Below, piece after piece: positions 1-64,000 of a stretch of DNA of 64,000 bases. Made by a program: the position numbers and the translations under genes. The notes below the pieces were generated by a model. That model saw nothing but the letters and a program-made list of their open reading frames with translations. It was not told the origin of the DNA and ran no database searches. The stretch comes from Owenia fusiformis. Lineage: Eukaryota. The DNA is taken from positions 8,060,001 through 8,124,000 of the forward strand of contig CAIIXF020000001.1 of NCBI GenBank assembly GCA_903813345.2, in the 5' to 3' direction. The stretch's first letter is position 1, and each line of letters opens with the position of its first letter.

Positions 1-1845
1 AACATTTCATCTTTGGAATATCTGTCACATGGTTTTGGTTAAAGTGTTTAATCAGCTTATAATATGCGGAGTAAAGGGGTAGATTTCATGTGTGATTTAC
101 ATTTTAGACGGATCTTGAAATTTTCATTGAGCTTTTTCATTCATTCACCAAATATTAAATGCTGAAAAGTTAACAGATATAGCTTAGTACATCAGAAATA
201 AATATTCATGAATCTTATAGCTGTTAATTCTTCACTTATCTACAAGTCATTTATCAATTGTAACAGAGTTTTGTTCTATCTGTGTACAGGTTATACTGAA
301 GTTATGATATTGTCCAGGGTCAGTTGCATGCAGTCAGTGTCAGTATAATACAGTAGTTTTATAGCATAAGTTGTGTTTTTATTAGTAGCCAGGAAACATA
401 AGGTGTCTGCAGACCTATCAGCAAGGGAGGGCTGCTAGCTTTCCTCGTGTTTGAAAAATTGTGAAAAACTGAAAAGGCCTGAAATTGGTCGTACAAATAA
501 CTAAAACTTTTCTTAACAAAATCTTTATTTTTTCATCACTTCTTTGGAATTCTCTCAGGGATAGAATTGAATTTTGTTTGAGAGAACAAATTTCCTGGAC
601 ACTAAAAATTTGTCAGATGCTTCATCGACATGCTTGTCCTGGCTACTAATGCATTTCACCTAGAATAAGCTAAATAATTGTAGTTAGTTGATGACTAAAT
701 ATTTCATAAGTACATGTATACACAATATTACATTGAAAGGTGCAGGTAACATTTCTGATTTGATTTGGAGTTTGGTAAAAGAGATTACTTGGTACTGTAT
801 TATGATTAAGAATGGAATTATTAGAGAGTTATAATCGATAATTATAATATTGTTATTATTTAATGGTGATGGATTATATATTTTCATATTATCTTTTATT
901 GTCTTTTTAATTTTAAATTCCTTAAATGTTCTATATGTTCTGTTTTGTTAGGTGGGTGGATGTGGGACCTTGACCCTATGACTTTAATCCAGTCTTACGC
1001 TTTAGTGCACCAAGCATGACATGATTCTCAATGAACACACAATTAATAGGTCAAAGTTATGGTGACAGCACATACACATCTGGTAGAAAAATGTATGAAT
1101 GACCGGAATGTACTTTTTGTACCAGATGTATGTATTATGACAACCCAAGGAAATTGTACCATTGCACAGTGAATGTTTTCTCCATGCACTTCTTTATAAT
1201 GATGTACTAAGTATCATCAATTAGCTTGGGAATTAAATAGCAGATCTACAATGTAGAACTAATCTAGAAAATATTCACATGTATGCTACAATTTCTACTG
1301 CACCCACTATTTTTTGTTACCCCAAGTATTTCAACCCCACCCTACTATACCCAGCTTTTCTCTAATGTTATTTTAAAATGTGCTCTATGATTTTATGGAT
1401 AGTTTGATAATTTTGATTGCCTTATGATTTTGCATGAAGTTGTAGTTCAACTATTAGCTTTGCAATTTATGTGAGCCTTTTTTGTTGTTTTTGTAGATTC
1501 TTATTTTCTGTTTTTGTATAATAATGTCATTTGTGGTAATAGTGCAGGTGTGACGTGTGGCAACATTGTACAATCTAATCTAACTTTCATGTGATGTTGA
1601 CAAATGATAATAAGAAACAATGTGTGATGTTATCTCTTATAAGTGAAGTTTTCCCCTTGGTTATAGAGGCAGGTGGTGCATTAAATGCTACTGTGGATTA
1701 ACATGGGCTTTATGTGCAATGAAAAACGAGCAGATCGATCCACCTGCCTTTGCTACTCATTTGTCTTACTTGGGGTTACGTTAGTGGTTTGTTACCCAAT
1801 TTGGTGGTTGTCATAGTTACCATTGCTTTGTGTTTTATTTTGCAG

Positions 1846-1972
1846 TCCTATGGGTCCGAGAGGGAGTAAACAATTCAGCTCGTTCACTCTCCAACCATCT
1901 TCAAACAAGTACACCCCCTCCTCTGGAGGGCTACCTCGCACAAACTCCCAAGATGCTAGTTCAATGGGATAG
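1846..1972 (+). CDS. Candidate terminal coding exon A of an unidentified upstream gene (phase 2; PMGPRGSKQFSSFTLQPSSNKYTPSSGGLPRTNSQDASSMG*)
   Basis: Pyrimidine-rich acceptor ttttattttgcag| ends at 1845; frame is open to TAG at 1970-1972; N-terminal peptide resembles the candidate exon at 2316. Confidence 0.5.
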
Positions 1973-2315
1973 CGAACTGACTGGGACACTTGTCCTATAT
2001 GTCTCCACATGCACATGGCTTTGACACTGCACACGATGCACATGGCCAGGAAGTATTGATCAATATCCATTAAGTTGCAGCAATTTTAGGTGTTGTTGTG
2101 ATCAGCCATTGCTTCTAAAGCTATGTACCTATGTACTCTCTTGTTATGAGCCACAGTTCTTATGATTGTGCTCTCACAGGCGTAACATTGCTTGCCATCT
2201 GTAAAAGATGGTGAACATCCTAGCACATAATGTACTCAATGCAGGTGTGCTATAGGTGAGGTCTATAGGTGTGCTCTCTCGGGTGGTGTGCTGTAGCTTT
2301 ATGTTGTACTTTCAG

Positions 2316-2436
2316 TCCTATGCCATCGAGGGGAGCCAAGCAATACACATCATTTAATTTACCTCAGAAGCAACTATCATCCCCCGTCTCTAAATCTGCG
2401 ACACTTCCACCCAATATGAAGCCTCCAAAGAGCTAG
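2316..2436 (+). CDS. Candidate terminal coding exon B of the same upstream gene (phase 2; PMPSRGAKQYTSFNLPQKQLSSPVSKSATLPPNMKPPKS*)
   Basis: Acceptor tgtactttcag| ends at 2315 with the same cag|tcctatg start as exon A; frame is open to TAG at 2434-2436; followed by a long AT-rich UTR-like region with AATAAA at 5595-5600. Confidence 0.5.
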
Positions 2437-4631
2437 GACTAGATGTGTACCGGTGCAGGAGAACACATGTAAACACAAAAATAAACAACCATTATATTTA
2501 AGTACAAATATTATACCAATAAAACAGACACCATTTACTATTCAATCCTATGCCTAATGTATCCAAATGAAATAACAATCTGGATGTACAAGTACCAAAC
2601 ATTTTGAGCACCCCCTGTCTTGGGGTACAGTGTAGAAGACAAAAGTAAGTTATATACTAATTTATGGAAGTAGAACTGATAGACCTCTTCACTTTTACTT
2701 TCCAATGGTAAAGACTTCACCTTTAATTGATCGACAATTTATATTTTATATGTTATATTTTATGCATGTATGTTGTATTTTATGCAAAAAGTACAGTATA
2801 TAATATTGTTCCCAATCAAGGAATAATGTGGTCTGGATGTTGTTTCAAACTGTTCAGTATTTAGAATGTCAAGTAAAATATGTTTATGTGAACAATCTCA
2901 AGTATCCAATACCTACTGGGGTTCTAGGAAGATGACATGTTGAAATATATACTGTATCTATGGAGAGGGATGGATATTATCTGTATCTTCTCCCTTATCT
3001 CTAGGGCTGTGGACATATAGAAATATCTGTAACTACTCCTCCATTTTAGAAAACACAATTAACACATTTCAGTATTTCAAAATGAAAGGCAACAAGTAGG
3101 TACTTCATGAACTTACTTTTATATATTCACCTCCTCAAGAGACACATATATTCCAAACCTCTAAGTACATAACCATTATGTATTATAAACACTGTACTGT
3201 TGAAGTACATTCATATACTGTAGTACCTTTTTCAGTGGTCCTCACATTTTTGAAAGTAAGTTTTACAATGTACACAGAAGGCCCATATACCCGATAATCT
3301 CTTTGAATATTAATTATCAGTATTTTTTACTGTTTTAAACCAATCATCCAAAACTTGCCAAAAATCGATGGTGATTGTCAAGTTTGTTGTGAAAAGGAGT
3401 GTAGAGCAATGTGAAAGATAACCTGATATTGGTGCACATTTGTAATATTGTATAATTGTAATATTGTATAATATCTATTGTAGTCACTTTATAACAAGGG
3501 TATATTATGCAACACACTAAAATGATGTAAAAATGTATGAATATTTATATTCCATAATGAATGGCTGTAATGTCTTGCTGTATAAATTGTATGATATAGA
3601 AGTTCACTTATGAATAATCACTAACTTGGGGACAATTCTCTACATCATTGTGCACTATTGAGTTTATAAGGCCTTTTTATAGATGGCAGTTCACTTGTTG
3701 TCACCCATGGTTGTTTTTAAATGTTTCATCGGGTTATGTGTAAATGTTTATTGTTTATTAACTTAAACCATATAAAGCAAACTAACACCAATTTTTGCAA
3801 TTGTTCACTTAATTTCTTAAATGTTTGAATGGTTTTATTAATGGCCATATTTGATGTAATTTATACATCTTGATATATAAAACAAACCACTGATTCCAAT
3901 GCCATCTATTAATGGTGTTTGAATCCATAACCTGAGTGTATCAGTGCTGTTGTAATAGACATACAAGGGAATGTTGGTTGGGTTTTTAAATCCTTGTCCA
4001 TTATACAGTGTCAGTAAGGTGGGGATCTTTGGTTTTGTGATGTAGGCCTACCTTGATTTAAAGAATTGATCCCATGGTGAAACCTGATAGATACATCATG
4101 ACCTACTAAGGTAGGCAGAGGTGCAGAATGCATGCCCCTCAAAGGTTGTGTTTTATATACATCATTATCCTCTGAGTATAACCATTATACCACACCAAAC
4201 AGGGCATTGTAGAGCAAATAATTATTTAACTCAATTTCACATGACATTTATCTTATTATTAGCCATATACTAATAGAAGCTCCATATCATTATGATAATT
4301 TCCAAATTTTGAGATCAATTGATTTTCCTTAGAATGGCATCACTTCATAAACAATTAGGCTCGTACATTTGTCTAGTGTAGGTAACGTTAGAAAATGTTG
4401 TCAATCAAAGCTCAAACTTCCAAGGTGCCTTTCACACTGTTGTAAAGATGCAGTATATCACTCACCGAAATGAAATCAAAAAAATTATTGAAATACATAT
4501 CTTCAACATCATAGAGCTAAATATCCCAAAAACACAATATAACAAATACTATTATAGATAACAATGGTTAGTCTTGGTAAACACGCCATTGTTAGGCCAG
4601 TATTTTTGCAGCCTCCCTATAGTTTAACGTA

Positions 4632-4795
4632 CAGTTAAACTGTGGATATGCCCTTCTTACCAACCAAATTTGTTCCATGTATACAGGTGTTCCTTATGGA
4701 CATTAACATTGACGTTGATGGGACTTGGTTCTTTTAAAAACTTCCATTATGGAGAGGTTTTTAACTGAGAGGGCTCCACTTTGCAGGTTTTGCTG
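4632..4795. mobile_element. Degenerate short MITE (TA-flanked, cag...ctg ends, pogo/Tigger-like)
   Basis: ta|cagttaaactg ... caggttttgctg|ta; the TIRs are imperfect. Confidence 0.35.
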
Positions 4796-6357
4796 TAATT
4801 AAAGTCTCACACTTATTCATTCACCATTCCACGAATGCCGAATGGTGTTTATATTACTGCCAAACCTGTGTTGATTAACCAATTGTTACAGTGTATGATT
4901 ATAAGAAAAGGTATGTCAAAATATCAACTGTTTGAAATGTATTTGTTTAGCAGGGAGGGGTTGGAATTTTAAATTATTACTCTGTAGATATCCCAGTATT
5001 GAGATTATCTTTGGAAGAAAAGTTATAATTGTGATTGAAAAGCAAATGAACAATGAAATCACATACATTTTCTATAGTTGATATTTAGGCATAGTCCTTA
5101 GTCTAAGACTATACAGATAAATAAATAACTGTATAGAAAATTGCAGTGTTCTAATAAATCAAGTATGTAGTCATTAGATAAAGGTGATTTCCATTTCCAC
5201 AGCAATCAAAATAAGCAGTTCACTCATTCTTACATCAACTCATTTTAACTCATTTATTATTCGAATCTAGTAAATAAATTAAAAGTTTAATGAGATTTTC
5301 TTAAGAGTGGAGGTCACCTCATATCATAGAGATATATTATGGACAGTATAGCTGGTAGAGAATATCAGGAGGTTTTAATGCCGGAAGCTTGCTAGATAAG
5401 TAGTGACACATTGGGTTTATAACCTACTATTTTATGTACTGTATAATACTTTTGTAAATCAATGCTTACGTGAGGAGGTACAGTTTGACACTAAGGGAAA
5501 TGTAACATCTGCTGTATGCAACATTGTTATAATGGAGGTAGCAACATTGTTAATATTGAATACCTGTAATCTAAATGAAAATAATATAATATAAAATAAA
5601 GTGTCATGAGACATATTTCTGCTTTATCTTGTTTTTGATTTCAACTTCTGGAAAACACATTTTGATGAACTAACAGACTAAGGAAAATGGTTTTCAGAAA
5701 CCATCTTCAAAAATGAAACTGAAACTAGTAGTTTGAGATTTGAACAATCACACTTTAAGTTTTGACGTTGGGGAATTTCAACAATATACACCGCAGATGC
5801 TGTTGTCCATATCGACAGGAATTATTTATTAAATTCTTTACACGTTTCTTACAAGAATAAACACTAGCGCTGTGTTACATTTTGCAAGAATACAGTTCTT
5901 GTTCATATGTTGTATACAATGTTCAATTTGACCAAATGTCCGTTGGTTGCTTTAACATACCATCAAATACATGATATTTTTAAGTGATGCAACAATGGTT
6001 TTGAGCCTATACTTCAGGGGAGAAAGATCAAAACGAAAACAAATCTCCAACATTTTGGAAAATAACATCTGCAGTCTATGTTTTCTGGCATCTCAATGTC
6101 TGGTTCAATATATGGGTGCTACTACTGGATAAGTTTTAAATGATGTCATTGATTTTTTTGTACATTAATGAACACATTTTAAATTGTACCAAAACTGTTC
6201 AACATTATGTTTGTTTTTTTTGTTTGTTTATTATTGATATTCAACATTATACATGTGTGTAAATATGCAAAAATCAGAAACGAGTTTTGTAAATAAGTTT
6301 ATATCTGTAACTGAAGCCGAGAAATGAAATTTCAAAATTATCCCAGAATTCAGTATT

Positions 6358-6404
6358 CTCAGTCGACAATACACTCGAATAGAGCTTTATATTGTTGACG
6401 TCAT
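6358..6404 (-). promoter_or_regulatory. SECIS element (type II) of the selenoprotein M-like gene
   Basis: Minus strand reads ATGAC-GTCAACAATAT-AAA-GCTC-TATTC-GAGT-GTATTGTCGAC-TGAG: AUGA/GA quartet, 11-bp helix II, unpaired AAA and an apical mini-helix. It lies downstream of the selenoprotein CDS on the same strand. AATAAA on the - strand at 6227-6232 and 5825-5830. Confidence 0.9.
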
Positions 6405-7608
6405 TATTGGGCAATATGAAAATATCATTCAATACTTCATATACAGATATCAGCTAGCCTTGCCCAAGTCGGTCTCCTTTACTATCTGATTTCTATTATG
6501 ACCGCCTTGTACCAAAGAGAAAGCCACGTGCTTTACCGACTCAATGTTTATGTCGGTAAAATTTGACCAATCAACGACGGCCCTGCAGCGTTAGCTCATT
6601 ATTATGCGAGGTCAAAAACAAGTACACTTTTCGTCGGGACTTTTCACGAACAAATCTTGCATGAATTCACGGACGTCAAGTAAGTTTCTGGCGAAAGCCG
6701 GAGCATAGATTATTTAGAGGACTGGAAACCAGAATGACATACCTTTTTATTTCCCGAATCTCGCCTGAAATTAGCTCATCTTGGTGACTGTAACCTGTAT
6801 ATCTGTATTAATAGAGTCTTTTTGTATCGCATCTGCCTCAATTTTAAAGTTTAATTGGTATCTTTAATATGATTTCACTGTTTTTGTGGACTGGTACGAT
6901 TAAGCCAAGCAAATGGCAGCTGATCTGTTCAAAGTACTTTTAGTACTAATTATCGCAAATGACAATAATTTTGGAAACAAAATTATACTAAATAGATTAC
7001 CTTAAGCATCTAAGGTAAGTAAAACTAGATGAACAACTGAGTCAATAGTGAGAAATAGGCCAAAATGAACTGCCAGAATTGAAATAGACTGCCATCTTGT
7101 TTCCAGTCCTCTAAATAATCTATGCTCCAGCTTTCGCCAGAAACGTACTTGACGTCCGTGCATGAATTCATCATGAAAATACAAATATTTTATCAGATAA
7201 ATATCAATCAGAGTTAATTAAGTGGATGCCAGACATCGATCGGTAACCGGAGGTTAGAAGATTTCAACAATAAACGTTGAAAGGATCGCTGAATTCAAAT
7301 GAACATGTAGGCTGAGATTCAATTACTGATCGACGACTACATGACCCGCTACATTGGACTAGGTCTTGCATTTTCATCGCGAGATCAGTTTTAAATCTAT
7401 TGCATGATTTAATTTATATTAATGACTCTTACATTCCCTATGTACATTTAATTACATAATATATTGTAACTCTAAAGAAACGGTCGCGATCGATCAGATC
7501 ATTGAATTTCAAGTCGTAGACGGGAAGATCGTTTTGCTGTGCAGCTCAACCTGATAACGTTTTGATTGGTCAATCAGCCTGAAGTCACACGTCGTGTCCA
7601 CGCGTATA

Positions 7609-10154
7609 GGGTTAACCCAACCAATTGTTATAACATGCGTATTCCCATACAAACGATCTGTCTTCCAGAGAAAACTAAGATTTGTGGAGATGTTTTGCTA
7701 TCATTCCATCATACCCCAGTATGTCCTCTGTCAGTGAAAAAAGTTTGAATCAAAACTCCCCACGAAAATCAAAAGATCTCACCTGTTGAAGACGCCATCT
7801 ATAGAAAATGTCAAAAAATGTCATTCTGATTTTGACAGATGGAGGCAGGTCAAAAAAGTCAAATTTTTTAAAGAAAATGCACCTTAATCACATCAAATCA
7901 TGTCTCAGAGTTGGTCCATACATACACCTTTTCATTCATGTACTTACCAAAATCCAACCACTGGTGATGCTAATGTAATTACAATAATTGGACTATATTT
8001 TTGTTTTTATAATGCCATCTATTCGTCTTCCCACTCGGCGGAAGGATCTAATGGTTGAGTGTCCCCTAGTAGTGACCCATCCTTTAAGTAACAATTGTAA
8101 TTTCCTCCAAAATGTAACCCCAAGTTGTTTTCTAGTAAAATAATACAAACCGCAAGCAGATTCGACTATTTTTTCCAGATATATGAATGATTAAAGTTAC
8201 CCACCTCCTTTCTGCAATTAGATGTTTTCCTGGGATATTGACTAAAATTGTAACCTATGGCTAGATGTGTTGGGAGGTGTCTAGTATGAGCTGGGGAGGT
8301 AGTACAGAGCTGAATGAGCTATATCTGGAAAGCACATTTTGCCTAGAATCAATTTTTGTAATTTAAAGAAATAGTCAATTAATATCTCTTATTTATGCGC
8401 ATATTTAAATAGCACGGGTAGATTTTTGCAAAAAAATGCCTATTCGACACTTTTGGGAAATAGTACAGGCCATCGTGTCATTAAACTTTGTCAAATGATA
8501 GAACAATTCATGTGTTATCAACTACATGAACTAATAGTAATCATTATTATTGCTTCTGAATGTTTACAGAGAAATATTTAGTATGGAGGATACAGAAAAA
8601 TTGGTCATTTTCTCCAATTGTTGTTCTACCCTGGGGAATATTCATCAAAGAAAGCCAAAACAACACATATTTCCAATTATAGGTCTCCCAATTGATAAAT
8701 GATCTCTCTGTACACTGTATTTGATTACTTAGGGTTAAGTCAAGGTTAGGGTTAGGGGTTAGGGTTAGGCTTGGGCTTAGGGTTAGGCTATAGATAGAGC
8801 TAGGGGTAGTGTTGGGGTTAGGGTTAGGCTCTGGCTTAGGGTTAGGCTATAGTTAGGGTTAGGGGTAGTGTTGGGGTTAGGGTTAGGGGCTAGGGTTAGG
8901 CTCTGGCTTAGGGTTAGGCTATAGTTAGGGTTAGGGGTAATGTTGAGGTTAGAGTAAGGGGTTAGGGTTAGGCTCTGGCTTAGGGTTAGGCTATAGTTAG
9001 GGTTAGGGGTAGTGTTGGGGTTATGGTTAGGGGTTAGGCTCTGGCTTAGGGTTAGGCTGTAGTTAGGGTTAGGGATAGTGTTGGGGTTAGGGTTAGGGGT
9101 TGGGGTTAGGCTCTGGCTTAGGGTTAGACTATAGTTAGGGTTAGGGGTAGTGTTGGGGTTAGGGTTAGGGGTTGGGGTTAGGCTTAGGGTTAGGCTATAG
9201 TTAGGATTAGAGATAGTGTTGGGGTTAGGGTAAGGTCATGGCCAATGATTTAGCCTTCCAGAGCAAAATTTGTGAAAATTCCAATAAAAATCATGGAAAC
9301 AGTGGAGAAATATGACCAAACTAACACAAAGTTGACTCCTGGTTGGAGCCTATGACGGATGTGTTGGGAGATGTCTAGTTTGAGCTGGGGAGGTATTACA
9401 GAGCTGAATGAGCTATATCTGGAAAGCACATTTTGCCTAGAATCATTTTTTGTGATTAAGAAAAATAATCAATAAATTTCTCTAATTTATTCACATATTT
9501 AAATAACACGGGGTAAATTTTTTGCGGAAAAATGCTTATTCAGCACTTTTTGGGATAAGCATGGACCATAGTGACATGAAACTCTGTCAAACACATTGAG
9601 AGAGCTGAAATGAATGAAAGTTCCAATAAAAACTGGAAATAGTTGAGAAATATGACCAAATTAAAAAAAAGTGGTACTCCAGAATGGGCGATAATAGGGT
9701 TAACCCAACCAATTGTTATAACATGCGTATTCCCATACAAACGATCTGTCTTCCAGAGAAAACTAAGATTTGTGGAGATGTTTTGCTATCATTCCATCAT
9801 ACCCCAGTATGTCCTCTGTCAGTGAAAAAAGTTTGAATCAAAACTCCCCACGAAAATCAAAAGATCTCACCTGTTGAAGACGCCATCTATAGAAAATGTC
9901 AAAAAATGTCATTCTGATTTTGACAGATGGAGGCAGGTCAAAAAAGTCAAATTTTTTAAAGAAAATGCACCTTAATCACATCAAATCATGTCTCAGAGTT
10001 GGTCCATACATACACCTTTTCATTCATGTACTTACCAAAATCCAACCACTGGTGATGCTAATGTAATTACAATAATTGGACTATATTTTTGTTTTTATAA
10101 TGCCATCTATTCGTCTTCCCACTCGGCGGAAGGATCTAATGGTTGAGTGTCCCC
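7609..10154. mobile_element. Nested composite element with two identical 458-bp long terminal direct repeats (7609-8066, 9697-10154); KolobokP-like architecture, non-autonomous
   Basis: The two copies are identical by eye. Each has imperfect short TIRs (gggttaacccaacca / revcomp ggggacactcaacca) and no TG...CA ends. Flanks are ata...ata. The 1.6-kb interior has a diverged ~240-bp direct repeat (~8264-8495 / ~9358-9590) and no coding ORF. Confidence 0.75.
8729..9236 (+). repeat. Degenerate (TTAGGG)n-derived minisatellite, ~60-75-bp higher-order unit
   Basis: Repeating ggctctggcttagggttaggctatagttagggttaggggtagtgttggggttaggg; G-rich on the + strand. Confidence 0.95.
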
Positions 10155-10537
10155 ATATCTGTTAATCAATAAGGTTTCGCGATACCCCTGATAGCGTAGG
10201 TATTATGGAAATCTCGAAACCGTTGAATATCTCAGCATAATAGCAGCGGAGATGTATTGCATTGTACAAGGCGGTAATAATTCAAGATCAGATAAGTAAA
10301 AAATACCGACTTGGGCAAGGCTAATATCAGCTTGTACAATGCAAAATGTCCCACCAATTTGCAGTTTTGGAGATCACTGAGGCTTCTATATAAAGTGGTG
10401 TCTTGTAGGCTAGAAAGCTTTTTTAGACAATTCTCCTATGGTTATGGATATTGTTATATCATCTAAAAACTTAATCGAATGGAGAACAATCCATGTCTTA
10501 TATTGCTATAAGGGAGATAACTGGTAAACTTCTCATG

Positions 10538-13309
10538 CTATAATTCATCCTTCTGTCCCTTTGGTTTGTAAGGTCCTGTGCGGTATGCTTCTGGGACAAC
10601 CTCGTTCGCTCGTTTTTTCTTATAAAATCCTTGATTCAACAATGCAGCGTTACATTCCTCTTGATCTAAGGGCACCAAATCTACTCTCTGTTGGAACAAA
10701 TAAATAAGATGAACAATGATGGGTGTGAGGTATGTTGTCCTTATGCCAACAGTTTTGGAAATACGAATACAGTATACAATTGTTGACCTCTCCAGAGGTC
10801 AACCGGCAAAATTGTATACCGAGACTGTAAACCGAGAAACTACTGTTGACAGAGACCGAAGGTCGAGGTCAACAGTAGTTTCAAGGTTTACAGTCGAGGT
10901 ATATGATTTTGACGGTTGACCGAATGGAGAGGTCTACAATTGTTTTGTTAGTCAGAAGAAACTAATAATACACATATAGACGACAGTCATCAATCATGGC
11001 TTCATTTCACAATCTTTTCTTCGAACCACGCCAGCAATAATTTTTTAAGAAAATTTGAAGACAGTGGTAGCTAGACTCTCTGTTTTCGGCACATAACTGC
11101 GAACTCACTACGTTTGTATTTGTATTTTTGCTATACTCGTCGTCTAGCAAAGTCAAAATATCACTTTCATCACGTTTACAAAATGTCCGTCTACACTTTT
11201 TTCTGTAAACATTGTGACGTCATATTCCCCATAATTCACAAGTGTAGTACAGTAACATACGCGGTCAATAATATGATATCCCATGATGCACAGGTGAGGT
11301 ACAGGCAAAAATGTTGACCGCTAATTGACCAATCAGATGCGAGTATTTACACTGAGGTACTAACAATAGAACCTGTGTACTGTGAACACCTGGAGTCACA
11401 AATATATGTTCAAGGTGGGTAGGTGTTACTACAGAGAGGGTAATCTATACAGAAGTCAGTAGAATATGTAGAGGAAGGATGTCCACTTGAGACGGGTTCA
11501 CTAGAGAAAGGTATTCAGTAAGACAGATTTTACGGTAAAATAAGGAAAGAATGAATTGTTGATATACTTATCTTTCCAGGGCCAAAATCTATTTTTGACT
11601 AAACATTTTCATATACCTCCTCCCCAAAAGATATTAACTAATCCACACTTCCTCAACTATTGGACACCATTCCCAAAACAATAATTGTTTTTCTTTCAAG
11701 GTTAAAACAAATGACTAATACAATAATATCTCCATTTGTAGTAAACTTGTCACTGAGTAAAAGTGTTCACATTGAGAGGTGTTCATATATGGAAGGTATG
11801 AATACATGGCGACTCAAACTACTTACTAAATCATACTTCTCCAATTATACTTATTCAAAAATATCATCAAATTATGGACACAATTCTGAATAAATAACAT
11901 GATTAAAACAATTATTAGGTGTAAATCATAGCATATACGTAGTTTACAAGGATGGACTTTATTGATACATTAACACCTTTGCATTGTATGGGCGGCATAT
12001 TTCCCATGCTACTTAAAAATATCAAGCTATTCAGAGTAACATTTATATTACCTTAACAACATGACCTTCTTTGTTGAAAAACACCAGCTCTGGTTCTTTG
12101 TGCATAACTTCATGAAACTTAACATTATGGCTTGATCAAGTGAAAGGAAAGTAACATTATTGTTGTTCAAATTATTTAATATTTCAAATACTTTTAATTA
12201 TTTGAATTTCTTTAACATTTCAAATACTTTGAATTTTAAACATGAACTTGTATACCCTGAATGAATAGAAAACATTTGAAAAGATTTTATTAAAAGAAAA
12301 TACAGAATAAAGGCTAATAGGTGTAGACCATGGATGTAAATGGTTATTTACTGATTTGTTGTTTGCTATTTAAAGGATACTACATAGGGAGGTCATCCTC
12401 AAGGAAGTCCTTCACCTCTGGGTACCTGTTTAATGTTCATTTAGTACAGCTCTGGAATAAAAAACCAGCAATCTATTGAAATTGATTTAATATCCATGGA
12501 AATACATGTATTAATCTATAGTTTTAACCACTAATTTTCAAGTTTAAACTTTACAAATTGTATTTATTGTGATAAAATAAAGTGCTGTAAATCAAAGCAT
12601 TTGCTTAAATCATTTATCAAGAGCATGCAGTTAAGTGAACTGACCTTCAGATCGGCCTTTATTAACCATAACCTTGAATATATTTGTGATTGCAACCGTA
12701 TTTGTTGAAATAAATCCCCGCCATCTAGTCATTGTCTTAATTTGTTTCATATAGGCCTATTTTTTATTATTAGTTATGAAGCAAATGGCATATAGTAAAA
12801 TATTGACTTTGTCGAAAAAATATATTGGCAATTAATATTCAAAAGAGCAAGTTCGAGTTGATGATTTTCCATCTTGATGATAGAAATGGTAGGATACAGC
12901 CTTTTGAATTGACAATATCGGATCTTTTCACTGATTTCAAACCAAATCCATGAGTGATTTGTTACACATAAGGTCAAAACATGAAATAAGGCTACTTGAT
13001 ATGAATAAAACAAAATAAAATAAATAAAAAATATAGTAAACTATTTCGGTAAAAATACTTTGCAATCATATATTGGTCACTTTTATCGTTTCGGCTTTAT
13101 CATGTACAGTCAATTTTACATGGACCTTTGCTGATATTATTTGTATTAAAATAGTACTTTGAGCAATATAAACGTTATATCATATACAATGGCATTACCG
13201 CAACCATAGCACCAACGACATCACGGTCTCTCTTCCTTGCTCCATCGGCGTTATGAATAAGCGTTCCTATTAGCACAATCCCAACCAACAGGCTGGAAGG
13301 GCGCATCAT
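10538..13309 (-). CDS. SELENOM: Selenoprotein M-like (SelM/Sep15 thioredoxin-like fold), 136 aa; exons 13309-13199, 12451-12381, 12130-12052, 10687-10538
   Basis: Spliced translation: MMRPSSLLVGIVLIGTLIHNADGARKRDRDVVGAMVA-SCTKUTLNRYPEVKDFLEDDLPMY-HNVKFHEVMHKEPELVFFNKEGHVVK-RVDLVPLDQEECNAALLNQGFYKKKRANEVVPEAYRTGPYKPKGQKDEL*. It has a signal peptide, CxxU with TGA at 12439-12437, LNR.PEVK.F / YHN / PELV / GFY motifs like SelM, and C-terminal KDEL. Splice phases are consistent and a SECIS is present. Confidence 0.95.
10776..11365. mobile_element. Palindrome-bearing interspersed repeat in SelM intron 3 (168-bp hairpin 10776-10943); right boundary approximate
   Basis: acaattgttgacctctcca...tggagaggtctacaattgt long imperfect palindrome centred on gaccgaaggtc; similar hairpins occur at ~37.0 kb and 47.3-48.3 kb. 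Confidence 0.6.
12131..12380 (-). other. Probable U12-type (minor spliceosome) GT-AG intron, intron 2 of the SelM-like gene
   Basis: Donor GTATCCTTT (12380-12372) matches the U12 consensus; branch-like TTCCTTTCAC lies ~10 nt before the AG, with no pyrimidine tract directly at the AG. Confidence 0.75.
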
Positions 13310-14640
13310 TTTTGCAAGTGGATTTCTTTCTTCCCTGATTTCTTTGTTGAATTGTAAAACAGTGAGTGTTCTAATGAGTCTAAGCTCAAATTAATTGTGT
13401 AAAAGTGTACATTTTCACCCTTGAGCAATAGGTAAACGTTATTTTGATTGACATTTACGACAACGGTAGACATCTCTTACCGAGTACCGCAAAACATACA
13501 ACAATATAGCAACTCGATGCTTGCACAATTCATTCTAATGTCATGCTTTGTGAAGGGAGGCTGCAGCCAGTTTGCATTGTATCTTTACTGAACTCATTGA
13601 ATTACTTTGAAATACATAATGTATAACAAGATGATGCCAGACCCTATTTGCAAAATATACCCCAAAGTTAACGTTTTAAGATACAATATAACTAAGTTTA
13701 CACATTAATATTCTTCAATTCACTTGGAATTTTGTAATCATTGCAATTGAAGTGTTATCTGAAGGTTCAGCATCATAGGCTAATGTTACGTCCTTTAAAA
13801 GGGTTGCTCCAGCAACTCGGGGGTAGGGATGGGCTTTGCAGGTACCAATTGTTCTAATCATGAAAAGCTCTAAAGTGTTATTCTATTTATCTTTCTTTCT
13901 TTGAATGATCAAAATGTTTGGGGAATTGTTTACTTTTTTCAGCACAATGTTCACCAAGCACAAATAATGACATTTAGCATTATGATGTCATTTCGCCACA
14001 GTTCAATAGTCACAAAGGAGTGGTATCGATTTGGAGAACTGAATTCAACAATGTTTTTCTCTAAACCAATCATTGAAAACATTCTGTAAAAAACACGGTA
14101 TTTTATGTTGACTGATTGACAACAATTTAATGCGAAAATTATTTAGAAATATTCTATATAACTGTTTTTGTTAACATTTTTTGTTTTTTCAGTGCAATTG
14201 TTTTGCTCCTTTCTACCAATTCTTCAGAATGAAATAAAATGTCTTTCCGAACCTTGTTGGAACAAAATAGCATATACAACATGTTTTAAGACCTCTCAAT
14301 GTTATAGTTATGCAAAGGAATTTTTGGTTGGTTTTAAAAAAGTATTATTAATATTGAGAGACCTAAACATGTTGTGTTTATGTCGTTTTGTTCCAATGAG
14401 GTTCGGAAAGACGTTTCATTTCACTCTGGAAACATGATACCAAGAGCAAAACAAGTGTTTGATGTGTTTTCTAAAACAATATAGATGAAACTATACATAT
14501 ATTTTTCAAATTATATTGTTACCATTCAAAAGATGACCATTAAATTGACAATGTGTAAAAACCTGAGACACACTTCACTTCATTTGGACTCACAGCCATA
14601 CAAACTCACGCCACCGTGAAAAAAGTATATAAGGAATATA

Positions 14641-15597
14641 CAGGGTGTTCAGGAAATAAAGATAATAAAGTCATAACTTTTTTATTAATTCATGGATTGC
14701 ATTGAAAATTTCAGAGATTATAGTTTTAACATATTTTAACTTATTCTTGGAGTTTCAGCTTCAGGCGATTTGATTGGTTGATTCTGTGGTTGTCATAGCA
14801 ACGCGAGTACCGCTAAGGCGGGGCAAGTGGAATAACTACAGTATATTTGCATGTTTTAAATGTTTTACTGAAAAAGAGATTATATTATGTTGATGACTTA
14901 AGTTGGATGCTTAAGGATATACCAGAGTTACCCTTACGACAATGGTGACACAAACTCTCTGCCTCTTGAACCTTCTTCAAATACTTAACAGAATTCTTCG
15001 TGACTCATTTCCTGAAGTCTGTTTAACACATGTGAACGTATGGCATGAGTATTCTCAAATGCATTGTAAAGAAGTATAAACCATTTGGCACTAGGTTGGG
15101 TGAATAAGGTGGATGCTTGAGTTGCTCTAATCTCAGCTGCTCAATTTTTTAGTGATTATGGCAGCAGTATGGGAGGGAGAATTGTCCAAGTGGAAGAGAA
15201 ATTGCATCCTGTGTCACTTTCTCTGTAATGCCTGCATTAGTCATGAAAATCCCATTCAGGAATATCATAGCATTTATTTGACTTTTATATTATAAAACAA
15301 AACAATAGGAGAATTCTATCATGGATATGCACCAAGAAAGCTTTAAATATGGAGTCAAAATCGGTTTGTCATACTAAATATTACACAGAAACTACTGCAG
15401 TTATTCCATGTGCCCCGCCTAAGCGCTACTCGCGTTGCTATGCCAACCACAGAAATTACATATCAAATCGCTTGAAGCTGAAACTCCAAAAGTAAGTTAA
15501 AATATGTTAAAACTATAATCCCTGCAAATTTTATTGAAATCCATGAATAAATAAAAAAAAGTTATGCCATTATTATCTTTATTTCCTGAACACCCTG
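14641..15597 (-). mobile_element. Internally deleted mariner-like element
   Basis: ta|cagggtgttcaggaaataaagataat ... attatctttatttcctgaacaccctg|ta with ~200-bp TIRs; minus-strand remnants FHLDNSPSHTAA and HPPYSPNLVP resemble mariner HDNA.H and YSPDLAP motifs. Confidence 0.9.
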
Positions 15598-16440
15598 TAC
15601 ACCAGATAGAACTACAATTATGAGGTGGCAGAAGAGATTTAACTATGATGACTGGACCCTGCATGGCAACTCTGAACCTAGTCTGAAACACGACGAATTC
15701 AGAGTACAAGAGAACTGGGGGGGGGGAAAGTGTATAAAAATGTGTTACTTACATTGGTCAATATTTTGACAAAATGTGAAATGGGGCACTTTGTATACAT
15801 AAATTAAATGAAGGATGTGCTCCGAGTAATTTTTAGTAACTTGAAATACATTTTGAGCATTCTTATTTTAGCTGAAATGGTATTTGTTCATTTTGTTGCT
15901 TAATTATTTCATATTTTAAGTTTTTTATTCGTTTTGACGTGACAAAAAGGTCTGACCCACCCTACCCAAACTCATAAACTTGATTTTATTATAACTTCCA
16001 CATAGTATTATCAATTGAAATGAAAATCTGCAGAAGAATCAAAATATGTTCAAGGATTGTTCACTGAAAATTTCATGGAAAAAATATCAAGTATTCTGGG
16101 ACAACCCTCGTATTAAGTGATTTGGGATCAGAACATCAGCTAGAGTAAGCCACGGAATGTACAACTACGTACATGAGTTGAAATTATTGTTTTGACTTGA
16201 GTATCACTGTGCATTAGTCCACAAAAACACAAACATATCTGTTATCTCTTATGCCCTCTACACGAACGTATTCTCTTTTTCATGCAATTTCGTTCTTGTT
16301 TATTCAAAACAAACAGAGTCTACATTAATGATTTATCATCTTCGTACAACACTCACTGCAATGTGAACTTTAGATCGTACATTTGTGGTAGTACACCTTA
16401 ACAAACCAACAAAACCATTACCGTTTCACTCAAATTCACT

Positions 16441-18407
16441 ATGGCTGCTGCCTTGACTGGTATGCTGGTTTCAGAGAAAGATATTAAAACGTAAGTATGT
16501 CACTGGGAATTAGGACCTAAACTAAACTACATTGATCGATACTTTTCAGGTTTACGACTCTGCGACACCCTAGAATCCTTTACTTATTACTCTAGATTTC
16601 AGGATGACGGTGTGGTTGTAGTGAGACAGGTGGTATCCCCAGAATGGGTGGACAAACTCCGAGATGCATTCGACTGGGCCATGAACAACCCTTCCCCCTT
16701 AAGTGAAGAGCATGTTGGAGAGGGAGAGCCAGGTAAGACACTTGTTTCTAACACTTTATAACTTTAGTTTTAAGTATAAAGTGGTTCCCATGGATATAGC
16801 CTATAAGCACAAATGCCAAAGGGAAGGGTGACTAAAAACTTTAAAGAATGCAATTTTTGGAATTTTTGGTGGAATGTTTTTGAATTTTGCAACTCCCAGC
16901 ACATCTTTTATATCAAGCCAGGCTACACCCTTATTAATTTGAGATTTTTTGTTTTGAAAGATATATCCCGAGTGCATGTATTGACTCGGGTCGGGTGTAC
17001 ATTCCCTTTCGTTTCAACAACATACAACAACCGTGTTACTTTAAACTATATAAGTTTTCTGAATTATGAATATATTTCAGGAAGATTCTTCGATGACCAG
17101 TTCCTATGGAAACGAAACGACTCGGTCAAGGACTTTGTTTTCAATGGACCATTGGCAAAAGCTGCAGCCACTGTAATGTCATCAGAAAAGGTATTTACAC
17201 GTAATTTATTAAACCCACAGGAGGAGACAAGAAAAATAAACAAGGCATTAACATGCAAAATGTCACCACATGCCACTTGTTACAAACCCCAAACACCCAA
17301 CACCAACCGTCGAACATCGTCCTGATGGTGACTGACAAACACGAATGAACACTAGAATTGTAATATGGTTAGTGTTGCAATTGTCACGTTTACAATAGCA
17401 ACACCTTTGTTTGTTTATGATTTTACTCAGATTGCTCTGAATCATTTCCAGGTGAATGTCTTCTATGATCATGTTCTCGTTAAGGAACCGAACACGAAGA
17501 GAATTACACCGTGGCACAATGACATGTCTTACTGGCCGATAAAGGGTTCTCAGGTTAGTCTCTGCCATCCTTGGCCCAAGAGTAATTCAATGAATTACAT
17601 GAGCTGCTATGAAAGCAGTGAAGGAGCAATCTTGAAGGATGAGTCATTGTTGTCATCCTCCATAGTTTTCGTTATATCAGTTTTTTGGTTTACCTCCTTT
17701 CATAGATTTGCTCCATATGGATAGCTCTAGATGACGTATCTAAAGCAACCAGTGTGAAGTATGTGAAGGGCTCTCACAAACAAAAACTACTCCACAAAGT
17801 TTCCAGTCTAGGAGGGGATAGTAGAAGTTCGTATGGAGATGGAGGTGGTGAACCGTTGCCAGACATTGATGCATTGCATGAAAATGGTGAATTGGAATTG
17901 GTGAATTGGGATTTGAAGCCAGGTAGGCATAAAAGAAAACTATTGGTAAAATTACATATTCAGGCCATCATGAAAAACCAGTATCTCCGAACTTATGATT
18001 ATGAAGCCCAAAGTCATATGACCAAGCTGTTTTTCCCGATTTGAAATATTCGGAATGGTTCCTGGATTTTTGGGCTCTTAAATCCAGATCTCCCGAGGGA
18101 CAAAACGCCATTAAGGCAGGATTCATGCCATGATCTTCCGACTATCTACTTTGTAGTCACTTGTTCTTTTGTTCTTTAAGGTGATGTCTTGATCCATCAT
18201 GGATTTACCATCCATGGTGCACCTGGGAACATCAACTCTACGACAAGACGAAGGGGGTATGTAGTAAGATGGCTTGGAGACGACATGAGGTTCGACCCGA
18301 GACCTGGTACAATGTACAAGGCGTGGACTGAAAAGGGTGGATATCACTTAGGACTTGCAGCAGGGGATACGATGAACTGTGATTTATTTCCCTCTGTAAA
18401 CTTTTAG
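16441..18407 (+). CDS. PhyH-family (phytanoyl-CoA dioxygenase-like) Fe(II)/2-oxoglutarate dioxygenase, 280 aa; exons 16441-16490, 16596-16732, 17081-17190, 17452-17553, 17706-17922, 18181-18407
   Basis: GT-AG joins keep frame (843 nt). Motifs: FQDDGVVVVRQVV, FYDHVLVKEP, TPWHND (HxD), SIWIALDDV, VKGSH, LKPGDVLIHHGFTIHGA (distal His), RRRGY. AATAAA follows the stop. Confidence 0.92.
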
Positions 18408-19678
18408 GTTCTAACTAATAAATATTTCTTTAACAATAACCTTTTTACGTTTACGTTTAGACAGACATTTTTTAGAATTATAGAATAAAAACCGTGAAAG
18501 GTTGGTTGGCCTTTATCAAAAAATATTTCATATTTTATCTGACCTTGCTGTGTGTAAAGGAAAGAAGATACCAACCTTGGTGGTGTTCAGTCCACCATAA
18601 CACGCTTCAACAAAATACTCAAGTGGATGTTATATATAGTATTGAAGTGACAGAAATGGAAAACTGACAAAAACTCCAGTTTAAAACTTTATTGAATATC
18701 TAAATTCGTGTTTCCTCAGTTTTAAATGATGACTATAGTTATACGATATAGGTTAAAAGACATTCACCTGTTCACAGAACATTCACCCCTGTTATGCTTC
18801 AAATACATTGCATTTAAATATATGATTGTAAATGAATAGCTCTCTTGAGAATATTAATAAACAATAATTTGAATAAAAGTGGAAATCCTTTATGAAAAGC
18901 TTTTGAATGTCACTGCCACTGAAATTTATGGAGGTCAAATACAATGGTTGTTCAAAAAGTTTTGCACAGATATATCTAATTATGAAAATAATGAACCAAT
19001 CTTGTTCATAGTTGGTAGGTATGTGCCCCCATCTTATTCCCTTATACTGTCGATGTTTCATGGATATACGTCTTTTACTTAACATTCTATGGTTGCTATA
19101 GTAACCAAGGCGATGGCGCAATGGTCCATATCATTTAGTAATAATATAAAGAACAACATTACTAATCATGCTTTTACTAACATAAACTGTCAACTTAGAT
19201 TTAAACAATATCTAGTTTTGTTCTCATGGGAAAAATGAATCTTATTTCAATATTTCCCATCTTCTTTTTTTAATCATGCCAAAGAATGACTGTAAATATA
19301 CTCTTCGAACATCTTGAACAAATCACCTGATTTTTTGCTCATGGTCTTGGAATTTCATATTCATAGATACTATATCTATATCAAATTTCATGTAAAAATG
19401 ATAAAATCTCTTCTCGAGAAGCTTTCGTGCAAAACTTTTCGAACGACCCTTGTATGTCATCGAAAACTTTTTTTCATAATGTTAGGCGAGGGAACCTTCA
19501 TAGGGTAAAGAGGGTATAAGAGGAAGTGAATAAAGCACTTTTCAAAACGTATTTTGAATGCCATCGTTGTCCGATAAAACATTCTTCGTCATTCTAGTTT
19601 GTCTAAAGTCTTCCCAGAATGAGTGAAATTGATTTATACCACTATATAATAACTTATATACTATATTCTAGTATCACA

Positions 19679-20479
19679 TCAATTCATGAAGAACTTTATA
19701 ATCTGAACGGTAACCCACAAATAATCAGTTTTGTGATGTAAAGTTGTAAGTCCAAAATCAAGCAACTGCTGGGGCACGACGAGATTCTCACTGTCCCACT
19801 TGAACAATGCTTCAAGAACAGCGGGATGGTGGGAGTAGTCAGGGTGACCGCAAAAACATAGAATATGCTTCCCTAAGATGAACCCCTGGTACTGTGTTGA
19901 ACGACTGGAGCCAATGCTACATGCGGCGTCTGGCAACGACACTAAAGCATCGTTATGGTGGTACAGGAGGCTGAATGTGTCGCGCGTCGTCTTAAAGTAC
20001 TCCTTAGCTACGTCAGTTAGGGGAACAGTGACTCTGGAAATCTCGCTGCCTTTTGGATTCTTCTCGACGTGTCCTCCAAGAGCTTTCGCAATTATCTGGT
20101 GTCCGAATGAAATGCCGACCATTTTTCTATTCTCCGATTGAAGCGTTTTTACGAATGTCAACAATGCATCGATCCAGGGGTCTCCGTCATAAACACCACT
20201 GAGTGACCCCGATATGATAAACCCTGCGTAGATGTCCAATTTCTCAGGGTACACTCCCTTCTTGACATCAAACGACTTAATTTTGATTTTCGGCAGCTTC
20301 GTATTCTCGTCACCTGGGCTTTCAGTTTTCAGCGTCTCCAAAGGTAGCGAAGTGACGTAATCAAACATGCTTTGTGCCATATCGGGGTATCCCCCAGAGA
20401 GGAAGTATACTTGTTCTGGAAGATATTCCTTTAAATCCTCACATTGTAGGTAGCCGATGGTGAGCACATTATCATCCAT
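19679..20479 (-). CDS. Class I glutamine amidotransferase-like / gamma-glutamyl peptidase-like protein, intronless CDS, 266 aa
   Basis: Motifs GFIISGS, PWI..L, nucleophile elbow GISFGHQIIAKALGG and GHPD; family consensus is GICFGHQ and GHPE. Confidence 0.9.
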   Translation of the reverse strand: MDDNVLTIGYLQCEDLKEYLPEQVYFLSGGYPDMAQSMFDYVTSLPLETLKTESPGDENTKLPKIKIKSFDVKKGVYPEKLDIYAGFIISGSLSGVYDGDPWIDALLTFVKTLQSENRKMVGISFGHQIIAKALGGHVEKNPKGSEISRVTVPLTDVAKEYFKTTRDTFSLLYHHNDALVSLPDAACSIGSSRSTQYQGFILGKHILCFCGHPDYSHHPAVLEALFKWDSENLVVPQQLLDFGLTTLHHKTDYLWVTVQIIKFFMN

Positions 20480-21012
20480 AGTAACTACAACTGCTCTTGG
20501 ACAGTTGTTTCCAGTTTGTAAGTTCTAAACGTTATTTCACTAGATGTGTAGTACTGTAAGTACATGTGTAGTGTAGGTTATACGAGATAACATAGAACAG
20601 ATGTTATTGCGAGGTTGATGGTTTGCAGTCATCACATACTTCAAAATAATACAGTAACACAAGCTTTCGTATCTGTACTTCAGTATGCATGCACCTCGTG
20701 TTTTCAAGGTGATTAATAGCCGCGCATTGACTATCATATTGGAGAGTTTAAGCTAGTACATACAATCGAAACGGCAACGTATACGTATAAATTGCCTATA
20801 TACAAATACACGTTCCTTCCTCACTTAAATAGCCGTTCGGGCTTCAGGGTTTGTTTACACTAACACGAGTATAATGATTCCCAGCGTTGAGACCAACGCG
20901 AAATTTGGAATTTCGCGTTCTAAACACGAAACTCTGAAGCTGAACGGGTATCTGAAGAAAACTAATAAGCGCTGGTTTGGTTTTATTTCGCGATAAATTC
21001 ATTTTGCCAATA

Positions 21013-21208
21013 CTGTATAAGTGGTAATTTGGCCTAATCATTTAACTATTCCCTAATTTTTGCCAGGTTCGGTGAATTAAATGTTGGAAATATTATCTTC
21101 ATAATGTTATCCAATGGAAAGTTTCTTGTCAGGAAAATTAAAATTAGGAGAATGATAAAATTTGACCATTCAGCAAATTAACCACTCGGATTAGTACCAC
21201 TTATACAG
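21013..21208. mobile_element. MITE with 14-bp TIR, TA-flanked
   Basis: ta|ctgtataagtggta ... taccacttatacag|ta. Confidence 0.8.
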
Positions 21209-21617
21209 TATTAAAACCCAATTAAATGGATTGCCAATTTTGTAACTTTGTAATAAAACTTGTATCAACTTGAAGTTAAATGGATTTTAAGTGAAAATTT
21301 TCACTGCGCAGAACAACCATTTTCTTATCGAAATGTTAAAAATATAATGTTCTATTTTTTGTCTGCTTTGGGGATTTGTATTCCATGTTTTAAACTGATC
21401 CATCATAGCGGACAATCTCCCATAAAGGACAAAAAGTTTCCATTATTTTTTTCGAGTTCGAGTTCTCAATTTTGGTCCCGATTTCGACAGTTGAGGTAAA
21501 GCATTGGAGGTCGTTTTGTATACTAGAGGGGATGGGACGGAAATATCTTATAAACTAGGCTAACACATAAATCTCGATTCACAATGTAAATCTATATTTT
21601 AATCAACATTTCTCATA

Positions 21618-21852
21618 CAGAGTCACCACAAAACCGTTAGCCTCTAGTTTTTGAATACCTTTTTTTCAATTATGAAGAAATCTTCATGAAAGTGTATAGA
21701 ACGTGTTCAATCTATAAATTGATTTGAACTTAGTTGTCTAAAAACATAGATGCAATATCTCAATTATCTCCATTGGACACTATCTACAGAAAAAGCCAAA
21801 GATTCCATCATATTTGACAAAGTTAGAGAATAACATTTTTGTGGTCACCCTG
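21618..21852. mobile_element. Short Tc1/mariner-type MITE
   Basis: ta|cagagtcaccacaaaa ... ttttgtggtcaccctg|ta. Confidence 0.65.
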
Positions 21853-22455
21853 TAGCTATAACTAATAGAAATAATATACCATAGTAATTTTGCTTGCCAA
21901 CCAAGAAGGTACATTGAGACCAGCGCCAGATGGGCAGTGACTCTTCTTAGTGCAGGTGTAAAATTTTGGTCCTACTCTCTATGGATTTATATGGTGACCT
22001 AATTACAATTATTTTCCTTATTATTTATTCACAGTTAGGGCCAGTAAGAGCTGTAAGGAAAGGGGACCATAATCCCCAGGGGACCATAATTTATTTTACA
22101 CCGGTTCACAAGCGTGTAACATCTTTAGTTGTTTTTTTCTTTATAACTGCTTATGTAACATGATGACAATTCAAAATTAAACTGAAACCTTGCACAAACA
22201 AATATTTTGACTTTTGACGTTTACAAAACCATTGTGTTGGCCTATTCTTATCATGGACTTGTTTTTCTGTCCAAACTTTGATCAATTTTTGTTGTTCATG
22301 TTCATTTATTTACCTTGGCAATTTCAGCTGTTGCACACTTATTATTAGAAACAACTAGGAAATAGAATAAAAATGTCCTCTCATGTTAATATAATATATA
22401 CGTGTGCCATTCTACAGGGGCAATAATATATAAACTTCAAATTGGCCCATAGTCA

Positions 22456-25436
22456 CTAAAATTCTTTATTTTGAAGCCGTGTGGTATCTTTATTTATTGG
22501 TTGTTGTTGTTTCACATTTTCTGTCATCTTTGGTACAGCAGGTTCGACAGCATTGTTGTATGTTATGAGTATGTGGCTGTGTGAGATAGGGAGTCGATTC
22601 TCTCGACTGTTCGATATCCCATAAGTAATGTAGATAACTAATCCTGAAACCAAATGTTTAGTACATCATTTTTGAGAAACTACTATATTTGGATATATTT
22701 GGATATTTATACTAATTAAAAAAATCAATGCGGGGAACGCTGGATGACTATAAACATCAATAAAAATTGATTCGTAATCGTAAACATATTCGACGTCAGC
22801 CGACTGTGTGTAGAAGGGTCAACTGCAATATCAGGCTATAAGTGTTTTAATTGAAAATCAAGCAATCGAACCCACAATTTAATCTTCATCAACATGAATT
22901 TTTTTTTGATTCGTTCTATTGTCTATTACATTACATTGTGATGTGGATAATTTCACCACTAGCCTGATAAGGGTTTAATGGTACCTAAAGCACTAAATGT
23001 CAATAATAGACAATCGATGGTCACTGTCTTACCAATTGTCCCCCATATTCCAAGTCTTATCCATGCCACTGGTGGCATTTGTACCACCAACAAAATGTTG
23101 ATCAACATACTCAGTGACTCAAGCCACGGAGATAGAGGTACCTAAAAGAAAATATACACATATACAGGTTGGACAAAATAGGATTGTATAACATGGGGTC
23201 AATGGAAAAAACACGGAATAAACGTACACGATCAACAGGAGGGTGTTAGTATTGTGTTCGGATACACACGCTTGATTGTGGAGGAGAGGTGTGAAGTGTA
23301 GAATGAGGGTTGGATATAGGGTAATAAGAGCTTAAAGCAAGACTACAGGGCAATTTATAATATGTAATTTATAGAAAAATGCACTTACTACAAATGTTTT
23401 GAAGCTTGTGTTTTTCTCGTGAGCAGCAACAGTCAATAAGCATAAGATTATTCCCGAGACGAAGAAAATTAGAAATCCGACACTCCACCAATATCCTGCC
23501 AAGATTTCACGACTGAAGTAAACGACCATAACAGAAAAGCCTGCCATGAGTGCTGCCATTAAACCAACAGCTAAAGCTGAAAAATTATGTTGATTTTATA
23601 TTTCACAAGGCATTGACATGCAAAATGTCACCGCCTACCATTTGTTACTGACGCCGAACTCCCACCGCCGTTCGCCAGAACGCCGAACACCGTCCACAAA
23701 AATGTTGGAAACTTCTAGTATAACAATATCTCACCACTTGAAGTGGTTACATAACGTTGATTTGTACATTTAAAACCTAATTTCATAAACGCTGCTAAGT
23801 TCTGTAATAATTATATCGTCCTTAAAGTGGACATCGCAATGACAACATGTAGATATATAGAAATCCGGAAAACAGATACAAACCGATTAAACAGTTCTCA
23901 TTTTTTGACATTCCAGATATAAGTATAAACGACTGACGTACACATGGCAGACAATGGGATTATAACATTCTGCAAAATTTGACTATGACAAATTGTGAAA
24001 TTGAGCAATATTCACTTACAAACAGCATGGCCAGGTTCACAGTCCATGAGAATTGTGAATGGCCATCCATCAAGACCTCGTTTAACTCTTCCTATTCCAG
24101 ATATAGGATCTGTTATAACGATCCTCTTCTTTTCATCTGGATCCTCGTCATTTGGATCTTCTAGTGTCATCTTCACGGTCATCTTCTCTAAGGGAATGTA
24201 CCTTGCAACTATTGTGTTTGCTGCTACAAGCGTGAAGACAATAAGTGTTCCGAGAGAGAGTAAATTTGCCAAAAGTTCGATATCAAATATAAACGCTAGT
24301 ATTGCAGCTATTGTCCCAAATGTTGCAGTGGCCACGATAGGAGTCTGCATCTTAGGATGTGTCGTAGAGAGGAATCGAAAAAGTAATCCATCCGATGCCA
24401 TGGCATATGTTAACCTAGCTATACCGTACATTCTTCCAATTAAAGCATTCATCATGCTGACCAAAGAAATTGGCGCCAAGATCCACATCATCCACGAGAT
24501 TCCGCGGGTAATCATTGCGTTCACAAACGGTGATCTTCTGTCGATCATTTCATAAGGCAATATTAAGGTTAGAGCTGTAGATGCTAATGTATGTACAATT
24601 ACAACAACCGCCATGCTAATAAATGTAGCTTTTGGTAAATTTATATGTGGATCAATGGTTTCTTCTGTTGCAGTCGCCATATTATAAAAGCCACCGTATA
24701 ACACAAACAGCATTCCGGCTCCTGATAAAACTCCATGAAATCCAAAAGGAAGGAATCCACCATTGTCCTCGTTTACCCAATGTTTCCCTTCGGAGAAAGT
24801 TAAGAAAAATCCTATAACAAATACTAGAGCCAAAATGTTGAACCCGACAAAGAAATTATTAAGTAGTTTGAACGATACATTGACAACAAGGCACGCCACG
24901 AGAGAGGCAATGATGACTGACACAATAGCAAGGAAATCAGGATAATTCGCTAACCAAGGCATATTAACAACTCCAATGTTCTTTTGAATACCAGTAGCTA
25001 TTGCACCGCTAGATATAGTGTTAAATGTAGCACTCCAGCCCTTAGCTATAGCTGCTACGGCCAGCAAGTGTTCCATGATCATTACCCAGCCGACCATGAA
25101 TGCCCAAAGCTCCCCATTCATAACATAAGTATATGTATATGCAGCACCAGCACTAGGGAATCTGGATCCCAATTCGGCATAACAAATCGCCGACAGTAGA
25201 GCGGCGAATCCAGCTAATAAATATGCCAGTACGGCCCCGGGTCCAGCAACTTGTGATATGACGACACCAGTCACTGCGTACAGACCTCCACCAACAGAAT
25301 TTCCTATGCCCATAAACGACAAATCCCAAACATCGAGGCATCGTTTTAATGGCGTAATATCATCAGTTGCAAGTTTAGTTCTATTAAGTTTTTCACACAG
25401 TGCTCTGGTGCAGACTTTTGATTTAGGTTTCTCCAT
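22456..25436 (-). CDS. SLC7 cationic amino acid transporter-like (CAT/APC family) paralogue A, 633 aa; exons 25436-24020, 23576-23389, 23141-23033, 22643-22456
   Basis: Motifs LKRCL...GIG, AGP, CYAELGSRFP.AG.AYTY, GGFLPFG, MASDGLLF, and C-terminal VPL.PW...S.LIN / YGI.NS. GT-AG joins keep frame (1902 nt). Confidence 0.93.
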
Positions 25437-28268
25437 CTTGTGTTGTGCTTTATAACACTACCAGCAGCATTCAGAATCACAACCTGAATCAGAGAAGACA
25501 ATTTTTCATACATATTTTGAATGTTTTGAATAGCTAAAACTAGTTTTCTATCAATTATATATCTATATTTATACTCATGACTGATAGATTGATAAAAAAG
25601 TAACTTGTATAAATTAATGGTCATCGGTATTTCACAATCACTGTTCCAAACAGTACTGCCTTTGCGAGACTCTATGTACTTCATTACAGTAGTTTTATTT
25701 CATCATGTCAATATAAAACTGTTTGTGTTTATAAAAGATTAGATATGACAAAGAATGGATTAGAGATTACCGAAAACAAGTTGTGAAGCATTTGAAAGGT
25801 CACATGTCGAGTACAGTTTCATACAAAATTAACGTAAATATTCATATCCGATCTTAATCAATTGAGTAACAAAATGGATATATAAAAAAAAGCAAGTTAG
25901 ACACAATAATTTTCTGTTTTGTAAAAATATACACATGGCCCTGTTCAAATAAAACCACCCTGAACTGAATCAGTAGATTTACTTATAAAACAACAAAATG
26001 TGAGCTTTAAACTTCACAAATGTAGATTCGCCAAACTGTAAAACGCCTAAAAGTTTAAATTGCAAGCACATATTTTTTAAATTTTGTCTCAACTTAATTT
26101 CCTACAATCATATGTTAACGTACTTTATCTATTTAATGCGTTTTGAAATACATCATTTCAGTTTTTTCAAATTGAAAGTGTTGAAGAAGTCATATCGTAA
26201 GACTATAGTTTTTATTTTACGACCCTCTACTACTAGATAGTACCTTACCTTCTACTGATACATTACATTCAACATGAACTCTAAAGTATCCAACGTCTTA
26301 TCGCTGGATATGCTTCTATTCAAAATTGGTCAAAAAGTAATCTTTTCACGATTATGAATACACTTCCTTTGGTCTGTTTTTTTTTTATTCACTTCTATTC
26401 ATAATCGCTGAAACTAGGCTTTGGATCAATACATACTATTAAGAAGAAAATGTTAACTGCTATTGGTGTCTCTTCACAAGGACACGTTTTAAATTTCCAG
26501 CAACATCGATCATCAATTATTGCAATAGTTTCAAATTCAGGTTCGTTTTGCTAAATCTTAACCATCTCGCAATTGTCACTGCCAGGCTTTTAATGGTTTA
26601 GTGACCACGATGAATGTATTGTCCAGCTTATGACAAAAACAGCAAAAATACATTTTAAAGGTACTATGTAGCGCACTCTAATATACTCAAACTGCAACCC
26701 CCAATTGTGAATGCAAACAGTGAATGCGAATTAAATGTAACTTAAGATTATATGTGAGATTTAAGCTAGTTCAAAATTTTCAAAATAATTCATAATGCAT
26801 TGATATTGTATTGTAAAATCATATTCGTTCTAGCAGGTGTAGATTGAGAAAAGATTGCTTTTACTTTATTGCGAATAAGTCTCTACCAGCATATTCATTG
26901 TAGAACAAACTCAAAGATAGTTATTAACGTTTTCAAACAATATAATACAAACGTGCAGCTGCTGTTGAATAATGATTTGTATTTTATGCTGGATCATTTA
27001 CGTTTGGGATGCTTGGGGTCACTCTGTTCGTTTTCTGGTAACTTTTTCAAACACTTTTTTCGGTGTTTTCCTGTTAATTTTGAAGGTTAAAAACCTAACT
27101 TCTCAATGTCTTCAAGTTTGATAACGAGCCATACCTGTTATTTTCTAGTGTGAGTATAGGGCCAACCTCACTCAAGTTTTGCAGATTTTTTTTTATTTTA
27201 ATCAGTTTAAATGTGTTTTTCAATCAAACAGTAAATATGAAGTCTTATATGGTTGTTATATTTAATCTCAAACACCTCACACATAATGATATAAGCAAAT
27301 CTTGGCTACGCCCTTGAGTATTATCTTGGATTACCAAGGAATGGCGTTTTCATACTAGTAATTGAAAATCAAACTGGTGAGGAGTATGCCTGAGTATTAC
27401 ATGGAAATATGATAGCATCAAATCTTTTTGGAGAGAGTCATATCATTTCATTGGTCAGAATCCTATCAATTTCATCAGAAAATCAGTTGTATACAACTGT
27501 AAGACTGTCTTTTTAGGTCTTCACTACTACCATACTGTTTTCTTCATAGAACACCTTTTGCACATTGAGAACGCGGCTGACAATGCTATTGCCCAGCCCC
27601 CCCCCAAATAAATTGTACAATCAGCTTTACAATATAATACGTTAGCGTCATAAGATAATGTAAATGAGTCAGTCAAAAAGCGGGTCAGTGAATCCACTTA
27701 TTTTTGAAATTGTAAAAGTGTATTAACTAATATTTAAAAAAAGTTACTTACCGTACTAAGTGTAGCTTATGTTTTATCAATGTATGGCCATCACGATTTT
27801 CTTCAGTCAAACATACGAGACTTTGCCGAACTTCATGGTTTCTATTCACCTTATTGATCGACATGCAAAATTTATATACAGTAGGTCACTGCAATGTCTC
27901 ACCACTCTTGGCTTATAATCCGTTTCTGTAATTCAGTATAACTGAGTTGAAACTTATCAGTTCTGCTCTGTTGAATTTTGGTCGTCCTAATATTTAATCG
28001 TCGTGAAGTTACTTATGTGTTGACCACGGGGAACTTCATCTCACATCTAAAATAGATGAAACGCTAGTTAGGTCGCCACATGTACAGACCACTTGCTTGA
28101 ATATTTAGTTTTATAAAAAATGTCGGCCTATACGCATTTTAAGTGAAGTATTTGATTTATACATGCTTTAAAAGGATTGTGTGAAGCATTCTTAGTTGTA
28201 TCAATAAAAATCTACCGGAGTTGAAGTAGTGAATACCAAGCAGCGAAGCGATTATGTGTGTATATACA

Positions 28269-29992
28269 CACGTCCGTTGATCGGAAGAAATGAACGGAGG
28301 GGGGGGGTAGCTGATTTTCGCTAGAAATCCAACAAATCTGGAAGATTTATTTTTTGCAAGAGCTGCATGAATAAGCGCAGTACACGGGAAATGTTTTAGG
28401 TCTTCTGGGATTTTTTTGAACTGATGGACTTCTAAGATACAAGATCTATTAAAAAAGGCGCAGCGAACGTGCAAATGTCAATGTTTTTGCTATAAATCAA
28501 GCAACAGTGGTCTGCACGACCTATAATAAATATATATAAGCGACATTTTTATCACGTGTTTCACAAAACCAACGATGACAATACAGGGTGGGCCAAAAAA
28601 TTTTGCAATTTTTTTAAAAGGCTTGAAAAGGATCATAACATTAAGGTATTGACATAAAAATTCATATACAGAAACTTTAGGATAGGCATATTTTACCATT
28701 CAAATATTTAAGCTAATACTGACTTCAATTTTTTTCAACAGATCTTTGAATATCAGTGGTAAATTGTTCATGTGTCCAAGATTTACCATTTTTCCTAGAA
28801 AATGTGAATTTCTATGATTTTATATGATTAACAATAACACATTCATTATGTTCTCTAAATCTGCTACAATCTTTCAATTGTTTAACCAATGGCTAGTACA
28901 GTTTTATAATAAGCATCTACTATGGTATTATTTTATACTGCATCTATTAATTATTTATTTAAAAAATGTTCCATGCATCCGCCTTTTACCTTCACTATCA
29001 CACAGACACAAGGGCGTAACTGCAATGGCGCCATCCAGCGATTCTTGTAGTACTTCTTTCCATTTCTCCTAACCTCTTTTAGTTGATCAATAGTGTGTGG
29101 GGATTACCATTAACTGCAATAAACTGCTCCAGGTGCCTCCATGTGTGATAGTCCCAGGGGTTGGCATTTGGTGTATTGGGCAGCCATTTATAAGGACTTA
29201 TAAATCTAGAGGTATCATCCTCCGGGTATTCCAAGGTGACCCTTGCCCGATGGCTGGGAGCAATAGTGAAGTTGAAAGGTGGATGTAAGAACATGTGATT
29301 AATAAATAATTAATAGATACAGTATAACATAATACCATTGTGAGTAGATACCGATATAAAGCTGTCCTAGTATATTGAATAAACAGTTATCAGAGATTGT
29401 AGCAGATTTAGTGAGCATAATGGATGTGTTATTGTTGATCACATAAAATCATAAAAAGTCACATTTTCTTGGAAAAACAGTAAATCTCGGACACATGCAC
29501 AATTTACCATCGATATTCAAATATCTGTCAAAAAATTTAGAAGTCAGTATTATCTTAGATATTTGAATCGTAAAATATGCCTATCCTAAACTTTCTGTAA
29601 ATCGATTTTTATGTCAATACCTTCATGTTATGATACTTTTCTAGCCTTTTAAAAAAGTTGCAAAATTTTTTGGCCCATCCTGTAGTTTTGTGATAATAAT
29701 TTCACTTACAAGTATTTATTACAAGTCGTATAGACCACTGTTGCTTGATTTATGGCAAAAACATTGGCATTTGCACGTTGGTGACGCTGCGCCTCTTAGA
29801 TCTTTTATCTTAGAACCCCATCAGTTAAAAAATCCTAGATGACCTAACATATTTCCCCGTGCACTGCGCCTATTCATTTAGCCATTCAATTGTGAACTTT
29901 CTCTTGAAAAAATAAATCTTCCAAGATTTGTTGAATTTTCTACCGAAATCAGCTACTCCCCCTCCGTTCATTTCTTCCGATCACCGGGCGTG
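28269..29992. mobile_element. Transib-like MITE with ~300-bp TIRs, split by a nested Tc1/mariner-superfamily element
   Basis: CAC...GTG termini (cacgtccgttgatcggaagaaatgaacggagggg / cccctccgttcatttcttccgatcaccgggcgtg); 5-bp TSD ataca (28264-28268 / 29993-29997). Confidence 0.8.
28584..29682 (-). mobile_element. Deleted Tc1/mariner-superfamily element (maT/DDxD-like)
   Basis: ta|cagggtgggccaaaaaatttt ... aaaattttttggcccatcctg|ta with TIRs of ~390 bp; remnant APSHRAR...KWLPNTPNANPWDYHTW resembles WPxNSPDLNPxDY. Confidence 0.88.
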
Positions 29993-30042
29993 ATACAGCT
30001 ACTTTATGAATTGGAAATGCATTTATAAACTGTTCATATTGT

Positions 30043-30519
30043 CACTGTTCTACAACTTGTTACTTCAATGTAACATGGATGATCTTCCGGGATTCGAGTT
30101 TTTTGTTTTCTCGATTTAAAATACGTTTCATGTTGCAGATTATCATTTGGCACAAAGTTACTTTTAGAAATGCTCTCGGTTTGGAATTTGATTTTTAAAT
30201 AAAGCTGCAATTCATGCATCGCTTTTGTTACATTTGACGTAAGTCGTCAAAGTAACCTACATTGGTAATATAACGGACATTCGTCAATGTAACAGAAGCG
30301 AGGGGCTAAATATATGGATTGCAACTTCATTTACAAAACAAAATCCAAATCGAAGAAACTTATAAAAACTAGACTTTATTGTCTAGCTTTGTGCCAAATT
30401 ATGATCTGCAACTTGCTTATAAGTAGGGTTAAATCTAGAAAACAAAAAACTCGTAACCAGGAAGTTCATCCATTTTGTTACATTTACGTTCCGTCAAAGT
30501 AACTAGTTGGTGAACAGTG
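30043..30519. mobile_element. Second Transib-like MITE (477 bp)
   Basis: Termini cactgttctacaact / agttggtgaacagtg, ~120-bp imperfect TIR, 5-bp TSD attgt (30038-30042 / 30520-30524). Confidence 0.8.
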
Positions 30520-32257
30520 ATTGTATTTATATCTGTACATAAAATTTTGACCAGAGGTCATGCAATCATATGATAAGTGGTTTCGTCAAACCGTTAAAAC
30601 TGCCTTTTTGGCAAAAGATATGTTGTCCTTAGAAAACATAAAAAAGCCTCGCCACAGTGAACATCTTTTGATTGCCAATGATCCCATACTGGATCTGAAC
30701 GGCTGAGGTTGTCCACGCAAAAGGATGGGGTGGCCAGTGACCGATGACTGTAGTTTCCGTATCATTCAAACACTTCTGTTACTGAGTTTCTTTTTCTGAT
30801 CAAGTTTTTTATTAATCTTCCGATTCATTTATCATTTTAATCCATATCGTATGTAATGAAATTTCAAGTTTTACCAGTTAACAATTGTATTGAACTTGTT
30901 GAACAAAGAATGGTAACCAGCATTCCTCTTTTGACACATAACAAAATTAAACATAAGGGTTTGTGTGGACTTACCAATGTCTGTATTGTATTTACAATTG
31001 CGTGTAAAACTAGGTAAAAAGTAGAAAATGAATTTTATTTTGAAATAGACTATTTTATTTAACGTGTTCACAGAAAATGTATTGAAAATATATCAATTGC
31101 AAGACATTATAGAAACATGTACTTGCATAGGTTAGTTTCAATCAATCGCTCTATTTACACAACACACATGATGAATAAATTCAGGTGAGTAACCATTGCG
31201 ATGATTGTCGTTTCCGTTTCATTCACAAAATTATCCAAGCTGGCAGAAAAGCTTACGTACGCTTTTTGAATTTGCTCTCTGTTGATTGGTCAGTTGAATG
31301 GTCATTATCTTTGTGCTTATTTTGGAATACGTAATTTAGCATTGAATTATACACTAGGGTTCGATTTTGAACACAACGTTTCAGCTGTATTTGACATTCT
31401 TCTTCGCGTATATTTCCCGGTATATTTGCACAATCGAAAAATGTCCTTTTGACAAATTGCAAACATTTTCATGAATATCTTTCTAAACTGACGATTATCA
31501 TGAAATGCATAACCGTAACATCACTTCCTAGTCTTCATTCCCGGAAGTCGAGACCCGATGTGAATGTGAAACAAGAAGCAAGTTCTCAGGTATTAACATG
31601 GGTTGAATTCTATGTTTAATATATTGAATATATGAATTCTATGTTTAATATATATGACTTGCATGAATTGTAAGCGTTGGAACTTGCTATTAGTATGAAC
31701 AATATGCAGAAACATGGTTTTAAGATTGGGAGATTGTTTTTTTGGTATAAAACGACGGTACGGACCAATGGAAATTTGTCCTACTTGACGCGATGCTTGT
31801 GGGACATATTCATGGAAATGACCATTTCGCGCGTCGGATTGAATGCAATTGAATGTTGCATGCGTATTTCAAAATTGAATGCTTCATTTCAGTTGCGACA
31901 ATCAAAAATAAAAGGTAAATTCCATATAGAGTGATTCCCCAAATATTCGTTTGAAGTTCCAACAATTTGAGATATAGGTGGTTTATAATTTAGGCTACTA
32001 TATACGATCCCAATTGGCCAAGAGAAAAACAAAAATCAATTCCACCATCTTGGAATATTTTGCTGGGATATTACGATAACTATAGTAACTGTAACGGTTA
32101 TTCCCCAATCACTGTATATACTAAACCTACAATAAGCAGTTGTATTTTAATATTGAAAAGACGTCGATCAGGTACAAGGAAATACATGAGCAATATTTAG
32201 TGAATGCAAACGGATTTATATCTCTTGATCGGATTTAACAACAAACATAGAGAAAAC

Positions 32258-35200
32258 ATGTCAATGAAAAACTGCCTGAACGAGAATGTGCCAAAGTTGG
32301 TCAAGAAGCTGACCCGAACCAAAACGCTCGATAGTGACGCAATGGACACACCATTAAAACGATCTCTTGGAACATTGGATATCTCTCTAATTGGCATTGG
32401 GTCAATGGTCGGGTCGGGTATATTTGTCATGTCGGGGACCGTGGTAAAAAATATTGCTGGACCTGCTGCTGTGGTGTCTTTCCTCATAGCCGGTCTTGCT
32501 GCTGTTCTGGCAGCCTTCTGTTATGCTGAATTTGCCTCTCGTGTCTCCAAGACTGGCAGTGCATACACGTATACCTATATTATCATAGGAGAGCTCATGG
32601 CCTTCATTATAGGTTGGGATGTACTATTAGAACTTACCATATCATTGGCTGCCCTGGGTAGGGCATTCAGTGGAACACTTGATTCATTATTTGCTGATGC
32701 AATAAAGAACGGGACGCAGAATGCAATTGGAAAGATGCAACTTGACTGGCTAAGTTACACCCCCGATTTTGTAGCAGCTCTTGTCGTTTTGATTATAACG
32801 GCTGTTGTTGCATTGGGAACCAGTATTTCCACCAAATATAATAAGATATTTTGTTCAGTGAATATACTATGCTTAATCGCTATATTTGGCGTTGCTTTCT
32901 ATTTTGCTGATTTCGACAACTGGGAGAATAAGGAACATGGTGGGTTTTTGCCGTACGGTGTGTCTGGTGTCATATCAGGCGCATCTGTATTCTTTTACTC
33001 ATATGTTGGTTTTGAGCAATTGGCATCGGCCGCAGAGGAGGCTATAGACCCTGCCAAGTCCATGCCTAGAGCATGTTGTATTGCAGTAGCAACAGCTATA
33101 ACACTCTACTGTGTAGGAGGATCTGCTTTGACGTTAATGTTGCCTTTTTACGAAGTGGACCCATCAAGAGCATTTTCAAGTGCTTTTGATACAAAAGGAC
33201 TTCCATGGCTAGAAAAAGTTATTGCAGTAGTAATATTGATGTTCATAAGTGTAACGTTACTCAATTCTTGCTATGGTTTATCACGCAACGTGTATGCTAT
33301 GGCCTCCGACGGACTTCTGTTTAAATTTCTTGCCAAGGTTAACCATAGAACGCAGACTCCTATTTTTGCTATTGCTGTGTTTGGTATTTTATCGTCTGTA
33401 TTGGCCCTTCTATTTGATATACAGTCGTTGGCAGAGCTGGTGTCAATTGGGAGCTTACAAGCATACATTTTTGTCGCAATAAGCATAATAATCATTCGGT
33501 ATCAACCAATGAATAAATGTCAATTTGAATTAAAACAAGAAGACAAAAGCATAGACGGCGAATCCAAACAAATATCTGCACTCGAATCAACACAATTACT
33601 AAGACTCAAGAAACTAGAGGACAGAGGTAATATTGGTCAACTGAAAGAACGTTGGAAAGGATTGTACATTTTAAAAAACACGGAGCCTGGCAAGGCTGTA
33701 TTGTGTTCAACCATTCTAATGAGTGTCTCCATGTTGAGCGTCAGTGCATTGGTTTTACTAGGAACTGAGTATCTTAGAACAGTACAATGGTGGGCTGTGA
33801 TGCTATTGGTGATATTTACGACCCTTATTGTCGTCTGCTACTTGATTATCATAGTCCATGAACAAAACACCAGGTTTCTCACATATCAGGTAACATTTCT
33901 ATTTAAGGTGCCATGGTAGTTAACAGGACTTCTGTTTTGAGTTCTAGTTAACTAGTTCCAGGATCACAATGTACATGGTCAGAATGACCCTAAACATGAT
34001 GAAATAACTTTTTCAGCCCTCTGAAAATGTGACTGAAAAATAGATAAAAGTAGGAGCTTAGGAAAGGTCACTGAACAGAATATTTTGATTATTTCAGAAA
34101 ATGTGCCCAATATATTGCTCTAGATGATCCAACTTTTGAAAATTTGATATCATTCGTAGAAAAAGAGAAAAAATGAAAAACTGAATTGAAAAGCGATCTA
34201 TTTTCCTTTTTATGACGCCATTTTTGTTTCAGACAATTTTCTAAAATTTCAAAGATTGTATCATTAAACCTTATATAAAACCTTATATAAAATAAACTAT
34301 GCTCCAAATCAATATCGAAATTTTGAACATAGCGACTCTGAGTTTTATGGATCGTGGCCTTTTGAAAATGTTGATAGGTTCTTGGCCTTTTTAGCTCACA
34401 TGGTGAGCTTTTGCAATCACTCACTTGTCCGTCTGTCTGTCCGTCCGTCCGTCCGTCCGTCTGTCCGTCCGTCAACAATAGTGGCACGTTTTAAAACCTC
34501 TGTCGATAGGATTCCTGTTTTAAGTTATTTCTGTTCAACATCAATACAGAAAACCCCCCTATGACTCCTGGTTCAAAAGCTCGCCTATTTTCAAAATGGC
34601 CGTCACTTTTGTCTCGCGAAATTCACTTTTAGCCCATTTCCTAGCTAACCTCTGTCGATAGGATTCCTGTTTAAATTTATTTCTGTTCAACACCAATACA
34701 GAAAACCCCCCTATGACTCCTGGTTCAAAAGCTCGCCTATTTTCAAAATGGCCGTCACTTTTGTCTCGCGGAATTCACTTTTGGCCCATTTCCTAGCTTT
34801 ACAAATAATTTCAGGTGTCCTACATTGTAAAAATCCATGTCAATGTAAAGATTAGATATATGAAATAATTTTGTTACAAAAAATCAGGGAAAAATTGTAT
34901 CCATTTTTTTATTTTCAGCCATTTTAGTTAACATTGATTTGTCTATCTGACTCGCGAAATCCACTTTCTGTCAATAACAGTGGCACGTTTTAAAACCTCT
35001 GTCGATAGGATTCCTGTTTTAAGTTATTTCTGTTCAACATGAATTCAGAAAACTCCCCTATGACTCCTGGTTCAAAAGCTCGCCTATTTTCAAAATGGCC
35101 GCCATTTTTGTCTCGCGAAATTCACTTTTGACCGATTTCCTAGCTTTACAAATAATTTCAAGTGTCCTACATTGTAGAAATCCATTACAAAGTAAAGAAT

Positions 35201-37647
35201 AGATGTATGAAATAATTTTGCTACGAAAAATCAGCGAAAAATTATATCCATTTATTTATTTTCAGCCATTTTAGTTAACATTGATTTGTCCATCTGTCTC
35301 GCAAAATTCACTTTTGGACCATTTACCTTAAACCCTCTGTCGATAGGATTCCCATTTTAAGTTATTTTTGTTCAACATCAATACAAAAAACTCTCCTATG
35401 ACTCTTGGTTCAAAAGCTTGGCTATTTTCAAAATGGCCGTCACTTTTGTCTCATGAAATTCACTTTTGACCCATTTCCTAGCTTTACAAATAATTTCAGG
35501 TGTCCTACATTGTAAAAATCCATGTCTATGTAAAGGGTAGATATATGAAATAATTTTGTTACAAAAAATCAGCGAAAAATTGTATCCATTTTTTATTTTC
35601 AGCCATTTTAGTTAACATTGATTTGTCTATCTGACTCGCGAAATCGACTTTCTGTGGCACGTTTTAAAACCTCTGTCGATAGGATTCCTGTTTTAAGTTA
35701 TTTCTGTTCAACATCAATTCAGAAAACTCCCCTATAACTCCTGGTTCAAAAGCTCGCCTATTTTCAAAATGGCCGCCATTTTTGTCTCGCGAAATTCACT
35801 TTTGACCCATTTCCTAGCTTTACAAATAATTTCAAGTGCCCTACATTGTAAAAATCCATGTCAATGTAAAGAGTAGATGTATGAAATAATTTTGTTACGA
35901 AAAATCAGCGAAAAATTATATCCATTTATTTATTTTCAGCCATTTTAGTTAACATTGATTTGTCCATCTGTCTCGCAAAATCCACTTTTGGACCATTTAC
36001 CTTAAACCCTCTGTCGATAGAATTCCCATTTTAAGTTAATTTTGTTCAACATCAATACAAAAACTCTCCTATGACTCTTGGTTCAAAAGCTCGCCTATTT
36101 TCAAAATGGTTGCCATTCTTGTTTCGCGAAATTCACTTTTGACCCATTTCCTAGCTTTACAAATAATTTCAGCTGTCCTGCATTGTAAAAAGCCATGTCA
36201 CTGTAAAACGTAGTTGTATGAAATAATTTTGTTACAAAAATCGGCAAAATATTATATCCGTTTTTTTTTTATTTTCAGCCATTTTAGTTAACATTGATTT
36301 GTCCATCTGTCTCGCGAAATCCTCTTTTGGACCATTTGCTTAAAACCTCTGTCGATAGGATTCCAGTTTCAAGTTATTTTTGTTCAACATCAATACAAAA
36401 AACTCCCCTATGACTCCTGGTTCAAAAGCTTGCCTGATTTCAAAATGGTCGTCATTTTTGTCTCGCAAAATTCAATTTTGGCCCATTTCCTAGCTTTACA
36501 AATAATTTCAGGTGTCTTGCATTGCAAAAAGCCATGTCACTGTAAAGAGTAGATGTATGAAATAATTTTGTTACAAATTATTGGCAAAAAATTATATCAA
36601 TTTTTTTCAGCCATTTTAATTGACTGAGAGACAGATGGCTTGAAATAATTTTGTAACAAAAAATCAGCAAAAAATTATATCCATTTTTTCTGTCACCATG
36701 TGAGCCCAGTACCCATGGTACTAATTTTTAGGGTTTAGACGCGACTCCTACGGTACTAATGTTACCTATGTTTTTCTCTTTTAGATGCCATTGGTCCCCT
36801 TTATTCCAGCATGTAGTATACTTATCAACTGTTGCCTGGTTGTAAAGCTAAGGCCATCAACTTGGATTCGTTATTGTATATCTTTAGCAATAGGTAAGGA
36901 GCCATTTCAATTGTCACCCAAAACCTTTTATCAGTTGGAAGCTGTAATATATAGAGGTTATTTAATGAGGGATGAAATATGAATTTTATTCCGAGGGAAA
37001 ATATAATTTGACGATTGACCAGGGTGCCCGAGTGTCGATATGATATTTTCAGATGCCTATATCATATTTTCTCAAGGAAAAAAACATTCCATCACGGCCA
37101 TCAATAAGCTATTTATTCCATCATATTTTTTCCAAAACTTATTTATTTTAAAGTGTTTTTGTTTTCTTTTTATTTCAAAGAAGAAAAAATATGCAAAAAT
37201 AAGAAATGCAAAATACAATTACAATACAGTTTCATGGAAAACGTACAGTATGTATTGGTTACACGTTAGTGTTTAAGAATTTTATACCTTTGGCAATTTT
37301 TTTTATCTTAAGGAAAAATTATCAGTGTCATTTGTTTAATTTTGCTTCCATGATTTTCCACTTTTGTATGTCATCACACAATGATGGTGACATAAAAAGA
37401 TACGTTTAATTTATCATGACATTTTAGATTTTTATTAACAAGTTTTAAAATAGAAATATATTAAAGCATACATCTTTTGATTTCAGGACTTATTATATAT
37501 TTTACCTATGGTATACGCCAGAGCAATGAAAATAGAGCTTTGTCTACAGACAGTCAAATGGTGTCTTACTCTGAACTGTCGAATGAGGCTAACGAGTCGA
37601 TGAACTCTCAGGACACTAAACCAGAATCGCACACGAGGATTGAGTGA
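32258..37647 (+). CDS. SLC7 cationic amino acid transporter-like paralogue B, ~633 aa; exons 32258-33889 (in-frame ATG also at 32204), 36785-36893, 37487-37647
   Basis: Motifs LKRSL, GIGSMVGSGIFV, AGPA, CYAEFASRV.KTGSAYTY, GGFLPYG, MASDGLLF, MPLVPFIP..SILIN, YFTYGIRQS. GT-AG joins keep frame. Confidence 0.93.
34392..36726 (+). mobile_element. Non-autonomous Helentron/DINE-like element carrying a ~338-bp tandem array, in transporter B intron
   Basis: TT-flanked; subterminal IR gctcacatggtg (34394) / caccatgtgagc (36694); (GTCC/GTCT)n microsatellite at ~34428-34472; 3' stem-loop agtacccatggtact followed by a T run; array anchor cctctgtcgatag recurs at ~34495, 34647, 34994, 35333, 35669, 36006, 36344. 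Confidence 0.88.
36945..37115. repeat. Degenerate long palindrome of an interspersed hairpin repeat family
   Basis: ttattccgagggaaaatataat ... atcatattttctcaaggaaaaaa arms inside the last intron of transporter B. Confidence 0.45.
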
Positions 37648-37803
37648 TATGGACAGTCCACATTATTACGACAAGCATATGATATTGAAATTATATCATT
37701 GAACATGGGGCAAGGGTCGTATCTTAGATGCATCTCAGACGTCCATGGTGGTTTATCCATATAAAAGAAATCATAAAATCAAAAACCGAACAAAACATTT
37801 CAA

Positions 37804-38665
37804 AGGATGAGTCTGGGAATGAGTATGGATATCGACTTAGAAAATATTGAAAATTGTAATGTCTGCAAAACCAACTCAATCACACATATTAATAAACGTC
37901 AATATCTTATCCTTCTTCTGAGATTACAAAAATATCAATTTGTATCACAATTGATGAAGCATATCGGCATCAAGGACAGTGCATATCACTTTGTCAGTTC
38001 ATTGTATAGACATTGAATGGTATTTCTGGATAAGTGAATTGGTGTTTATCTGGGTAATCAAGGGATTATAGTCACTTAAAGTTACTGAGCATCCAATTTT
38101 GAGACTTCAATTGTGTTGGTGAAGTTACACATATTTCAGTCAAATTCATGCTGAGCACAAGATTTTGGTTTTAATTTTATAATCTCTATACATGACCCTA
38201 GGAATGAAGAGTCAGAATCAGTCAAAAAACCTAAACCAGAAAACTGTGTTCATTGTGAAAACTAAAAGTGAAGCAACTTTTTCTGACATTTCTTATATCA
38301 AATGGCAGCCATTTTGTTTCCCCCCTTTAAATTAAACTGGCGGGAAATTCAAAAATTTGAAAACAATTTTAATCCTTAAATATATTTCAAAAATATGATT
38401 TTCTTTTTAATTCTTCATGGGTCTTAAGTTATTTCTTCTTTGTATGTCATACATGTTGCCATTGGTGTTTTTTCTATGATTATGACCTTTTTATGCCTTT
38501 TTATTTGTTAAGACACTTATTCTGACTCTCAGCAGGGGGTTAATTATGCATCAAAACTCATGAAAAAGTAAATATACTTATCAAATATAACTAGGACAGT
38601 AATAAAAACCATATTTCACATACATTTGACTGAAGGACCAAAAAGGCATATTCCAGACACATCCT
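37804..38665. mobile_element. Possible Kolobok-like non-autonomous element
   Basis: tcaa|aggatgagtctgggaat ... attccagacacatcct|ttaa: short imperfect TIR with TTAA-like flanks. Confidence 0.5.
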
Positions 38666-38828
38666 TTAAATGACACGCAAGTAAACTTCTAAGACTTGGA
38701 GATGGGTAATTGAAATATTAAAGCAGTAATTGCATTGCACAAAAATGTTCCAACATATTCTTTAAATTGTACCTATTCATTTGTAAATATGCAATAAAAC
38801 TACAGTATATATAACCATGTATATGTAA

Positions 38829-39410
38829 CCCCCCCCCTATCACACCAAACTAGTTCTTACCCGTTCTTGCCAGTCCTACGAAAATGTCGTAAAACGGGCT
38901 CAATCTGGCTGCGGTCGGGATATATGTCTAAAATAATTAGCTACTTCGTTCATAAACAGTCTTCAATACGTCCATCTCATTCGCAGTTCGTTCAGGTCGC
39001 ACTACGTCGGTGTGCAACGTAGTAGAAACCGTCCCTTAGTCTAGAAGGTCATCATGACCTGATTACAGAACGGTATGTTCGCCATCGAATTTTGAATCGA
39101 TTCAAAATTCTAAATCACATACCCCGTCCGGGAAAGTCCATGAAGTTCGTAAACAGACCGTAGAACGTTGTATCTACGTTCATTCAGTTCGCACACAGTT
39201 TAAAACCGATTCGGCAACGTTTTACGATCACCAGAAAATTTTGAGCATGCTCTAAGTGCTGGAAAACCTACTCGTTCTAGTAGTTTCATGAAGTTTGTAA
39301 ACAGATCCCAAACGGTTCTTAGTGGGTTCTTAGTACGTCAAATCCGTTCGTGCACAGTTAAAGCCCGTTTTCGAGAACGTAGTGAGAACTAGTTTGGTGT
39401 GATAGTAGGT
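38829..39410. mobile_element. MITE (possibly PIF/Harbinger-type)
   Basis: 21-bp TIR ctatcacaccaaactagttct (38837-38857 / 39385-39405); TAA-like flanks. Confidence 0.75.
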
Positions 39411-39985
39411 TAAGATGCAATAATAAAAAAGATGGTTGCAGTTGGAGAAATTGATACTTTGAGAATTAAGATACACGGTTTGGATTCATTCATTACCAAC
39501 TTTGGTACTTCTCATTCAGACACCCTTTTCAGACTTGTTTAAGAAAACACGAGGTTTAGAAAAATAGCGAGAACAGTCTCTAAACTGAAATGGAATGCAT
39601 ACTAATATTTATATCCGCAAGCATTGAAGAAAAAAGTATCAATTGATGTTTGTGTAATTTGTACCAAAAAGTGCAATGGAGAAAATGACAGGACAAACAT
39701 CCTCCGAACACAGGGGTCTAGACTTCATTTCACTAGCACTCTGTTCTTCCAACAGAGCGGATAATATCCAGTCCTCTGCGTTTGGAGGATGCAGGACCAT
39801 CAAAATCAGAAGTTAGTCAGAGCAATATGCTCTTACTGGTTTTTCAATATGCATTTGAAATGTAGCTATTTACATCACAAAAAATATTTTTTCTTCTTTT
39901 CACAACCTTTATTTTACTAAACAGGACGTTACGGATCCTGTCTGGATCTTTTTTTCTGGAGATTTCTATCATAGGGTACATAGGG

Positions 39986-40310
39986 TACTATCACACCAAA
40001 CTAGTTCTCACTACGTTCTCGAAAACGGGCTTAAACTGCGCACGAACGGATTTGACGTACCAAGAACGTTGCCAAATCGGTTTAAACTGTGTGCGAACTG
40101 AATGAACGTAACTACAACGCTCTACGGTCTGTTTACGAACTTCATGGACTTTCCAGGACGGGGAATGTGATTTAGAATTTTGAATCATTCAAAATTCGAT
40201 GGCGACCATACCGTTCTGTAATCAGGTCATGATGACCTTCTAGACGCGTTATACGACGTTGCACACTGACGTGGTGCGACCTGAACGAACTGCGAATGAG
40301 ATGGACGTAT
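39986..40310 (-). mobile_element. Truncated, internally deleted, inverted second copy of the 38829-39410 MITE
   Basis: Reverse complement of ~38965-39407, lacking ~100 bp internally. Confidence 0.85.
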
Positions 40311-40592
40311 GGACATATTGTTACATAGCGAGAGAGTTTTCCTTAAAACGCTAGCAATCCAACATCTAATATGCGAAGTTCAAATTTTATAGGCTTATGT
40401 CTTGGGAATAGCAGTTCGTTTGAGAAAAAAATTCCAATATGGCTGCTCAATTCAACATAGCCACTTTTTCTTAAAAAATATTTTGTCAAATTTGACTCTT
40501 ATTTAGACGAAATTTTCAAAATAGCTGCTGAATTTATAATGGTCACTATTTTCAGAAGAAATGCAATTTCTGATGATGCATCTTTTTGACTA

Positions 40593-41231
40593 CAGGGTGT
40601 CCCGAAAGTATGCCCCCCTAGGCAGACATACAACAATGTCCCCATAGTATGTATCATATATCATTTTAAAGCTTGTCCAAAGTTACATTGATTTGCCAAG
40701 TATCGCGGTTCAACTCACAAATGGGAAAAAGTTACATACATTTCAAATTGTACTATTTTACCAAAATTAAAGTTTAGTTTTACACAAAATTAATAGTTGC
40801 CGCGTCTCCCTTGGCCATGTTAACAGTAGCAATTCTTTCCAGATATGACCTTAAATACACTGCAAATAGGGGTATGGCATTTAATAATCCTAATAAAACC
40901 TTTTTAAGGCATTTTAGAAGAGTTTCCTGGGAGTATCTGCCCTTACCGACCTCTTTTTACAACTCAATATCCATCCTCTCTTTAATGATATCACCCATAT
41001 TTTTGGTCACATTCAGGTTAGCGGTGTTTCCAGGATACTGATTTTAACTTTACTTTTGGCCAAACACTAAGTTTTGAAATGTCTCTAACTTTTTCCCATT
41101 GTAAATTGAACGATGATACTTGGCAAATCAATGTAACTTTGGATGTTTTTTAAAAAAATGATATATGACACATACTATGGGGACATTGGTGTATGTCTGC
41201 CTAGGGGGGGGGATACTTTCGGGACACCCTG
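40593..41231. mobile_element. Tc1/mariner-type MITE
   Basis: ta|cagggtgtcccgaaagtat ... atactttcgggacaccctg|ta with ~190-bp TIRs. Confidence 0.9.
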
Positions 41232-41497
41232 TATACTGCCTGTTTCTATCATGTTATGTTCAAAACGAGAGTAATTTGAGAAACTACGTTAAGTTTGGTA
41301 GTATTTGCTTCTCTATGGAGTTGCCGTTTTTCTAGAATTATATTGCATAAGTTATTTGCTTTCTGTTAGGCTATGTGTTCTGTGTATGTAATGGCTTAAC
41401 CTGAAGAATCGGGGAACTAGTTTAAATATGTGTAGTATATGCTGCATACAAACTGGTTCTTGATAAATAGAGAAGTGTGAATATTATAAATAACAAA

Positions 41498-42508
41498 ATG
41501 TTAGCTTCAAAAGTATACTTCGTATTTTGCTCTGTCTTTGTTATTTCAATAGTGGCGTTTTTTGTACTTATGGCAGATAGAAAACTGATTAATGAACCTA
41601 GCATTTTTAGAAGAGAAAAGGCAAGGAAGCTGAATGAATTGGAATTAAATGTATTAAACTCTGGATTCAAGAAACATACAGTCGAGGAGAGGATGACACC
41701 ATTTAAAATCTACTCAGAAGCAAACAGAAAACTTGTGTTTTACAACAGAATGCCCAAATGTGGCTCACGCACTATGTTAACTTTATTTCAAAAAAGGAAT
41801 CATGTTTTTGAATTGACAGAAACAGATATATTCGATGAACGTCAATTGAATGAAAAAGAACTTTATGAATATGTACATTCATTCAAAAAATCATCAAAGA
41901 AACAGTTAAGAGAACGTCATCTTCATTTTGTTAATTTTGAAAGGTATGGTTTGAAGCAGCCAATTTATATCAACTTAATTAGAGAACCATTTGAGCAGGC
42001 TCTTTCGAGGTATTATTACCACTTTGAGAGAGGATTAGTTAAGAAACAATTAAAAGGGAGAAAAATCCAAACGTTTGAAGAATGTGTTGTGAACAATTTG
42101 AATAGCTCTCTACCAATTAAAGGATGCGTTTTCTCTTCAAGAGAATATGTGCTTTGGTTTTGTGGACATGATGAAGCATGTTCCTATATGGATTATGGAC
42201 TAGCAAAGGCCAAACGAAACATCGAGAAATATTACATGCTGATTGGCCTAACTGAGGAGTATGCTGAAACTTTACAAGCTTTAGAACTTATGCTACCATC
42301 TTACTTCAAGGGCATGGGTAAGATCGACACCAATGCTACGAAGAAACACAAAATACCATCTTCAAAAAAGATAAGACCATCTGAAAAAATAATCCAACTT
42401 ATCAAAATACGATTGGGATACAACTACGAAATATACAATTTTGTGAAACAAAAGTTCCACATCACATTGAAGAGCTTGGGGATATATTATACCAAAAATT
42501 CAATTTGA
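41498..42508 (+). CDS. Heparan sulfate 2-O-/uronyl 2-sulfotransferase-like Golgi sulfotransferase, single coding exon, 336 aa
   Basis: N-terminal type II TM anchor; 5'-PSB YNRMPKCGSRT; HLHFVNF; 3'-PB YINLIREP...SRYYY; WFCGHD..C; AKRNIE.YY.LIGLTEE. First ATG at 41498 (the ORF track uses GTG at 41477). Confidence 0.92.
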   Translation: MLASKVYFVFCSVFVISIVAFFVLMADRKLINEPSIFRREKARKLNELELNVLNSGFKKHTVEERMTPFKIYSEANRKLVFYNRMPKCGSRTMLTLFQKRNHVFELTETDIFDERQLNEKELYEYVHSFKKSSKKQLRERHLHFVNFERYGLKQPIYINLIREPFEQALSRYYYHFERGLVKKQLKGRKIQTFEECVVNNLNSSLPIKGCVFSSREYVLWFCGHDEACSYMDYGLAKAKRNIEKYYMLIGLTEEYAETLQALELMLPSYFKGMGKIDTNATKKHKIPSSKKIRPSEKIIQLIKIRLGYNYEIYNFVKQKFHITLKSLGIYYTKNSI

Positions 42509-42585
42509 AATAGAATAGAAATAGAAAAAAATCTAAGAAGTTTGGGAACCACAACTCCATGTAACTACGTATACAGTTGATAGTA

Positions 42586-45447
42586 CAGGGTGGTCAAAAA
42601 CGGCAACCCTAGTTTTTCCTAATATTGGCACACATGTACATCTATCAATTTCATACTAGACTGTGTTATTTCATGAACATTGGACTGATAGTCGCAATGT
42701 TACAGCACTTTAAATAAGGTGCCTCAGTTTTCCAAAATTGTGCTGTTGGCAAACCTGCGCACGTTTTCCAAACTTGTCAATGACATAACTGCATTCCTCA
42801 GCAAGTATGGCCTGAACGACATATGTGATCTTTATTTTGAGGTCAAATGTTTTTATGGTGTTATTACCCCGCACTCTATCTTTGGGGTATCCCCACTGGT
42901 AAAGATTAAATGGGACCATATCTGGGTTATGGGATGCCCATTCATTGTCTGTTGTACTGCTGATAATGTGGTAATTGAAGTGGTCCCAATGCCATTATTT
43001 TGCATCATTGGGTGTATGGGCTATGGTTCTGTCTTGTTGGAACCACTGTTGCTGCCTATCAACCCCCCTGGGTTCACCTTAAGTCCCCAAGAACTCCATG
43101 AGAATCACAAAAGAGTTTGATGATGACAGTTATTGCATCCGTTGGTATCATCAAAGGTAAAGGGCCCTATCTTCTGAGAACACCCTAAACTGTGCATCTG
43201 TCTGTGTGAAGGTGCCTCTCCACTACTTCATCAAGTGCTTGGCTCCCCAAGAATACATAATTGTTAGAGTTTACCAGTGCATCAAGTTTGAAATAGTGTT
43301 CATTTGAATAACAGACCAGCTCAGACAGGCCGAATGTGGCCATCTGGGGCATCTTGCTTAAAGTGCAGTAATATTGTGACTATCGATCAGTCAGATGGTC
43401 ATGAAATATGGTAGGTTGGTAGGAAATTGAATGATTTACAAATCGTCCCATTATTTCCGCATTGTTATGACTCACCTTTTACAGGTTTTGAGATAAGTAT
43501 ACTATCTTTCTAAATTTTTCATGAGTAATTCATTTCTGAGGTCCATTTCAATGGATCTCATCTCCTTTTGGAGATATCCAGTGCCACATTGCAGAGGCGT
43601 AGCTAGCCCATTTTGCGAGTGTACGCCCGTATGATTTCCCGGTTTTATCAAAATTAACAAAACGATGGTTCCATAAAATAGGAAGATCCCGGGTGTTCAG
43701 AAGATAGGGGACACACTAAACACTCTTAATTCAATGAAGGAAATATTGTTTGATCATTTTGACATAGCTTTTTAAAGGGATTGAATTAACTGTATTAACA
43801 TATAATATTCGGGAAACAAAATAGACAGATTCTATATAATCATGCCATCGGCGATCGAAGCCGTCTATCAAGGCGATTTTATTTTTTAGGCTACCTAAAA
43901 CTGTATGTATGAGGCTCATTGTTTTAAGCTTTTGTAGTCTAGTCATTCTCCATGAAATATTATTAATTTTTCTGTGTTTGTTTTTATCTAGCTCACAAGA
44001 TGATTAACAATAAAAGAACAGTTACACGACCGTCTCAACTCCATTTCGGATCTTAACAATCTGTACGTGATTCTATAGAATACATTCTATCTTTCTGTTT
44101 TTTTTGCATTTCCGAACATGCCAATAAGAGTATCAATGTTTATATCCTGTTCCCTATGGATATGTATCATGGCCAAGGAAGAAAGTCTTTCCTCGTTCAT
44201 TGTGGAACGCAAGTATGACTTAATGCGTTTCAAACTGCTAAAGCTTCAAACTGATTCAAAACAAAGAAAATGAAATAATCGAGAACTTTTTATTTATTAA
44301 CACGAGTCTTCATAGATCTCCTATCGATTTCTATCTCTTGGTAAAATATTTATTTTTCATCACAATTAATCAGGTAAATTTTATTTTTCCTTAAAATTTG
44401 AGAGTACGCCTGGGCGTACTTGGCGTACACGTAGCTACGCCACTGCATTGTTATAAGTGCAAAATGAGGAAAAAGAGTTCAGGCCCACCTTATCATATCT
44501 GTTTGGGTAGGCAGCAGAGCCAATCAGATACTTTGCAGGTAGTAATTAACAAAGGAGATCATAAATCATGATACCATACATGTAGTACAAACAAAATTAT
44601 TTGTAACAAAAAAAGTTCATCCAGTGAACTTAATCAATTACTGACCCTGTTATAGACTTTTTACCCTTGTCATGTACCTTTTACAGATCTGGTGGATTTA
44701 TACAAAATATTTACAATTTTTCGCACTTATGTTGTGTTGTTATGGCAACCACTTGACAAATCATGAACAAACTTGTCAAAACAACTAATTATAATATATA
44801 GATACATAATGAAATATGAATGCGATTGGATGTATGTAACAGAAATTATGGATGATTATCATAGTACCCCATCATAAAAGTAGCCAGGTGTGTATAAATG
44901 GCAATAATTCGCAGATGCTGAAAAACTAGACCCTATTATTTTCAAAATCAATGAGAAATGATATACTTCACATAATTAACATAATTAGAAAAATGCAATA
45001 CTGTAAGCAAAAAGATGGACCAAGCTCATCCATTATATTATTACCTTATCAGTTAAAATGGATCATGAGTCATATTCTTTATAATTAGATGGGCAGAATA
45101 ATGGTATACGAGACAATAACAAAATGGAAGTGAATAAAAATTCAGTTTTCAGGGTTATTTTGATATTTCAAAAACAAGAAACCATTCATTGCTAATCAGT
45201 GATTTTTGCTCTGCAAGGCCTACATATGTACACATGATTACCTATACGGAAAAATAAGTTTTTGAAAATTACTGAACAAAAGTTATGAATACCTAAACGT
45301 CAACCTCTTATTTCTCAATATCAGCGAAAATGCAATTGTAACAATGTGGAAATAATGGAACGAAATGTGTAAAATATCAGGGAGTTATTTCTTAGAATGA
45401 CAAAGATATTAGGAAAAACCAGGGTTGCCGGTTTTTTGACCACCCTG
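42586..45447 (-). mobile_element. Decayed Tc1/mariner-superfamily transposon (DD41D/rosa-like motifs)
   Basis: ta|cagggtggtcaaaaacggcaaccct ... agggttgccggttttttgaccaccctg|ta; minus-strand remnants YSNEHYFKLDALVNSNNY (~SDE.HF.L.G.VN) and YQWGYPKDRV...C....GKLRH, with frameshifts. Confidence 0.85.
43592..44445 (-). mobile_element. Deleted hAT element nested in the Tc1/mariner element; retains the C-terminal dimerisation-domain coding fragment (44245-44073)
   Basis: TIR cagaggcgtagcta / tagctacgccactg; flanking duplication cattg; fragment SFSSLKRIKSYLRSTMNEERLSSLAMIHIHRE...*. Confidence 0.88.
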
Positions 45448-45862
45448 TACTATATAAGCAGATATAAGGAACATTTTGTCTCCAGGAGTTTTAGGATACA
45501 AACCCGGGGATACAAATAGCTATATTGAACATACCATCTACATATTGATATACAACCTGAGTGTCGGTACAATTACAAAAAAGAATTTAATAATATTCTG
45601 CAAATCATAATTTGTTTTATAATCATTGTATCTGTAAAATCGGTACCTAGGAGTCAGTGAAGTTGCTGATTGTAGCACAAGGTGGCTAACTCTGGTCAGA
45701 ATACATCACAGGCACACGAAAACTTTCCCAAAATAGAATAACTTCAGATTTAGGAAATTGATTCTAAGTTGGATATACTATTTTTGAATATGTTCAGTCA
45801 AATAAATTGCATAAAACACAAGACAAGAAAATAATTGTACGTGTTCGAATGATATTCTAGTA

Positions 45863-46480
45863 TGCACCATTGTAAAAAGACGGGGCTATATACTCCTATA
45901 ATTATCCAAGTCATTTTTCCATTTATACATAAATATATATTTGATTTGCTTATTATCATCAAAGATATTGAGTAATTTTAAAATTTCAATGGGGAAAATC
46001 CAAGGCTTTTTGAGTATTTACTATTCTTTGATTTATTCTTACTTAATATATGGGAATCTTATTTGGGGGCTGCAAATCCTACATCAATCAACCCACTCCA
46101 TTTGTCCCAAAAAAGGTTTGTACGCCTAGCAACAAAAAGTGACCACAGAGCTCACTCCACCCCACTTTTTGAAATTTTAAAATTACTCAATATCTTTGAA
46201 GATACTAAGCAAGTCAAATATATATTTTTGTATAAATGGAAAAATGACTTGGATAATTATAGGAGTATATAGCCCCGTCTTTTTACAATGGTGCACGAGA
46301 GAAATCCCTACATACCAGAAATAGAACGACTTATGACCAACCCAAAACTCGAACAAATTATGGCAGATCATCTCTATCCTTTTCAATACCACAGCTTGGG
46401 AACAAACTACCAGAAAGTCTTAAAGAAATAAAAAGTATCTATATATTTAAAAAAGAACTAAAAAACTGTTTTTGGGGAAC
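45863..46480 (+). mobile_element. 3' fragment of an L2/CR1-group LINE with an inverted duplicated segment at its 5' side
   Basis: Frameshifted IYYSLIYSYLIYGNLIWG / LHLSQKRFVRL...HRAHSTPLFEILKLL; 45863-45989 is the reverse complement of 46169-46294. Confidence 0.75.
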
Positions 46481-46625
46481 TATTGATTCATTTGATATTT
46501 TGTTTTGTTTTTCCTCACTTCTTTTATTACTGGACATAACATATCTTATTGTAATAATCAAACACAGTTCTGATTCTTTTGACTTGATTGATAATTAGAC
46601 TCGAGTCTATTGCTTTTGCCAGTTT

Positions 46626-46743
46626 TCTTCTTCTTCTTCTTCCTCTTCCTCCTCCTCCTCCTCCTCCTCCTCCTCCCTCTCCCTCTCCCTCTCCCTCTCC
46701 CTCTCCCTCTCCCTCTCCCCCTCCCCCTCCCCCTACCCCTCCC
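46626..46743 (+). repeat. Compound polypyrimidine microsatellite (CTT)n(CCT)n(CCCTCT)n
   Basis: Directly visible; preceded by the palindrome tagactcgagtcta. Confidence 0.95.
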
Positions 46744-47312
46744 CGGAAATTGGGTCAAATTATTATCTAGGTCAAAGGTCAAGAACTAGGTCAGATCTTG
46801 TGTTTTCACTATTTTGCCAGTTTTCTCAGTCGTCCTTCAGTATTTTTGCTCCGTTTTTTTTCATCATGTTCCTTTGAAAAAAAACGCTAATTCCGGAAGG
46901 CAAATCGTTTGATTATTCTTACCGATTTTAAGATATGGCGTCCGAAAAGTAGGTCAGAACAGAAAGTTCTCCAAATTCAACATGTGAATTATGAAATAAG
47001 TGTAGAATTTTCTGAGGAATCTGAAAACCAAATTTTGATCCGAATACCGGTTCGGAAGTTATGGCGTTTTGAATCGCTAAATTTGTGCCCAATGTTAAGT
47101 CAATGGGAAAAAACGATTTGTTTGAAGTGTAATATACGAGATGTAACCTGAGTACAGCTTAATATAATGATTGCCTTTAAGAAGGGGTCTTCAAAAGCCA
47201 ACTAGCTTCAAAATCTGGACAGCAAAAATCAATGTTTTCTGCATCAACTTTATTATTTTGAGTAATATTCTACAAATATTGAATTCTGTGGAGTTGAATA
47301 TCTATGTGTATT

Positions 47313-48245
47313 TCATACCTGAGTGGGTTTGGGGTAGATATCACCCGGGAATATATATCATATCTGAGGAGCGGGCAGGAATATATTGTATATGTCCCGC
47401 TCTAGGCCAAATGCGGGCAGATATAATATATCCATCCCGCTCCCTGGAATTTTTCAAAAGTTTAAAAAATTTTAAAATTTAAATTTCAGAAGTTTAAAAT
47501 TTTTCAAAAAGTTTAAATGTTACAATTCTATTGTATTGAGCTGAAGGAATATTATGAAAATGTTAAATATAAATTGTGCTTTTACAGTATAGGCCTATCT
47601 TGTCATTTGAAAAAAGTGGTAAAGGTTATATCTACCCCAAACCCACTCAAGTATGAGATACACCAGTTATGTACGGTCGGTTTTGGATATAGGGTATATC
47701 CCTCGGGAAATATTTATATCTCCCTTGGTCCCTTCGGTCCCTCGGGGAGATATAAACATATCCCCCAGGATATACCCTATATCCAAAACCTCCCAGTACA
47801 TAACTCTTATATATATTTCTGAAGGTGTATTCATCCCTTTAAGAAATATATAGAGATTATCCTATATGAGGTTCAGGATATTGGGATTATCCCGAGGCCA
47901 ATATAATATATATCTACCCGAGGGCCGTAGGTCCCGAGGGTAGATAGTACTATATTATATTGGCCAAGGGATAATCCAAATATCCTTCATGTCCAGTTTT
48001 GTATGCTTGTCCGTAGTCGGATTTTCCTGTTCAAATCTTTGATTATTAACCGGGCATACTGCTCCTTCCCTTATTTAAAGCATCAAACATATCGTGATTG
48101 TCTGCGTTTTTCTCCATTGTCGTTTACAGTATGCGAACGTTACAAAAAAGAACCAATACGGGAACAGCGATTATGACGTGGCGGGCAGATATACTATATC
48201 TGCCCGCTCGGAGCGGGACGTAAAGCGATATCTGCCCGCTGGTGA
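47313..48245. repeat. Cluster of long palindromes (probable non-autonomous element)
   Basis: IR 47313-47341 / 47628-47656; hairpins 47665-47805 and 47875-47986; gcgggcagatat / atatctgcccgc repeats at ~47370-47445 and 48180-48240. Confidence 0.8.
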
Positions 48246-48349
48246 AAATATAGGTTTTTACACACCGGGTTTATGTACCCGTAACACGTCCAATGATGGG
48301 ATAAATAAAGATATTAAACGATCACAGAATTCAGTTTTATTATTTCCTC

Positions 48350-48910
48350 ATTAAAGTAGCACACAGTATTTCACGGTCATTCTTTGGCATTTCCAGAGAA
48401 AATAAGATGAGAAGTATTTGTTACGCGGAATATGGCACACATTCGTGGTTGCGCAGATTTGTGATAAGGGTGAATATGCCATACTAACCTGCGGTATATG
48501 GCATATTCCGCAGGTGAGTATGCGATATTTCGCAGTGAATATGCAATACATTGATTTCAGTGAATACTCGATAATCACCTGCAGAATGTGTCATACTCAC
48601 TTGCGGAATATGCGATGGATACAGCAGGTGAATATGACATATTCCGTAGGTGAAAACGTGATACAGAAAGAATTGGTTGGATTGGTTGCGATAATCGACT
48701 CTAAATGTAAAACTACGCTGGATTACCAATATTGTTAGTGCGTCGAGTACTAATATAATGAATCCTGGATTGATTGGGTAAGTTTATTACGTGAGATTGG
48801 TGAGTGATACTTCTGCTTACGTTAGTTAGTGTGTATGCCATATACCCCAGGTGAATCTGTCATACACCGCTAGTGAATATGCCATATTCGTTGCGGAATA
48901 TGGCTTATTT
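48350..48910. repeat. Region of dispersed direct and inverted ~15-20-bp motifs (gcggaatatggcatattc / gtgaatatgccata), probably a TE subterminal array
   Basis: About 10 or more imperfect copies in both orientations. Confidence 0.6.
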
Positions 48911-50779
48911 TTGTATCGTGTTTACCGCTTTTAACATCAATTTTTCCTAGAGAACAATACTAGATATTGCTTAAATTTAAGTTGATAGTTTATGTAAGTA
49001 AATTTCGGCATGTTTAGTGGTATTGTGCTTTATATAATACTTGTTTTCTCTTTAAAATGATATGCACAAACTTACCAAATATGAACAAGTTTGGTTCATT
49101 ATTTTCATAATTAGATATATTGGTGCATAACTTTTTGAACAGATCTTGTACATACAATAATTATTGTATTATCTTGGTCAACCATTTTGGAGCATTAGCC
49201 GTCAATCGCAGAATCTGATATCACATTTTAAACATAATCGGGATCATTCTTTCAAGTTTTTTTTATTTGGCCCGGTCGTCCCCTGATTTTTTATTTTCTA
49301 TGCTAACCATTTCTTAATAAATATTTATGATAACTGTACACACCAAATATTTTTGCTAGATTGAAAAAACAATTGTACATTATAAGCTGCCCTTTCTGTG
49401 GACATTTCATTCTAACGAAAAGTGAAGAAATAGAGAGATGTTATGACAACTAAAATGATCAACACCGGGATAAAACTACCCTTTGCATTCGGTCGACTTC
49501 ACTTCTTAAAAGAGAGGTTCGTAGTTTTATAACTAGACTCTGCGCAGGGTAGGATAAACCCTCGTATAAATATATAACTAAAATATCGATTAAAAGATGG
49601 CATTGCCTTGTATGCGCTATAGCCTACAAATTCAAAGCACTGCGTCTGATGCTAAATCCTTTACTCGATCATCAAATGAAAGATGGCATTGCTGTTGCAC
49701 CAGGATAGCAAAGTTGTCCTTACGTCTGAAATATCTTGCACGAGTTAACATCAACTTGTATCTTGATTTAAAAAATGGTGATAAAATTCTAATAGATTGT
49801 AAGAACCTGAATCTTCGATAAATGTAAATGGTTGTTAATGATTTTGGTATGTAATAATGAAATGGAATCCCACTCCATTTGTATGTTCAAAATAGTTATA
49901 CTAACAGAGAATTCTTCTTTGTTAGGCTTTGCAATTTTGATTTTCAAGGGTAATAAAATTTGAATTCTATATTTTCTTACACGTCTATACTTATACTTGA
50001 ATCCGGAACATGTATGAGTTATATTTTGCATTTATCGGAGCATTTATTTCAGTTACCCTCATAAATTGCCACGATTAAAATTTGGCAAAAATATCGTTGT
50101 TTGTTGCTAATTATTTAGATGGCACTGTGTATAGACAGTGCATCAGCTGGGGTTTCAAGTGGATTGTAATTGATAGATGATGCGTTTTGGAAGATTTTTG
50201 ACACCGTTTGGCCAATTATTCATCTGGCTCTTTCCGTCTAGTTGTCAGTGGTTAAGGTGGACCAGCTGAGTTGGCGCTGTTAGCAAATTGTTCCTGGTTG
50301 ATGATGCCGGTGCTACAACGCGCCCTCAGACGCTACTTAGCACTAACCCGCACAGTTGAATCAGCAGTTTCCTCTCGTTCGTGTGAGTGTCTTTCAAAAC
50401 ACTGTCGTCTTTGATTTGTGAACAACAGATAAAGGGAAGTTTCAAATAAAACTGATCACCGGACAGGTATAATGTTAGAGAAGCTATATACGCATTGAAT
50501 TCGGGCAAGAAAGTTGAATCAGCTCAAGGTGTTTATATACACAATCAACGGTGCCGTCTTTATAAGTCGGAGTTCTGAACCTCATACCTCAGAAAGTATT
50601 GGACATCAATTCATAGAGTAGTGTAATAAAAGCAGCACGTGGACACAGATCATACATTAAGAATTCACGTTCAGGCATCGCCTGATACACATTTGGAACA
50701 TTGGAATTGGATACATATTAAATTGATGCATTTATACCATAACTTTTTGAGATAATGTTAAAATTACGACCAGTTTAGC

Positions 50780-53700
50780 ATGATGAGGCATATCTTAGCA
50801 TACTTAACTCTGGTGTTATGGCTCTTCCTTATGGAGTGTGGCTCGGGCTATGCACGCGCCCAGAAGAGACTCAACAGTTACACAACAAATGAGGGGGATG
50901 AGTTATCAAATCTAAGCACCAACGAAGCGGTATGTTCACAATGTTATTTATTATCAATTAGGCTTACATGTCCAAGTTGGGTTATTGTGTTATTTGGGGC
51001 CAATCTTTATGTCATTCTATTTGTAAACAACATAGATGGTTATCGTGGTATAAAAATCAAATATATCAAAGATAAACATAACATTTTCAACCTACTTCAA
51101 ACAATTCCCAAAACAAAAGGCTGGATTATGAATACATGCTTTTCGGAGAGGTAGAGGAAATTGCGTTGATCTGGTGAAGGATGTATTTTGAATAAAATTT
51201 TCCTGAGTTTGTATCTATTTTCTTCCTAAGTTTAAAAATGTGTTAAATGCGTGTGGATCATTCAAATGAAATATGCCATACCGCAAAGTGATGGTGATTG
51301 AACGGTAAATCATAAGTCTATTTTTCACACCTTCTAATGTGGCAATTGAATTTCTGAATGCTAAAGATTCTATAACTTAACTAAATATGATACCAAAGAT
51401 GCTCTCAACCTTTCAATGCATACAAACAGTCAGTGGTAAATAACACTACATAAAAAACAATCTTGTGCAAAGTTGTTATAATTGATTTGGATAGTTACTT
51501 TAAAAGCTAAACTCTCTTCAATAAGTTAAACAGTTCATACTTAATTAATTTTTAAGAAGGAATCCAGAATACGCGATGCTGATAAATATCTCAATTAAGA
51601 GTGCATACAATCAGGTTAATTCATTTTATACACTATAAAAGATAATAATGTCCCCGTGAATGTTCATCCTTCAAGATCGGTCCTTCACTGCTTTCATAGC
51701 AGATCAAGCAATGTAATCAATGTAATGCAATGCATTACTCTTGGGCCAATGATGCTGAATGTTGTCCTAGTTTGTGTTTTATATTTAAACTGTCCCTTGA
51801 TTGATAATCAAATGAATAAAAAGACAATAATCGCACTTACACTTGGGGATGGAATATATCTCTCGTAATAATTAAATCTTTCGCAGCTAATACACATCTT
51901 ATCTTTACTATTTATTCACAATCGGGGCTAGCAAGGATCATAATCTAGGGATCCCCGGGTAGGGATCATAGTTTCTGTCACATCGGACCGAGCAAGTAAA
52001 TAAAACGCTGTATCTTCACCACAACGTCCGATACTTTTGAAATGTGTTTTATTCCATCTAATTGGAACTATAACTAACATTTGGCAAAACATCCTTTCCT
52101 TCTATAGTATATGACCATTATTCAAAGCATACCCATCATTGCAAAGTGTGGGTACGTTTACGAAATCAAGTAAAATCAAATCTGCTTTGAGTTTTTATGT
52201 GTTATTTTCTTTCATTACACACAAACACAATCTGAAAGTCTTGACACTTTCTTTATTGACAATTGAAGCTATCCGTTACCTATCCATTGTAAAGCAACGC
52301 GTATGACCGTGCATTATAGCACTTCATTCACACGTCTCAAATGATCCTGCTTTCATCGTATGATATATAGGGAAATTTTATTAGCGTAACGCTACAAAAC
52401 GAAATGTTATCATACAGGGGCGGACCTGGAAACTGACAAGGGGGACAAAATATTTTACTTTTGAAATCCCCTTTCTGGAGAACTTGAACTTAAAGGAACA
52501 TTTTTAAAATAAAAACTGTAACCTATATCACACAGGCATCACTTTTGAAAATGAGGCTAAAACTCTAGTCTCAGGATAAAACGTCACCCACGTCCTCCAG
52601 TTTCATATGTTATTGTAGTTTTCACAAATGGATTGCAAGAAAGGCTTAAATCGAGTTCTGAATGATTCCTTCGAAATTTCAGGTTAATGAGGAAGTGACT
52701 AAAACAGCTGAATGTTAACTTTGAATAAAGAAAGTATAAATGCTCTCGAGTTTCTGAAACATTCTGACTAATCTAGTATTTCGTATGACTGAAATGAATT
52801 ACTTTGGTAGACCAGTATGTTGTTGAAGCCCATACCAAAATGACTGAGACTCGAAAGAAACTAACTGCTACTATAAATCAAGACGGACCTAATGGCCCTA
52901 ACGAAGTATCCAGTTTCTCTAATTCTCAGATTGATTCCTTCTTCAATCTTGCTCATAAATGCCTTTCAACATCATTTATGTATTTGTTCAACATAAAATT
53001 GAGAACTTGGCTGGATGTTAATGAAACATCAGGCTTTTTATACCCCTGACCATATGTTAGTTTTACAGGAATTAATTATGAAATTCGCCTTCTTCTCCCG
53101 CGATCGTAAATTAAAGACGGATACCCAAGTGGAGGAATGTGTTATGGTAAAAATCTGGTATCAATCGACTGGCAGTATTCTCTAAGGTGATATACAGAAC
53201 CCCCAAAAGTTAAACTGTATGTTCTAGGTATTATATTCATCGTTTCATATTTTTAATACCCACGATCTGAGTTCAAATTCAATTCGATCTATTCTGTAAA
53301 AGAAATACGTAGATTGAAAATATCGGTCTAGCTGGGAAAATTGAATTTTCTTGGAAATCTGGGTAGAGATCGTGATGCTCCTCCAATGTGTTTATTTTTG
53401 TTTAGCTGCAATTAATTGGGCTTATCCAGTAATTAGTAGTATCGCAACAAGCTATCACTGCAGTAAGGAAGATCCAAATATTACGTAGCTTAGCCTGGTA
53501 TCGAGACTCCGTCTTTACATTAGTCTTGCTTTAAGATCCTGGGCCCCTCATCTTCTTCAACAACAACTTGTGGGATTGGGAAGGTGTCTTTGTACAGTGA
53601 GGGAGGGCTCGCAAGGGTTTGTAGCTAGACTATCTTTACATTGATTTTATAGTATAATATGTTTCGCCAATGATATCAATAATAAAAAACAATAAACTGG

Positions 53701-56700
53701 CCAAGGACAAATGACCAATGACATCATCTCAGGAGTGAGATGTGAATGCTCTTTTTGTCCGTCTGTCCGTCAGCCTGCATATTTTGTTTATCTGTCCGTT
53801 TGTTTGTTTGTCTGTTCTGTGTTTGGCTGTTTATTTGTTTTTCGTTTGATGAGGTTTTTTGAGGAGATAATTTAGGATAAACCTGTCACTGTTACTTTAT
53901 TGTTTGCCATGAAACGAATATTTTGTAACAATACATCAAAATAAAACGGGGAAATAACGAGTGGCAAACAACAAATCGATCTTTCAAGAACTCAACTGGT
54001 CGAACTAAAACTACTATAAAAGATGAAGAAGTGGAGCCATAGGATTTGGTTATGAACAACTTCCATTTGCTTCTGGATCAAATAGTGAACAAATTCGGCT
54101 TATTAGTCATTTCCACATTTGGGACAACAATACAGACACTATTAATATCGCATCAATACAAAATATCAATAAAATCTCAGACAATAATCTTTTCTTCATC
54201 CTCGTTTCATTTCTTAACACCGGTGCCACATGCGTTTTTGAAATAATCATCGAATTTAGAGATTGCATGTGAATCAATAAATTGTTCACCGGTGTGCAAC
54301 TTCATGCTGATGCCTAGGGACACAGTTGTGTGCTCTGTTCAAGAATTTTTCAAGATGGCGGCTGAATTTCAAAATGACCACCATTTTTTCGTTAAAAACG
54401 AGATATGTGATAACTCAGGTATAATGAGGAATTACAATATCTCTGCTCTCTGTATTCTAGGGCTCCCAGGCCTTCCCGGATATATGGATCACGTGGAAAA
54501 GAACTTCAATGAATTATTAGATCGTATCTGGCTGTGAGATATCACCGATATTTGTGTACACCAAAATTTGGTTTTAAACGACAAACGATCTTCCTGCTTT
54601 CTTTGGTTTCTTTTATTTGTTCACCATGATTAATCCCCAACTAAAGGTCTCTCCCACACACAGAACAGGAGAACATATAATGAAGTGACATTTCCCGTAT
54701 TGATACTGCCCTGTATTTATCACTATATTTGTAAATATAACGATAGATCATATTATAGATAGGAATCCGCAATTCATTTGTTTTTAACCCAGTTACAGTA
54801 CACTCTGGAGTTAACCTGACAGATGCCGATTTTTGTGTCGTAACTTCGCGCGCAATTGCGAGGCATTGCCGCATTAGTTCAATAGCTTTAATAAGTAATA
54901 TATAATACTCGGTCATTTGTCAAATCATCAAAGAAGTTTGATTATACAACGTTGACTTCAGAAAAGAAGGAAATGCTATGGAATAATAATAACAGTGTAT
55001 TTATTTTCGGCCAGTGCAATCTCATCAAAGTAATAGAACCGGAAATGGGTGGCAACATTCTCCTGAAAATATCAGACGTCACGCTGAATGTCAATTATTC
55101 GGGCCATTAGCTTTTTGTTCCCTATCATTATATCAATTGTATGGTTACAATAGTCTATGAAAACCTTCATTGAAATAATTGAAATACTCATAACCAAAGG
55201 ATATAATGAGGGGTATAGGGGGTTAAATCAATCCATTTAGTTCACAATTTTGTTTATTCATCAAATGTAAACACTGTTATTGGAAACAAACAAGATGTGC
55301 CAAAAAGGAATTCATTGATATATAACAGCATTCTCAACAAGTTCGTAATTATTTCCTTCTATATTTGGCTAACGATTATTGATTGCATTGACTGCTTGTT
55401 TGTATGTACAGTGGGAATTTGTGCGGAATTGTGACAAGTTTCTTAAGGTAGAAGCAACTGCATTCTTCAGGACGGAGAACATCAGTCGAGCAAACACTTC
55501 GATTATACGCGAATATGTATCGGAATTCCAACAAAATGCCAGACTCACCGCAGAGTGTTTGCCCTTGTAAGACAACACGCTTTCATCCATTCACAATTCA
55601 CACGACTCTGATTTTAAACAAATCAGTTCACATAAAGTAGCATACTACAACCAATATGATTGTATCAATATTCCGAACATGATACCAGCTCGTAGTAAAT
55701 CCATTTTTGGAAATAACATAACGTCATCATTATGTAAACCTTTGACGTTGACGTTTTATATTGGTTCAATGAGTACATATGATTTAGAGCATTGCGTTGA
55801 TGGTGTTGATTTTGTTCTCAAATGTTGCGCTTTGTTCAGTGGAATAATATTTTGCAACCAAACACTGATTTCTACAAGATGAATAGTTTGAACGTTTGAA
55901 TATTACATAAGAGGCATAAGAATTATTAAAGCAATGTTTAAACAAAGCGCACTATTACCACTTCAATGGGAAACTTTTAAAAATTCAAAACACAAAAGTA
56001 AGATGATAAAAAAATTATATTGGAAAAATGAGGCACCGATGGATTTGCTGTAATTTATTTCCCAAGTGAAATTATATTTTCGCGCAGATATAAAGTAGGA
56101 ATAAAGTATGCGAGGTTTAATAAAAGGTGAACGTGTATGATCAGACACAACAAATCCTAATAGATTCGATCAATGGGTTTACAATAATTGGTGCCAAATC
56201 GGGTTTACAAATGATTCTAGCTCCTTCTATGGCGCCAGACCCTCTCCGAATGTTTGCTTCCTACATTGGCATCATTTTCCTCAATTTCAATATTTTTATT
56301 ATGAAAAGGTACTTGAAGATCGTATTCATCGTTCTTTAGAAGAAATACCTATCCAACATAAATCAAAATTCAATGTTTTCTCAGTGTTTAGTAGGGATAA
56401 CCAACGGGCCATTCAATAATATCCCCTACACGCAGATCAAACGCTAAGTGAGCACAGAAGCTTGTTGTTTAATGGCAGTGGATTTCAGAAGATTTGTGAT
56501 GAGCCAGGGCTAAACTCTAAACAAACTTAACTGACACTTCTTAACGCCACAGATGAGTACAAAGCATAGATATAAGTTTTCAAATCTCCCATTTACACCA
56601 GCGGTGTGAAAAACGGTTATTGCTTCGCATCTAGTTTAGACGGTTAGCTGCACGTTTTAGCGCAAGCTTTTACAATATCCATTTGAGATCTGATGAACCA

Positions 56701-59700
56701 GAACGTCGATTTTTTCGATATCAAGTGTAAGAGAAATATGTTGTACAATACAAATAATGTCAACAATAATATTTTATTATGGTTTTGGATTGTAATATTG
56801 ATTCCGCAATGGTGAGGAGGGGTTTGAGAAATACAAACATAAACATATGACTGATGTACCCTCAGTCCCTTATGTTGTTTTATACTTTTGGTCTTTTCCC
56901 TTTGGAGATCTCTGCTTTCATATTTGCTTGATTATTAAAATATTACAAAGATGATATATTTAACCAAATGTGAAATGATAAATTAAATTATTATGATATT
57001 ATTTGATATGATACGCTACTTATATGAGCTAACGTAATTTTTACCAATAACGATATCCCAATAGGAAATTGGGGTTTTTAGATACTAGATATAGTAATTG
57101 AATAAAGATCGTCGCCATCGTGAATGTAAATCAACTCATTTAGAGCATTTGTGGTTCAGGTGAAAATGCTGAATGAGAATTGTAAAAGGCAAGTTTAGGA
57201 GTGACAAAGCATCATTACACCATCATCAATCTACGTGGTAGATCATAATTTTACGATTCTGTCATTCTATCATGCGAAAGCCTTGCAGAAGCTACGTGCA
57301 TCTAGACCTCTCCAATCGGACTAATATTTATTGTGCATCACTCCTGTATGCATACAGTACCATATATCTTAGTGCGTATCACTTACATGCCTGTTGCAAT
57401 CACCCCATCAACACATTCGTACCTCAGTTACACATAACTAACAAATAGCTAGGACTTAACACTTTCAAAGAAAATTACAGTTTTTATATAAAAATCAGAT
57501 TGATACAAATTAAGTAGGATATCATCACTTTGCTATCAGCAGGAGAGTATTCCGATTCCGATGCCGTCATTTGCAATTGTGGTTAAAAACTAGATTAGGG
57601 CTAGGATGAACCAGAAATACTAAAAATTCTAGATCTCTTGAGATATTTATAGTAAATATAAAAGTCCACGATCGGCAATATAATCAAGTACAATCCTGAG
57701 TATATGGGTACATAGTAATCGTTTAACTTATCTGCTAAAGGCAACATCTTTCAAATTAATTTTTCATGTTAATTGAACATTGATTTACTCTAGTCTGGTA
57801 TTGAACCACTTTGAAAAACAGATAATTGTTCCCATTTCATGATCATTTATTGTTCATCAGATTATGATATAAGTCATCGATAATAGCATGTAATCGAAGT
57901 CGGGAACCAATGTGTCTCTGTTATAATGATAATTGCCATTTTTAAATTCGCTTATCTTGAGTAAATTCCGAAAATGTTTTGTATTGAGGTAAACAAAATT
58001 ATGTTAACTCCAAATATTTACGTATTGATAATAAAGACTCCTGTTTTGTACAATTGAATAGCACAATAACTATTTAATAACAAAACCTGTGAAGACTGCA
58101 CAAAGTACAATGCTAGAAAACCCCGTCTAAGTTTAACCTTAGATATATACAGAAAAAAGGGGATGGATAAAAGAGAATACAGTAGTCTAGTGAAATTACC
58201 TGGATCAGGGTACCTATGCCACACACGAAATTATGTATTGGCAATTTTAAATGTTTTTACAATAACGCAACAGGAGTTACAACGAAAAATGTGCCAAAAT
58301 ACACTGTTTAACAATTATCTCAATCGGCTATTAAATAAAAAGTAACACCCTCTTTATTAATATCCAATTTGGCGATAAAAATCCCAATGGGTGAATTGGC
58401 ACAATCTAGCCTCAATTTCATGTTGTAATGATACAGGCATGCAATGTTTACTTCAAGTAGCTTGTTAATATGGTTAACGAACTCAATAGATTTATATATA
58501 ATATGATCATGACCATACTTATCCGATGGCATAGTCATCGAGTATGTAGACTAGATGGATATACCCACATTGTAATTAATATTACAAACACTATAATACC
58601 TTATCAGACTTGTTGTCGTCTAACGTACTTCAATATTTAAGAACATTAGTGAATGTATGCGGACGTCATGTACGTATACGGTACAAGATATAGTAGAGGA
58701 CCACACTCAATAATTAAATCATGTAGAATATTTAACGAGTGGCGCCCCGGAGTATCCAGTTATGTCGGGATTAAGACGTCCGTCTACCAATCACGAAGAA
58801 ATTATAATTGCTAGGAGGTAGAACTCGAATTTCGAATACTAAACGTGTTGAATAAGTCCTCCTTCATACTAAACATTAAAGATATTTTATATGATAGTTT
58901 TGGGCTCTTGAAATCAAGCAATTGCCATCAAGATCAATCCAATAAAGGGTACAATTAATTAATATATATATATATTACAGAACATCACAGTTTAGCCACA
59001 GTCTACTATAAACAAGCTCAAAGTCAGTTACATATGAGCGTAGCTATACGTTCTTCTAGGCAGGAGTCTAGCATACCATTTTATCATCTCTAACTCTTGC
59101 CCACTCTTACTCAACAGTCAACGCCAATTCTTGCCCACTCTGATTCAAAGGTCAATGCTAATTCTCACCCACTCTTACTCAACAGTCAACGCCAATTCTT
59201 GCCCACTCTTACTCAACAGTCAACACTCTTACTCAACAGTCAACACCTGTCCACTTTTACTTAACAGTCAACGTCAACTCTTGCCAACTCTTACTAAACA
59301 GTCAACACTCTTACTCAACTGTCAACACCTGTCCACTTTTACTCAACAGTCAACGTCAAGTCTTGCCCACTCTTACTCAACAGTCAACGCCAGTTATTGC
59401 CCACTCTTACTTAACCGTCAACACTCTTACTCAACAGTCAACATTCTTACTCAACAGTGAACACCTGTCCACTTTTACTTAACAGTCAACGTCAACTCTT
59501 GCCAACTCTTACTCAACAGTCAACACTCTTACTCAACTGTCAACACCTGTCCACTTTTACTCAACAGTCAACGTCAAGTCTTGCCCACTCTTACTTAACA
59601 GTCAACACTCTTACTCAACATTCAACACCTGTCCACTCCTACTCAACAGTCAACATCAATTCTTGCCCACTCTAACTCATCAGTCAACTAGGACTGTCCA

Positions 59701-62700
59701 TTGTCTGCTAATCTGTTTTATCAAAGTAGCATGCATTGGGAAGTAGTTTTCTCAAGAGCATTAGGGTTGAGTTATTGAATTATTGCAGTTCCGTACGCAG
59801 TTTAGTGAGATATTCGCTCCAGAAGACAGCCTCAAGTCCCTACTGGCGCCGCTACCCCCTCAATAACGAAATTAATTATGCCAGCTTACAGAACTGGCAG
59901 GAGTCGTAAATGCATTTTGCCATCAAAAAACAAGATTTACTTGTCGGATATAAAAATAGGATGTCTTATATTGATTCGATTTTGATGAGAACCTTCTAGC
60001 TGTAAACACGATACACGTATCCCATAAACAAACTGAGAAACGAGCAACCATGATGCAACTTAGAACTATTTGTTTCCACAAGCCATGGGAATATAGGTAC
60101 ATCAGGGGAATAATAAACAATTCAAAGAGCAATAGATAATGCTGATCCATCGTACTCAATCGTTAATTTAGATAAAATATTCAGTTGTCCTGCAACTTGT
60201 GTTTTGATACTTGTGTTATCATTAACTGTTGAACACAAATGGTTTTTAAATATTGAAGTTTGTGTGTTCCAATGTTGGCTCTTGTTGAATCAGATTTGAA
60301 ACGCGATGTACCAACAGAAGACTACATTGCTGCCAGTTCAGTAAAGTGGTATAAAATAGCATTAGTTTAGTAAAGGTGTGTGTTTGACAGTCTGTCATCA
60401 TTCCTAGCATACCTGACCATATCTCCCGGATGTTGAGATGAATCGCGCATTCAATGTAATGCAAATATCTAATAACGTACTCATAAAACGAATCATTGGA
60501 GCCATGTATAACAATTAATATGCCATATATTGCAATGACTGGTCGCCTGTGGCGAGTGTATCATCGTAAACAAAAGGTTTAATCATTCAATGATTATCAC
60601 CATTAATGACAAAACTATACATTATTAATTATTTTGTTTGATATTACAGTTGGATATTACATATTAAGTGTTTTGGTTGATATTACCTCTTAAATGTTAA
60701 AATATTTTGCTCTTCTAAATATCATTTTTTCTGGTTGACGATCGCTCCTTAGTGTATTTAAAAATAAAAATGTCAGTTTTTGGTTGATCCTACCTTTTTA
60801 ATGAAAATTATAAAATATTGTGCTTTAAGATTTAGATTAAGTTTTAGGTGTGATGGTTTTGTATAGTATCATGCAAATATTTTACTTTTCTATGTATCAA
60901 GTATTGGGTGGATTATATCTCTTTATTGTCTTTAAAAATGCTCTCTTTATGTTAAGAAGTTGGTTGACGCTATACCTCTTTAGTCTATATTATAAACTAT
61001 TTTGCTCTTCTAGGTTTCAAGTATTTTGGTTGATGATACCTTTTAGGGTGTTATAAAAATAATTATAGCTATTATTGTTTCCTTTCTTGTTGGTAACAGT
61101 TAGTGGGTGGTATAATGCATGTACATGTAAAATGCTTTGAAAACGATACACAACAATCCCATTACTCTTGTCAGCTGAAAAAGAACATGACAGTGAGAGA
61201 TATAGGGACACAAGTGAGACTAATTCATAAGCAAACATTATACATACTCAGATGTAGGTCTGGCAATGTGAGTTGGTCGTATTTAATATTGTCACCTTTC
61301 AGTAGTTTTATGTCAAACATCACAATTAATTTGTACTCTTTAAAAGTTCGTTGTTAAATGTGATGCTATGATGCCCGAAACAAGTACATATGGTTCTTAC
61401 AACATTACAAGTATACCGATAACATAACAAGTATGGTAAATATAAAATGATTATTACAAGTATGGTTATGGATGGTGCCCGTAGTAAGTATGGCAATATA
61501 AGATACCCATGTATTGCAATATGTGATGCCTGTAACAAATATTGTAATGTATGATGCCTGTAACAAGTATGCTACTATGTAATGCTATAAATAATGTAAA
61601 AAAATGGTAATATGTGATGGCTGTACAAGAATGGTAATATATGATGCGTAACACGTATGGTAATATATGATGCGTGTGACAAATGTTGTAATGTATGATG
61701 CCTGTAACAAGTATGCTACTATATAATGCTATAAATAATGTAAAAAGAATGGTAATATGTGATGGCTGTATGGTAATATATGATGCGTAACACGTATGGT
61801 AATATATGATGCGTGTGACAAATGTTGTAATGTATGATGCCTGTAACAAGTATGCTACTATATAATGCAATAAATGATGTAAAAAGAATGGTAATATTTG
61901 ATGGCTGTACAAGAATGGTAATAAATAATGCGTAACACGTATGGTAATATATGATGCGTAACACGTATGGTAATATATGATGCATGTAACAAGTATGGTA
62001 ATATATGATGCCTGTAACAAGTATGCTATTATATAATGCTATATAATGTAAAAAGAATGGTCATATGTGATGACTGTACAAGTATGGTAACATATGATAC
62101 CTGTAACAAGTGTGGTAATATATGATACCTGTAACAAGTGTGGTGATATATGATACCTGTAACAAGTGTGGTAATATATGATACCTGTAACAAGTGTGGT
62201 AATATATGACACCTGTAACAAGTGTGGTAATATATATTACCTGTAACAAGTGTGGTAATATATGATACCTGTAACAAGTGTGGTAATATATTATACCTGT
62301 AACAAGTATGCTACTATATAATGCTATAAATAGTATAAAGAGAATGGTAATATATATGATGCCTGTAACAAGTCAGCTAGCTCAGAATGAATGTCTATAA
62401 TTTTATATTTCTTGATTTTCATTCCAAGACCAAGATAATAAAGTCAGGTAGCAAAGAAAAATGTCTGTGTGCCAGGTTATTAACAATTGACTTAGAGAGC
62501 AATATTTTGGTATTACGTTTGTTTTCTACTTAAGCTAAGTAATAATTTTTCAATTTATGATGTTAAAATATACCGTAAATTAGAAAAGATATTAGCACTG
62601 CTCTTGGGTAGATGACAATTTTATGAACCCCTTGTTTCTTAGCCAGGTAAGCACGAAACGCGATGGCCGATGGGGAAAGCATAGAACTAATAAAACACAT

Positions 62701-63951
62701 GATTACAAGCAGTTAGATGGAAATAAACTCCTAATTTCCAAACTAGTGATTTAACATTAAAAAAGAAGACAGTGTCAAATGACAGCACTTATATTTTTTC
62801 TGATAATCCAATGAAGGAATTTCAATAACTAATATCAGTTTAATGTTTAAAGAAATTTGTTCAGATGTACAAAACTCTCTGTATACTCAATACTAGTATA
62901 CCCTTAAGGGATGATATGGGAAATAATAAATAAAATAAATAAAAAACAACAGCTATTCTAAGAAGATATTAATATTCTATCTGCGCGGGAACAACTAACT
63001 TAAAGAAAGAACCCAAAACAACAATAAAAATCAACTGCTTATGTCACATTTCACAACATCCATGGAAATTACGATAACTCATACAGCTTAATAAATTGAT
63101 GTTTCCGTTTCAGCCTCAAGTGTTTCGACCTGGTGTGATTGACCCACAAAGAAGTTGGAAGCGCTTTATAACACATGACAGAATTAACAGTAGAAAATCT
63201 AAACCAAACAAAAATAAAATAATACATGAAAGATCGAATACAATACTTAGTGTAAGTAGAATTTGTATTTTAGGTATCTAAACAAACCAATGTTTTAGAA
63301 TTTGTGTAGGTCACATTTTTCTTTTGATTACGATCATCATCATCCAAAATAAAGTTTTATTACTAATTTAGAAAAAACAGATGTGTTTAAATCAACCCTG
63401 GATAAAAATCAACAATTTTCATGAACATTCACCAACAATTTTAACAAATTGTGCTACATCCTGCTATGTTTATGGAATTTGTACTATTTTGTTCAAATAC
63501 TCAACTAGACCCACCACACAGCTTACGTAATTCCATATCGTCGATTACAACGACAAACTACACTACCTATTTAAATTATAATTGATGATTATGTTCCTCC
63601 AGATAGGGCCTAGAGGTCCCCCTGGTCCTCCAGGACCACCTGGTCCCCCTGGGGCTGAGATAACCAAAGAAGTTATGATGAGAGAATTCAAGGAAATGGT
63701 CAGAGGTAAGAAGGTGTCATTTTTGTGAAATGAAACTGCAATCATGATGAAATCCATTCTCCGAACGCAGTGCTCCAGAGTCCAGACATCACCTAATCTG
63801 TTTTATTTTTTGTGGGTTGTAGCTCAGTGATTTAGACGGTCTTCATTTTGTTTTATGAATGGCATGTGAAAGTATATGAGGATAATAACGTAACCTATAT
63901 GTTGTTCCAGATGCAGCCGAAAGAAGGGCAGAGAGGCTATTGGCGGAAAGG
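50780..63951 (+). CDS. Adipolin/erythroferrone-like (C1q/TNF-related, FAM132 family) secreted protein, 5' part; exons 50780-50929 (link inferred), 63114-63251, 63603-63705, 63911-63951; continues beyond the window
   Basis: Signal-peptide exon ends GCG|gtatgt (phase 0). Then [12 protein letters not shown]...basic stretch, [48 protein letters not shown]. This matches the DP..W..F / short collagen / EF..L layout of ERFE and C1QTNF12. Phases are consistent. Confidence 0.8.
59092..59690 (+). repeat. Minisatellite built on ctcttactcaacagtcaac (19-35-bp variants)
   Basis: About 20 imperfect tandem copies with an internal ~140-bp block duplication. Confidence 0.95.
60660..61055 (+). repeat. Degenerate ~55-65-bp tandem repeat (ttggttgacgatacctct...attttgctcttcta)
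   Basis: About 6 diverged copies. Confidence 0.7.
61410..62372 (+). repeat. 28-bp minisatellite (tgatacctgtaacaagtgtggtaatata) with a higher-order ~140-bp unit
   Basis: More than 30 imperfect copies, most homogeneous at 62090-62310. Confidence 0.95.
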
Positions 63952-64000
63952 GTAAGCTAGGTACTTGTAAACAGTAATTTCATTATGTTGGTTATAACGA

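What the first reader, a model, noticed from the sequence alone, without database searches (positions are those of the whole stretch)
6358..13309. Hidden selenoprotein M-like gene: UGA-recoded CTKU motif, KDEL and a SECIS
Seen: four short minus-strand exons, none present in the ORF track, splice in frame into a 136-aa protein. It has a signal peptide, an in-frame TGA (12439-12437) in S-C-T-K-U-T-L-N-R, C-terminal KDEL, and a canonical type II SECIS at 6404-6358. Known: SelM/Sep15 proteins are ER thioredoxin-like selenoproteins; vertebrate SelM uses CGGU, and mammalian SelM SECIS has CC where this one has AAA. Inference: automated annotation would probably truncate or miss this gene, and the CTKU dipeptide could shift redox properties or mark a divergent paralogue.
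Basis: partly seen in the sequence, partly recalled or inferred. Interest (0 to 1): 0.85.

Follow-up and report, generated by a model that had tools for sequence, protein, structure and literature searches.

The report
Divergent selenoprotein M gene, transposon-split 3'UTR
This is a real but ordinary selenoprotein M gene of an invertebrate, unusual only in having a lysine next to its selenocysteine and a 3.9-kb transposon wedged between its stop codon and the RNA signal that lets UGA be read as selenocysteine.

Summary
Four minus-strand exons with GT..AG borders splice into a 136-aa reading frame. It has one in-frame TGA (12439-12437) and a C-terminal KDEL.

Exons 2 and 3 match Pfam Sep15_SelM in collinear order. 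Homologues were retrieved with exon 4 alone, yet they align with the whole spliced protein. The best is Patella vulgata selenoprotein M, 48% identity, E 1.7e-35. A profile of seven homologues scores 150.6 bits without gaps. The TGA falls on the family's Sec/Cys column.

A SECIS-like hairpin at 6404-6359 is the only match to a SECIS descriptor on either strand of the 64 kb. Rfam scores it below threshold.

Two things are new. A 3,869-bp non-coding element (6455-10323) with about 60-nt inverted ends and a perfect 8-bp target duplication explains the 4.1-kb gap between stop and SECIS. Before the insertion the gap was 256 nt. The protein is also an outlier: Lys replaces a Gly found in all 77 properly aligned homologues, and 7 of 24 conserved columns differ.

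It is a new member of a known family. Expression is untested.

The parts
13199..13309 (-). Exon 1 coding part: ATG at 13309-13307, 37 codons covering the signal-peptide-like N-terminus and the start of the mature protein. Donor GT at 13198-13197.
   Evidence: The junction with exon 2 aligns without a gap to homologues.
12381..12451 (-). Exon 2 (71 nt): the C-T-K-U redox motif and the start of helix alpha1. Acceptor AG at 12453-12452, donor GT at 12380-12379.
   Evidence: Pfam PF08806 Sep15_SelM at 26.5 bits (cut-off 26), profile positions 5-26. Aligns to mouse SelM 2a2p residues 22-42 (weak, E 0.37).
12437..12439 (-). In-frame TGA, read as selenocysteine (codon 42).
   Evidence: It sits in the same alignment column as the Cys (59 sequences) or Trp (19 sequences, consistent with TGA read as Trp by gene callers) of homologues.
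12052..12130 (-). Exon 3 (79 nt), phase 2: the Y-H-N-V...P-E-L-V segment.
   Evidence: Pfam PF08806 at 14 bits, E 0.052, profile 29-53, collinear with exon 2. 59 tblastn hits from homologues fall in the 12000-12099 bin, inside this exon.
10538..10687 (-). Exon 4 coding part: 49 codons ending in K-D-E-L, then TAG (10540-10538).
   Evidence: 31 hits at E<=0.001 among 1.84 billion representatives. The only PDB hit is mouse SelM 2a2p residues 71-116, E 0.012.
10324..10537 (-). Proximal 3'UTR (214 nt), ending in the 8-bp target-site copy GCTGATAT (10331-10324).
6455..10323 (.). 3,869-bp non-coding insertion. It has imperfect ~60-nt terminal inverted repeats (10323-10264 and 6455-6512) and is flanked by a perfect 8-bp duplication. 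Inside are a 461-bp perfect direct repeat, a TTAGGG-like satellite and a nested inverted-repeat element.
   Evidence: It contains 12 ORFs of at least 60 aa; the longest (150 aa) is the satellite read as protein. No other copy occurs in the window.
6447..6454 (-). Second copy of the 8-bp target-site duplication GCTGATAT.
6347..6416 (-). SECIS element, type 2. AUGA at 6404-6401, 12 nt to the AAA bulge, a 4-bp mini-stem, and UGA on the 3' side ending at 6359.
6227..6232 (-). AATAAA, the first poly(A) hexamer after the SECIS and the likely 3' end signal of the gene.

Best explanation
This is a selenoprotein M (SELENOM/SelM) gene of an invertebrate, probably a mollusc or other lophotrochozoan.

Inferred mechanism, from what is known of the family. 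The four exons are spliced into an mRNA whose codon 42 is UGA. The type 2 SECIS hairpin in the 3'UTR recruits SBP2 and eEFSec-Sec-tRNA, so UGA is read as selenocysteine. The N-terminal signal peptide takes the protein into the ER, and the C-terminal KDEL keeps it there. The surface CxxU motif at the beta1/alpha1 junction of a minimal thioredoxin-like fold acts as a thiol/selenol oxidoreductase.

Shown here:
- the gene structure;
- family membership;
- the position of the TGA on the family's Sec column;
- the KDEL end;
- the SECIS-like hairpin.

Inferred, not shown: expression, Sec insertion, ER residence and enzymatic activity.

Two peculiarities were found.
1. A 3.9-kb non-autonomous DNA-transposon-like element, hAT-like by its 8-bp target duplication, has inserted into the 3'UTR. 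It moves the SECIS from 256 nt to 4,133 nt behind the stop and adds six poly(A) hexamers in between. Sec decoding now depends on transcripts running through the element.
2. The protein is one of the most divergent of the sampled family, with Lys instead of the otherwise constant Gly directly before Sec.

The confidence given is for the identification as a SelM-family selenoprotein gene with its SECIS. That this allele is still expressed and decoded is less certain, about 0.65.
For: Gene model:
- GT..AG at all three introns, 136-codon frame, single TGA.

Family membership:
- PF08806 hits of exons 2 and 3 are in collinear order.
- Exon 4 alone retrieved 31 proteins. The full-length ones also match exons 1-3.
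- blastp of the spliced protein against the 146 retrieved homologues gave 146 hits at E<=1e-3. Best were P0036 (named 'selenoprotein M [Patella vulgata]'), 48% over 112 aa, E 1.7e-35, and P0024, 42% over 131 aa covering residues 1-130.
- hmmsearch with a profile of 7 homologues gave 150.6 bits over residues 23-136 with no gap at any exon junction.
- All 7 of those homologues match PF08806.
- Their profile hits mouse SelM 2a2p at 1.2e-36 and fly Sep15 2a4h at only 1.1e-5.

Sec column:
- Of 79 homologues with an aligned motif, 59 have C, 19 have W, one has S and one has V. The last two are the misaligned rows.

SECIS:
- It is the sole descriptor match in the window, on the right strand and downstream of the stop.
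- It is the only SECIS_1 alignment in the 3' region, with a type 2 fold.

Insertion:
- The inverted ends align over ~60 nt. Their first 19 nt are identical and occur only at these two sites.

Divergence:
- 7 of 24 columns with at least 85% consensus differ. The median is 1 among 84 homologues, and only one (P0026) has more.
- The end branch is 1.02 against a median of 0.27.
- The gene is sister to the two Patella sequences, SH-aLRT 87, not starred.
Against: - Rfam scores the SECIS at 18.8 bits, well under the gathering score of 35, with E 6.1. Its folding energy is not exceptional (z -1.48; 15 of 200 shuffles fold at least as well).
- No transcript evidence could be consulted.
- Six poly(A) hexamers lie between stop and SECIS. 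They could end the mRNA before the SECIS, in which case UGA would terminate after 41 codons.
- The long branch, the seven replaced conserved residues and the transposon in the UTR would also fit a copy under relaxed constraint.
- No close orthologue (above 50% identity) was found, so conservation of the Lys, of the frame downstream of the TGA at DNA level, and of the SECIS could not be tested.
- The signal peptide was judged by eye only.
- The consensus used was derived from the homologues themselves, which flatters them relative to the window.
Confidence: 0.9

Rival explanations
1. A SelM copy on its way to inactivation. The transposon insertion uncouples the SECIS from the coding region through premature polyadenylation inside the element. 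UGA then acts as a stop in exon 2, the mRNA is degraded by nonsense-mediated decay, and the sequence divergence reflects relaxed constraint. A canonical C-x-G-U SelM elsewhere in the genome would do the work.
For: - The 3,869-bp insertion carries 6 AATAAA/ATTAAA hexamers on the sense strand between stop and SECIS.
- 7 of 24 conserved columns are changed, including the Gly before Sec, the G-A of the G-A-x-P-E-L motif and a conserved Glu.
- The end branch is about four times the median.
Against: - The frame is intact over four exons, with no stop other than the Sec TGA and no frameshift.
- All six splice dinucleotides are canonical.
- 17 of 24 conserved columns are kept.
- The SECIS core, the AAA and 9 of 10 helix II pairs are intact.
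- The target duplication is still perfect (8 of 8), so the insertion is probably young compared with the protein's divergence and cannot have caused it.
- From recall, not checked here: SECIS elements are known to work several kb from the UGA, as in type 2 deiodinase.
Confidence: 0.2
2. A lineage-specific, functionally shifted SelM paralogue. The Thr-Lys dipeptide and the other basic replacements would alter the redox potential or substrate range of the CxxU centre, alongside a conventional SelM elsewhere in the genome.
For: - Lys at x2 was seen in 0 of 79 homologues.
- Three of the seven deviations from consensus introduce Lys: G41K, A72K and E87K.
- The branch is long but the gene is intact.
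Against: - No second SelM was found in the 64 kb. With 146 queries, tblastn hits cluster on the three exons.
- The only other hit below E 0.01 is a 22-aa stretch at 39898-39963, E 6.5e-4 for one of 146 queries. It scores E 3.9 with the window's own protein.
- The rest of the genome could not be searched.
- Nothing here measures redox properties.
- The fly Sep15 chain in PDB 2a4h has Thr, not Gly, before its second Cys (alignment). Gly is therefore not indispensable in the superfamily.
Confidence: 0.2
3. Not a selenoprotein. The TGA is a true stop and the similarity downstream is a chance or a relic, or the SECIS-like hairpin is a chance match.
For: The Rfam score is sub-threshold. The descriptor finds 0.5 matches per simulated window.
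Against: - Homology continues without a gap through and after the TGA, across two further exons, to the KDEL end (150.6 bits).
- Homologues carry Cys, or TGA-derived Trp, in exactly that column.
- The single descriptor match in 128 kb of searched strand lies on the right strand. After removal of the insertion it is 256 nt behind the stop.
Confidence: 0.03

Closest known systems
Selenoprotein M (SELENOM/SelM); solved structure mouse SelM, PDB 2a2p; annotated mollusc members such as Patella vulgata 'selenoprotein M'
   Same: - Sep15/SelM thioredoxin-like domain (PF08806).
- CxxU with Sec encoded by UGA in the same column.
- N-terminal hydrophobic leader and a C-terminal ER-retrieval-type tetrapeptide.
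- Small size: 136 aa here, 128-168 aa for the full-length relatives compared.
- SECIS in the 3'UTR.
   Different: - Thr-Lys instead of the family's x-Gly dipeptide. Vertebrates have CGGU (PMC10668967, passages read).
- H-K replaces the conserved G-A before P-E-L-V.
- 7 of 24 conserved columns differ.
- Identity to any retrieved homologue is at most 50%.
- The 3'UTR is interrupted by a 3.9-kb element.
Sep15 / SELENOF (fly homologue PDB 2a4h)
   Same: Same Pfam domain and fold family, also ER-resident.
   Different: From recall, Sep15 has a CxU (or CxC) motif, an N-terminal Cys-rich UGGT-binding domain and no KDEL-type end. The window protein has a CxxU spacing, only 38 residues and no Cys before the motif, and a KDEL end. 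The profile of its nearest relatives prefers SelM (1.2e-36) over Sep15 (1.1e-5).
Eukaryotic type 2 SECIS elements (Rfam RF00031 SECIS_1)
   Same: AUGA...UGA kink-turn core, helix II, an AAA bulge 12 nt after the core and an additional mini-stem. AA(A) is the usual state outside placental-mammal SelM (PMC3316567).
   Different: It scores only 18.8 bits against the Rfam model. Helix I is weak. It lies 4.1 kb from the stop codon because of the insertion.
Non-autonomous hAT-like DNA transposons
   Same: Terminal inverted repeats and an 8-bp target-site duplication. That this length is typical of hAT is recalled, not tested.
   Different: - The TIRs are long (~60 nt) and imperfect.
- No transposase-sized ORF is present.
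- No second copy occurs in the window.
- The superfamily assignment rests on TSD length alone.

Membership tests
Selenoprotein M (SELENOM) | Sep15/SelM thioredoxin-like redox domain (Pfam PF08806) | tested here: met
   Exon 2 scores 26.5 bits (cut-off 26), profile 5-26. Exon 3 scores 14 bits, profile 29-53. The spliced protein scores 150.6 bits against a profile of 7 homologues, all of which match PF08806. The spliced protein itself could not be given to the Pfam tool.
Selenoprotein M (SELENOM) | CxxU motif with Sec encoded by in-frame UGA at the family's redox column | tested here: met
   C39-T-K-U42. The column holds C in 59 and W (consistent with TGA) in 19 of 79 aligned homologues.
Selenoprotein M (SELENOM) | Closer to SelM than to Sep15/SELENOF: CxxU rather than CxU spacing, no N-terminal Cys-rich domain | tested here: met
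   The profile of nearest relatives hits 2a2p at 1.2e-36 and 2a4h at 1.1e-5. The only PDB hit of exon 4 is 2a2p. There are no Cys residues in the 38 residues before the motif.
Selenoprotein M (SELENOM) | Family-typical (not defining) Gly immediately before Sec (CGGU in vertebrates, C-x-G-U/C generally) | tested here: not met
   Lys in the window. Gly in 77 of 79 homologues; the other two are misaligned N-termini.
Selenoprotein M (SELENOM) | N-terminal ER signal peptide | tested here: inconclusive
   By inspection: a basic start, a 13-residue hydrophobic core and A-D-G before the likely cleavage site. Homologues have hydrophobic N-termini in the same place. No signal-peptide predictor was available.
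Selenoprotein M (SELENOM) | C-terminal ER-retention-type tetrapeptide | tested here: met
   KDEL then TAG. Homologues end in RDEL, KEEL, xxEL or xxDL.
Selenoprotein M (SELENOM) | Functional SECIS in the 3'UTR of the same transcript | tested here: inconclusive
   There is a unique descriptor match on the right strand, and an Rfam alignment over the full model but below threshold. Whether the transcript reaches it through the 3.9-kb insertion is unknown.
Selenoprotein M (SELENOM) | Actual Sec incorporation and oxidoreductase activity | not testable with these tools
   Needs 75Se labelling, mass spectrometry or ribosome profiling, and enzyme assays.
Eukaryotic SECIS, type 2 | AUGA / GA non-Watson-Crick quartet, helix II, unpaired AAR at fixed distance, apical mini-stem | tested here: met
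   AUGA at 6404-6401; 9 of 10 pairs in helix II in the Rfam alignment; AAA 12 nt after AUGA; UGA on the 3' side. The MFE fold shows the AAA bulge and a 4-bp mini-stem.
Eukaryotic SECIS, type 2 | Rfam RF00031 gathering score | tested here: not met
   18.8 bits against 35. No hit at gathering thresholds in the whole window.
hAT-like non-autonomous DNA transposon | Terminal inverted repeats flanked by an 8-bp target-site duplication | tested here: met
   TIRs at 10323-10264 and 6455-6512. GCTGATAT on both sides. The 19-nt TIR tip occurs only at these two sites; 0.01 expected by chance.
hAT-like non-autonomous DNA transposon | Transposase gene, or other copies showing mobility | tested here: not met
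   No ORF over 150 aa, and the longest is a translated satellite. ORFs were not scanned against profiles. No further copy in the window. The genome outside the window could not be searched.

The most novel reading that the evidence does not exclude
The gene may encode a working ER selenoprotein whose redox centre is C-T-K-U, a Lys beside the selenol where every other sampled SelM has Gly. Three conserved positions are changed to Lys. This would mark a functionally shifted SelM lineage or paralogue with a different redox potential or client range.

It may also still be decoded even though a recent transposon insertion has pushed its SECIS from 256 nt to 4.1 kb behind the stop. That would be a natural experiment on the distance and read-through tolerance of Sec recoding in an invertebrate.
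Probability: 0.2. Interest if true: 0.45.

Novelty: new member of a known kind. Interest (0 to 1): 0.3.

Why it matters
Selenoprotein genes are routinely lost or truncated by automatic annotation. The abstract of PMC12822975 reports that only 5-11% are well annotated in GenBank and Ensembl for vertebrates. Here, 37 of 146 retrieved SelM homologues lack everything up to the Sec column. Recording this gene correctly therefore improves the selenoproteome of its genome.

Beyond that the value is modest. SelM is known across metazoans, including molluscs (PMC3473315, table passage; Patella entries).

Two details could repay a small experiment. One is a Lys next to Sec in a family where that position is otherwise Gly. 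The other is a young transposon insertion between the stop codon and the SECIS, which makes the allele a natural test of how far, and through what sequence, a SECIS can still act.

Tried and rejected
- Rfam at gathering thresholds over the whole window found nothing.
- The search for homologous proteins with exon 4 among longer (87-2000 aa) and near-length (26-86 aa) proteins found nothing. No close relative or self-annotation is visible there.
- The search for homologous proteins with exon 2 was rejected because the query was below the 40-aa minimum. It was not pursued.
- PDB search with exon 2 gave lipid-transfer proteins ahead of SelM, all at E>0.2, which is uninformative for a 23-aa query. 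Exon 3 gave nothing.
- A second SelM in the window was looked for and rejected. That includes the weak 39898-39963 stretch that has TGC-ATT-TGA upstream.
- Other copies of the inserted element in the window: none.
- tRNA genes, for example tRNA-Sec: none in the window.
- The Atlas search with a neighbouring permease ORF gave family but no useful taxon.
- A literature search for the word CTKU found 3 unrelated papers. Searches for SelM/CGGU/mollusc, SECIS plus transposable element, and SelenoM/oyster turned up no description of a C-x-K-U SelM or of a transposon between stop and SECIS in a SelM gene among the listed titles and abstracts I saw. This is weak evidence of absence.
- No DNA of eukaryotic relatives could be fetched. 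SECIS conservation, the empty-site allele and dN/dS therefore stayed unchecked.
- The spliced protein could not be handed to the Pfam, structure-prediction or large-database tools, because they take only contiguous references. It was analysed only inside scripts.

Full report
**What is in the sequence**

On the minus strand, four short exons have canonical GT...AG borders and pyrimidine-rich acceptor tracts: 13309-13199, 12451-12381, 12130-12052 and 10687-10538. Joined inside a script, they give 411 nt, which is 136 codons plus TAG. The single internal stop is TGA at 12439-12437, in the context S-C-T-K-U-T-L-N-R. The protein ends in K-D-E-L.

The N-terminus reads as a signal peptide by inspection: a basic start, a 13-residue hydrophobic core, then A-D-G. 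No predictor was available.

**Is it a SelM gene?**

Translated alone, exon 2 reaches the Pfam cut-off for Sep15_SelM (26.5 bits against 26, profile 5-26). Exon 3 matches the next stretch (14 bits, profile 29-53). Exons 1 and 4 match nothing in Pfam on their own.

Exon 4 alone (49 aa) was searched against 1.84 billion representatives and gave 31 hits at E<=0.001. The full-length ones turned out to match exons 1-3 as well, without gaps at the exon junctions.

An alignment of seven of them (A1) served as a profile:
- It retrieved 132 proteins, of which 120 were listed. All listed ones carry PF08806. Many are named selenoprotein M, from molluscs (Patella, Bulinus), an annelid, arthropods, a holothurian, a nematode and vertebrates.
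- All 7 members match PF08806.
- The profile hits mouse SelM (2a2p) at 1.2e-36 and fly Sep15 (2a4h) at 1.1e-5.

In scripts, the spliced protein scored 150.6 bits against the A1 profile over residues 23-136, ungapped. Its best BLAST match was Patella vulgata selenoprotein M, 48% over 112 aa, E 1.7e-35. The only PDB hit of exon 4 is 2a2p residues 71-116.

tblastn with the 146 homologues against the window piles up on exons 2, 3 and 4 and nowhere else convincingly. The one other hit below E 0.01 is a 22-aa stretch at 39898-39963. It does not match the window's own protein (E 3.9), and I treat it as chance.

**The Sec codon**

The alignment held 147 rows, the window plus 146 homologues.
- 80 rows including the window have a Cys and no gap in the four motif columns.
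- 37 of the 146 homologues have no residue up to the Sec column, which is the usual truncated annotation of selenoproteins.
- The remaining homologues are gapped or non-Cys there.

In the Sec column the 79 homologues show C (59), W (19), S (1) and V (1). W is what gene callers that read TGA as Trp produce. The tools also show U as C, so Sec and Cys forms cannot be told apart among the 59.

**The redox dipeptide and overall divergence**

The first x is variable. The second is Gly in 77 of 79. The two exceptions (P0011, P0021) are mispredicted N-termini that do not really align. The window has Lys, which needs two base changes from any Gly codon.

Over 24 columns with at least 85% consensus, the window differs at 7: E37A, G41K, L47Y, G71H, A72K, E87K and L102A. 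The median among 84 homologues covering at least 21 of those columns is 1, and only one has more, with 8. The consensus comes from those same homologues, which favours them.

For the quick maximum-likelihood tree, 134 of the 147 rows passed a coverage filter. I removed 39 mostly insect rows to thin the set, leaving 95 rows. In this tree the window is sister to the two Patella sequences (SH-aLRT 87, not starred), inside a weakly supported group with Bulinus and Capitella. Its end branch is 1.02 against a median of 0.27. A lophotrochozoan, probably molluscan, origin is therefore likely but not shown.

**The SECIS**

Rfam finds nothing at gathering scores in the window. With permissive thresholds on 6000-10700, the only SECIS alignment is SECIS_1 at 6416-6347 on the minus strand. 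It covers the full model, scores 18.8 bits (gathering 35, E 6.1), and shows AUGA, 9 of 10 helix II pairs, AAA and UGA in register.

The minimum-energy fold gives helix II, a 3-nt AAA bulge and a 4-bp mini-stem, which is the type 2 layout. At -17.1 kcal/mol the z-score is only -1.48.

My own descriptor matched once on both strands of the window, at 6404-6359 on the minus strand. The mean over 100 first-order Markov simulations was 0.5, maximum 3. By my arithmetic, a chance match on the right strand within 4.3 kb downstream of the stop has a probability of about 0.02.

AA(A) rather than CC is the rule outside placental mammals (PMC3316567, passages). That contrast in the finding is therefore not noteworthy.

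**Why the SECIS is 4.1 kb away**

An inverted repeat links 10323-10264 with 6455-6512. Its 19-nt tip is identical at both ends and occurs nowhere else in the window; 0.01 matches are expected by chance. Directly outside both ends lies the same octamer, GCTGATAT, at 10331-10324 and 6454-6447.

This is the signature of a class II transposon insertion. An 8-bp duplication is typical of hAT elements, which is recalled rather than tested.

The 3,869-bp element has no long ORF. Of its 12 ORFs of at least 60 aa, the longest (150 aa) is a translated satellite. It contains:
- a 461-bp perfect direct repeat;
- a TTAGGG-like satellite;
- a nested 76-nt inverted-repeat pair.

No other copy is in the window.

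Removing the element and one octamer leaves 256 nt between the stop and AUGA, against 4,133 nt now. AATAAA follows the SECIS at 6232-6227. Six AATAAA/ATTAAA hexamers lie inside the element on the sense strand.

The reconstruction ties the SECIS to this gene much more firmly than proximity alone. It also raises the question whether transcripts of this allele still reach the SECIS.

**Mechanism**

The mechanism is inferred from the family (PMC10668967, passages; PMC2761289, passages):
- SECIS-dependent reading of UGA-42 as Sec;
- entry into the ER through the signal peptide;
- KDEL retrieval;
- thiol/selenol oxidoreductase chemistry at a surface CxxU between beta1 and alpha1.

Lys next to Sec might stabilise the selenolate or a partner thiolate. 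This is speculation.

**Rivals**

- *A copy drifting towards inactivation (0.2).* The transposon, the poly(A) hexamers and the long branch favour it. The intact frame, splice sites and SECIS, and the perfect and hence young target duplication, count against it.
- *A functionally shifted paralogue (0.2).* This is untestable without the rest of the genome.
- *Not a selenoprotein (0.03).* The gapless homology across the TGA contradicts it.

**Novelty and limits**

SelM is long known in invertebrates (PMC3473315, table passage) and is annotated in molluscs. This is a new, divergent member of a known family.

A search for 'CTKU' found only unrelated papers. Three further searches showed no description of such a motif, or of a transposon-split SelM 3'UTR, among the listings I saw.

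The following stayed unchecked:
- transcripts;
- the annotation status in the source genome (searches found no protein sharing words with exon 4, which is ambiguous);
- orthologous DNA;
- paralogues outside the window;
- a trained signal-peptide or SECISearch3 verdict.

Noticed in passing
window 7606-8066 and 9694-10154: A 461-bp direct repeat, 100% identical, spaced 2,088 bp apart, lies inside the inserted element. It could be a very recent internal duplication, LTR-like ends of a nested element, or an assembly artefact.
   Followed up: partly
window 8745-9235: A satellite built from TTAGGG-like units (GGGTTA/GGCTTA), with periods of 59, 72 and 138 nt and about 83-91% matches. It is an interstitial telomere-like array inside the element. 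Read as protein it gives the 150-aa 'ORF' at 8783-9235.
   Followed up: partly
window 6658-6733 and 7095-7170: A 76-nt inverted repeat pair, 91% complementary and 361 nt apart, looks like a MITE nested in the larger element. Target duplication was not examined.
   Followed up: no
window 24012-25457 (-) and 32204-33919 (+): Two long uninterrupted ORFs (481 and 571 aa) match amino acid permease families PF13520 and PF00324. The Atlas places the second among cationic amino acid transporters. They are divergently oriented and apparently intron-poor paralogues.
   Followed up: partly
window 19679-20524 (-) and 41471-42508 (+): A 281-aa ORF matches glutamine amidotransferase class I (PF00117, 1.4e-10). 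A 345-aa ORF matches sulfotransferase family 2 (PF03567, 6.2e-06).
   Followed up: no
window 39832-39987 (+): A short stretch resembles the F-H-N...P-x-L-x-F-F part of SelM for one of 146 queries (E 6.5e-4), with TGC-ATT-TGA 16 codons upstream. It is not similar to the window's own SelM (E 3.9), so I judged it chance.
   Followed up: yes
window 12166-12234: A 17-18-nt AT-rich tandem repeat of about 3.5 copies lies in intron 2 of the SelM gene.
   Followed up: no
literature, not the window: The listing of PMC8557442, on Penelope-like retroelements in invertebrates, shows many mentions of SECIS and selenoprotein. This may be relevant to Sec-encoding mobile elements in mollusc genomes. I did not read the paper.
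   Followed up: no

Follow-up and report, generated by a model that had tools for sequence, protein, structure and literature searches.

Natural variation in the distance between the coding region and the SECIS element is known from several selenoprotein genes. In mammalian selenoprotein mRNAs the UGA-to-SECIS distance ranges from 207 to 5,207 nt, Dio2 having the longest (PMC3316567), and in mouse MsrB1 a naturally altered stop-to-SECIS spacer is reported to leave selenocysteine (Sec) insertion unchanged (PMC2901347). The SECIS can also be missing from the mRNA, human SELENOS and SELENOP being described with variants lacking the sole SECIS in the former and SECIS 2 in the latter (PMC5133445). 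Here we describe a non-autonomous cut-and-paste transposon that interrupts the 3'UTR of an intact gene for selenoprotein M (SelM), where it separates the stop codon from the candidate SECIS (Table 1). The insertion is real but fairly ordinary, and it is most likely tolerated or mildly weakening.

Table 1. Positions of the SelM gene, its putative 3'UTR signals and the inserted element within the window, the 64-kb stretch of DNA analysed in full
Feature	Position	Strand	Remarks
SelM exon 1, coding part	13199..13309	-	ATG at 13309; 37 codons; read from sequence
SelM exon 2	12384..12451	-	Sec codon TGA 12439-12437, motif S-C-T-K-U; Pfam Sep15_SelM
SelM exon 3	12052..12130	-	Pfam Sep15_SelM, E 0.02
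SelM exon 4, coding part	10538..10687	-	ends K-D-E-L + TAG 10540-10538; PDB 2a2p_A
Proximal 3'UTR, 214 nt	10324..10537	-	last 8 nt (10331-10324) are one target-site duplication copy
Non-autonomous terminal-inverted-repeat DNA transposon, 3,869 bp	6455..10323		terminal inverted repeats and target-site duplication
Terminal inverted repeat, stop-codon side	10264..10323		86.7% to other end; last 18 nt perfect
461-nt direct repeat, copy 2	9694..10154		100% identical to 7606-8066
AATAAA within element	9486..9491	-	first one the polymerase reaches
Minisatellite from TTAGGG	8726..9235		periods 72 and 138 nt
461-nt direct repeat, copy 1	7606..8066		100% identical to 9694-10154
Foldback	6658..7170		76-nt arms, 91% complementary, 361 nt apart
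AATAAA within element	6746..6751	-	transcribed strand
Terminal inverted repeat, SECIS side	6455..6512		inverted counterpart of 10264-10323
Target-site duplication ATATCAGC, second copy	6447..6454		exact 8 bp
Candidate SECIS, type 2 by fold	6347..6416	-	ATGA 6404-6401, AAA bulge, 4-bp apical stem, GA 6360-6359
AATAAA, likely normal poly(A) signal	6227..6232	-	115 nt past SECIS

The spliced model of the SelM gene on the minus strand comprises four exons and three GT-AG introns and encodes 136 codons, stop-type codons occurring only at codon 42 (TGA) and codon 136 (TAG). The TGA, the sole internal one and the Sec codon already proposed at position 42 by the first-pass annotation of this DNA, supplies the U of the redox motif C-x-x-U, here C-T-K-U. 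The protein ends in KDEL, and its hydrophobic N-terminus resembles, judged by eye, a signal peptide. The thioredoxin-like redox domain of the Sep15/SelM family (PF08806) is recognized in two consecutive matches on the Sep15_SelM profile, exon 2 covering profile positions 5-26 (E 7.9e-6, 26.3 bits, cut-off 26) and exon 3 positions 29-55 (15.3 bits); the scores are low because the exons were scanned one by one. The exon 4 peptide has no Pfam match, its single match in the PDB is selenoprotein M (E 0.012), and a homologue search with it against longer proteins returned four candidates, none of which was scored. With the 22 residues of exon 2, too short to inform, SelM came third among five weak PDB matches (E 0.52). 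Lipid-transfer proteins ranked above SelM in this last search. The genes around SelM indicate no more than an animal-like genome.

The ends of the inserted element are sharply defined. The two copies of the 8-bp duplication ATATCAGC, at 6447-6454 and 10324-10331, are identical, and within the window the 18-nt terminus TAGCCTTGCCCAAGTCGG has exactly two occurrences, 6455-6472 on the plus and 10306-10323 on the minus strand; allowing up to three mismatches, two matches were reached in 0 of 100 shuffles. By arithmetic, an 18-nt perfect inverted pair less than 10 kb apart with a flanking 8-bp direct repeat is expected by chance about 1e-7 times per window. Of the features named in the first-pass annotation, the 8-bp duplication thus stands as described, and the perfect terminal inverted repeat holds for the termini (18 of 18 positions), the inverted repeats beyond being imperfect over 58-60 nt (86.7%; 29 nt at 90%).

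The two further attributes given to the element, hAT-like and probably recent, are both less secure than the first-pass annotation has them. With non-autonomous hAT elements it shares, as judged from its own sequence only, the 8-bp duplication, short perfect termini starting with TAG, a repeat-rich interior and the lack of a transposase, but neither a transposase remnant nor a second copy of the element or its ends was found within the 64-kb window, so that the name is tentative. Of the 12 ORFs reaching 60 aa, 10 were scanned (all but the minisatellite ORF 8783-9235 and ORF 9643-9825) and none matched Pfam, no ORF in the element exceeds 150 aa, and tRNA-derived parts are absent from 5000-14000. 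The hAT terminal motif is YARNG, with which the termini, reading TAGCC, agree in the first three bases and disagree in the fifth, and 8-bp target duplications are also made by the P, Merlin and some Mutator-like superfamilies. We call the element hAT-like by the duplication only. The insertion appears young, the duplication being intact, although such a duplication dates poorly; that the SelM gene shows no decay is compatible with an insertion that is harmless as well as with one that is very recent.

The interior of the element is rich in repeats. The foldback is bracketed by an 11-bp direct repeat GCATGAATTCA, and the foldback region as a whole (7175-6655) has a predicted folding energy of -196 kcal/mol. 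This region and the two element ends could each give rise to long double-stranded RNA. The 461-nt perfect direct repeats were considered as LTRs and rejected, a flanking duplication being absent.

The stem-loop beyond the element has the features of a SECIS core, with 12 nt from ATGA to AAA and 10 of 11 pairs formed in helix II; helix II plus the quartet amount to 15 positions, in agreement with the published 14-15 bp (PMC2761289). Helix I, in which the cmscan alignment has 2 non-standard pairs out of 5, is weak. Between 6150 and 10600, SECIS_1 matches this candidate and nothing else, at 18.8 bits and thus below the Rfam gathering score of 35, which is a curated cut-off and no biological criterion. 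Its E-value depends on the size of the search (0.19 for 151 nt, 5.7 for 4.45 kb), and SECIS was not among the Rfam matches at E <= 10 over 15 kb. A pattern scan demanding a perfect 5-bp helix I found no locus in the window, the candidate included (shuffle mean 1.8). A second scan of both strands of the window, in which helix I was dropped and helix II tightened after the first had failed, so that the control is partly fitted to the candidate, found one locus, the candidate itself, versus a shuffle mean of 0.84. This count is no better than chance; position and strand alone are telling, the stem-loop lying in the 3'UTR on the same strand as the gene with the Sec-TGA and upstream of the poly(A) signal. 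No SECIS-like candidate is present in the proximal 3'UTR, and with looser settings no other was found from the stop codon to position 5000. The location given for the SECIS in the first-pass annotation is upheld, the stem-loop being the sole SECIS-like structure in the window.

There is a small chance that this stem-loop is not a working SECIS or that the arrangement is an assembly artefact. The sub-threshold SECIS_1 score and the weak helix I would be in line with the former, and the 100% identity of the 461-nt internal repeat could hint at assembly trouble. However, the stem-loop fits a SECIS in its core, AAA bulge and apical stem as well as in spacing, strand and location immediately ahead of AATAAA. 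Downstream of the stop codon there is no alternative candidate, and each junction carries the exact target duplication, the hallmark of a genuine insertion.

The element starts 214 nt after the stop codon and ends 50 nt before the ATGA core, both distances as first annotated. Owing to the element, the 3'UTR of SelM would measure about 4.3 kb instead of about 0.43 kb, and the stop-to-SECIS distance is extended 16-fold, from 256 nt at the computed empty site to 4,133 nt, matching the earlier estimate of about 4.1 kb; the UGA-to-SECIS distance is 4,415 nt compared to 538 nt at the computed empty site. The earlier assertion that multi-kilobase distances are workable agrees with the mammalian range, within which the SelM spacing falls, so that it should be tolerable (PMC3316567). 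In silico, the nearby end of the element leaves the SECIS fold intact: 10 of 11 helix II pairs reach a predicted probability of at least 0.97 whether the SECIS is folded together with the element end, in the computed empty site or by itself.

These observations bear on the possibility, tentative in our view, that the insertion is neutral, the long 3'UTR being transcribed through, the distal SECIS working as before and protein output being unchanged. A spacing inside the natural range (PMC3316567) and the equivalence of the MsrB1 spacer variants in Sec insertion (PMC2901347) are both in its favour. The same applies to the unchanged predicted SECIS fold, to the integrity of coding sequence, splice sites and SECIS, to the lack of enrichment of poly(A) hexamers in the element and to the potential of its ends to pair in the RNA, looping the insert out. 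However, the added 3.9 kb brings in six poly(A)-type hexamers as well as two long repeats able to form hairpins, and long, structured 3'UTRs usually lower mRNA output.

The pairing of the element's two ends is predicted at -79.5 kcal/mol, compared to -21.4 +/- 3.5 kcal/mol in 200 shuffles. It is conceivable, if improbable, that the ends pair within the mRNA with about 3.75 kb looped out, which would bring the SECIS spatially within about 260 nt of the stop codon. If this were true, Sec decoding of the insertion allele would depend on whether the long-range stem forms, is unwound or is edited, and the allele would be a natural test of linear versus spatial distance in SECIS action.

Both AATAAA hexamers that had been located on the transcribed strand of the element are present, and four ATTAAA are found in addition on this strand (at 7452, 7413, 6868 and 6855). 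These six hexamers in 3,869 nt correspond to 1.55/kb, below the window average of 2.34/kb, and therefore nothing marks the element as a terminator; the sub-average density favours neutrality and makes extensive premature polyadenylation less likely. Nevertheless, the two AATAAA and four ATTAAA may pose a risk of premature 3' ends. The AATAAA at 9491 is encountered 1,047 nt past the stop codon and upstream of the SECIS, and the 50 nt downstream of it contain 42% T and 54% G+T.

If most transcripts were polyadenylated inside the element, they would be without a SECIS, their translation would end at codon 42 and they would be degraded, making the insertion a null allele. The early position of the AATAAA at 9491, the composition downstream of it and the location of the UGA in exon 2 with two exon junctions downstream are compatible with this scenario, but we consider it doubtful given that the hexamer density is under background and that an old null allele would not be expected to retain its gene and SECIS intact.

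Alternatively, the element or most of it could be spliced out as a 3'UTR intron, restoring the short spacer. The transcribed strand has donor-like sites (TTG/GTAAGT) at positions 10035 and 7947, but a simple filter for acceptor-like sites (at least 13 of 15 pyrimidines, then YAG) found none anywhere in the UTR, and a junction between exons so far past the stop codon would itself invite decay. We regard such an intron as very unlikely. Even less to be expected is an evolved alternative-polyadenylation switch tuning Sec decoding of SelM. The human SELENOS and SELENOP variants mentioned above offer a precedent for it (PMC5133445), but the sequence holds no pointer to regulation, the product of a SECIS-less SelM mRNA would be just 41 residues long and mostly putative signal peptide, and the insertion seems young from its exact duplication.

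Taken together, the features of the locus suggest a model according to which the transposon acts as a passive spacer in the SelM 3'UTR, lengthening the 3'UTR and the UGA-to-SECIS distance and resulting in a tolerated allele with somewhat reduced output, i.e. a mild hypomorph, to which we assign a probability of roughly 0.5. Transcripts running to the poly(A) signal at 6232 would retain the SECIS undisturbed and still decode UGA-42 as Sec, whereas transcripts cleaved at a cryptic signal in the element would lose the SECIS and terminate translation at codon 42. Such SECIS-less transcripts would be likely targets of nonsense-mediated decay, as two exon junctions lie downstream of codon 42. We prefer the mild hypomorph over a null allele or an evolved switch, the degree of weakening being a guess, and the first-pass reading of the insertion as a null or hypomorphic allele or an alternative-polyadenylation switch describes only a possibility.

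If the insertion is polymorphic, it would constitute a natural experiment in which SelM is equipped with either a 256-nt or a 4.1-kb stop-to-SECIS spacer while coding sequence and SECIS are unchanged, and a comparison of the alleles would reveal the in vivo cost to Sec decoding of a foreign, structured and hexamer-bearing spacer. Reporter work and natural genes have already established that the SECIS tolerates kilobases of distance and that SECIS loss through 3'-end choice truncates the products; the gain would therefore be incremental. A word search of the open-access literature found no case of a transposon between stop codon and SECIS.

Several known systems resemble the SelM locus in part. 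Human SELENON likewise is a selenoprotein gene with a transposable element, an exonized Alu, that can divert transcripts to decay; the Alu is intronic and acts via splicing (PMC9076623), whereas the SelM element resides in the 3'UTR, downstream of the stop codon and upstream of the SECIS. As in SELENOS and SELENOP, the choice of the mRNA 3' end would set the presence of the SECIS and hence the reading of UGA as Sec; those variants were seen as transcripts and do not stem from a transposon (PMC5133445), and the SECIS-less SelM product would, unlike theirs, be a 41-residue stub. With mouse MsrB1, the common feature is a natural change in stop-to-SECIS length that spares the SECIS; in MsrB1 intronization of the 3'UTR shortens the spacer by splicing out most of it, both forms inserting Sec equally (PMC2901347), whereas in SelM an insertion lengthens it, and the SelM arrangement differs from MsrB1 as well as from SELENOS and SELENOP in being known from DNA alone. 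Dio2 has in common with SelM a UGA-to-SECIS distance of several kilobases, which in mammals reaches 5,207 nt (PMC3316567) and in SelM is 4,415 nt. The spacing in Dio2, however, is old and conserved, whereas the SelM spacer consists of foreign, repeat-rich DNA added to a computed ancestral spacing of 538 nt.

The selenoprotein M (SelM) gene is intact, as are its splice sites and very probable SECIS, the RNA stem-loop signalling selenocysteine (Sec) insertion, and a terminal-inverted-repeat DNA transposon of 3,869 bp lies between the stop codon and the SECIS. We favour a reading according to which this SelM insertion allele is tolerated but mildly weakened, with a probability of about one half. 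The minus-strand four-exon gene is identified by its sequence features as that of SelM. Its spliced frame comprises 136 codons, in which the only stop-type codons are a TGA within a C-T-K-U motif at codon 42, exactly where the first-pass annotation had placed Sec, and the TAG that forms codon 136. The introns, of 747, 253 and 1,364 nt, all have GT-AG borders, and the protein ends in K-D-E-L. Scanned alone, exons 2 and 3 match Pfam Sep15_SelM (E 7.9e-6 and E 0.02) at consecutive profile positions, while exon 4, having no match in the Pfam scan, has selenoprotein M as its single PDB match (2a2p_A residues 71-116, E 0.012). The last intron also holds a palindromic MITE-like structure at 10776-10943, some 90 nt ahead of exon 4, with 61-nt arms matching at 84% and separated by 3 nt (outer 19-nt arms at 95%).

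Within the annotated region 6405-10537, the element forms a discrete unit at 6455-10323 carrying the signature of a cut-and-paste insertion, since perfect termini adjoin an exact direct repeat. The perfect terminal inverted repeat and 8-bp target duplication described earlier are both present: the outermost 18 bases are perfectly inverted, and the 8-bp ATATCAGC directly abuts both ends (6447-6454 and 10324-10331). Allowing up to 3 mismatches, the 64-kb window contains just two matches to the 18-mer, one per element end and on opposite strands, a result seen in 0 of 100 shuffles; by an arithmetic estimate, such termini with an abutting direct repeat are expected by chance about 1e-7 times per window. 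The inverted repeat extends imperfectly, with 90% over 29 nt and 86.7% over 58-60 nt. As a separate observation, an exact 14-nt inverted match links the element interior (10257-10270) to the flanking 3'UTR (10331-10344), overlapping the target duplication by that repeat's final base and belonging to a 23-nt, 83% inverted repeat; its core TTGTACAA is a palindrome by itself, and in RNA the match would place the element's first inverted end inside a hairpin.

The element is non-autonomous, showing no open frame longer than 150 aa (the longest being minisatellite translation), no Pfam match for the 10 scanned of its 12 ORFs of at least 60 aa and no tRNA-like parts. Its interior is a patchwork of repeats, in which the foldback with its bracketing 11-bp repeat may represent a smaller, nested element, and the identical 461-nt repeat, lacking a flanking duplication, might stem from duplication in the very recent past, from gene conversion or from the assembly. 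On the transcribed strand, both 461-nt copies include a donor-like TTGGTAAGT, at 10035 and 7947; removal of the element by splicing appears very improbable. The earlier designation as hAT-like is unproven: the 8-bp duplication and TAG terminus agree with it, whereas the fifth terminal base departs from what we take to be the hAT terminal motif and no transposase match was found. Other superfamilies make 8-bp target duplications as well. No part of the element recurs elsewhere in the window, and only its duplication and terminus speak for a putative hAT membership.

Features of the SelM gene, the inserted element and neighbouring frames (window coordinates)
Feature	Position	Strand	Identity	Remarks
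SelM exon 1, coding part	13309-13199	minus		
SelM exon 2	12451-12384	minus		
SelM exon 3	12130-12052	minus		
SelM exon 4	10687-10538	minus		
Foldback, 76-nt arms	6658-6733 / 7095-7170		91%	bracketed by 11-bp direct repeat
11-bp direct repeat GCATGAATTCA	6659-6669 + 7160-7170			brackets foldback 6658-7170
461-nt direct repeat	7606-8066 / 9694-10154		100%	2,088 bp apart
Second repeat pair in element	8248-8495 / 9343-9591		84%	
TTAGGG-variant minisatellite	8726-9235			periods 72 + 138 nt, ~7 copies
Class-I glutamine amidotransferase gene	19682-20479	minus		intronless; Pfam GATase E 1.3e-10
Amino-acid permease frame	24015-25457	minus		long, uninterrupted; Pfam AA_permease_2 E 9.1e-32
Amino-acid permease frame	32204-33916	plus		long, uninterrupted; Pfam AA_permease_2 E 2e-47
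Sulfotransfer_2 frame	41498-42505	plus		uninterrupted

Among the neighbouring genes, the amidotransferase has 29 matches, of which the named ones are bryophytes and other streptophytes (42-46% identity, the lycophyte Diphasiastrum reaching 50% across 68% of the query); weak matches of bacterial type come next, no animal protein is included, and its Atlas neighbours are mostly bacterial. Since the remaining genes of the window are animal in look, it could be a gene-transfer candidate or reflect a sampling gap. The permease frames lie about 7 kb apart, the sulfotransferase frame has animal heparan-sulfate 2-O-sulfotransferase-like proteins as nearest Atlas clusters, and several plus-strand open frames at 16495-18404, between SelM and the amidotransferase, resemble exons of one gene, three pieces of which had no Pfam match at E <= 0.001.

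Beyond the element, the minus strand presents ATGA (6404-6401), 12 nt, AAA, a 4-bp apical stem, the return strand and GA (6360-6359), and unconstrained folding yields exactly the type-2 shape. Rfam SECIS_1 aligns this candidate end to end at 18.8 bits, below the gathering score of 35; it was absent from the matches of a 15-kb search and the only match (E 5.7) in the 4.45 kb from upstream of the stop to past the poly(A) signal. A pattern scan requiring a perfect 5-bp helix I missed it, with 0 matches in the window (shuffle mean 1.8), and a second scan with helix I dropped and helix II tightened left this candidate as the one locus across the two strands of the window (shuffle mean 0.84), a count proving little because the settings were altered after the first miss. 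What counts is placement: the candidate lies on the correct strand and in the correct UTR, 115 nt ahead of the AATAAA (6232-6227). A looser setting gave no further candidate from the stop codon to position 5000, nor was an alternative found in the 214-nt proximal UTR or the element. The SECIS at 6416-6347 is very probably genuine, its weak helix I being a caveat, and an artefactual arrangement or a wrong SECIS is very unlikely.

All distances given in the first-pass annotation (214 nt after the stop, about 50 nt before the SECIS core, 256 nt rising to about 4.1 kb) were reproduced. The element starts 214 nt from the stop and ends 50 nt before the ATGA, duplication included, changing stop-to-ATGA from 256 to 4,133 nt, UGA-to-ATGA from 538 to 4,415 nt and the 3'UTR up to the AATAAA from 434 to 4,311 nt, where empty-site values were computed by removing the element and one duplication copy. 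Four points count against a strong effect. The 4,415-nt spacing falls within the 207-5,207 nt reported for mammalian selenoprotein mRNAs (PMC3316567); mouse MsrB1 is reported to insert Sec equally from mRNAs with or without most of the stop-to-SECIS spacer (PMC2901347); 10 of 11 SECIS helix-II pairs have probabilities of at least 0.97 beside the element end, in the computed empty site and alone; and the element's poly(A) hexamers (2 AATAAA and 4 ATTAAA in 3,869 nt, 1.55/kb) are sparser than on both window strands (2.34/kb). A null allele is decidedly unlikely. Three other points indicate some cost: all six hexamers come ahead of the SECIS, strong double-stranded RNA formers are predicted in the additional 3.9 kb, and translation of an early-ending transcript would stop at codon 42, with degradation expected because two exon junctions lie downstream. 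A fully neutral insertion is rather unlikely. If both element ends are on one RNA, their pairing has a predicted energy of -79.5 kcal/mol (200 shuffles: -21.4 +/- 3.5, best -35.5), a stem that might loop out the insert (3.75-kb loop) and bring the SECIS back near the stop. The first-pass observation is thereby borne out and its interpretation supported in part: the anatomy is correct, and the controls somewhat weaken the proposal of a null or hypomorphic allele or poly(A) switch. Since four points stand against a strong effect and three for some cost, we rank the mildly weakened allele first, followed by neutrality, a null allele, splicing alongside artefact or wrong SECIS, and lastly an evolved switch.

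The SelM case represents an ordinary 3'UTR transposon insertion in an unusually informative location; a word search of titles and abstract openings showed no transposon between stop codon and SECIS among the literature matches listed. An evolved polyadenylation switch, the most improbable reading, has transposon-free precedents, since SECIS-lacking mRNA variants through 3'-end choice are reported for human SELENOS (sole SECIS) and SELENOP (SECIS 2) (PMC5133445); there the SECIS is lost without a transposon, whereas in SelM a transposon precedes it. In SELENON, a transposable element is reported to affect a selenoprotein gene from an intron, acting through exonization (PMC9076623), in contrast to the SelM element, which resides in the 3'UTR between stop codon and SECIS.

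What the first reader, a model, noticed from the sequence alone, without database searches (positions are those of the whole stretch)
19679..20479. Glutamine-amidotransferase fold with a Ser-His-Asp triad instead of Cys-His-Glu
Seen: the nucleophile elbow is GISFGHQ (Ser codon TCA at 20110-20108, two substitutions from any Cys codon, so unlikely to be a read error), and the His motif is GHPD (19846-19838), in an intact 266-aa ORF. Known: class I GATase and gamma-glutamyl peptidase domains use Cys (GxCxGxQ) with His-Pro-Glu. Inference: the paired change recreates a serine-hydrolase-type triad, suggesting altered chemistry rather than simple decay. A pseudo-enzyme role is the alternative.
Basis: partly seen in the sequence, partly recalled or inferred. 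Interest (0 to 1): 0.75.

Follow-up and report, generated by a model that had tools for sequence, protein, structure and literature searches.

The report
Serine-type glutamine-amidotransferase-fold protein in an annelid
An intact, intron-less gene in a marine worm chromosome encodes an amidotransferase-fold protein whose catalytic cysteine and glutamate are replaced by serine and aspartate, a change shared by a small conserved family otherwise named only from mosses, liverworts, clubmosses and a green alga, so it looks like an undescribed enzyme variant rather than a broken gene.

Summary
ORF 19679-20479 (-) encodes a 266-aa stand-alone class I GATase-fold protein (Pfam PF00117). Its best solved relative is Arabidopsis gamma-glutamyl peptidase GGP1. 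Ser124, His212 and Asp214 align with GGP1 Cys100, His192 and Glu194.

The change is not private decay. All 24 proteins I found with a residue other than Cys or Ala at this position carry Ser. On a 48-row tree they sit on one side of a starred branch, so there was one Cys/Ser change. Glu-to-Asp arose once inside that group. Other active-site positions changed with it and became fixed: His174, Asn176, Ala178, Cys210 and Ser145. The window's protein keeps 46 of 51 columns that are invariant in the other core members.

Named members are all non-seed streptophytes. The window, however, is an Owenia fusiformis (annelid) chromosome, and its copy has higher GC3 than its neighbours. This makes it a candidate horizontal acquisition.

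My best reading is an active serine-type amidase or acyl-enzyme former on a gamma-glutamyl or glutamine-like substrate, with a remodelled S1' pocket. This is inferred, not shown. GGP1 C100S is inactive, so a conserved ligand-binding pseudoenzyme remains a serious rival. I found no print description.

The parts
19679..20479 (-). Complete single-exon coding sequence, 266 aa plus stop. It encodes a stand-alone GGP1-like class I GATase-fold protein of the Ser-type clade.
   Evidence: ORF. Pfam PF00117. It is colinear with homologues from the first Met to the C-terminus. The AF2 model has pLDDT 93.6 and pTM 0.92. Foldseek top hit is GGP1 9k7i, TM 0.79/0.85.
20096..20116 (-). Nucleophile elbow G122-I-S124-F-G-H-Q128. 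Ser124 (TCA, 20110-20108) replaces the catalytic Cys. Phe125 is at the position of the main-chain oxyanion residue F101 of GGP1. Gln128 matches Q104, which binds the Glu alpha-carboxylate in GGP1.
   Evidence: Sequence. Alignment to GGP1. Residue roles from PMC12958103 passages. Ser is at the junction of strand 120-124 and helix 125-133 in the model. This column is Cys in 151 of 151 Cys-type relatives and Ser in all core clade members.
20204..20209 (-). G91-S92, equivalent to GGP1 S68. In GGP1 that residue gives a main-chain amide to the oxyanion hole and a carbonyl to the Glu alpha-amino group.
   Evidence: G91 and S92 are invariant in the 17-sequence alignment.
19946..19963 (-). Clade signature Y173-H174-H175-N176-D177-A178, on the strand next to the nucleophile. 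H174 is at the GGP1 C154 position, which can disulfide-bond to C100 and lies near the P1' side chain. N176 is at the Q156 position, which is pocket-forming.
   Evidence: Sequence. Alignment. C154 and Q156 roles from PMC12958103. H174 and N176 are 100% conserved in the Ser clade. In the Cys-type relatives the same columns read S/M/W/V and Q (107 of 151).
19829..19852 (-). C210-G-H212-P-D214-Y-S-H217. This holds the catalytic-position His212 (19846-19844) and Asp214 (19840-19838, replacing Glu). Cys210 replaces a Gln that is invariant in Cys-type relatives.
   Evidence: Sequence. Alignment to GGP1 H192/E194. The 210 column is Gln in 151 of 151 Cys-type relatives, Cys in the core clade, and S or A in deeper members.

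Best explanation
The ORF is a functional, selectively maintained gene. It encodes a stand-alone protein with the class I glutamine-amidotransferase fold, most like the gamma-glutamyl peptidases GGP1 (plant) and ChyE (fungal).

It belongs to a small monophyletic 'Ser-type' lineage. In that lineage the nucleophile Cys became Ser once. Later, in the core clade, the triad Glu became Asp. Residues lining the S1' side of the active site were replaced at the same time and then frozen: position 154 to His, Q156 to Asn, Q158 to Ala, the Gln two residues before the catalytic His to Cys, and a Trp to Ser.

My proposed mechanism is inferred. Ser124, activated by the His212-Asp214 pair, sits on a G-x-S-x-G elbow with the main-chain oxyanion hole of S92 and F125. 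It attacks an amide or ester carbonyl of a glutamine-like or gamma-glutamyl-like substrate, whose alpha-carboxylate is still read by the retained Gln128. This gives an acyl-serine intermediate. The leaving group or acceptor differs from glutathione conjugates because the S1' pocket is rebuilt around His174 and Asn176.

In this genome (the annelid Owenia fusiformis) the gene is most likely a horizontally acquired, intron-less copy from a green-lineage or other microbial eukaryote.

Shown: the fold, the residue mapping, the clade, the conservation and the genomic setting. Inferred: catalysis, substrate class and origin.
For: Fold and mapping:
- Pfam PF00117, E 1.3e-10.
- GGP1 9k7i at E 4.9e-23, aligning S124/H212/D214 to C100/H192/E194.
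- AF2 model with pLDDT 93.6, Ser at a strand-helix elbow.
- Foldseek TM 0.79/0.85 to GGP1.

Clade:
- Of 175 relatives tabulated, 21 have Ser (16 S/H/D, 4 S/H/E, 1 truncated) and 151 are C/H/E.
- Three further fragments also have Ser.
- On a 48-row tree all Ser rows lie on one side of a branch with support 97/89*.
- There are 2 nucleophile changes in all (one C/S, one C to A in P0057) and 2 acid changes (E to D once, one reversal).

Constraint:
- S124, H174, H175, N176, D177 and Q128 are invariant across 19 sequences, including the deep members.
- The window's protein keeps 46 of 51 invariant columns and 70 of 77 columns at 90% or more in the other 17 core members. Its overall identity to them is only 40-50%.
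- Replaced positions are fixed, not drifting.
- Stand-alone relatives of this subfamily are real hydrolases of gamma-glutamyl amide bonds: GGP1 and ChyE.

Setting:
- The neighbouring transporter ORF is 99% identical to an O. fusiformis protein on a contig of 62,201,769 bases.
- All named Ser-clade members are streptophytes.
- No prokaryotic genome of 185,579 species encodes the signature.
- GC3 is 0.52 against 0.33-0.39 for three neighbouring ORFs.
Against: Against catalysis:
- The engineered GGP1 C100S mutant has no detectable activity, below 1%. Ser alone therefore does not work on this scaffold.
- Conservation of a triad-like constellation also fits a ligand-binding pseudoenzyme.
- Triad geometry could not be measured, because model coordinates were not exposed.
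- No expression data and no DNA of eukaryotic relatives were available, so no dN/dS was computed.
- The Ser/Asp co-occurrence rests on one or two evolutionary events, so it has no statistical weight as co-evolution.

Against horizontal transfer:
- The sister group (P0009, P0010, P0016) is unnamed, so the donor is unknown.
- The AU test against a land-plant position is marginal and was posed after seeing the tree (p 0.026).
- The GC3 comparison rests on only three neighbour ORFs.
- Ancient origin with many losses is not excluded.
Confidence: 0.5

Rival explanations
1. It is a conserved pseudoenzyme. The Ser-type proteins still bind a glutamine or gamma-glutamyl ligand but do not turn it over. 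They would act as sensors, regulators or partner subunits.
For: GGP1 C100S is folded but inactive, below 1%. The S1-side residues are retained (S92, F125, Q128), which would preserve binding. Pseudo-GATases are a known category: viral pseudo-GATs are named in the abstract of PMC7605207, seen in a search listing only.
Against: All three triad positions stay occupied by catalytically competent residues in every member. Ser is present in 24 of 24. His is present wherever the region is aligned. Asp or Glu is present in 20 of the 21 Ser-type proteins tabulated (the 21st, P0030, diverges before this position); a C-terminal fragment (P0176) also has Glu, and the other three fragments end before it. 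The Glu-to-Asp change and the new fixed His next to the nucleophile are hard to explain for a mere binder.
Confidence: 0.3
2. The gene is vertically inherited from an ancient eukaryotic gene that has been lost in almost all animals and in seed plants. It was not horizontally acquired.
For: The window's protein is not nested inside land plants. It groups with unnamed sequences (97/82*) as sister to the streptophyte clade. Its end branch is long at 0.89. It lies between ordinary animal genes.
Against: No other named animal appears among the relatives, although the same database returns many animal proteins for the neighbouring transporter. The gene has no introns. Its GC3 of 0.52 stands out from neighbours at 0.33-0.39, and RSCU correlation is only 0.34.
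Confidence: 0.25
3. Its presence in the annelid chromosome is an assembly or contamination artefact. The gene would really belong to an alga or other eukaryote in the sample.
For: All named relatives are plants. The codon composition differs from that of neighbours.
Against: The ORF lies 1.3 kb from one neighbouring ORF set and 3.5 kb from a cationic amino-acid transporter ORF, inside 64 kb of AT-rich DNA carrying animal-type genes. There is no composition break in the flanks at 4-kb resolution. The contig is 62 Mb long.
Confidence: 0.07
4. It is a decaying relic of a Cys-type gamma-glutamyl peptidase and is evolving neutrally.
For: It is the most divergent member of its clade. Five of the 51 columns invariant in the others are changed.
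Against: The 266-codon frame is intact and colinear with homologues. It keeps 46 of 51 invariant columns. The same Ser/Asp state is fixed in relatives across mosses, liverworts, lycophytes and Chlorokybus.
Confidence: 0.03

Closest known systems
[quoted passage not shown]
   Same: It is the best solved relative by sequence (E 4.9e-23) and by fold (TM 0.79/0.85). Both are stand-alone single-domain proteins. They share the elbow context G-I-x-F-G-H-Q, the oxyanion positions (S68/F101 match S92/F125), the Gln that reads the Glu alpha-carboxylate (Q104 matches Q128), the H-x-D strand motif and the G-H-P-x-Y loop.
   Different: The nucleophile is Ser, not Cys, and the acid is Asp, not Glu. The S1' pocket residues C154 and Q156 are His and Asn. 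Q190 is Cys. Identity is about 24% over the structural alignment. The GGP1 C100S mutant is inactive. R206, which recognises the P2' Gly, could not be mapped.
Fungal ChyE (ftChyE), a class I GATase acting as a gamma-glutamyl tripeptide hydrolase in chrysogine biosynthesis
   Same: It is a stand-alone GATase-fold protein used as a hydrolase of a glutamyl amide bond rather than as an ammonia donor (passages of PMC9622831).
   Different: ChyE keeps an intact Cys102-His189-Glu191 triad. I did not align its sequence here.
Bacterial stand-alone 'amidotransferase' families NCBIfam PRK05665 and PRK09065
   Same: These are the best NCBIfam matches (E 7.8e-28 and 3.4e-25). Length and architecture are similar. 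Bacterial relatives share G-I-C-F-G-H-Q-I-I-A-x-A-L-G-G.
   Different: Scores of 97.8 and 89 bits are far below the curated cutoffs of 309 and 205. All 11 bacterial-type hits I read have Cys and HPEF. No prokaryotic genome carried the Ser-type signature.
Peptidase family S51 (dipeptidase E / PepE)
   Same: It is a serine peptidase with a Ser-His-acid triad. A member with 'S134-H170-D198' is reported in the abstract of PMC11078827, seen in a search listing only. From recall, not from a call: S51 shares the GATase-like fold and MEROPS clan PC. That would make it a precedent for a Ser nucleophile on this scaffold.
   Different: There was no Pfam match to Peptidase_S51 at E up to 1. The window's protein is a PF00117 member by sequence, so its Ser arose independently within the Cys-type family.
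Pseudo-GATases (for example viral vGAT)
   Same: These are GATase-fold proteins without the catalytic Cys (abstract of PMC7605207 in a search listing).
   Different: Here the His and an acid are kept, and the replacement nucleophile is itself invariant. I made no sequence comparison with them.

Membership tests
Class I glutamine amidotransferase domain (Pfam PF00117) | Sequence and fold match to the GATase class-I domain | tested here: met
   PF00117 at E 1.3e-10, 41.7 bits against a cutoff of 22.8. Foldseek hits to many GATase chains, all at probability 1.00.
Class I glutamine amidotransferase domain (Pfam PF00117) | Catalytic Cys at the nucleophile elbow | tested here: not met
   Ser124 aligns to Cys100 of GGP1. 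The column is Cys in 151 of 151 Cys-type relatives.
Class I glutamine amidotransferase domain (Pfam PF00117) | Catalytic His and Glu (H-P-E) | tested here: not met
   His212 is present. The acid is Asp214, not Glu.
Class I glutamine amidotransferase domain (Pfam PF00117) | Works with a synthase domain or subunit that receives ammonia | tested here: inconclusive
   The 266-aa ORF holds no second domain. I did not search for a partner subunit, and gene neighbourhood is uninformative in an animal genome.
MEROPS C26 / gamma-glutamyl peptidase (GGP1-like) | Cys-His-Glu triad, stated to be completely conserved in the family (PMC12958103) | tested here: not met
   The triad here is Ser/His/Asp.
MEROPS C26 / gamma-glutamyl peptidase (GGP1-like) | S1 subsite for gamma-Glu: S68, H70, Q104 and the main chain of Q156/D157 | tested here: inconclusive
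   S92, Q128 and D177 are conserved. H70 is Ser94 and Q156 is Asn176. Most of these contacts are main-chain, so sequence cannot judge them.
MEROPS C26 / gamma-glutamyl peptidase (GGP1-like) | Hydrolysis of a gamma-glutamyl isopeptide bond | not testable with these tools
   This needs an enzyme assay.
Peptidase S51 (dipeptidase E) | Sequence match to the family profile | tested here: not met
   Pfam lists only PF00117, plus a sub-threshold UPF0231 match, at E up to 1.
NCBIfam PRK05665 / PRK09065 amidotransferases | Score above the curated equivalog cutoff | tested here: not met
   97.8 bits against 309, and 89 bits against 205.
Ser-type GGP-like clade (defined here) | G-[IF]-S-F-[GA]-x-Q elbow, H-H-N-D strand motif, H-P-[DE]-Y loop, and monophyly | tested here: met
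   S124, H174, H175, N176, D177 and Q128 are invariant in 19 of 19 sequences. The split that puts all 21 Ser rows on one side has 97/89* support, and the 19 single-domain rows form a clade at 95/83*. The window's protein is inside the core clade at 93/86.

The most novel reading that the evidence does not exclude
The Ser-type clade is an undescribed family of true serine hydrolases or acyltransferases. It was born inside a cysteine-amidotransferase family by a natural nucleophile swap, plus Glu to Asp and a new active-site His174. It acts on a substrate other than glutamine or glutathione conjugates. An annelid captured the gene horizontally from a green-lineage or other microbial eukaryote and so gained a metabolic step that other animals lack.
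Probability: 0.2. Interest if true: 0.8.

Novelty: new variant of a known kind. Interest (0 to 1): 0.6.

Why it matters
Engineered Cys-to-Ser mutants of glutamine amidotransferases and of GGP1 are dead. A lineage that has kept Ser at this position across liverworts, mosses, lycophytes, a basal streptophyte alga and an annelid is therefore a natural experiment. It can show what else must change for a serine to work on this scaffold. The candidate changes are listed here: Glu to Asp, a new His beside the nucleophile, Gln to Cys two residues before the catalytic His, and Gln to Asn.

If the proteins are active, automatic annotation is mislabelling a new serine hydrolase family as 'glutamine amidotransferase'. 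Such enzymes would also resist oxidation, unlike GGP1, whose Cys100 is inactivated by a disulfide.

The family appears to be absent from seed plants and present in a single named animal. This raises testable questions about gene loss and eukaryote-to-animal gene transfer.

Tried and rejected
- **Second copy or pseudogene in the window.** tblastn of the protein against the window found only the gene itself, and the other hits had E of 0.95 or more. A 17-nt inverted match at 21836-21852 to the GHPD-coding stretch has blastn E 0.52 and no surrounding similarity in any frame. I treat it as chance.
- **Flanking repeats as marks of insertion.** The only find was one 33-nt direct pair at 76% identity (19462 and 21087), plus short inverted pairs. 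This is not convincing. No poly-A tract follows the stop.
- **Rfam on the whole window.** 0 matches at gathering scores.
- **Prokaryotic source.** The scan of 185,579 species genomes used the clade's elbow and HHNDA motifs. 45 stretches matched a pattern, and none encoded a relative. The patterns are strict, so a looser Ser-type bacterial form could have been missed.
- **Plasmids and phages (tblastn).** 74 plasmid records and 1 phage record matched. The eight plasmid rows listed have 26-34% identity and the single phage hit 29% (the tool bands all 74 plasmid records as under 60%). I did not check their nucleophile residues.
- **Model coordinates.** None are exposed to scripts, so no Ser-His-Asp distances were measured.
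- **Literature.** I ran four searches for a Ser-type class I GATase. Searches returned 0 papers each. One search returned 2 papers, neither on this subject. SPAC13C5.04 gave one unrelated screen. One search was badly posed: its two-of-four rule matched the plant names alone, so it says nothing.
- **Cys210 as an alternative nucleophile.** Rejected, because this position is Ser or Ala in Chlorokybus, P0032 and P0051.
- **Not attempted.** I ran no complex prediction and did not use the second structure job.
Full report
**Observation**

One search lists a single ORF at 19679..20479 on the minus strand: 266 aa, starting at the first start codon after the upstream stop. The reverse-complement read shows G-I-S-F-G-H-Q with the Ser codon TCA at 20110-20108. 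It also shows G-H-P-D with His at 19846-19844 and Asp at 19840-19838. TCA is two substitutions away from either Cys codon.

**What the protein is**

- Pfam places residues 82-226 in GATase class I: PF00117, E 1.3e-10, 41.7 bits, cutoff 22.8.
- NCBIfam gives only sub-threshold matches to bacterial stand-alone amidotransferases. PRK05665 scores 97.8 bits against a cutoff of 309, and PRK09065 scores 89 against 205.
- The best solved relative is Arabidopsis gamma-glutamyl peptidase 1, PDB 9k7i, E 4.9e-23.
- The printed alignment, corrected for the ten-residue offset of the chain, maps the window's residues onto GGP1 as follows:

| Window | GGP1 |
|---|---|
| Ser124 | Cys100 |
| Phe125 | Phe101 |
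| Gln128 | Gln104 |
| Ser92 | Ser68 |
| Ser94 | His70 |
| His174 | Cys154 |
| His175 | His155 |
| Asn176 | Gln156 |
| Asp177 | Asp157 |
| His212 | His192 |
| Asp214 | Glu194 |

I read passages of the GGP1 structure paper (PMC12958103). They report the following:
[quoted passage not shown] - Q104 and the main chain of Q156/D157 hold the Glu alpha-carboxylate.
- C154 lies on the neighbouring strand, near the P1' side chain, close enough to form a disulfide with C100.
- C154, Q156 and Y212 form the pocket for the substituent of glutathione conjugates.
- The C100S mutant has no detectable activity (below 1%).

An AlphaFold2 model built on a 19-sequence alignment is confident, with mean pLDDT 93.6 and pTM 0.92. 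It puts Ser124 at the junction of strand 120-124 and helix 125-133, which is a nucleophile elbow. Foldseek against the PDB returns the GGP1 chains first (E 1.8e-19, TM 0.79 by query and 0.85 by target), followed by other stand-alone GATases. Model coordinates are not exposed to scripts, so I could not measure triad distances.

**Relatives and the state of the triad**

The word-indexed search gave 29 proteins at E up to 0.001 among 788 candidates. The first 17, including the window's own, are 42-50% identical to it. Their named members come from:
- liverworts (Riccia sorocarpa, R. fluitans, Calypogeia fissa);
- mosses (Ceratodon purpureus, Sphagnum magellanicum);
- lycophytes (Selaginella moellendorffii, Diphasiastrum complanatum);
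- the streptophyte alga Chlorokybus (an eukprot record).

The rest of these 17 are unnamed assembled sequences. In their alignment Ser124 is invariant (17 of 17). Asp214 is present in 16 of 17, and P0012 has Glu. I read 11 of the remaining 12 hits; all have C-F-G-H-Q and H-P-E-F.

The exhaustive search of 1.84 billion cluster representatives found 4300 proteins at E up to 0.001, but only 10 at E up to 1e-30. I aligned all 175 proteins then in hand and read the three triad columns:

| State (nucleophile/His/acid) | Count | Members |
|---|---|---|
| Cys/His/Glu | 151 | |
| Ser/His/Asp | 16 | |
| Ser/His/Glu | 4 | P0012, P0031, P0032, P0051 |
| Ser, truncated before the His | 1 | P0030 |
| Other | 3 | P0041, P0057, P0073 |

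A profile search with the Ser-type alignment added only fragments of the P0051 type. P0178, P0180 and P0182 have a Ser elbow, and P0176 has HHND and HHPEY. P0031 is an 831-aa protein with three tandem Ser-type domains. So every protein I found with a residue other than Cys or Ala at this position has Ser: 24 proteins in all.

**Phylogeny**

I built a careful IQ-TREE tree of 48 rows:
- 19 single-domain Ser-type proteins;
- two domain slices of P0031;
- 27 of the roughly 150 non-Ser relatives, chosen mostly by rank.

I left out the fragment P0017, the multi-domain P0034, P0035 and P0037, and the remaining Cys-type representatives.

The results were as follows:
- All Ser rows fall on one side of a branch with support 97/89*.
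- The 17 Ser/Asp-type rows form a clade (93/86).
- P0032 plus P0051, which are Ser/Glu, are its sister (95/83*).
- Counting on the tree gives two nucleophile changes: one Cys/Ser and one Cys to Ala in P0057.
- It gives two acid changes: Glu to Asp once, and one reversal in P0012.

The order suggested is Cys to Ser first and Glu to Asp later. The tree is unrooted, however, and with so few events the Ser/Asp pairing carries no statistical weight as co-evolution.

**A wider remodelling, not decay**

I compared the 18 core members with the 151 Cys-type sequences. The following columns are at least 90% fixed in the Ser clade and rare in the Cys type:

| Ser clade | Cys-type relatives |
|---|---|
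| Ser124 | Cys, 151 of 151 |
| Cys210 | Gln, 151 of 151 |
| His174 | Ser, Met, Trp or Val |
| Asn176 | Gln, 107 of 151 |
| Ala178 | Gln, 102 of 151 |
| Ser145 | Trp, 134 of 151 |
| Ser148 | Gly, 131 of 151 |
| Thr195 | Cys, 118 of 150 |
| Tyr215 | Phe, 123 of 151 |
| Asp229 | Arg, 98 of 147 |

His174 and Asn176 occupy two of the three GGP1 pocket-forming positions on the S1' side. The S1-side residues S92, F125 and Q128 are kept. S124, H174, H175, N176, D177 and Q128 are invariant even when the deep members P0032 and P0051 are included.

The window's protein keeps 46 of the 51 columns that are invariant among the other 17 core members. It also keeps 70 of the 77 columns conserved at 90% or more. 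Its overall identity to those members is only 40-50%. Together with the intact colinear frame, this argues for purifying selection on this copy. I could not compute dN/dS because no eukaryotic DNA of relatives was available.

**Genomic setting**

The window is AT-rich (GC 0.32-0.38 in 4-kb windows) and gene-poor in long ORFs. The neighbouring genes are:
- Two cationic amino-acid transporter ORFs at 24012-25436 (-) and 32204-33919 (+).
- A sulfotransferase ORF at 41477-42508 (+), which resembles animal heparan-sulfate or uronyl 2-O-sulfotransferases.

The 571-aa transporter ORF is 99% identical to a protein named 'unnamed protein product [Owenia fusiformis]' on a contig of 62,201,769 bases. Its other relatives are animal transporters. 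The window is therefore a chromosome of the annelid Owenia fusiformis.

No other named animal appears among the Ser-type relatives. On the tree the annelid protein groups with three unnamed sequences, P0009, P0010 and P0016 (97/82*), as sister to the streptophyte clade (95/88*). Forcing it together with the 11 land-plant rows costs 11.4 log-likelihood units, AU p 0.026. I named that group after seeing the tree, so this is weak evidence.

The gene has GC 0.454 and GC3 0.521. The three neighbouring ORFs have GC3 of 0.392, 0.358 and 0.328. The RSCU correlation with them is 0.34, but the sample is small. No prokaryotic genome among 185,579 species carries the clade's motifs in a relative. Plasmid and phage matches are distant: the rows listed have at most 34% identity.

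Horizontal acquisition from a eukaryotic donor is the simplest reading. Ancient origin with massive loss, and (less likely) an assembly artefact, remain open.

**Mechanism**

- Shown: a GGP1-like fold; Ser, His and Asp at the three catalytic positions on a G-x-S-x-G elbow; retained oxyanion and alpha-carboxylate-binding positions; a rebuilt and frozen S1' side, including a new His next to the nucleophile.
- Inferred: Ser124 is activated by His212 and Asp214 and forms an acyl-serine intermediate with a glutamine-like or gamma-glutamyl-like acyl donor. The leaving group or acceptor differs from that of GGP1.
- In support: stand-alone relatives are genuine gamma-glutamyl amide hydrolases, namely GGP1 and fungal ChyE, a Cys-His-Glu tripeptide hydrolase (passages of PMC9622831).
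- Against: GGP1 C100S is inactive. If catalysis occurs here, it must depend on the accompanying changes. A conserved ligand-binding pseudoenzyme would look similar in sequence.

I put about 0.5 on the active serine enzyme and about 0.3 on the pseudoenzyme.

**Comparison with what is known**

The protein is a sequence member of PF00117. It fails the defining Cys and Glu of class I GATases and of MEROPS C26. It does not match Peptidase_S51. S51 is the known serine family said to share this fold; the shared fold and clan are recalled, not from a call, and only the Ser-His-Asp triad of one S51 member was seen, in an abstract listing. I therefore file it as a new variant of a known kind.

Four literature searches for a Ser-type class I GATase found nothing on the subject. 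Searches returned 0 papers, and one search returned 2 papers on other subjects. The library lacks most subscription journals, and I opened no supplements, so 'not described' is provisional.

**Left unchecked**

- The organisms of the unnamed relatives (one search was unavailable).
- The closed metagenome and viral contig collections.
- Any eukaryotic genome other than the named hits.
- Expression of the gene.
- Triad geometry.

Noticed in passing
window 24012-25436 (-) and 32204-33919 (+): There are two long single-exon ORFs for cationic amino-acid transporters (Pfam AA_permease_2, E 8.7e-32 and 2e-47). The second is 99% identical to a 651-aa Owenia fusiformis protein. A 52%-identical and a 38%-identical paralogue lie on the same 62-Mb contig. 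This looks like a local family expansion.
   Followed up: partly
window 41477-42508 (+): A 343-aa single-exon ORF carries an N-terminal hydrophobic stretch and a weak Sulfotransfer_2 match (E 5.6e-06, 27.1 bits). Its nearest Atlas clusters are animal heparan-sulfate and uronyl 2-O-sulfotransferases.
   Followed up: partly
window 17365-18407 (+): Three short ORFs on one strand, convergent with the GATase-like gene, look like exons of one gene. The first has a sub-threshold PhyH (phytanoyl-CoA dioxygenase) match, E 0.015, 16 bits against a cutoff of 22. The others match nothing.
   Followed up: partly
window 19679-20479 versus the neighbouring ORFs: The GATase-like ORF has GC3 0.52. The three neighbouring ORFs have 0.33-0.39, and the window overall has GC 0.35. 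This is a compositional outlier, consistent with foreign origin, but it is based on few genes.
   Followed up: partly
window 34089-34487 (-) and 61466-62020 (-): These ORFs are made of repeated peptide units (TDGQTDGR... and YITI.VT...). They probably reflect tandem DNA repeats rather than genes.
   Followed up: no
protein P0031 (representative library, unnamed source): This 831-aa protein has three tandem Ser-type GATase-like domains (GIS[YF]GHQ, NHHGD, EGH[ML]EYS) separated by linkers. It is a repeated architecture not seen in the other relatives.
   Followed up: partly
Ser-type clade, named members: No seed-plant or fern protein appeared among the Ser-type relatives, although angiosperm GGPs are Cys-type. 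This suggests loss of the Ser-type gene in euphyllophytes. I did not test this with dedicated proteomes.
   Followed up: no
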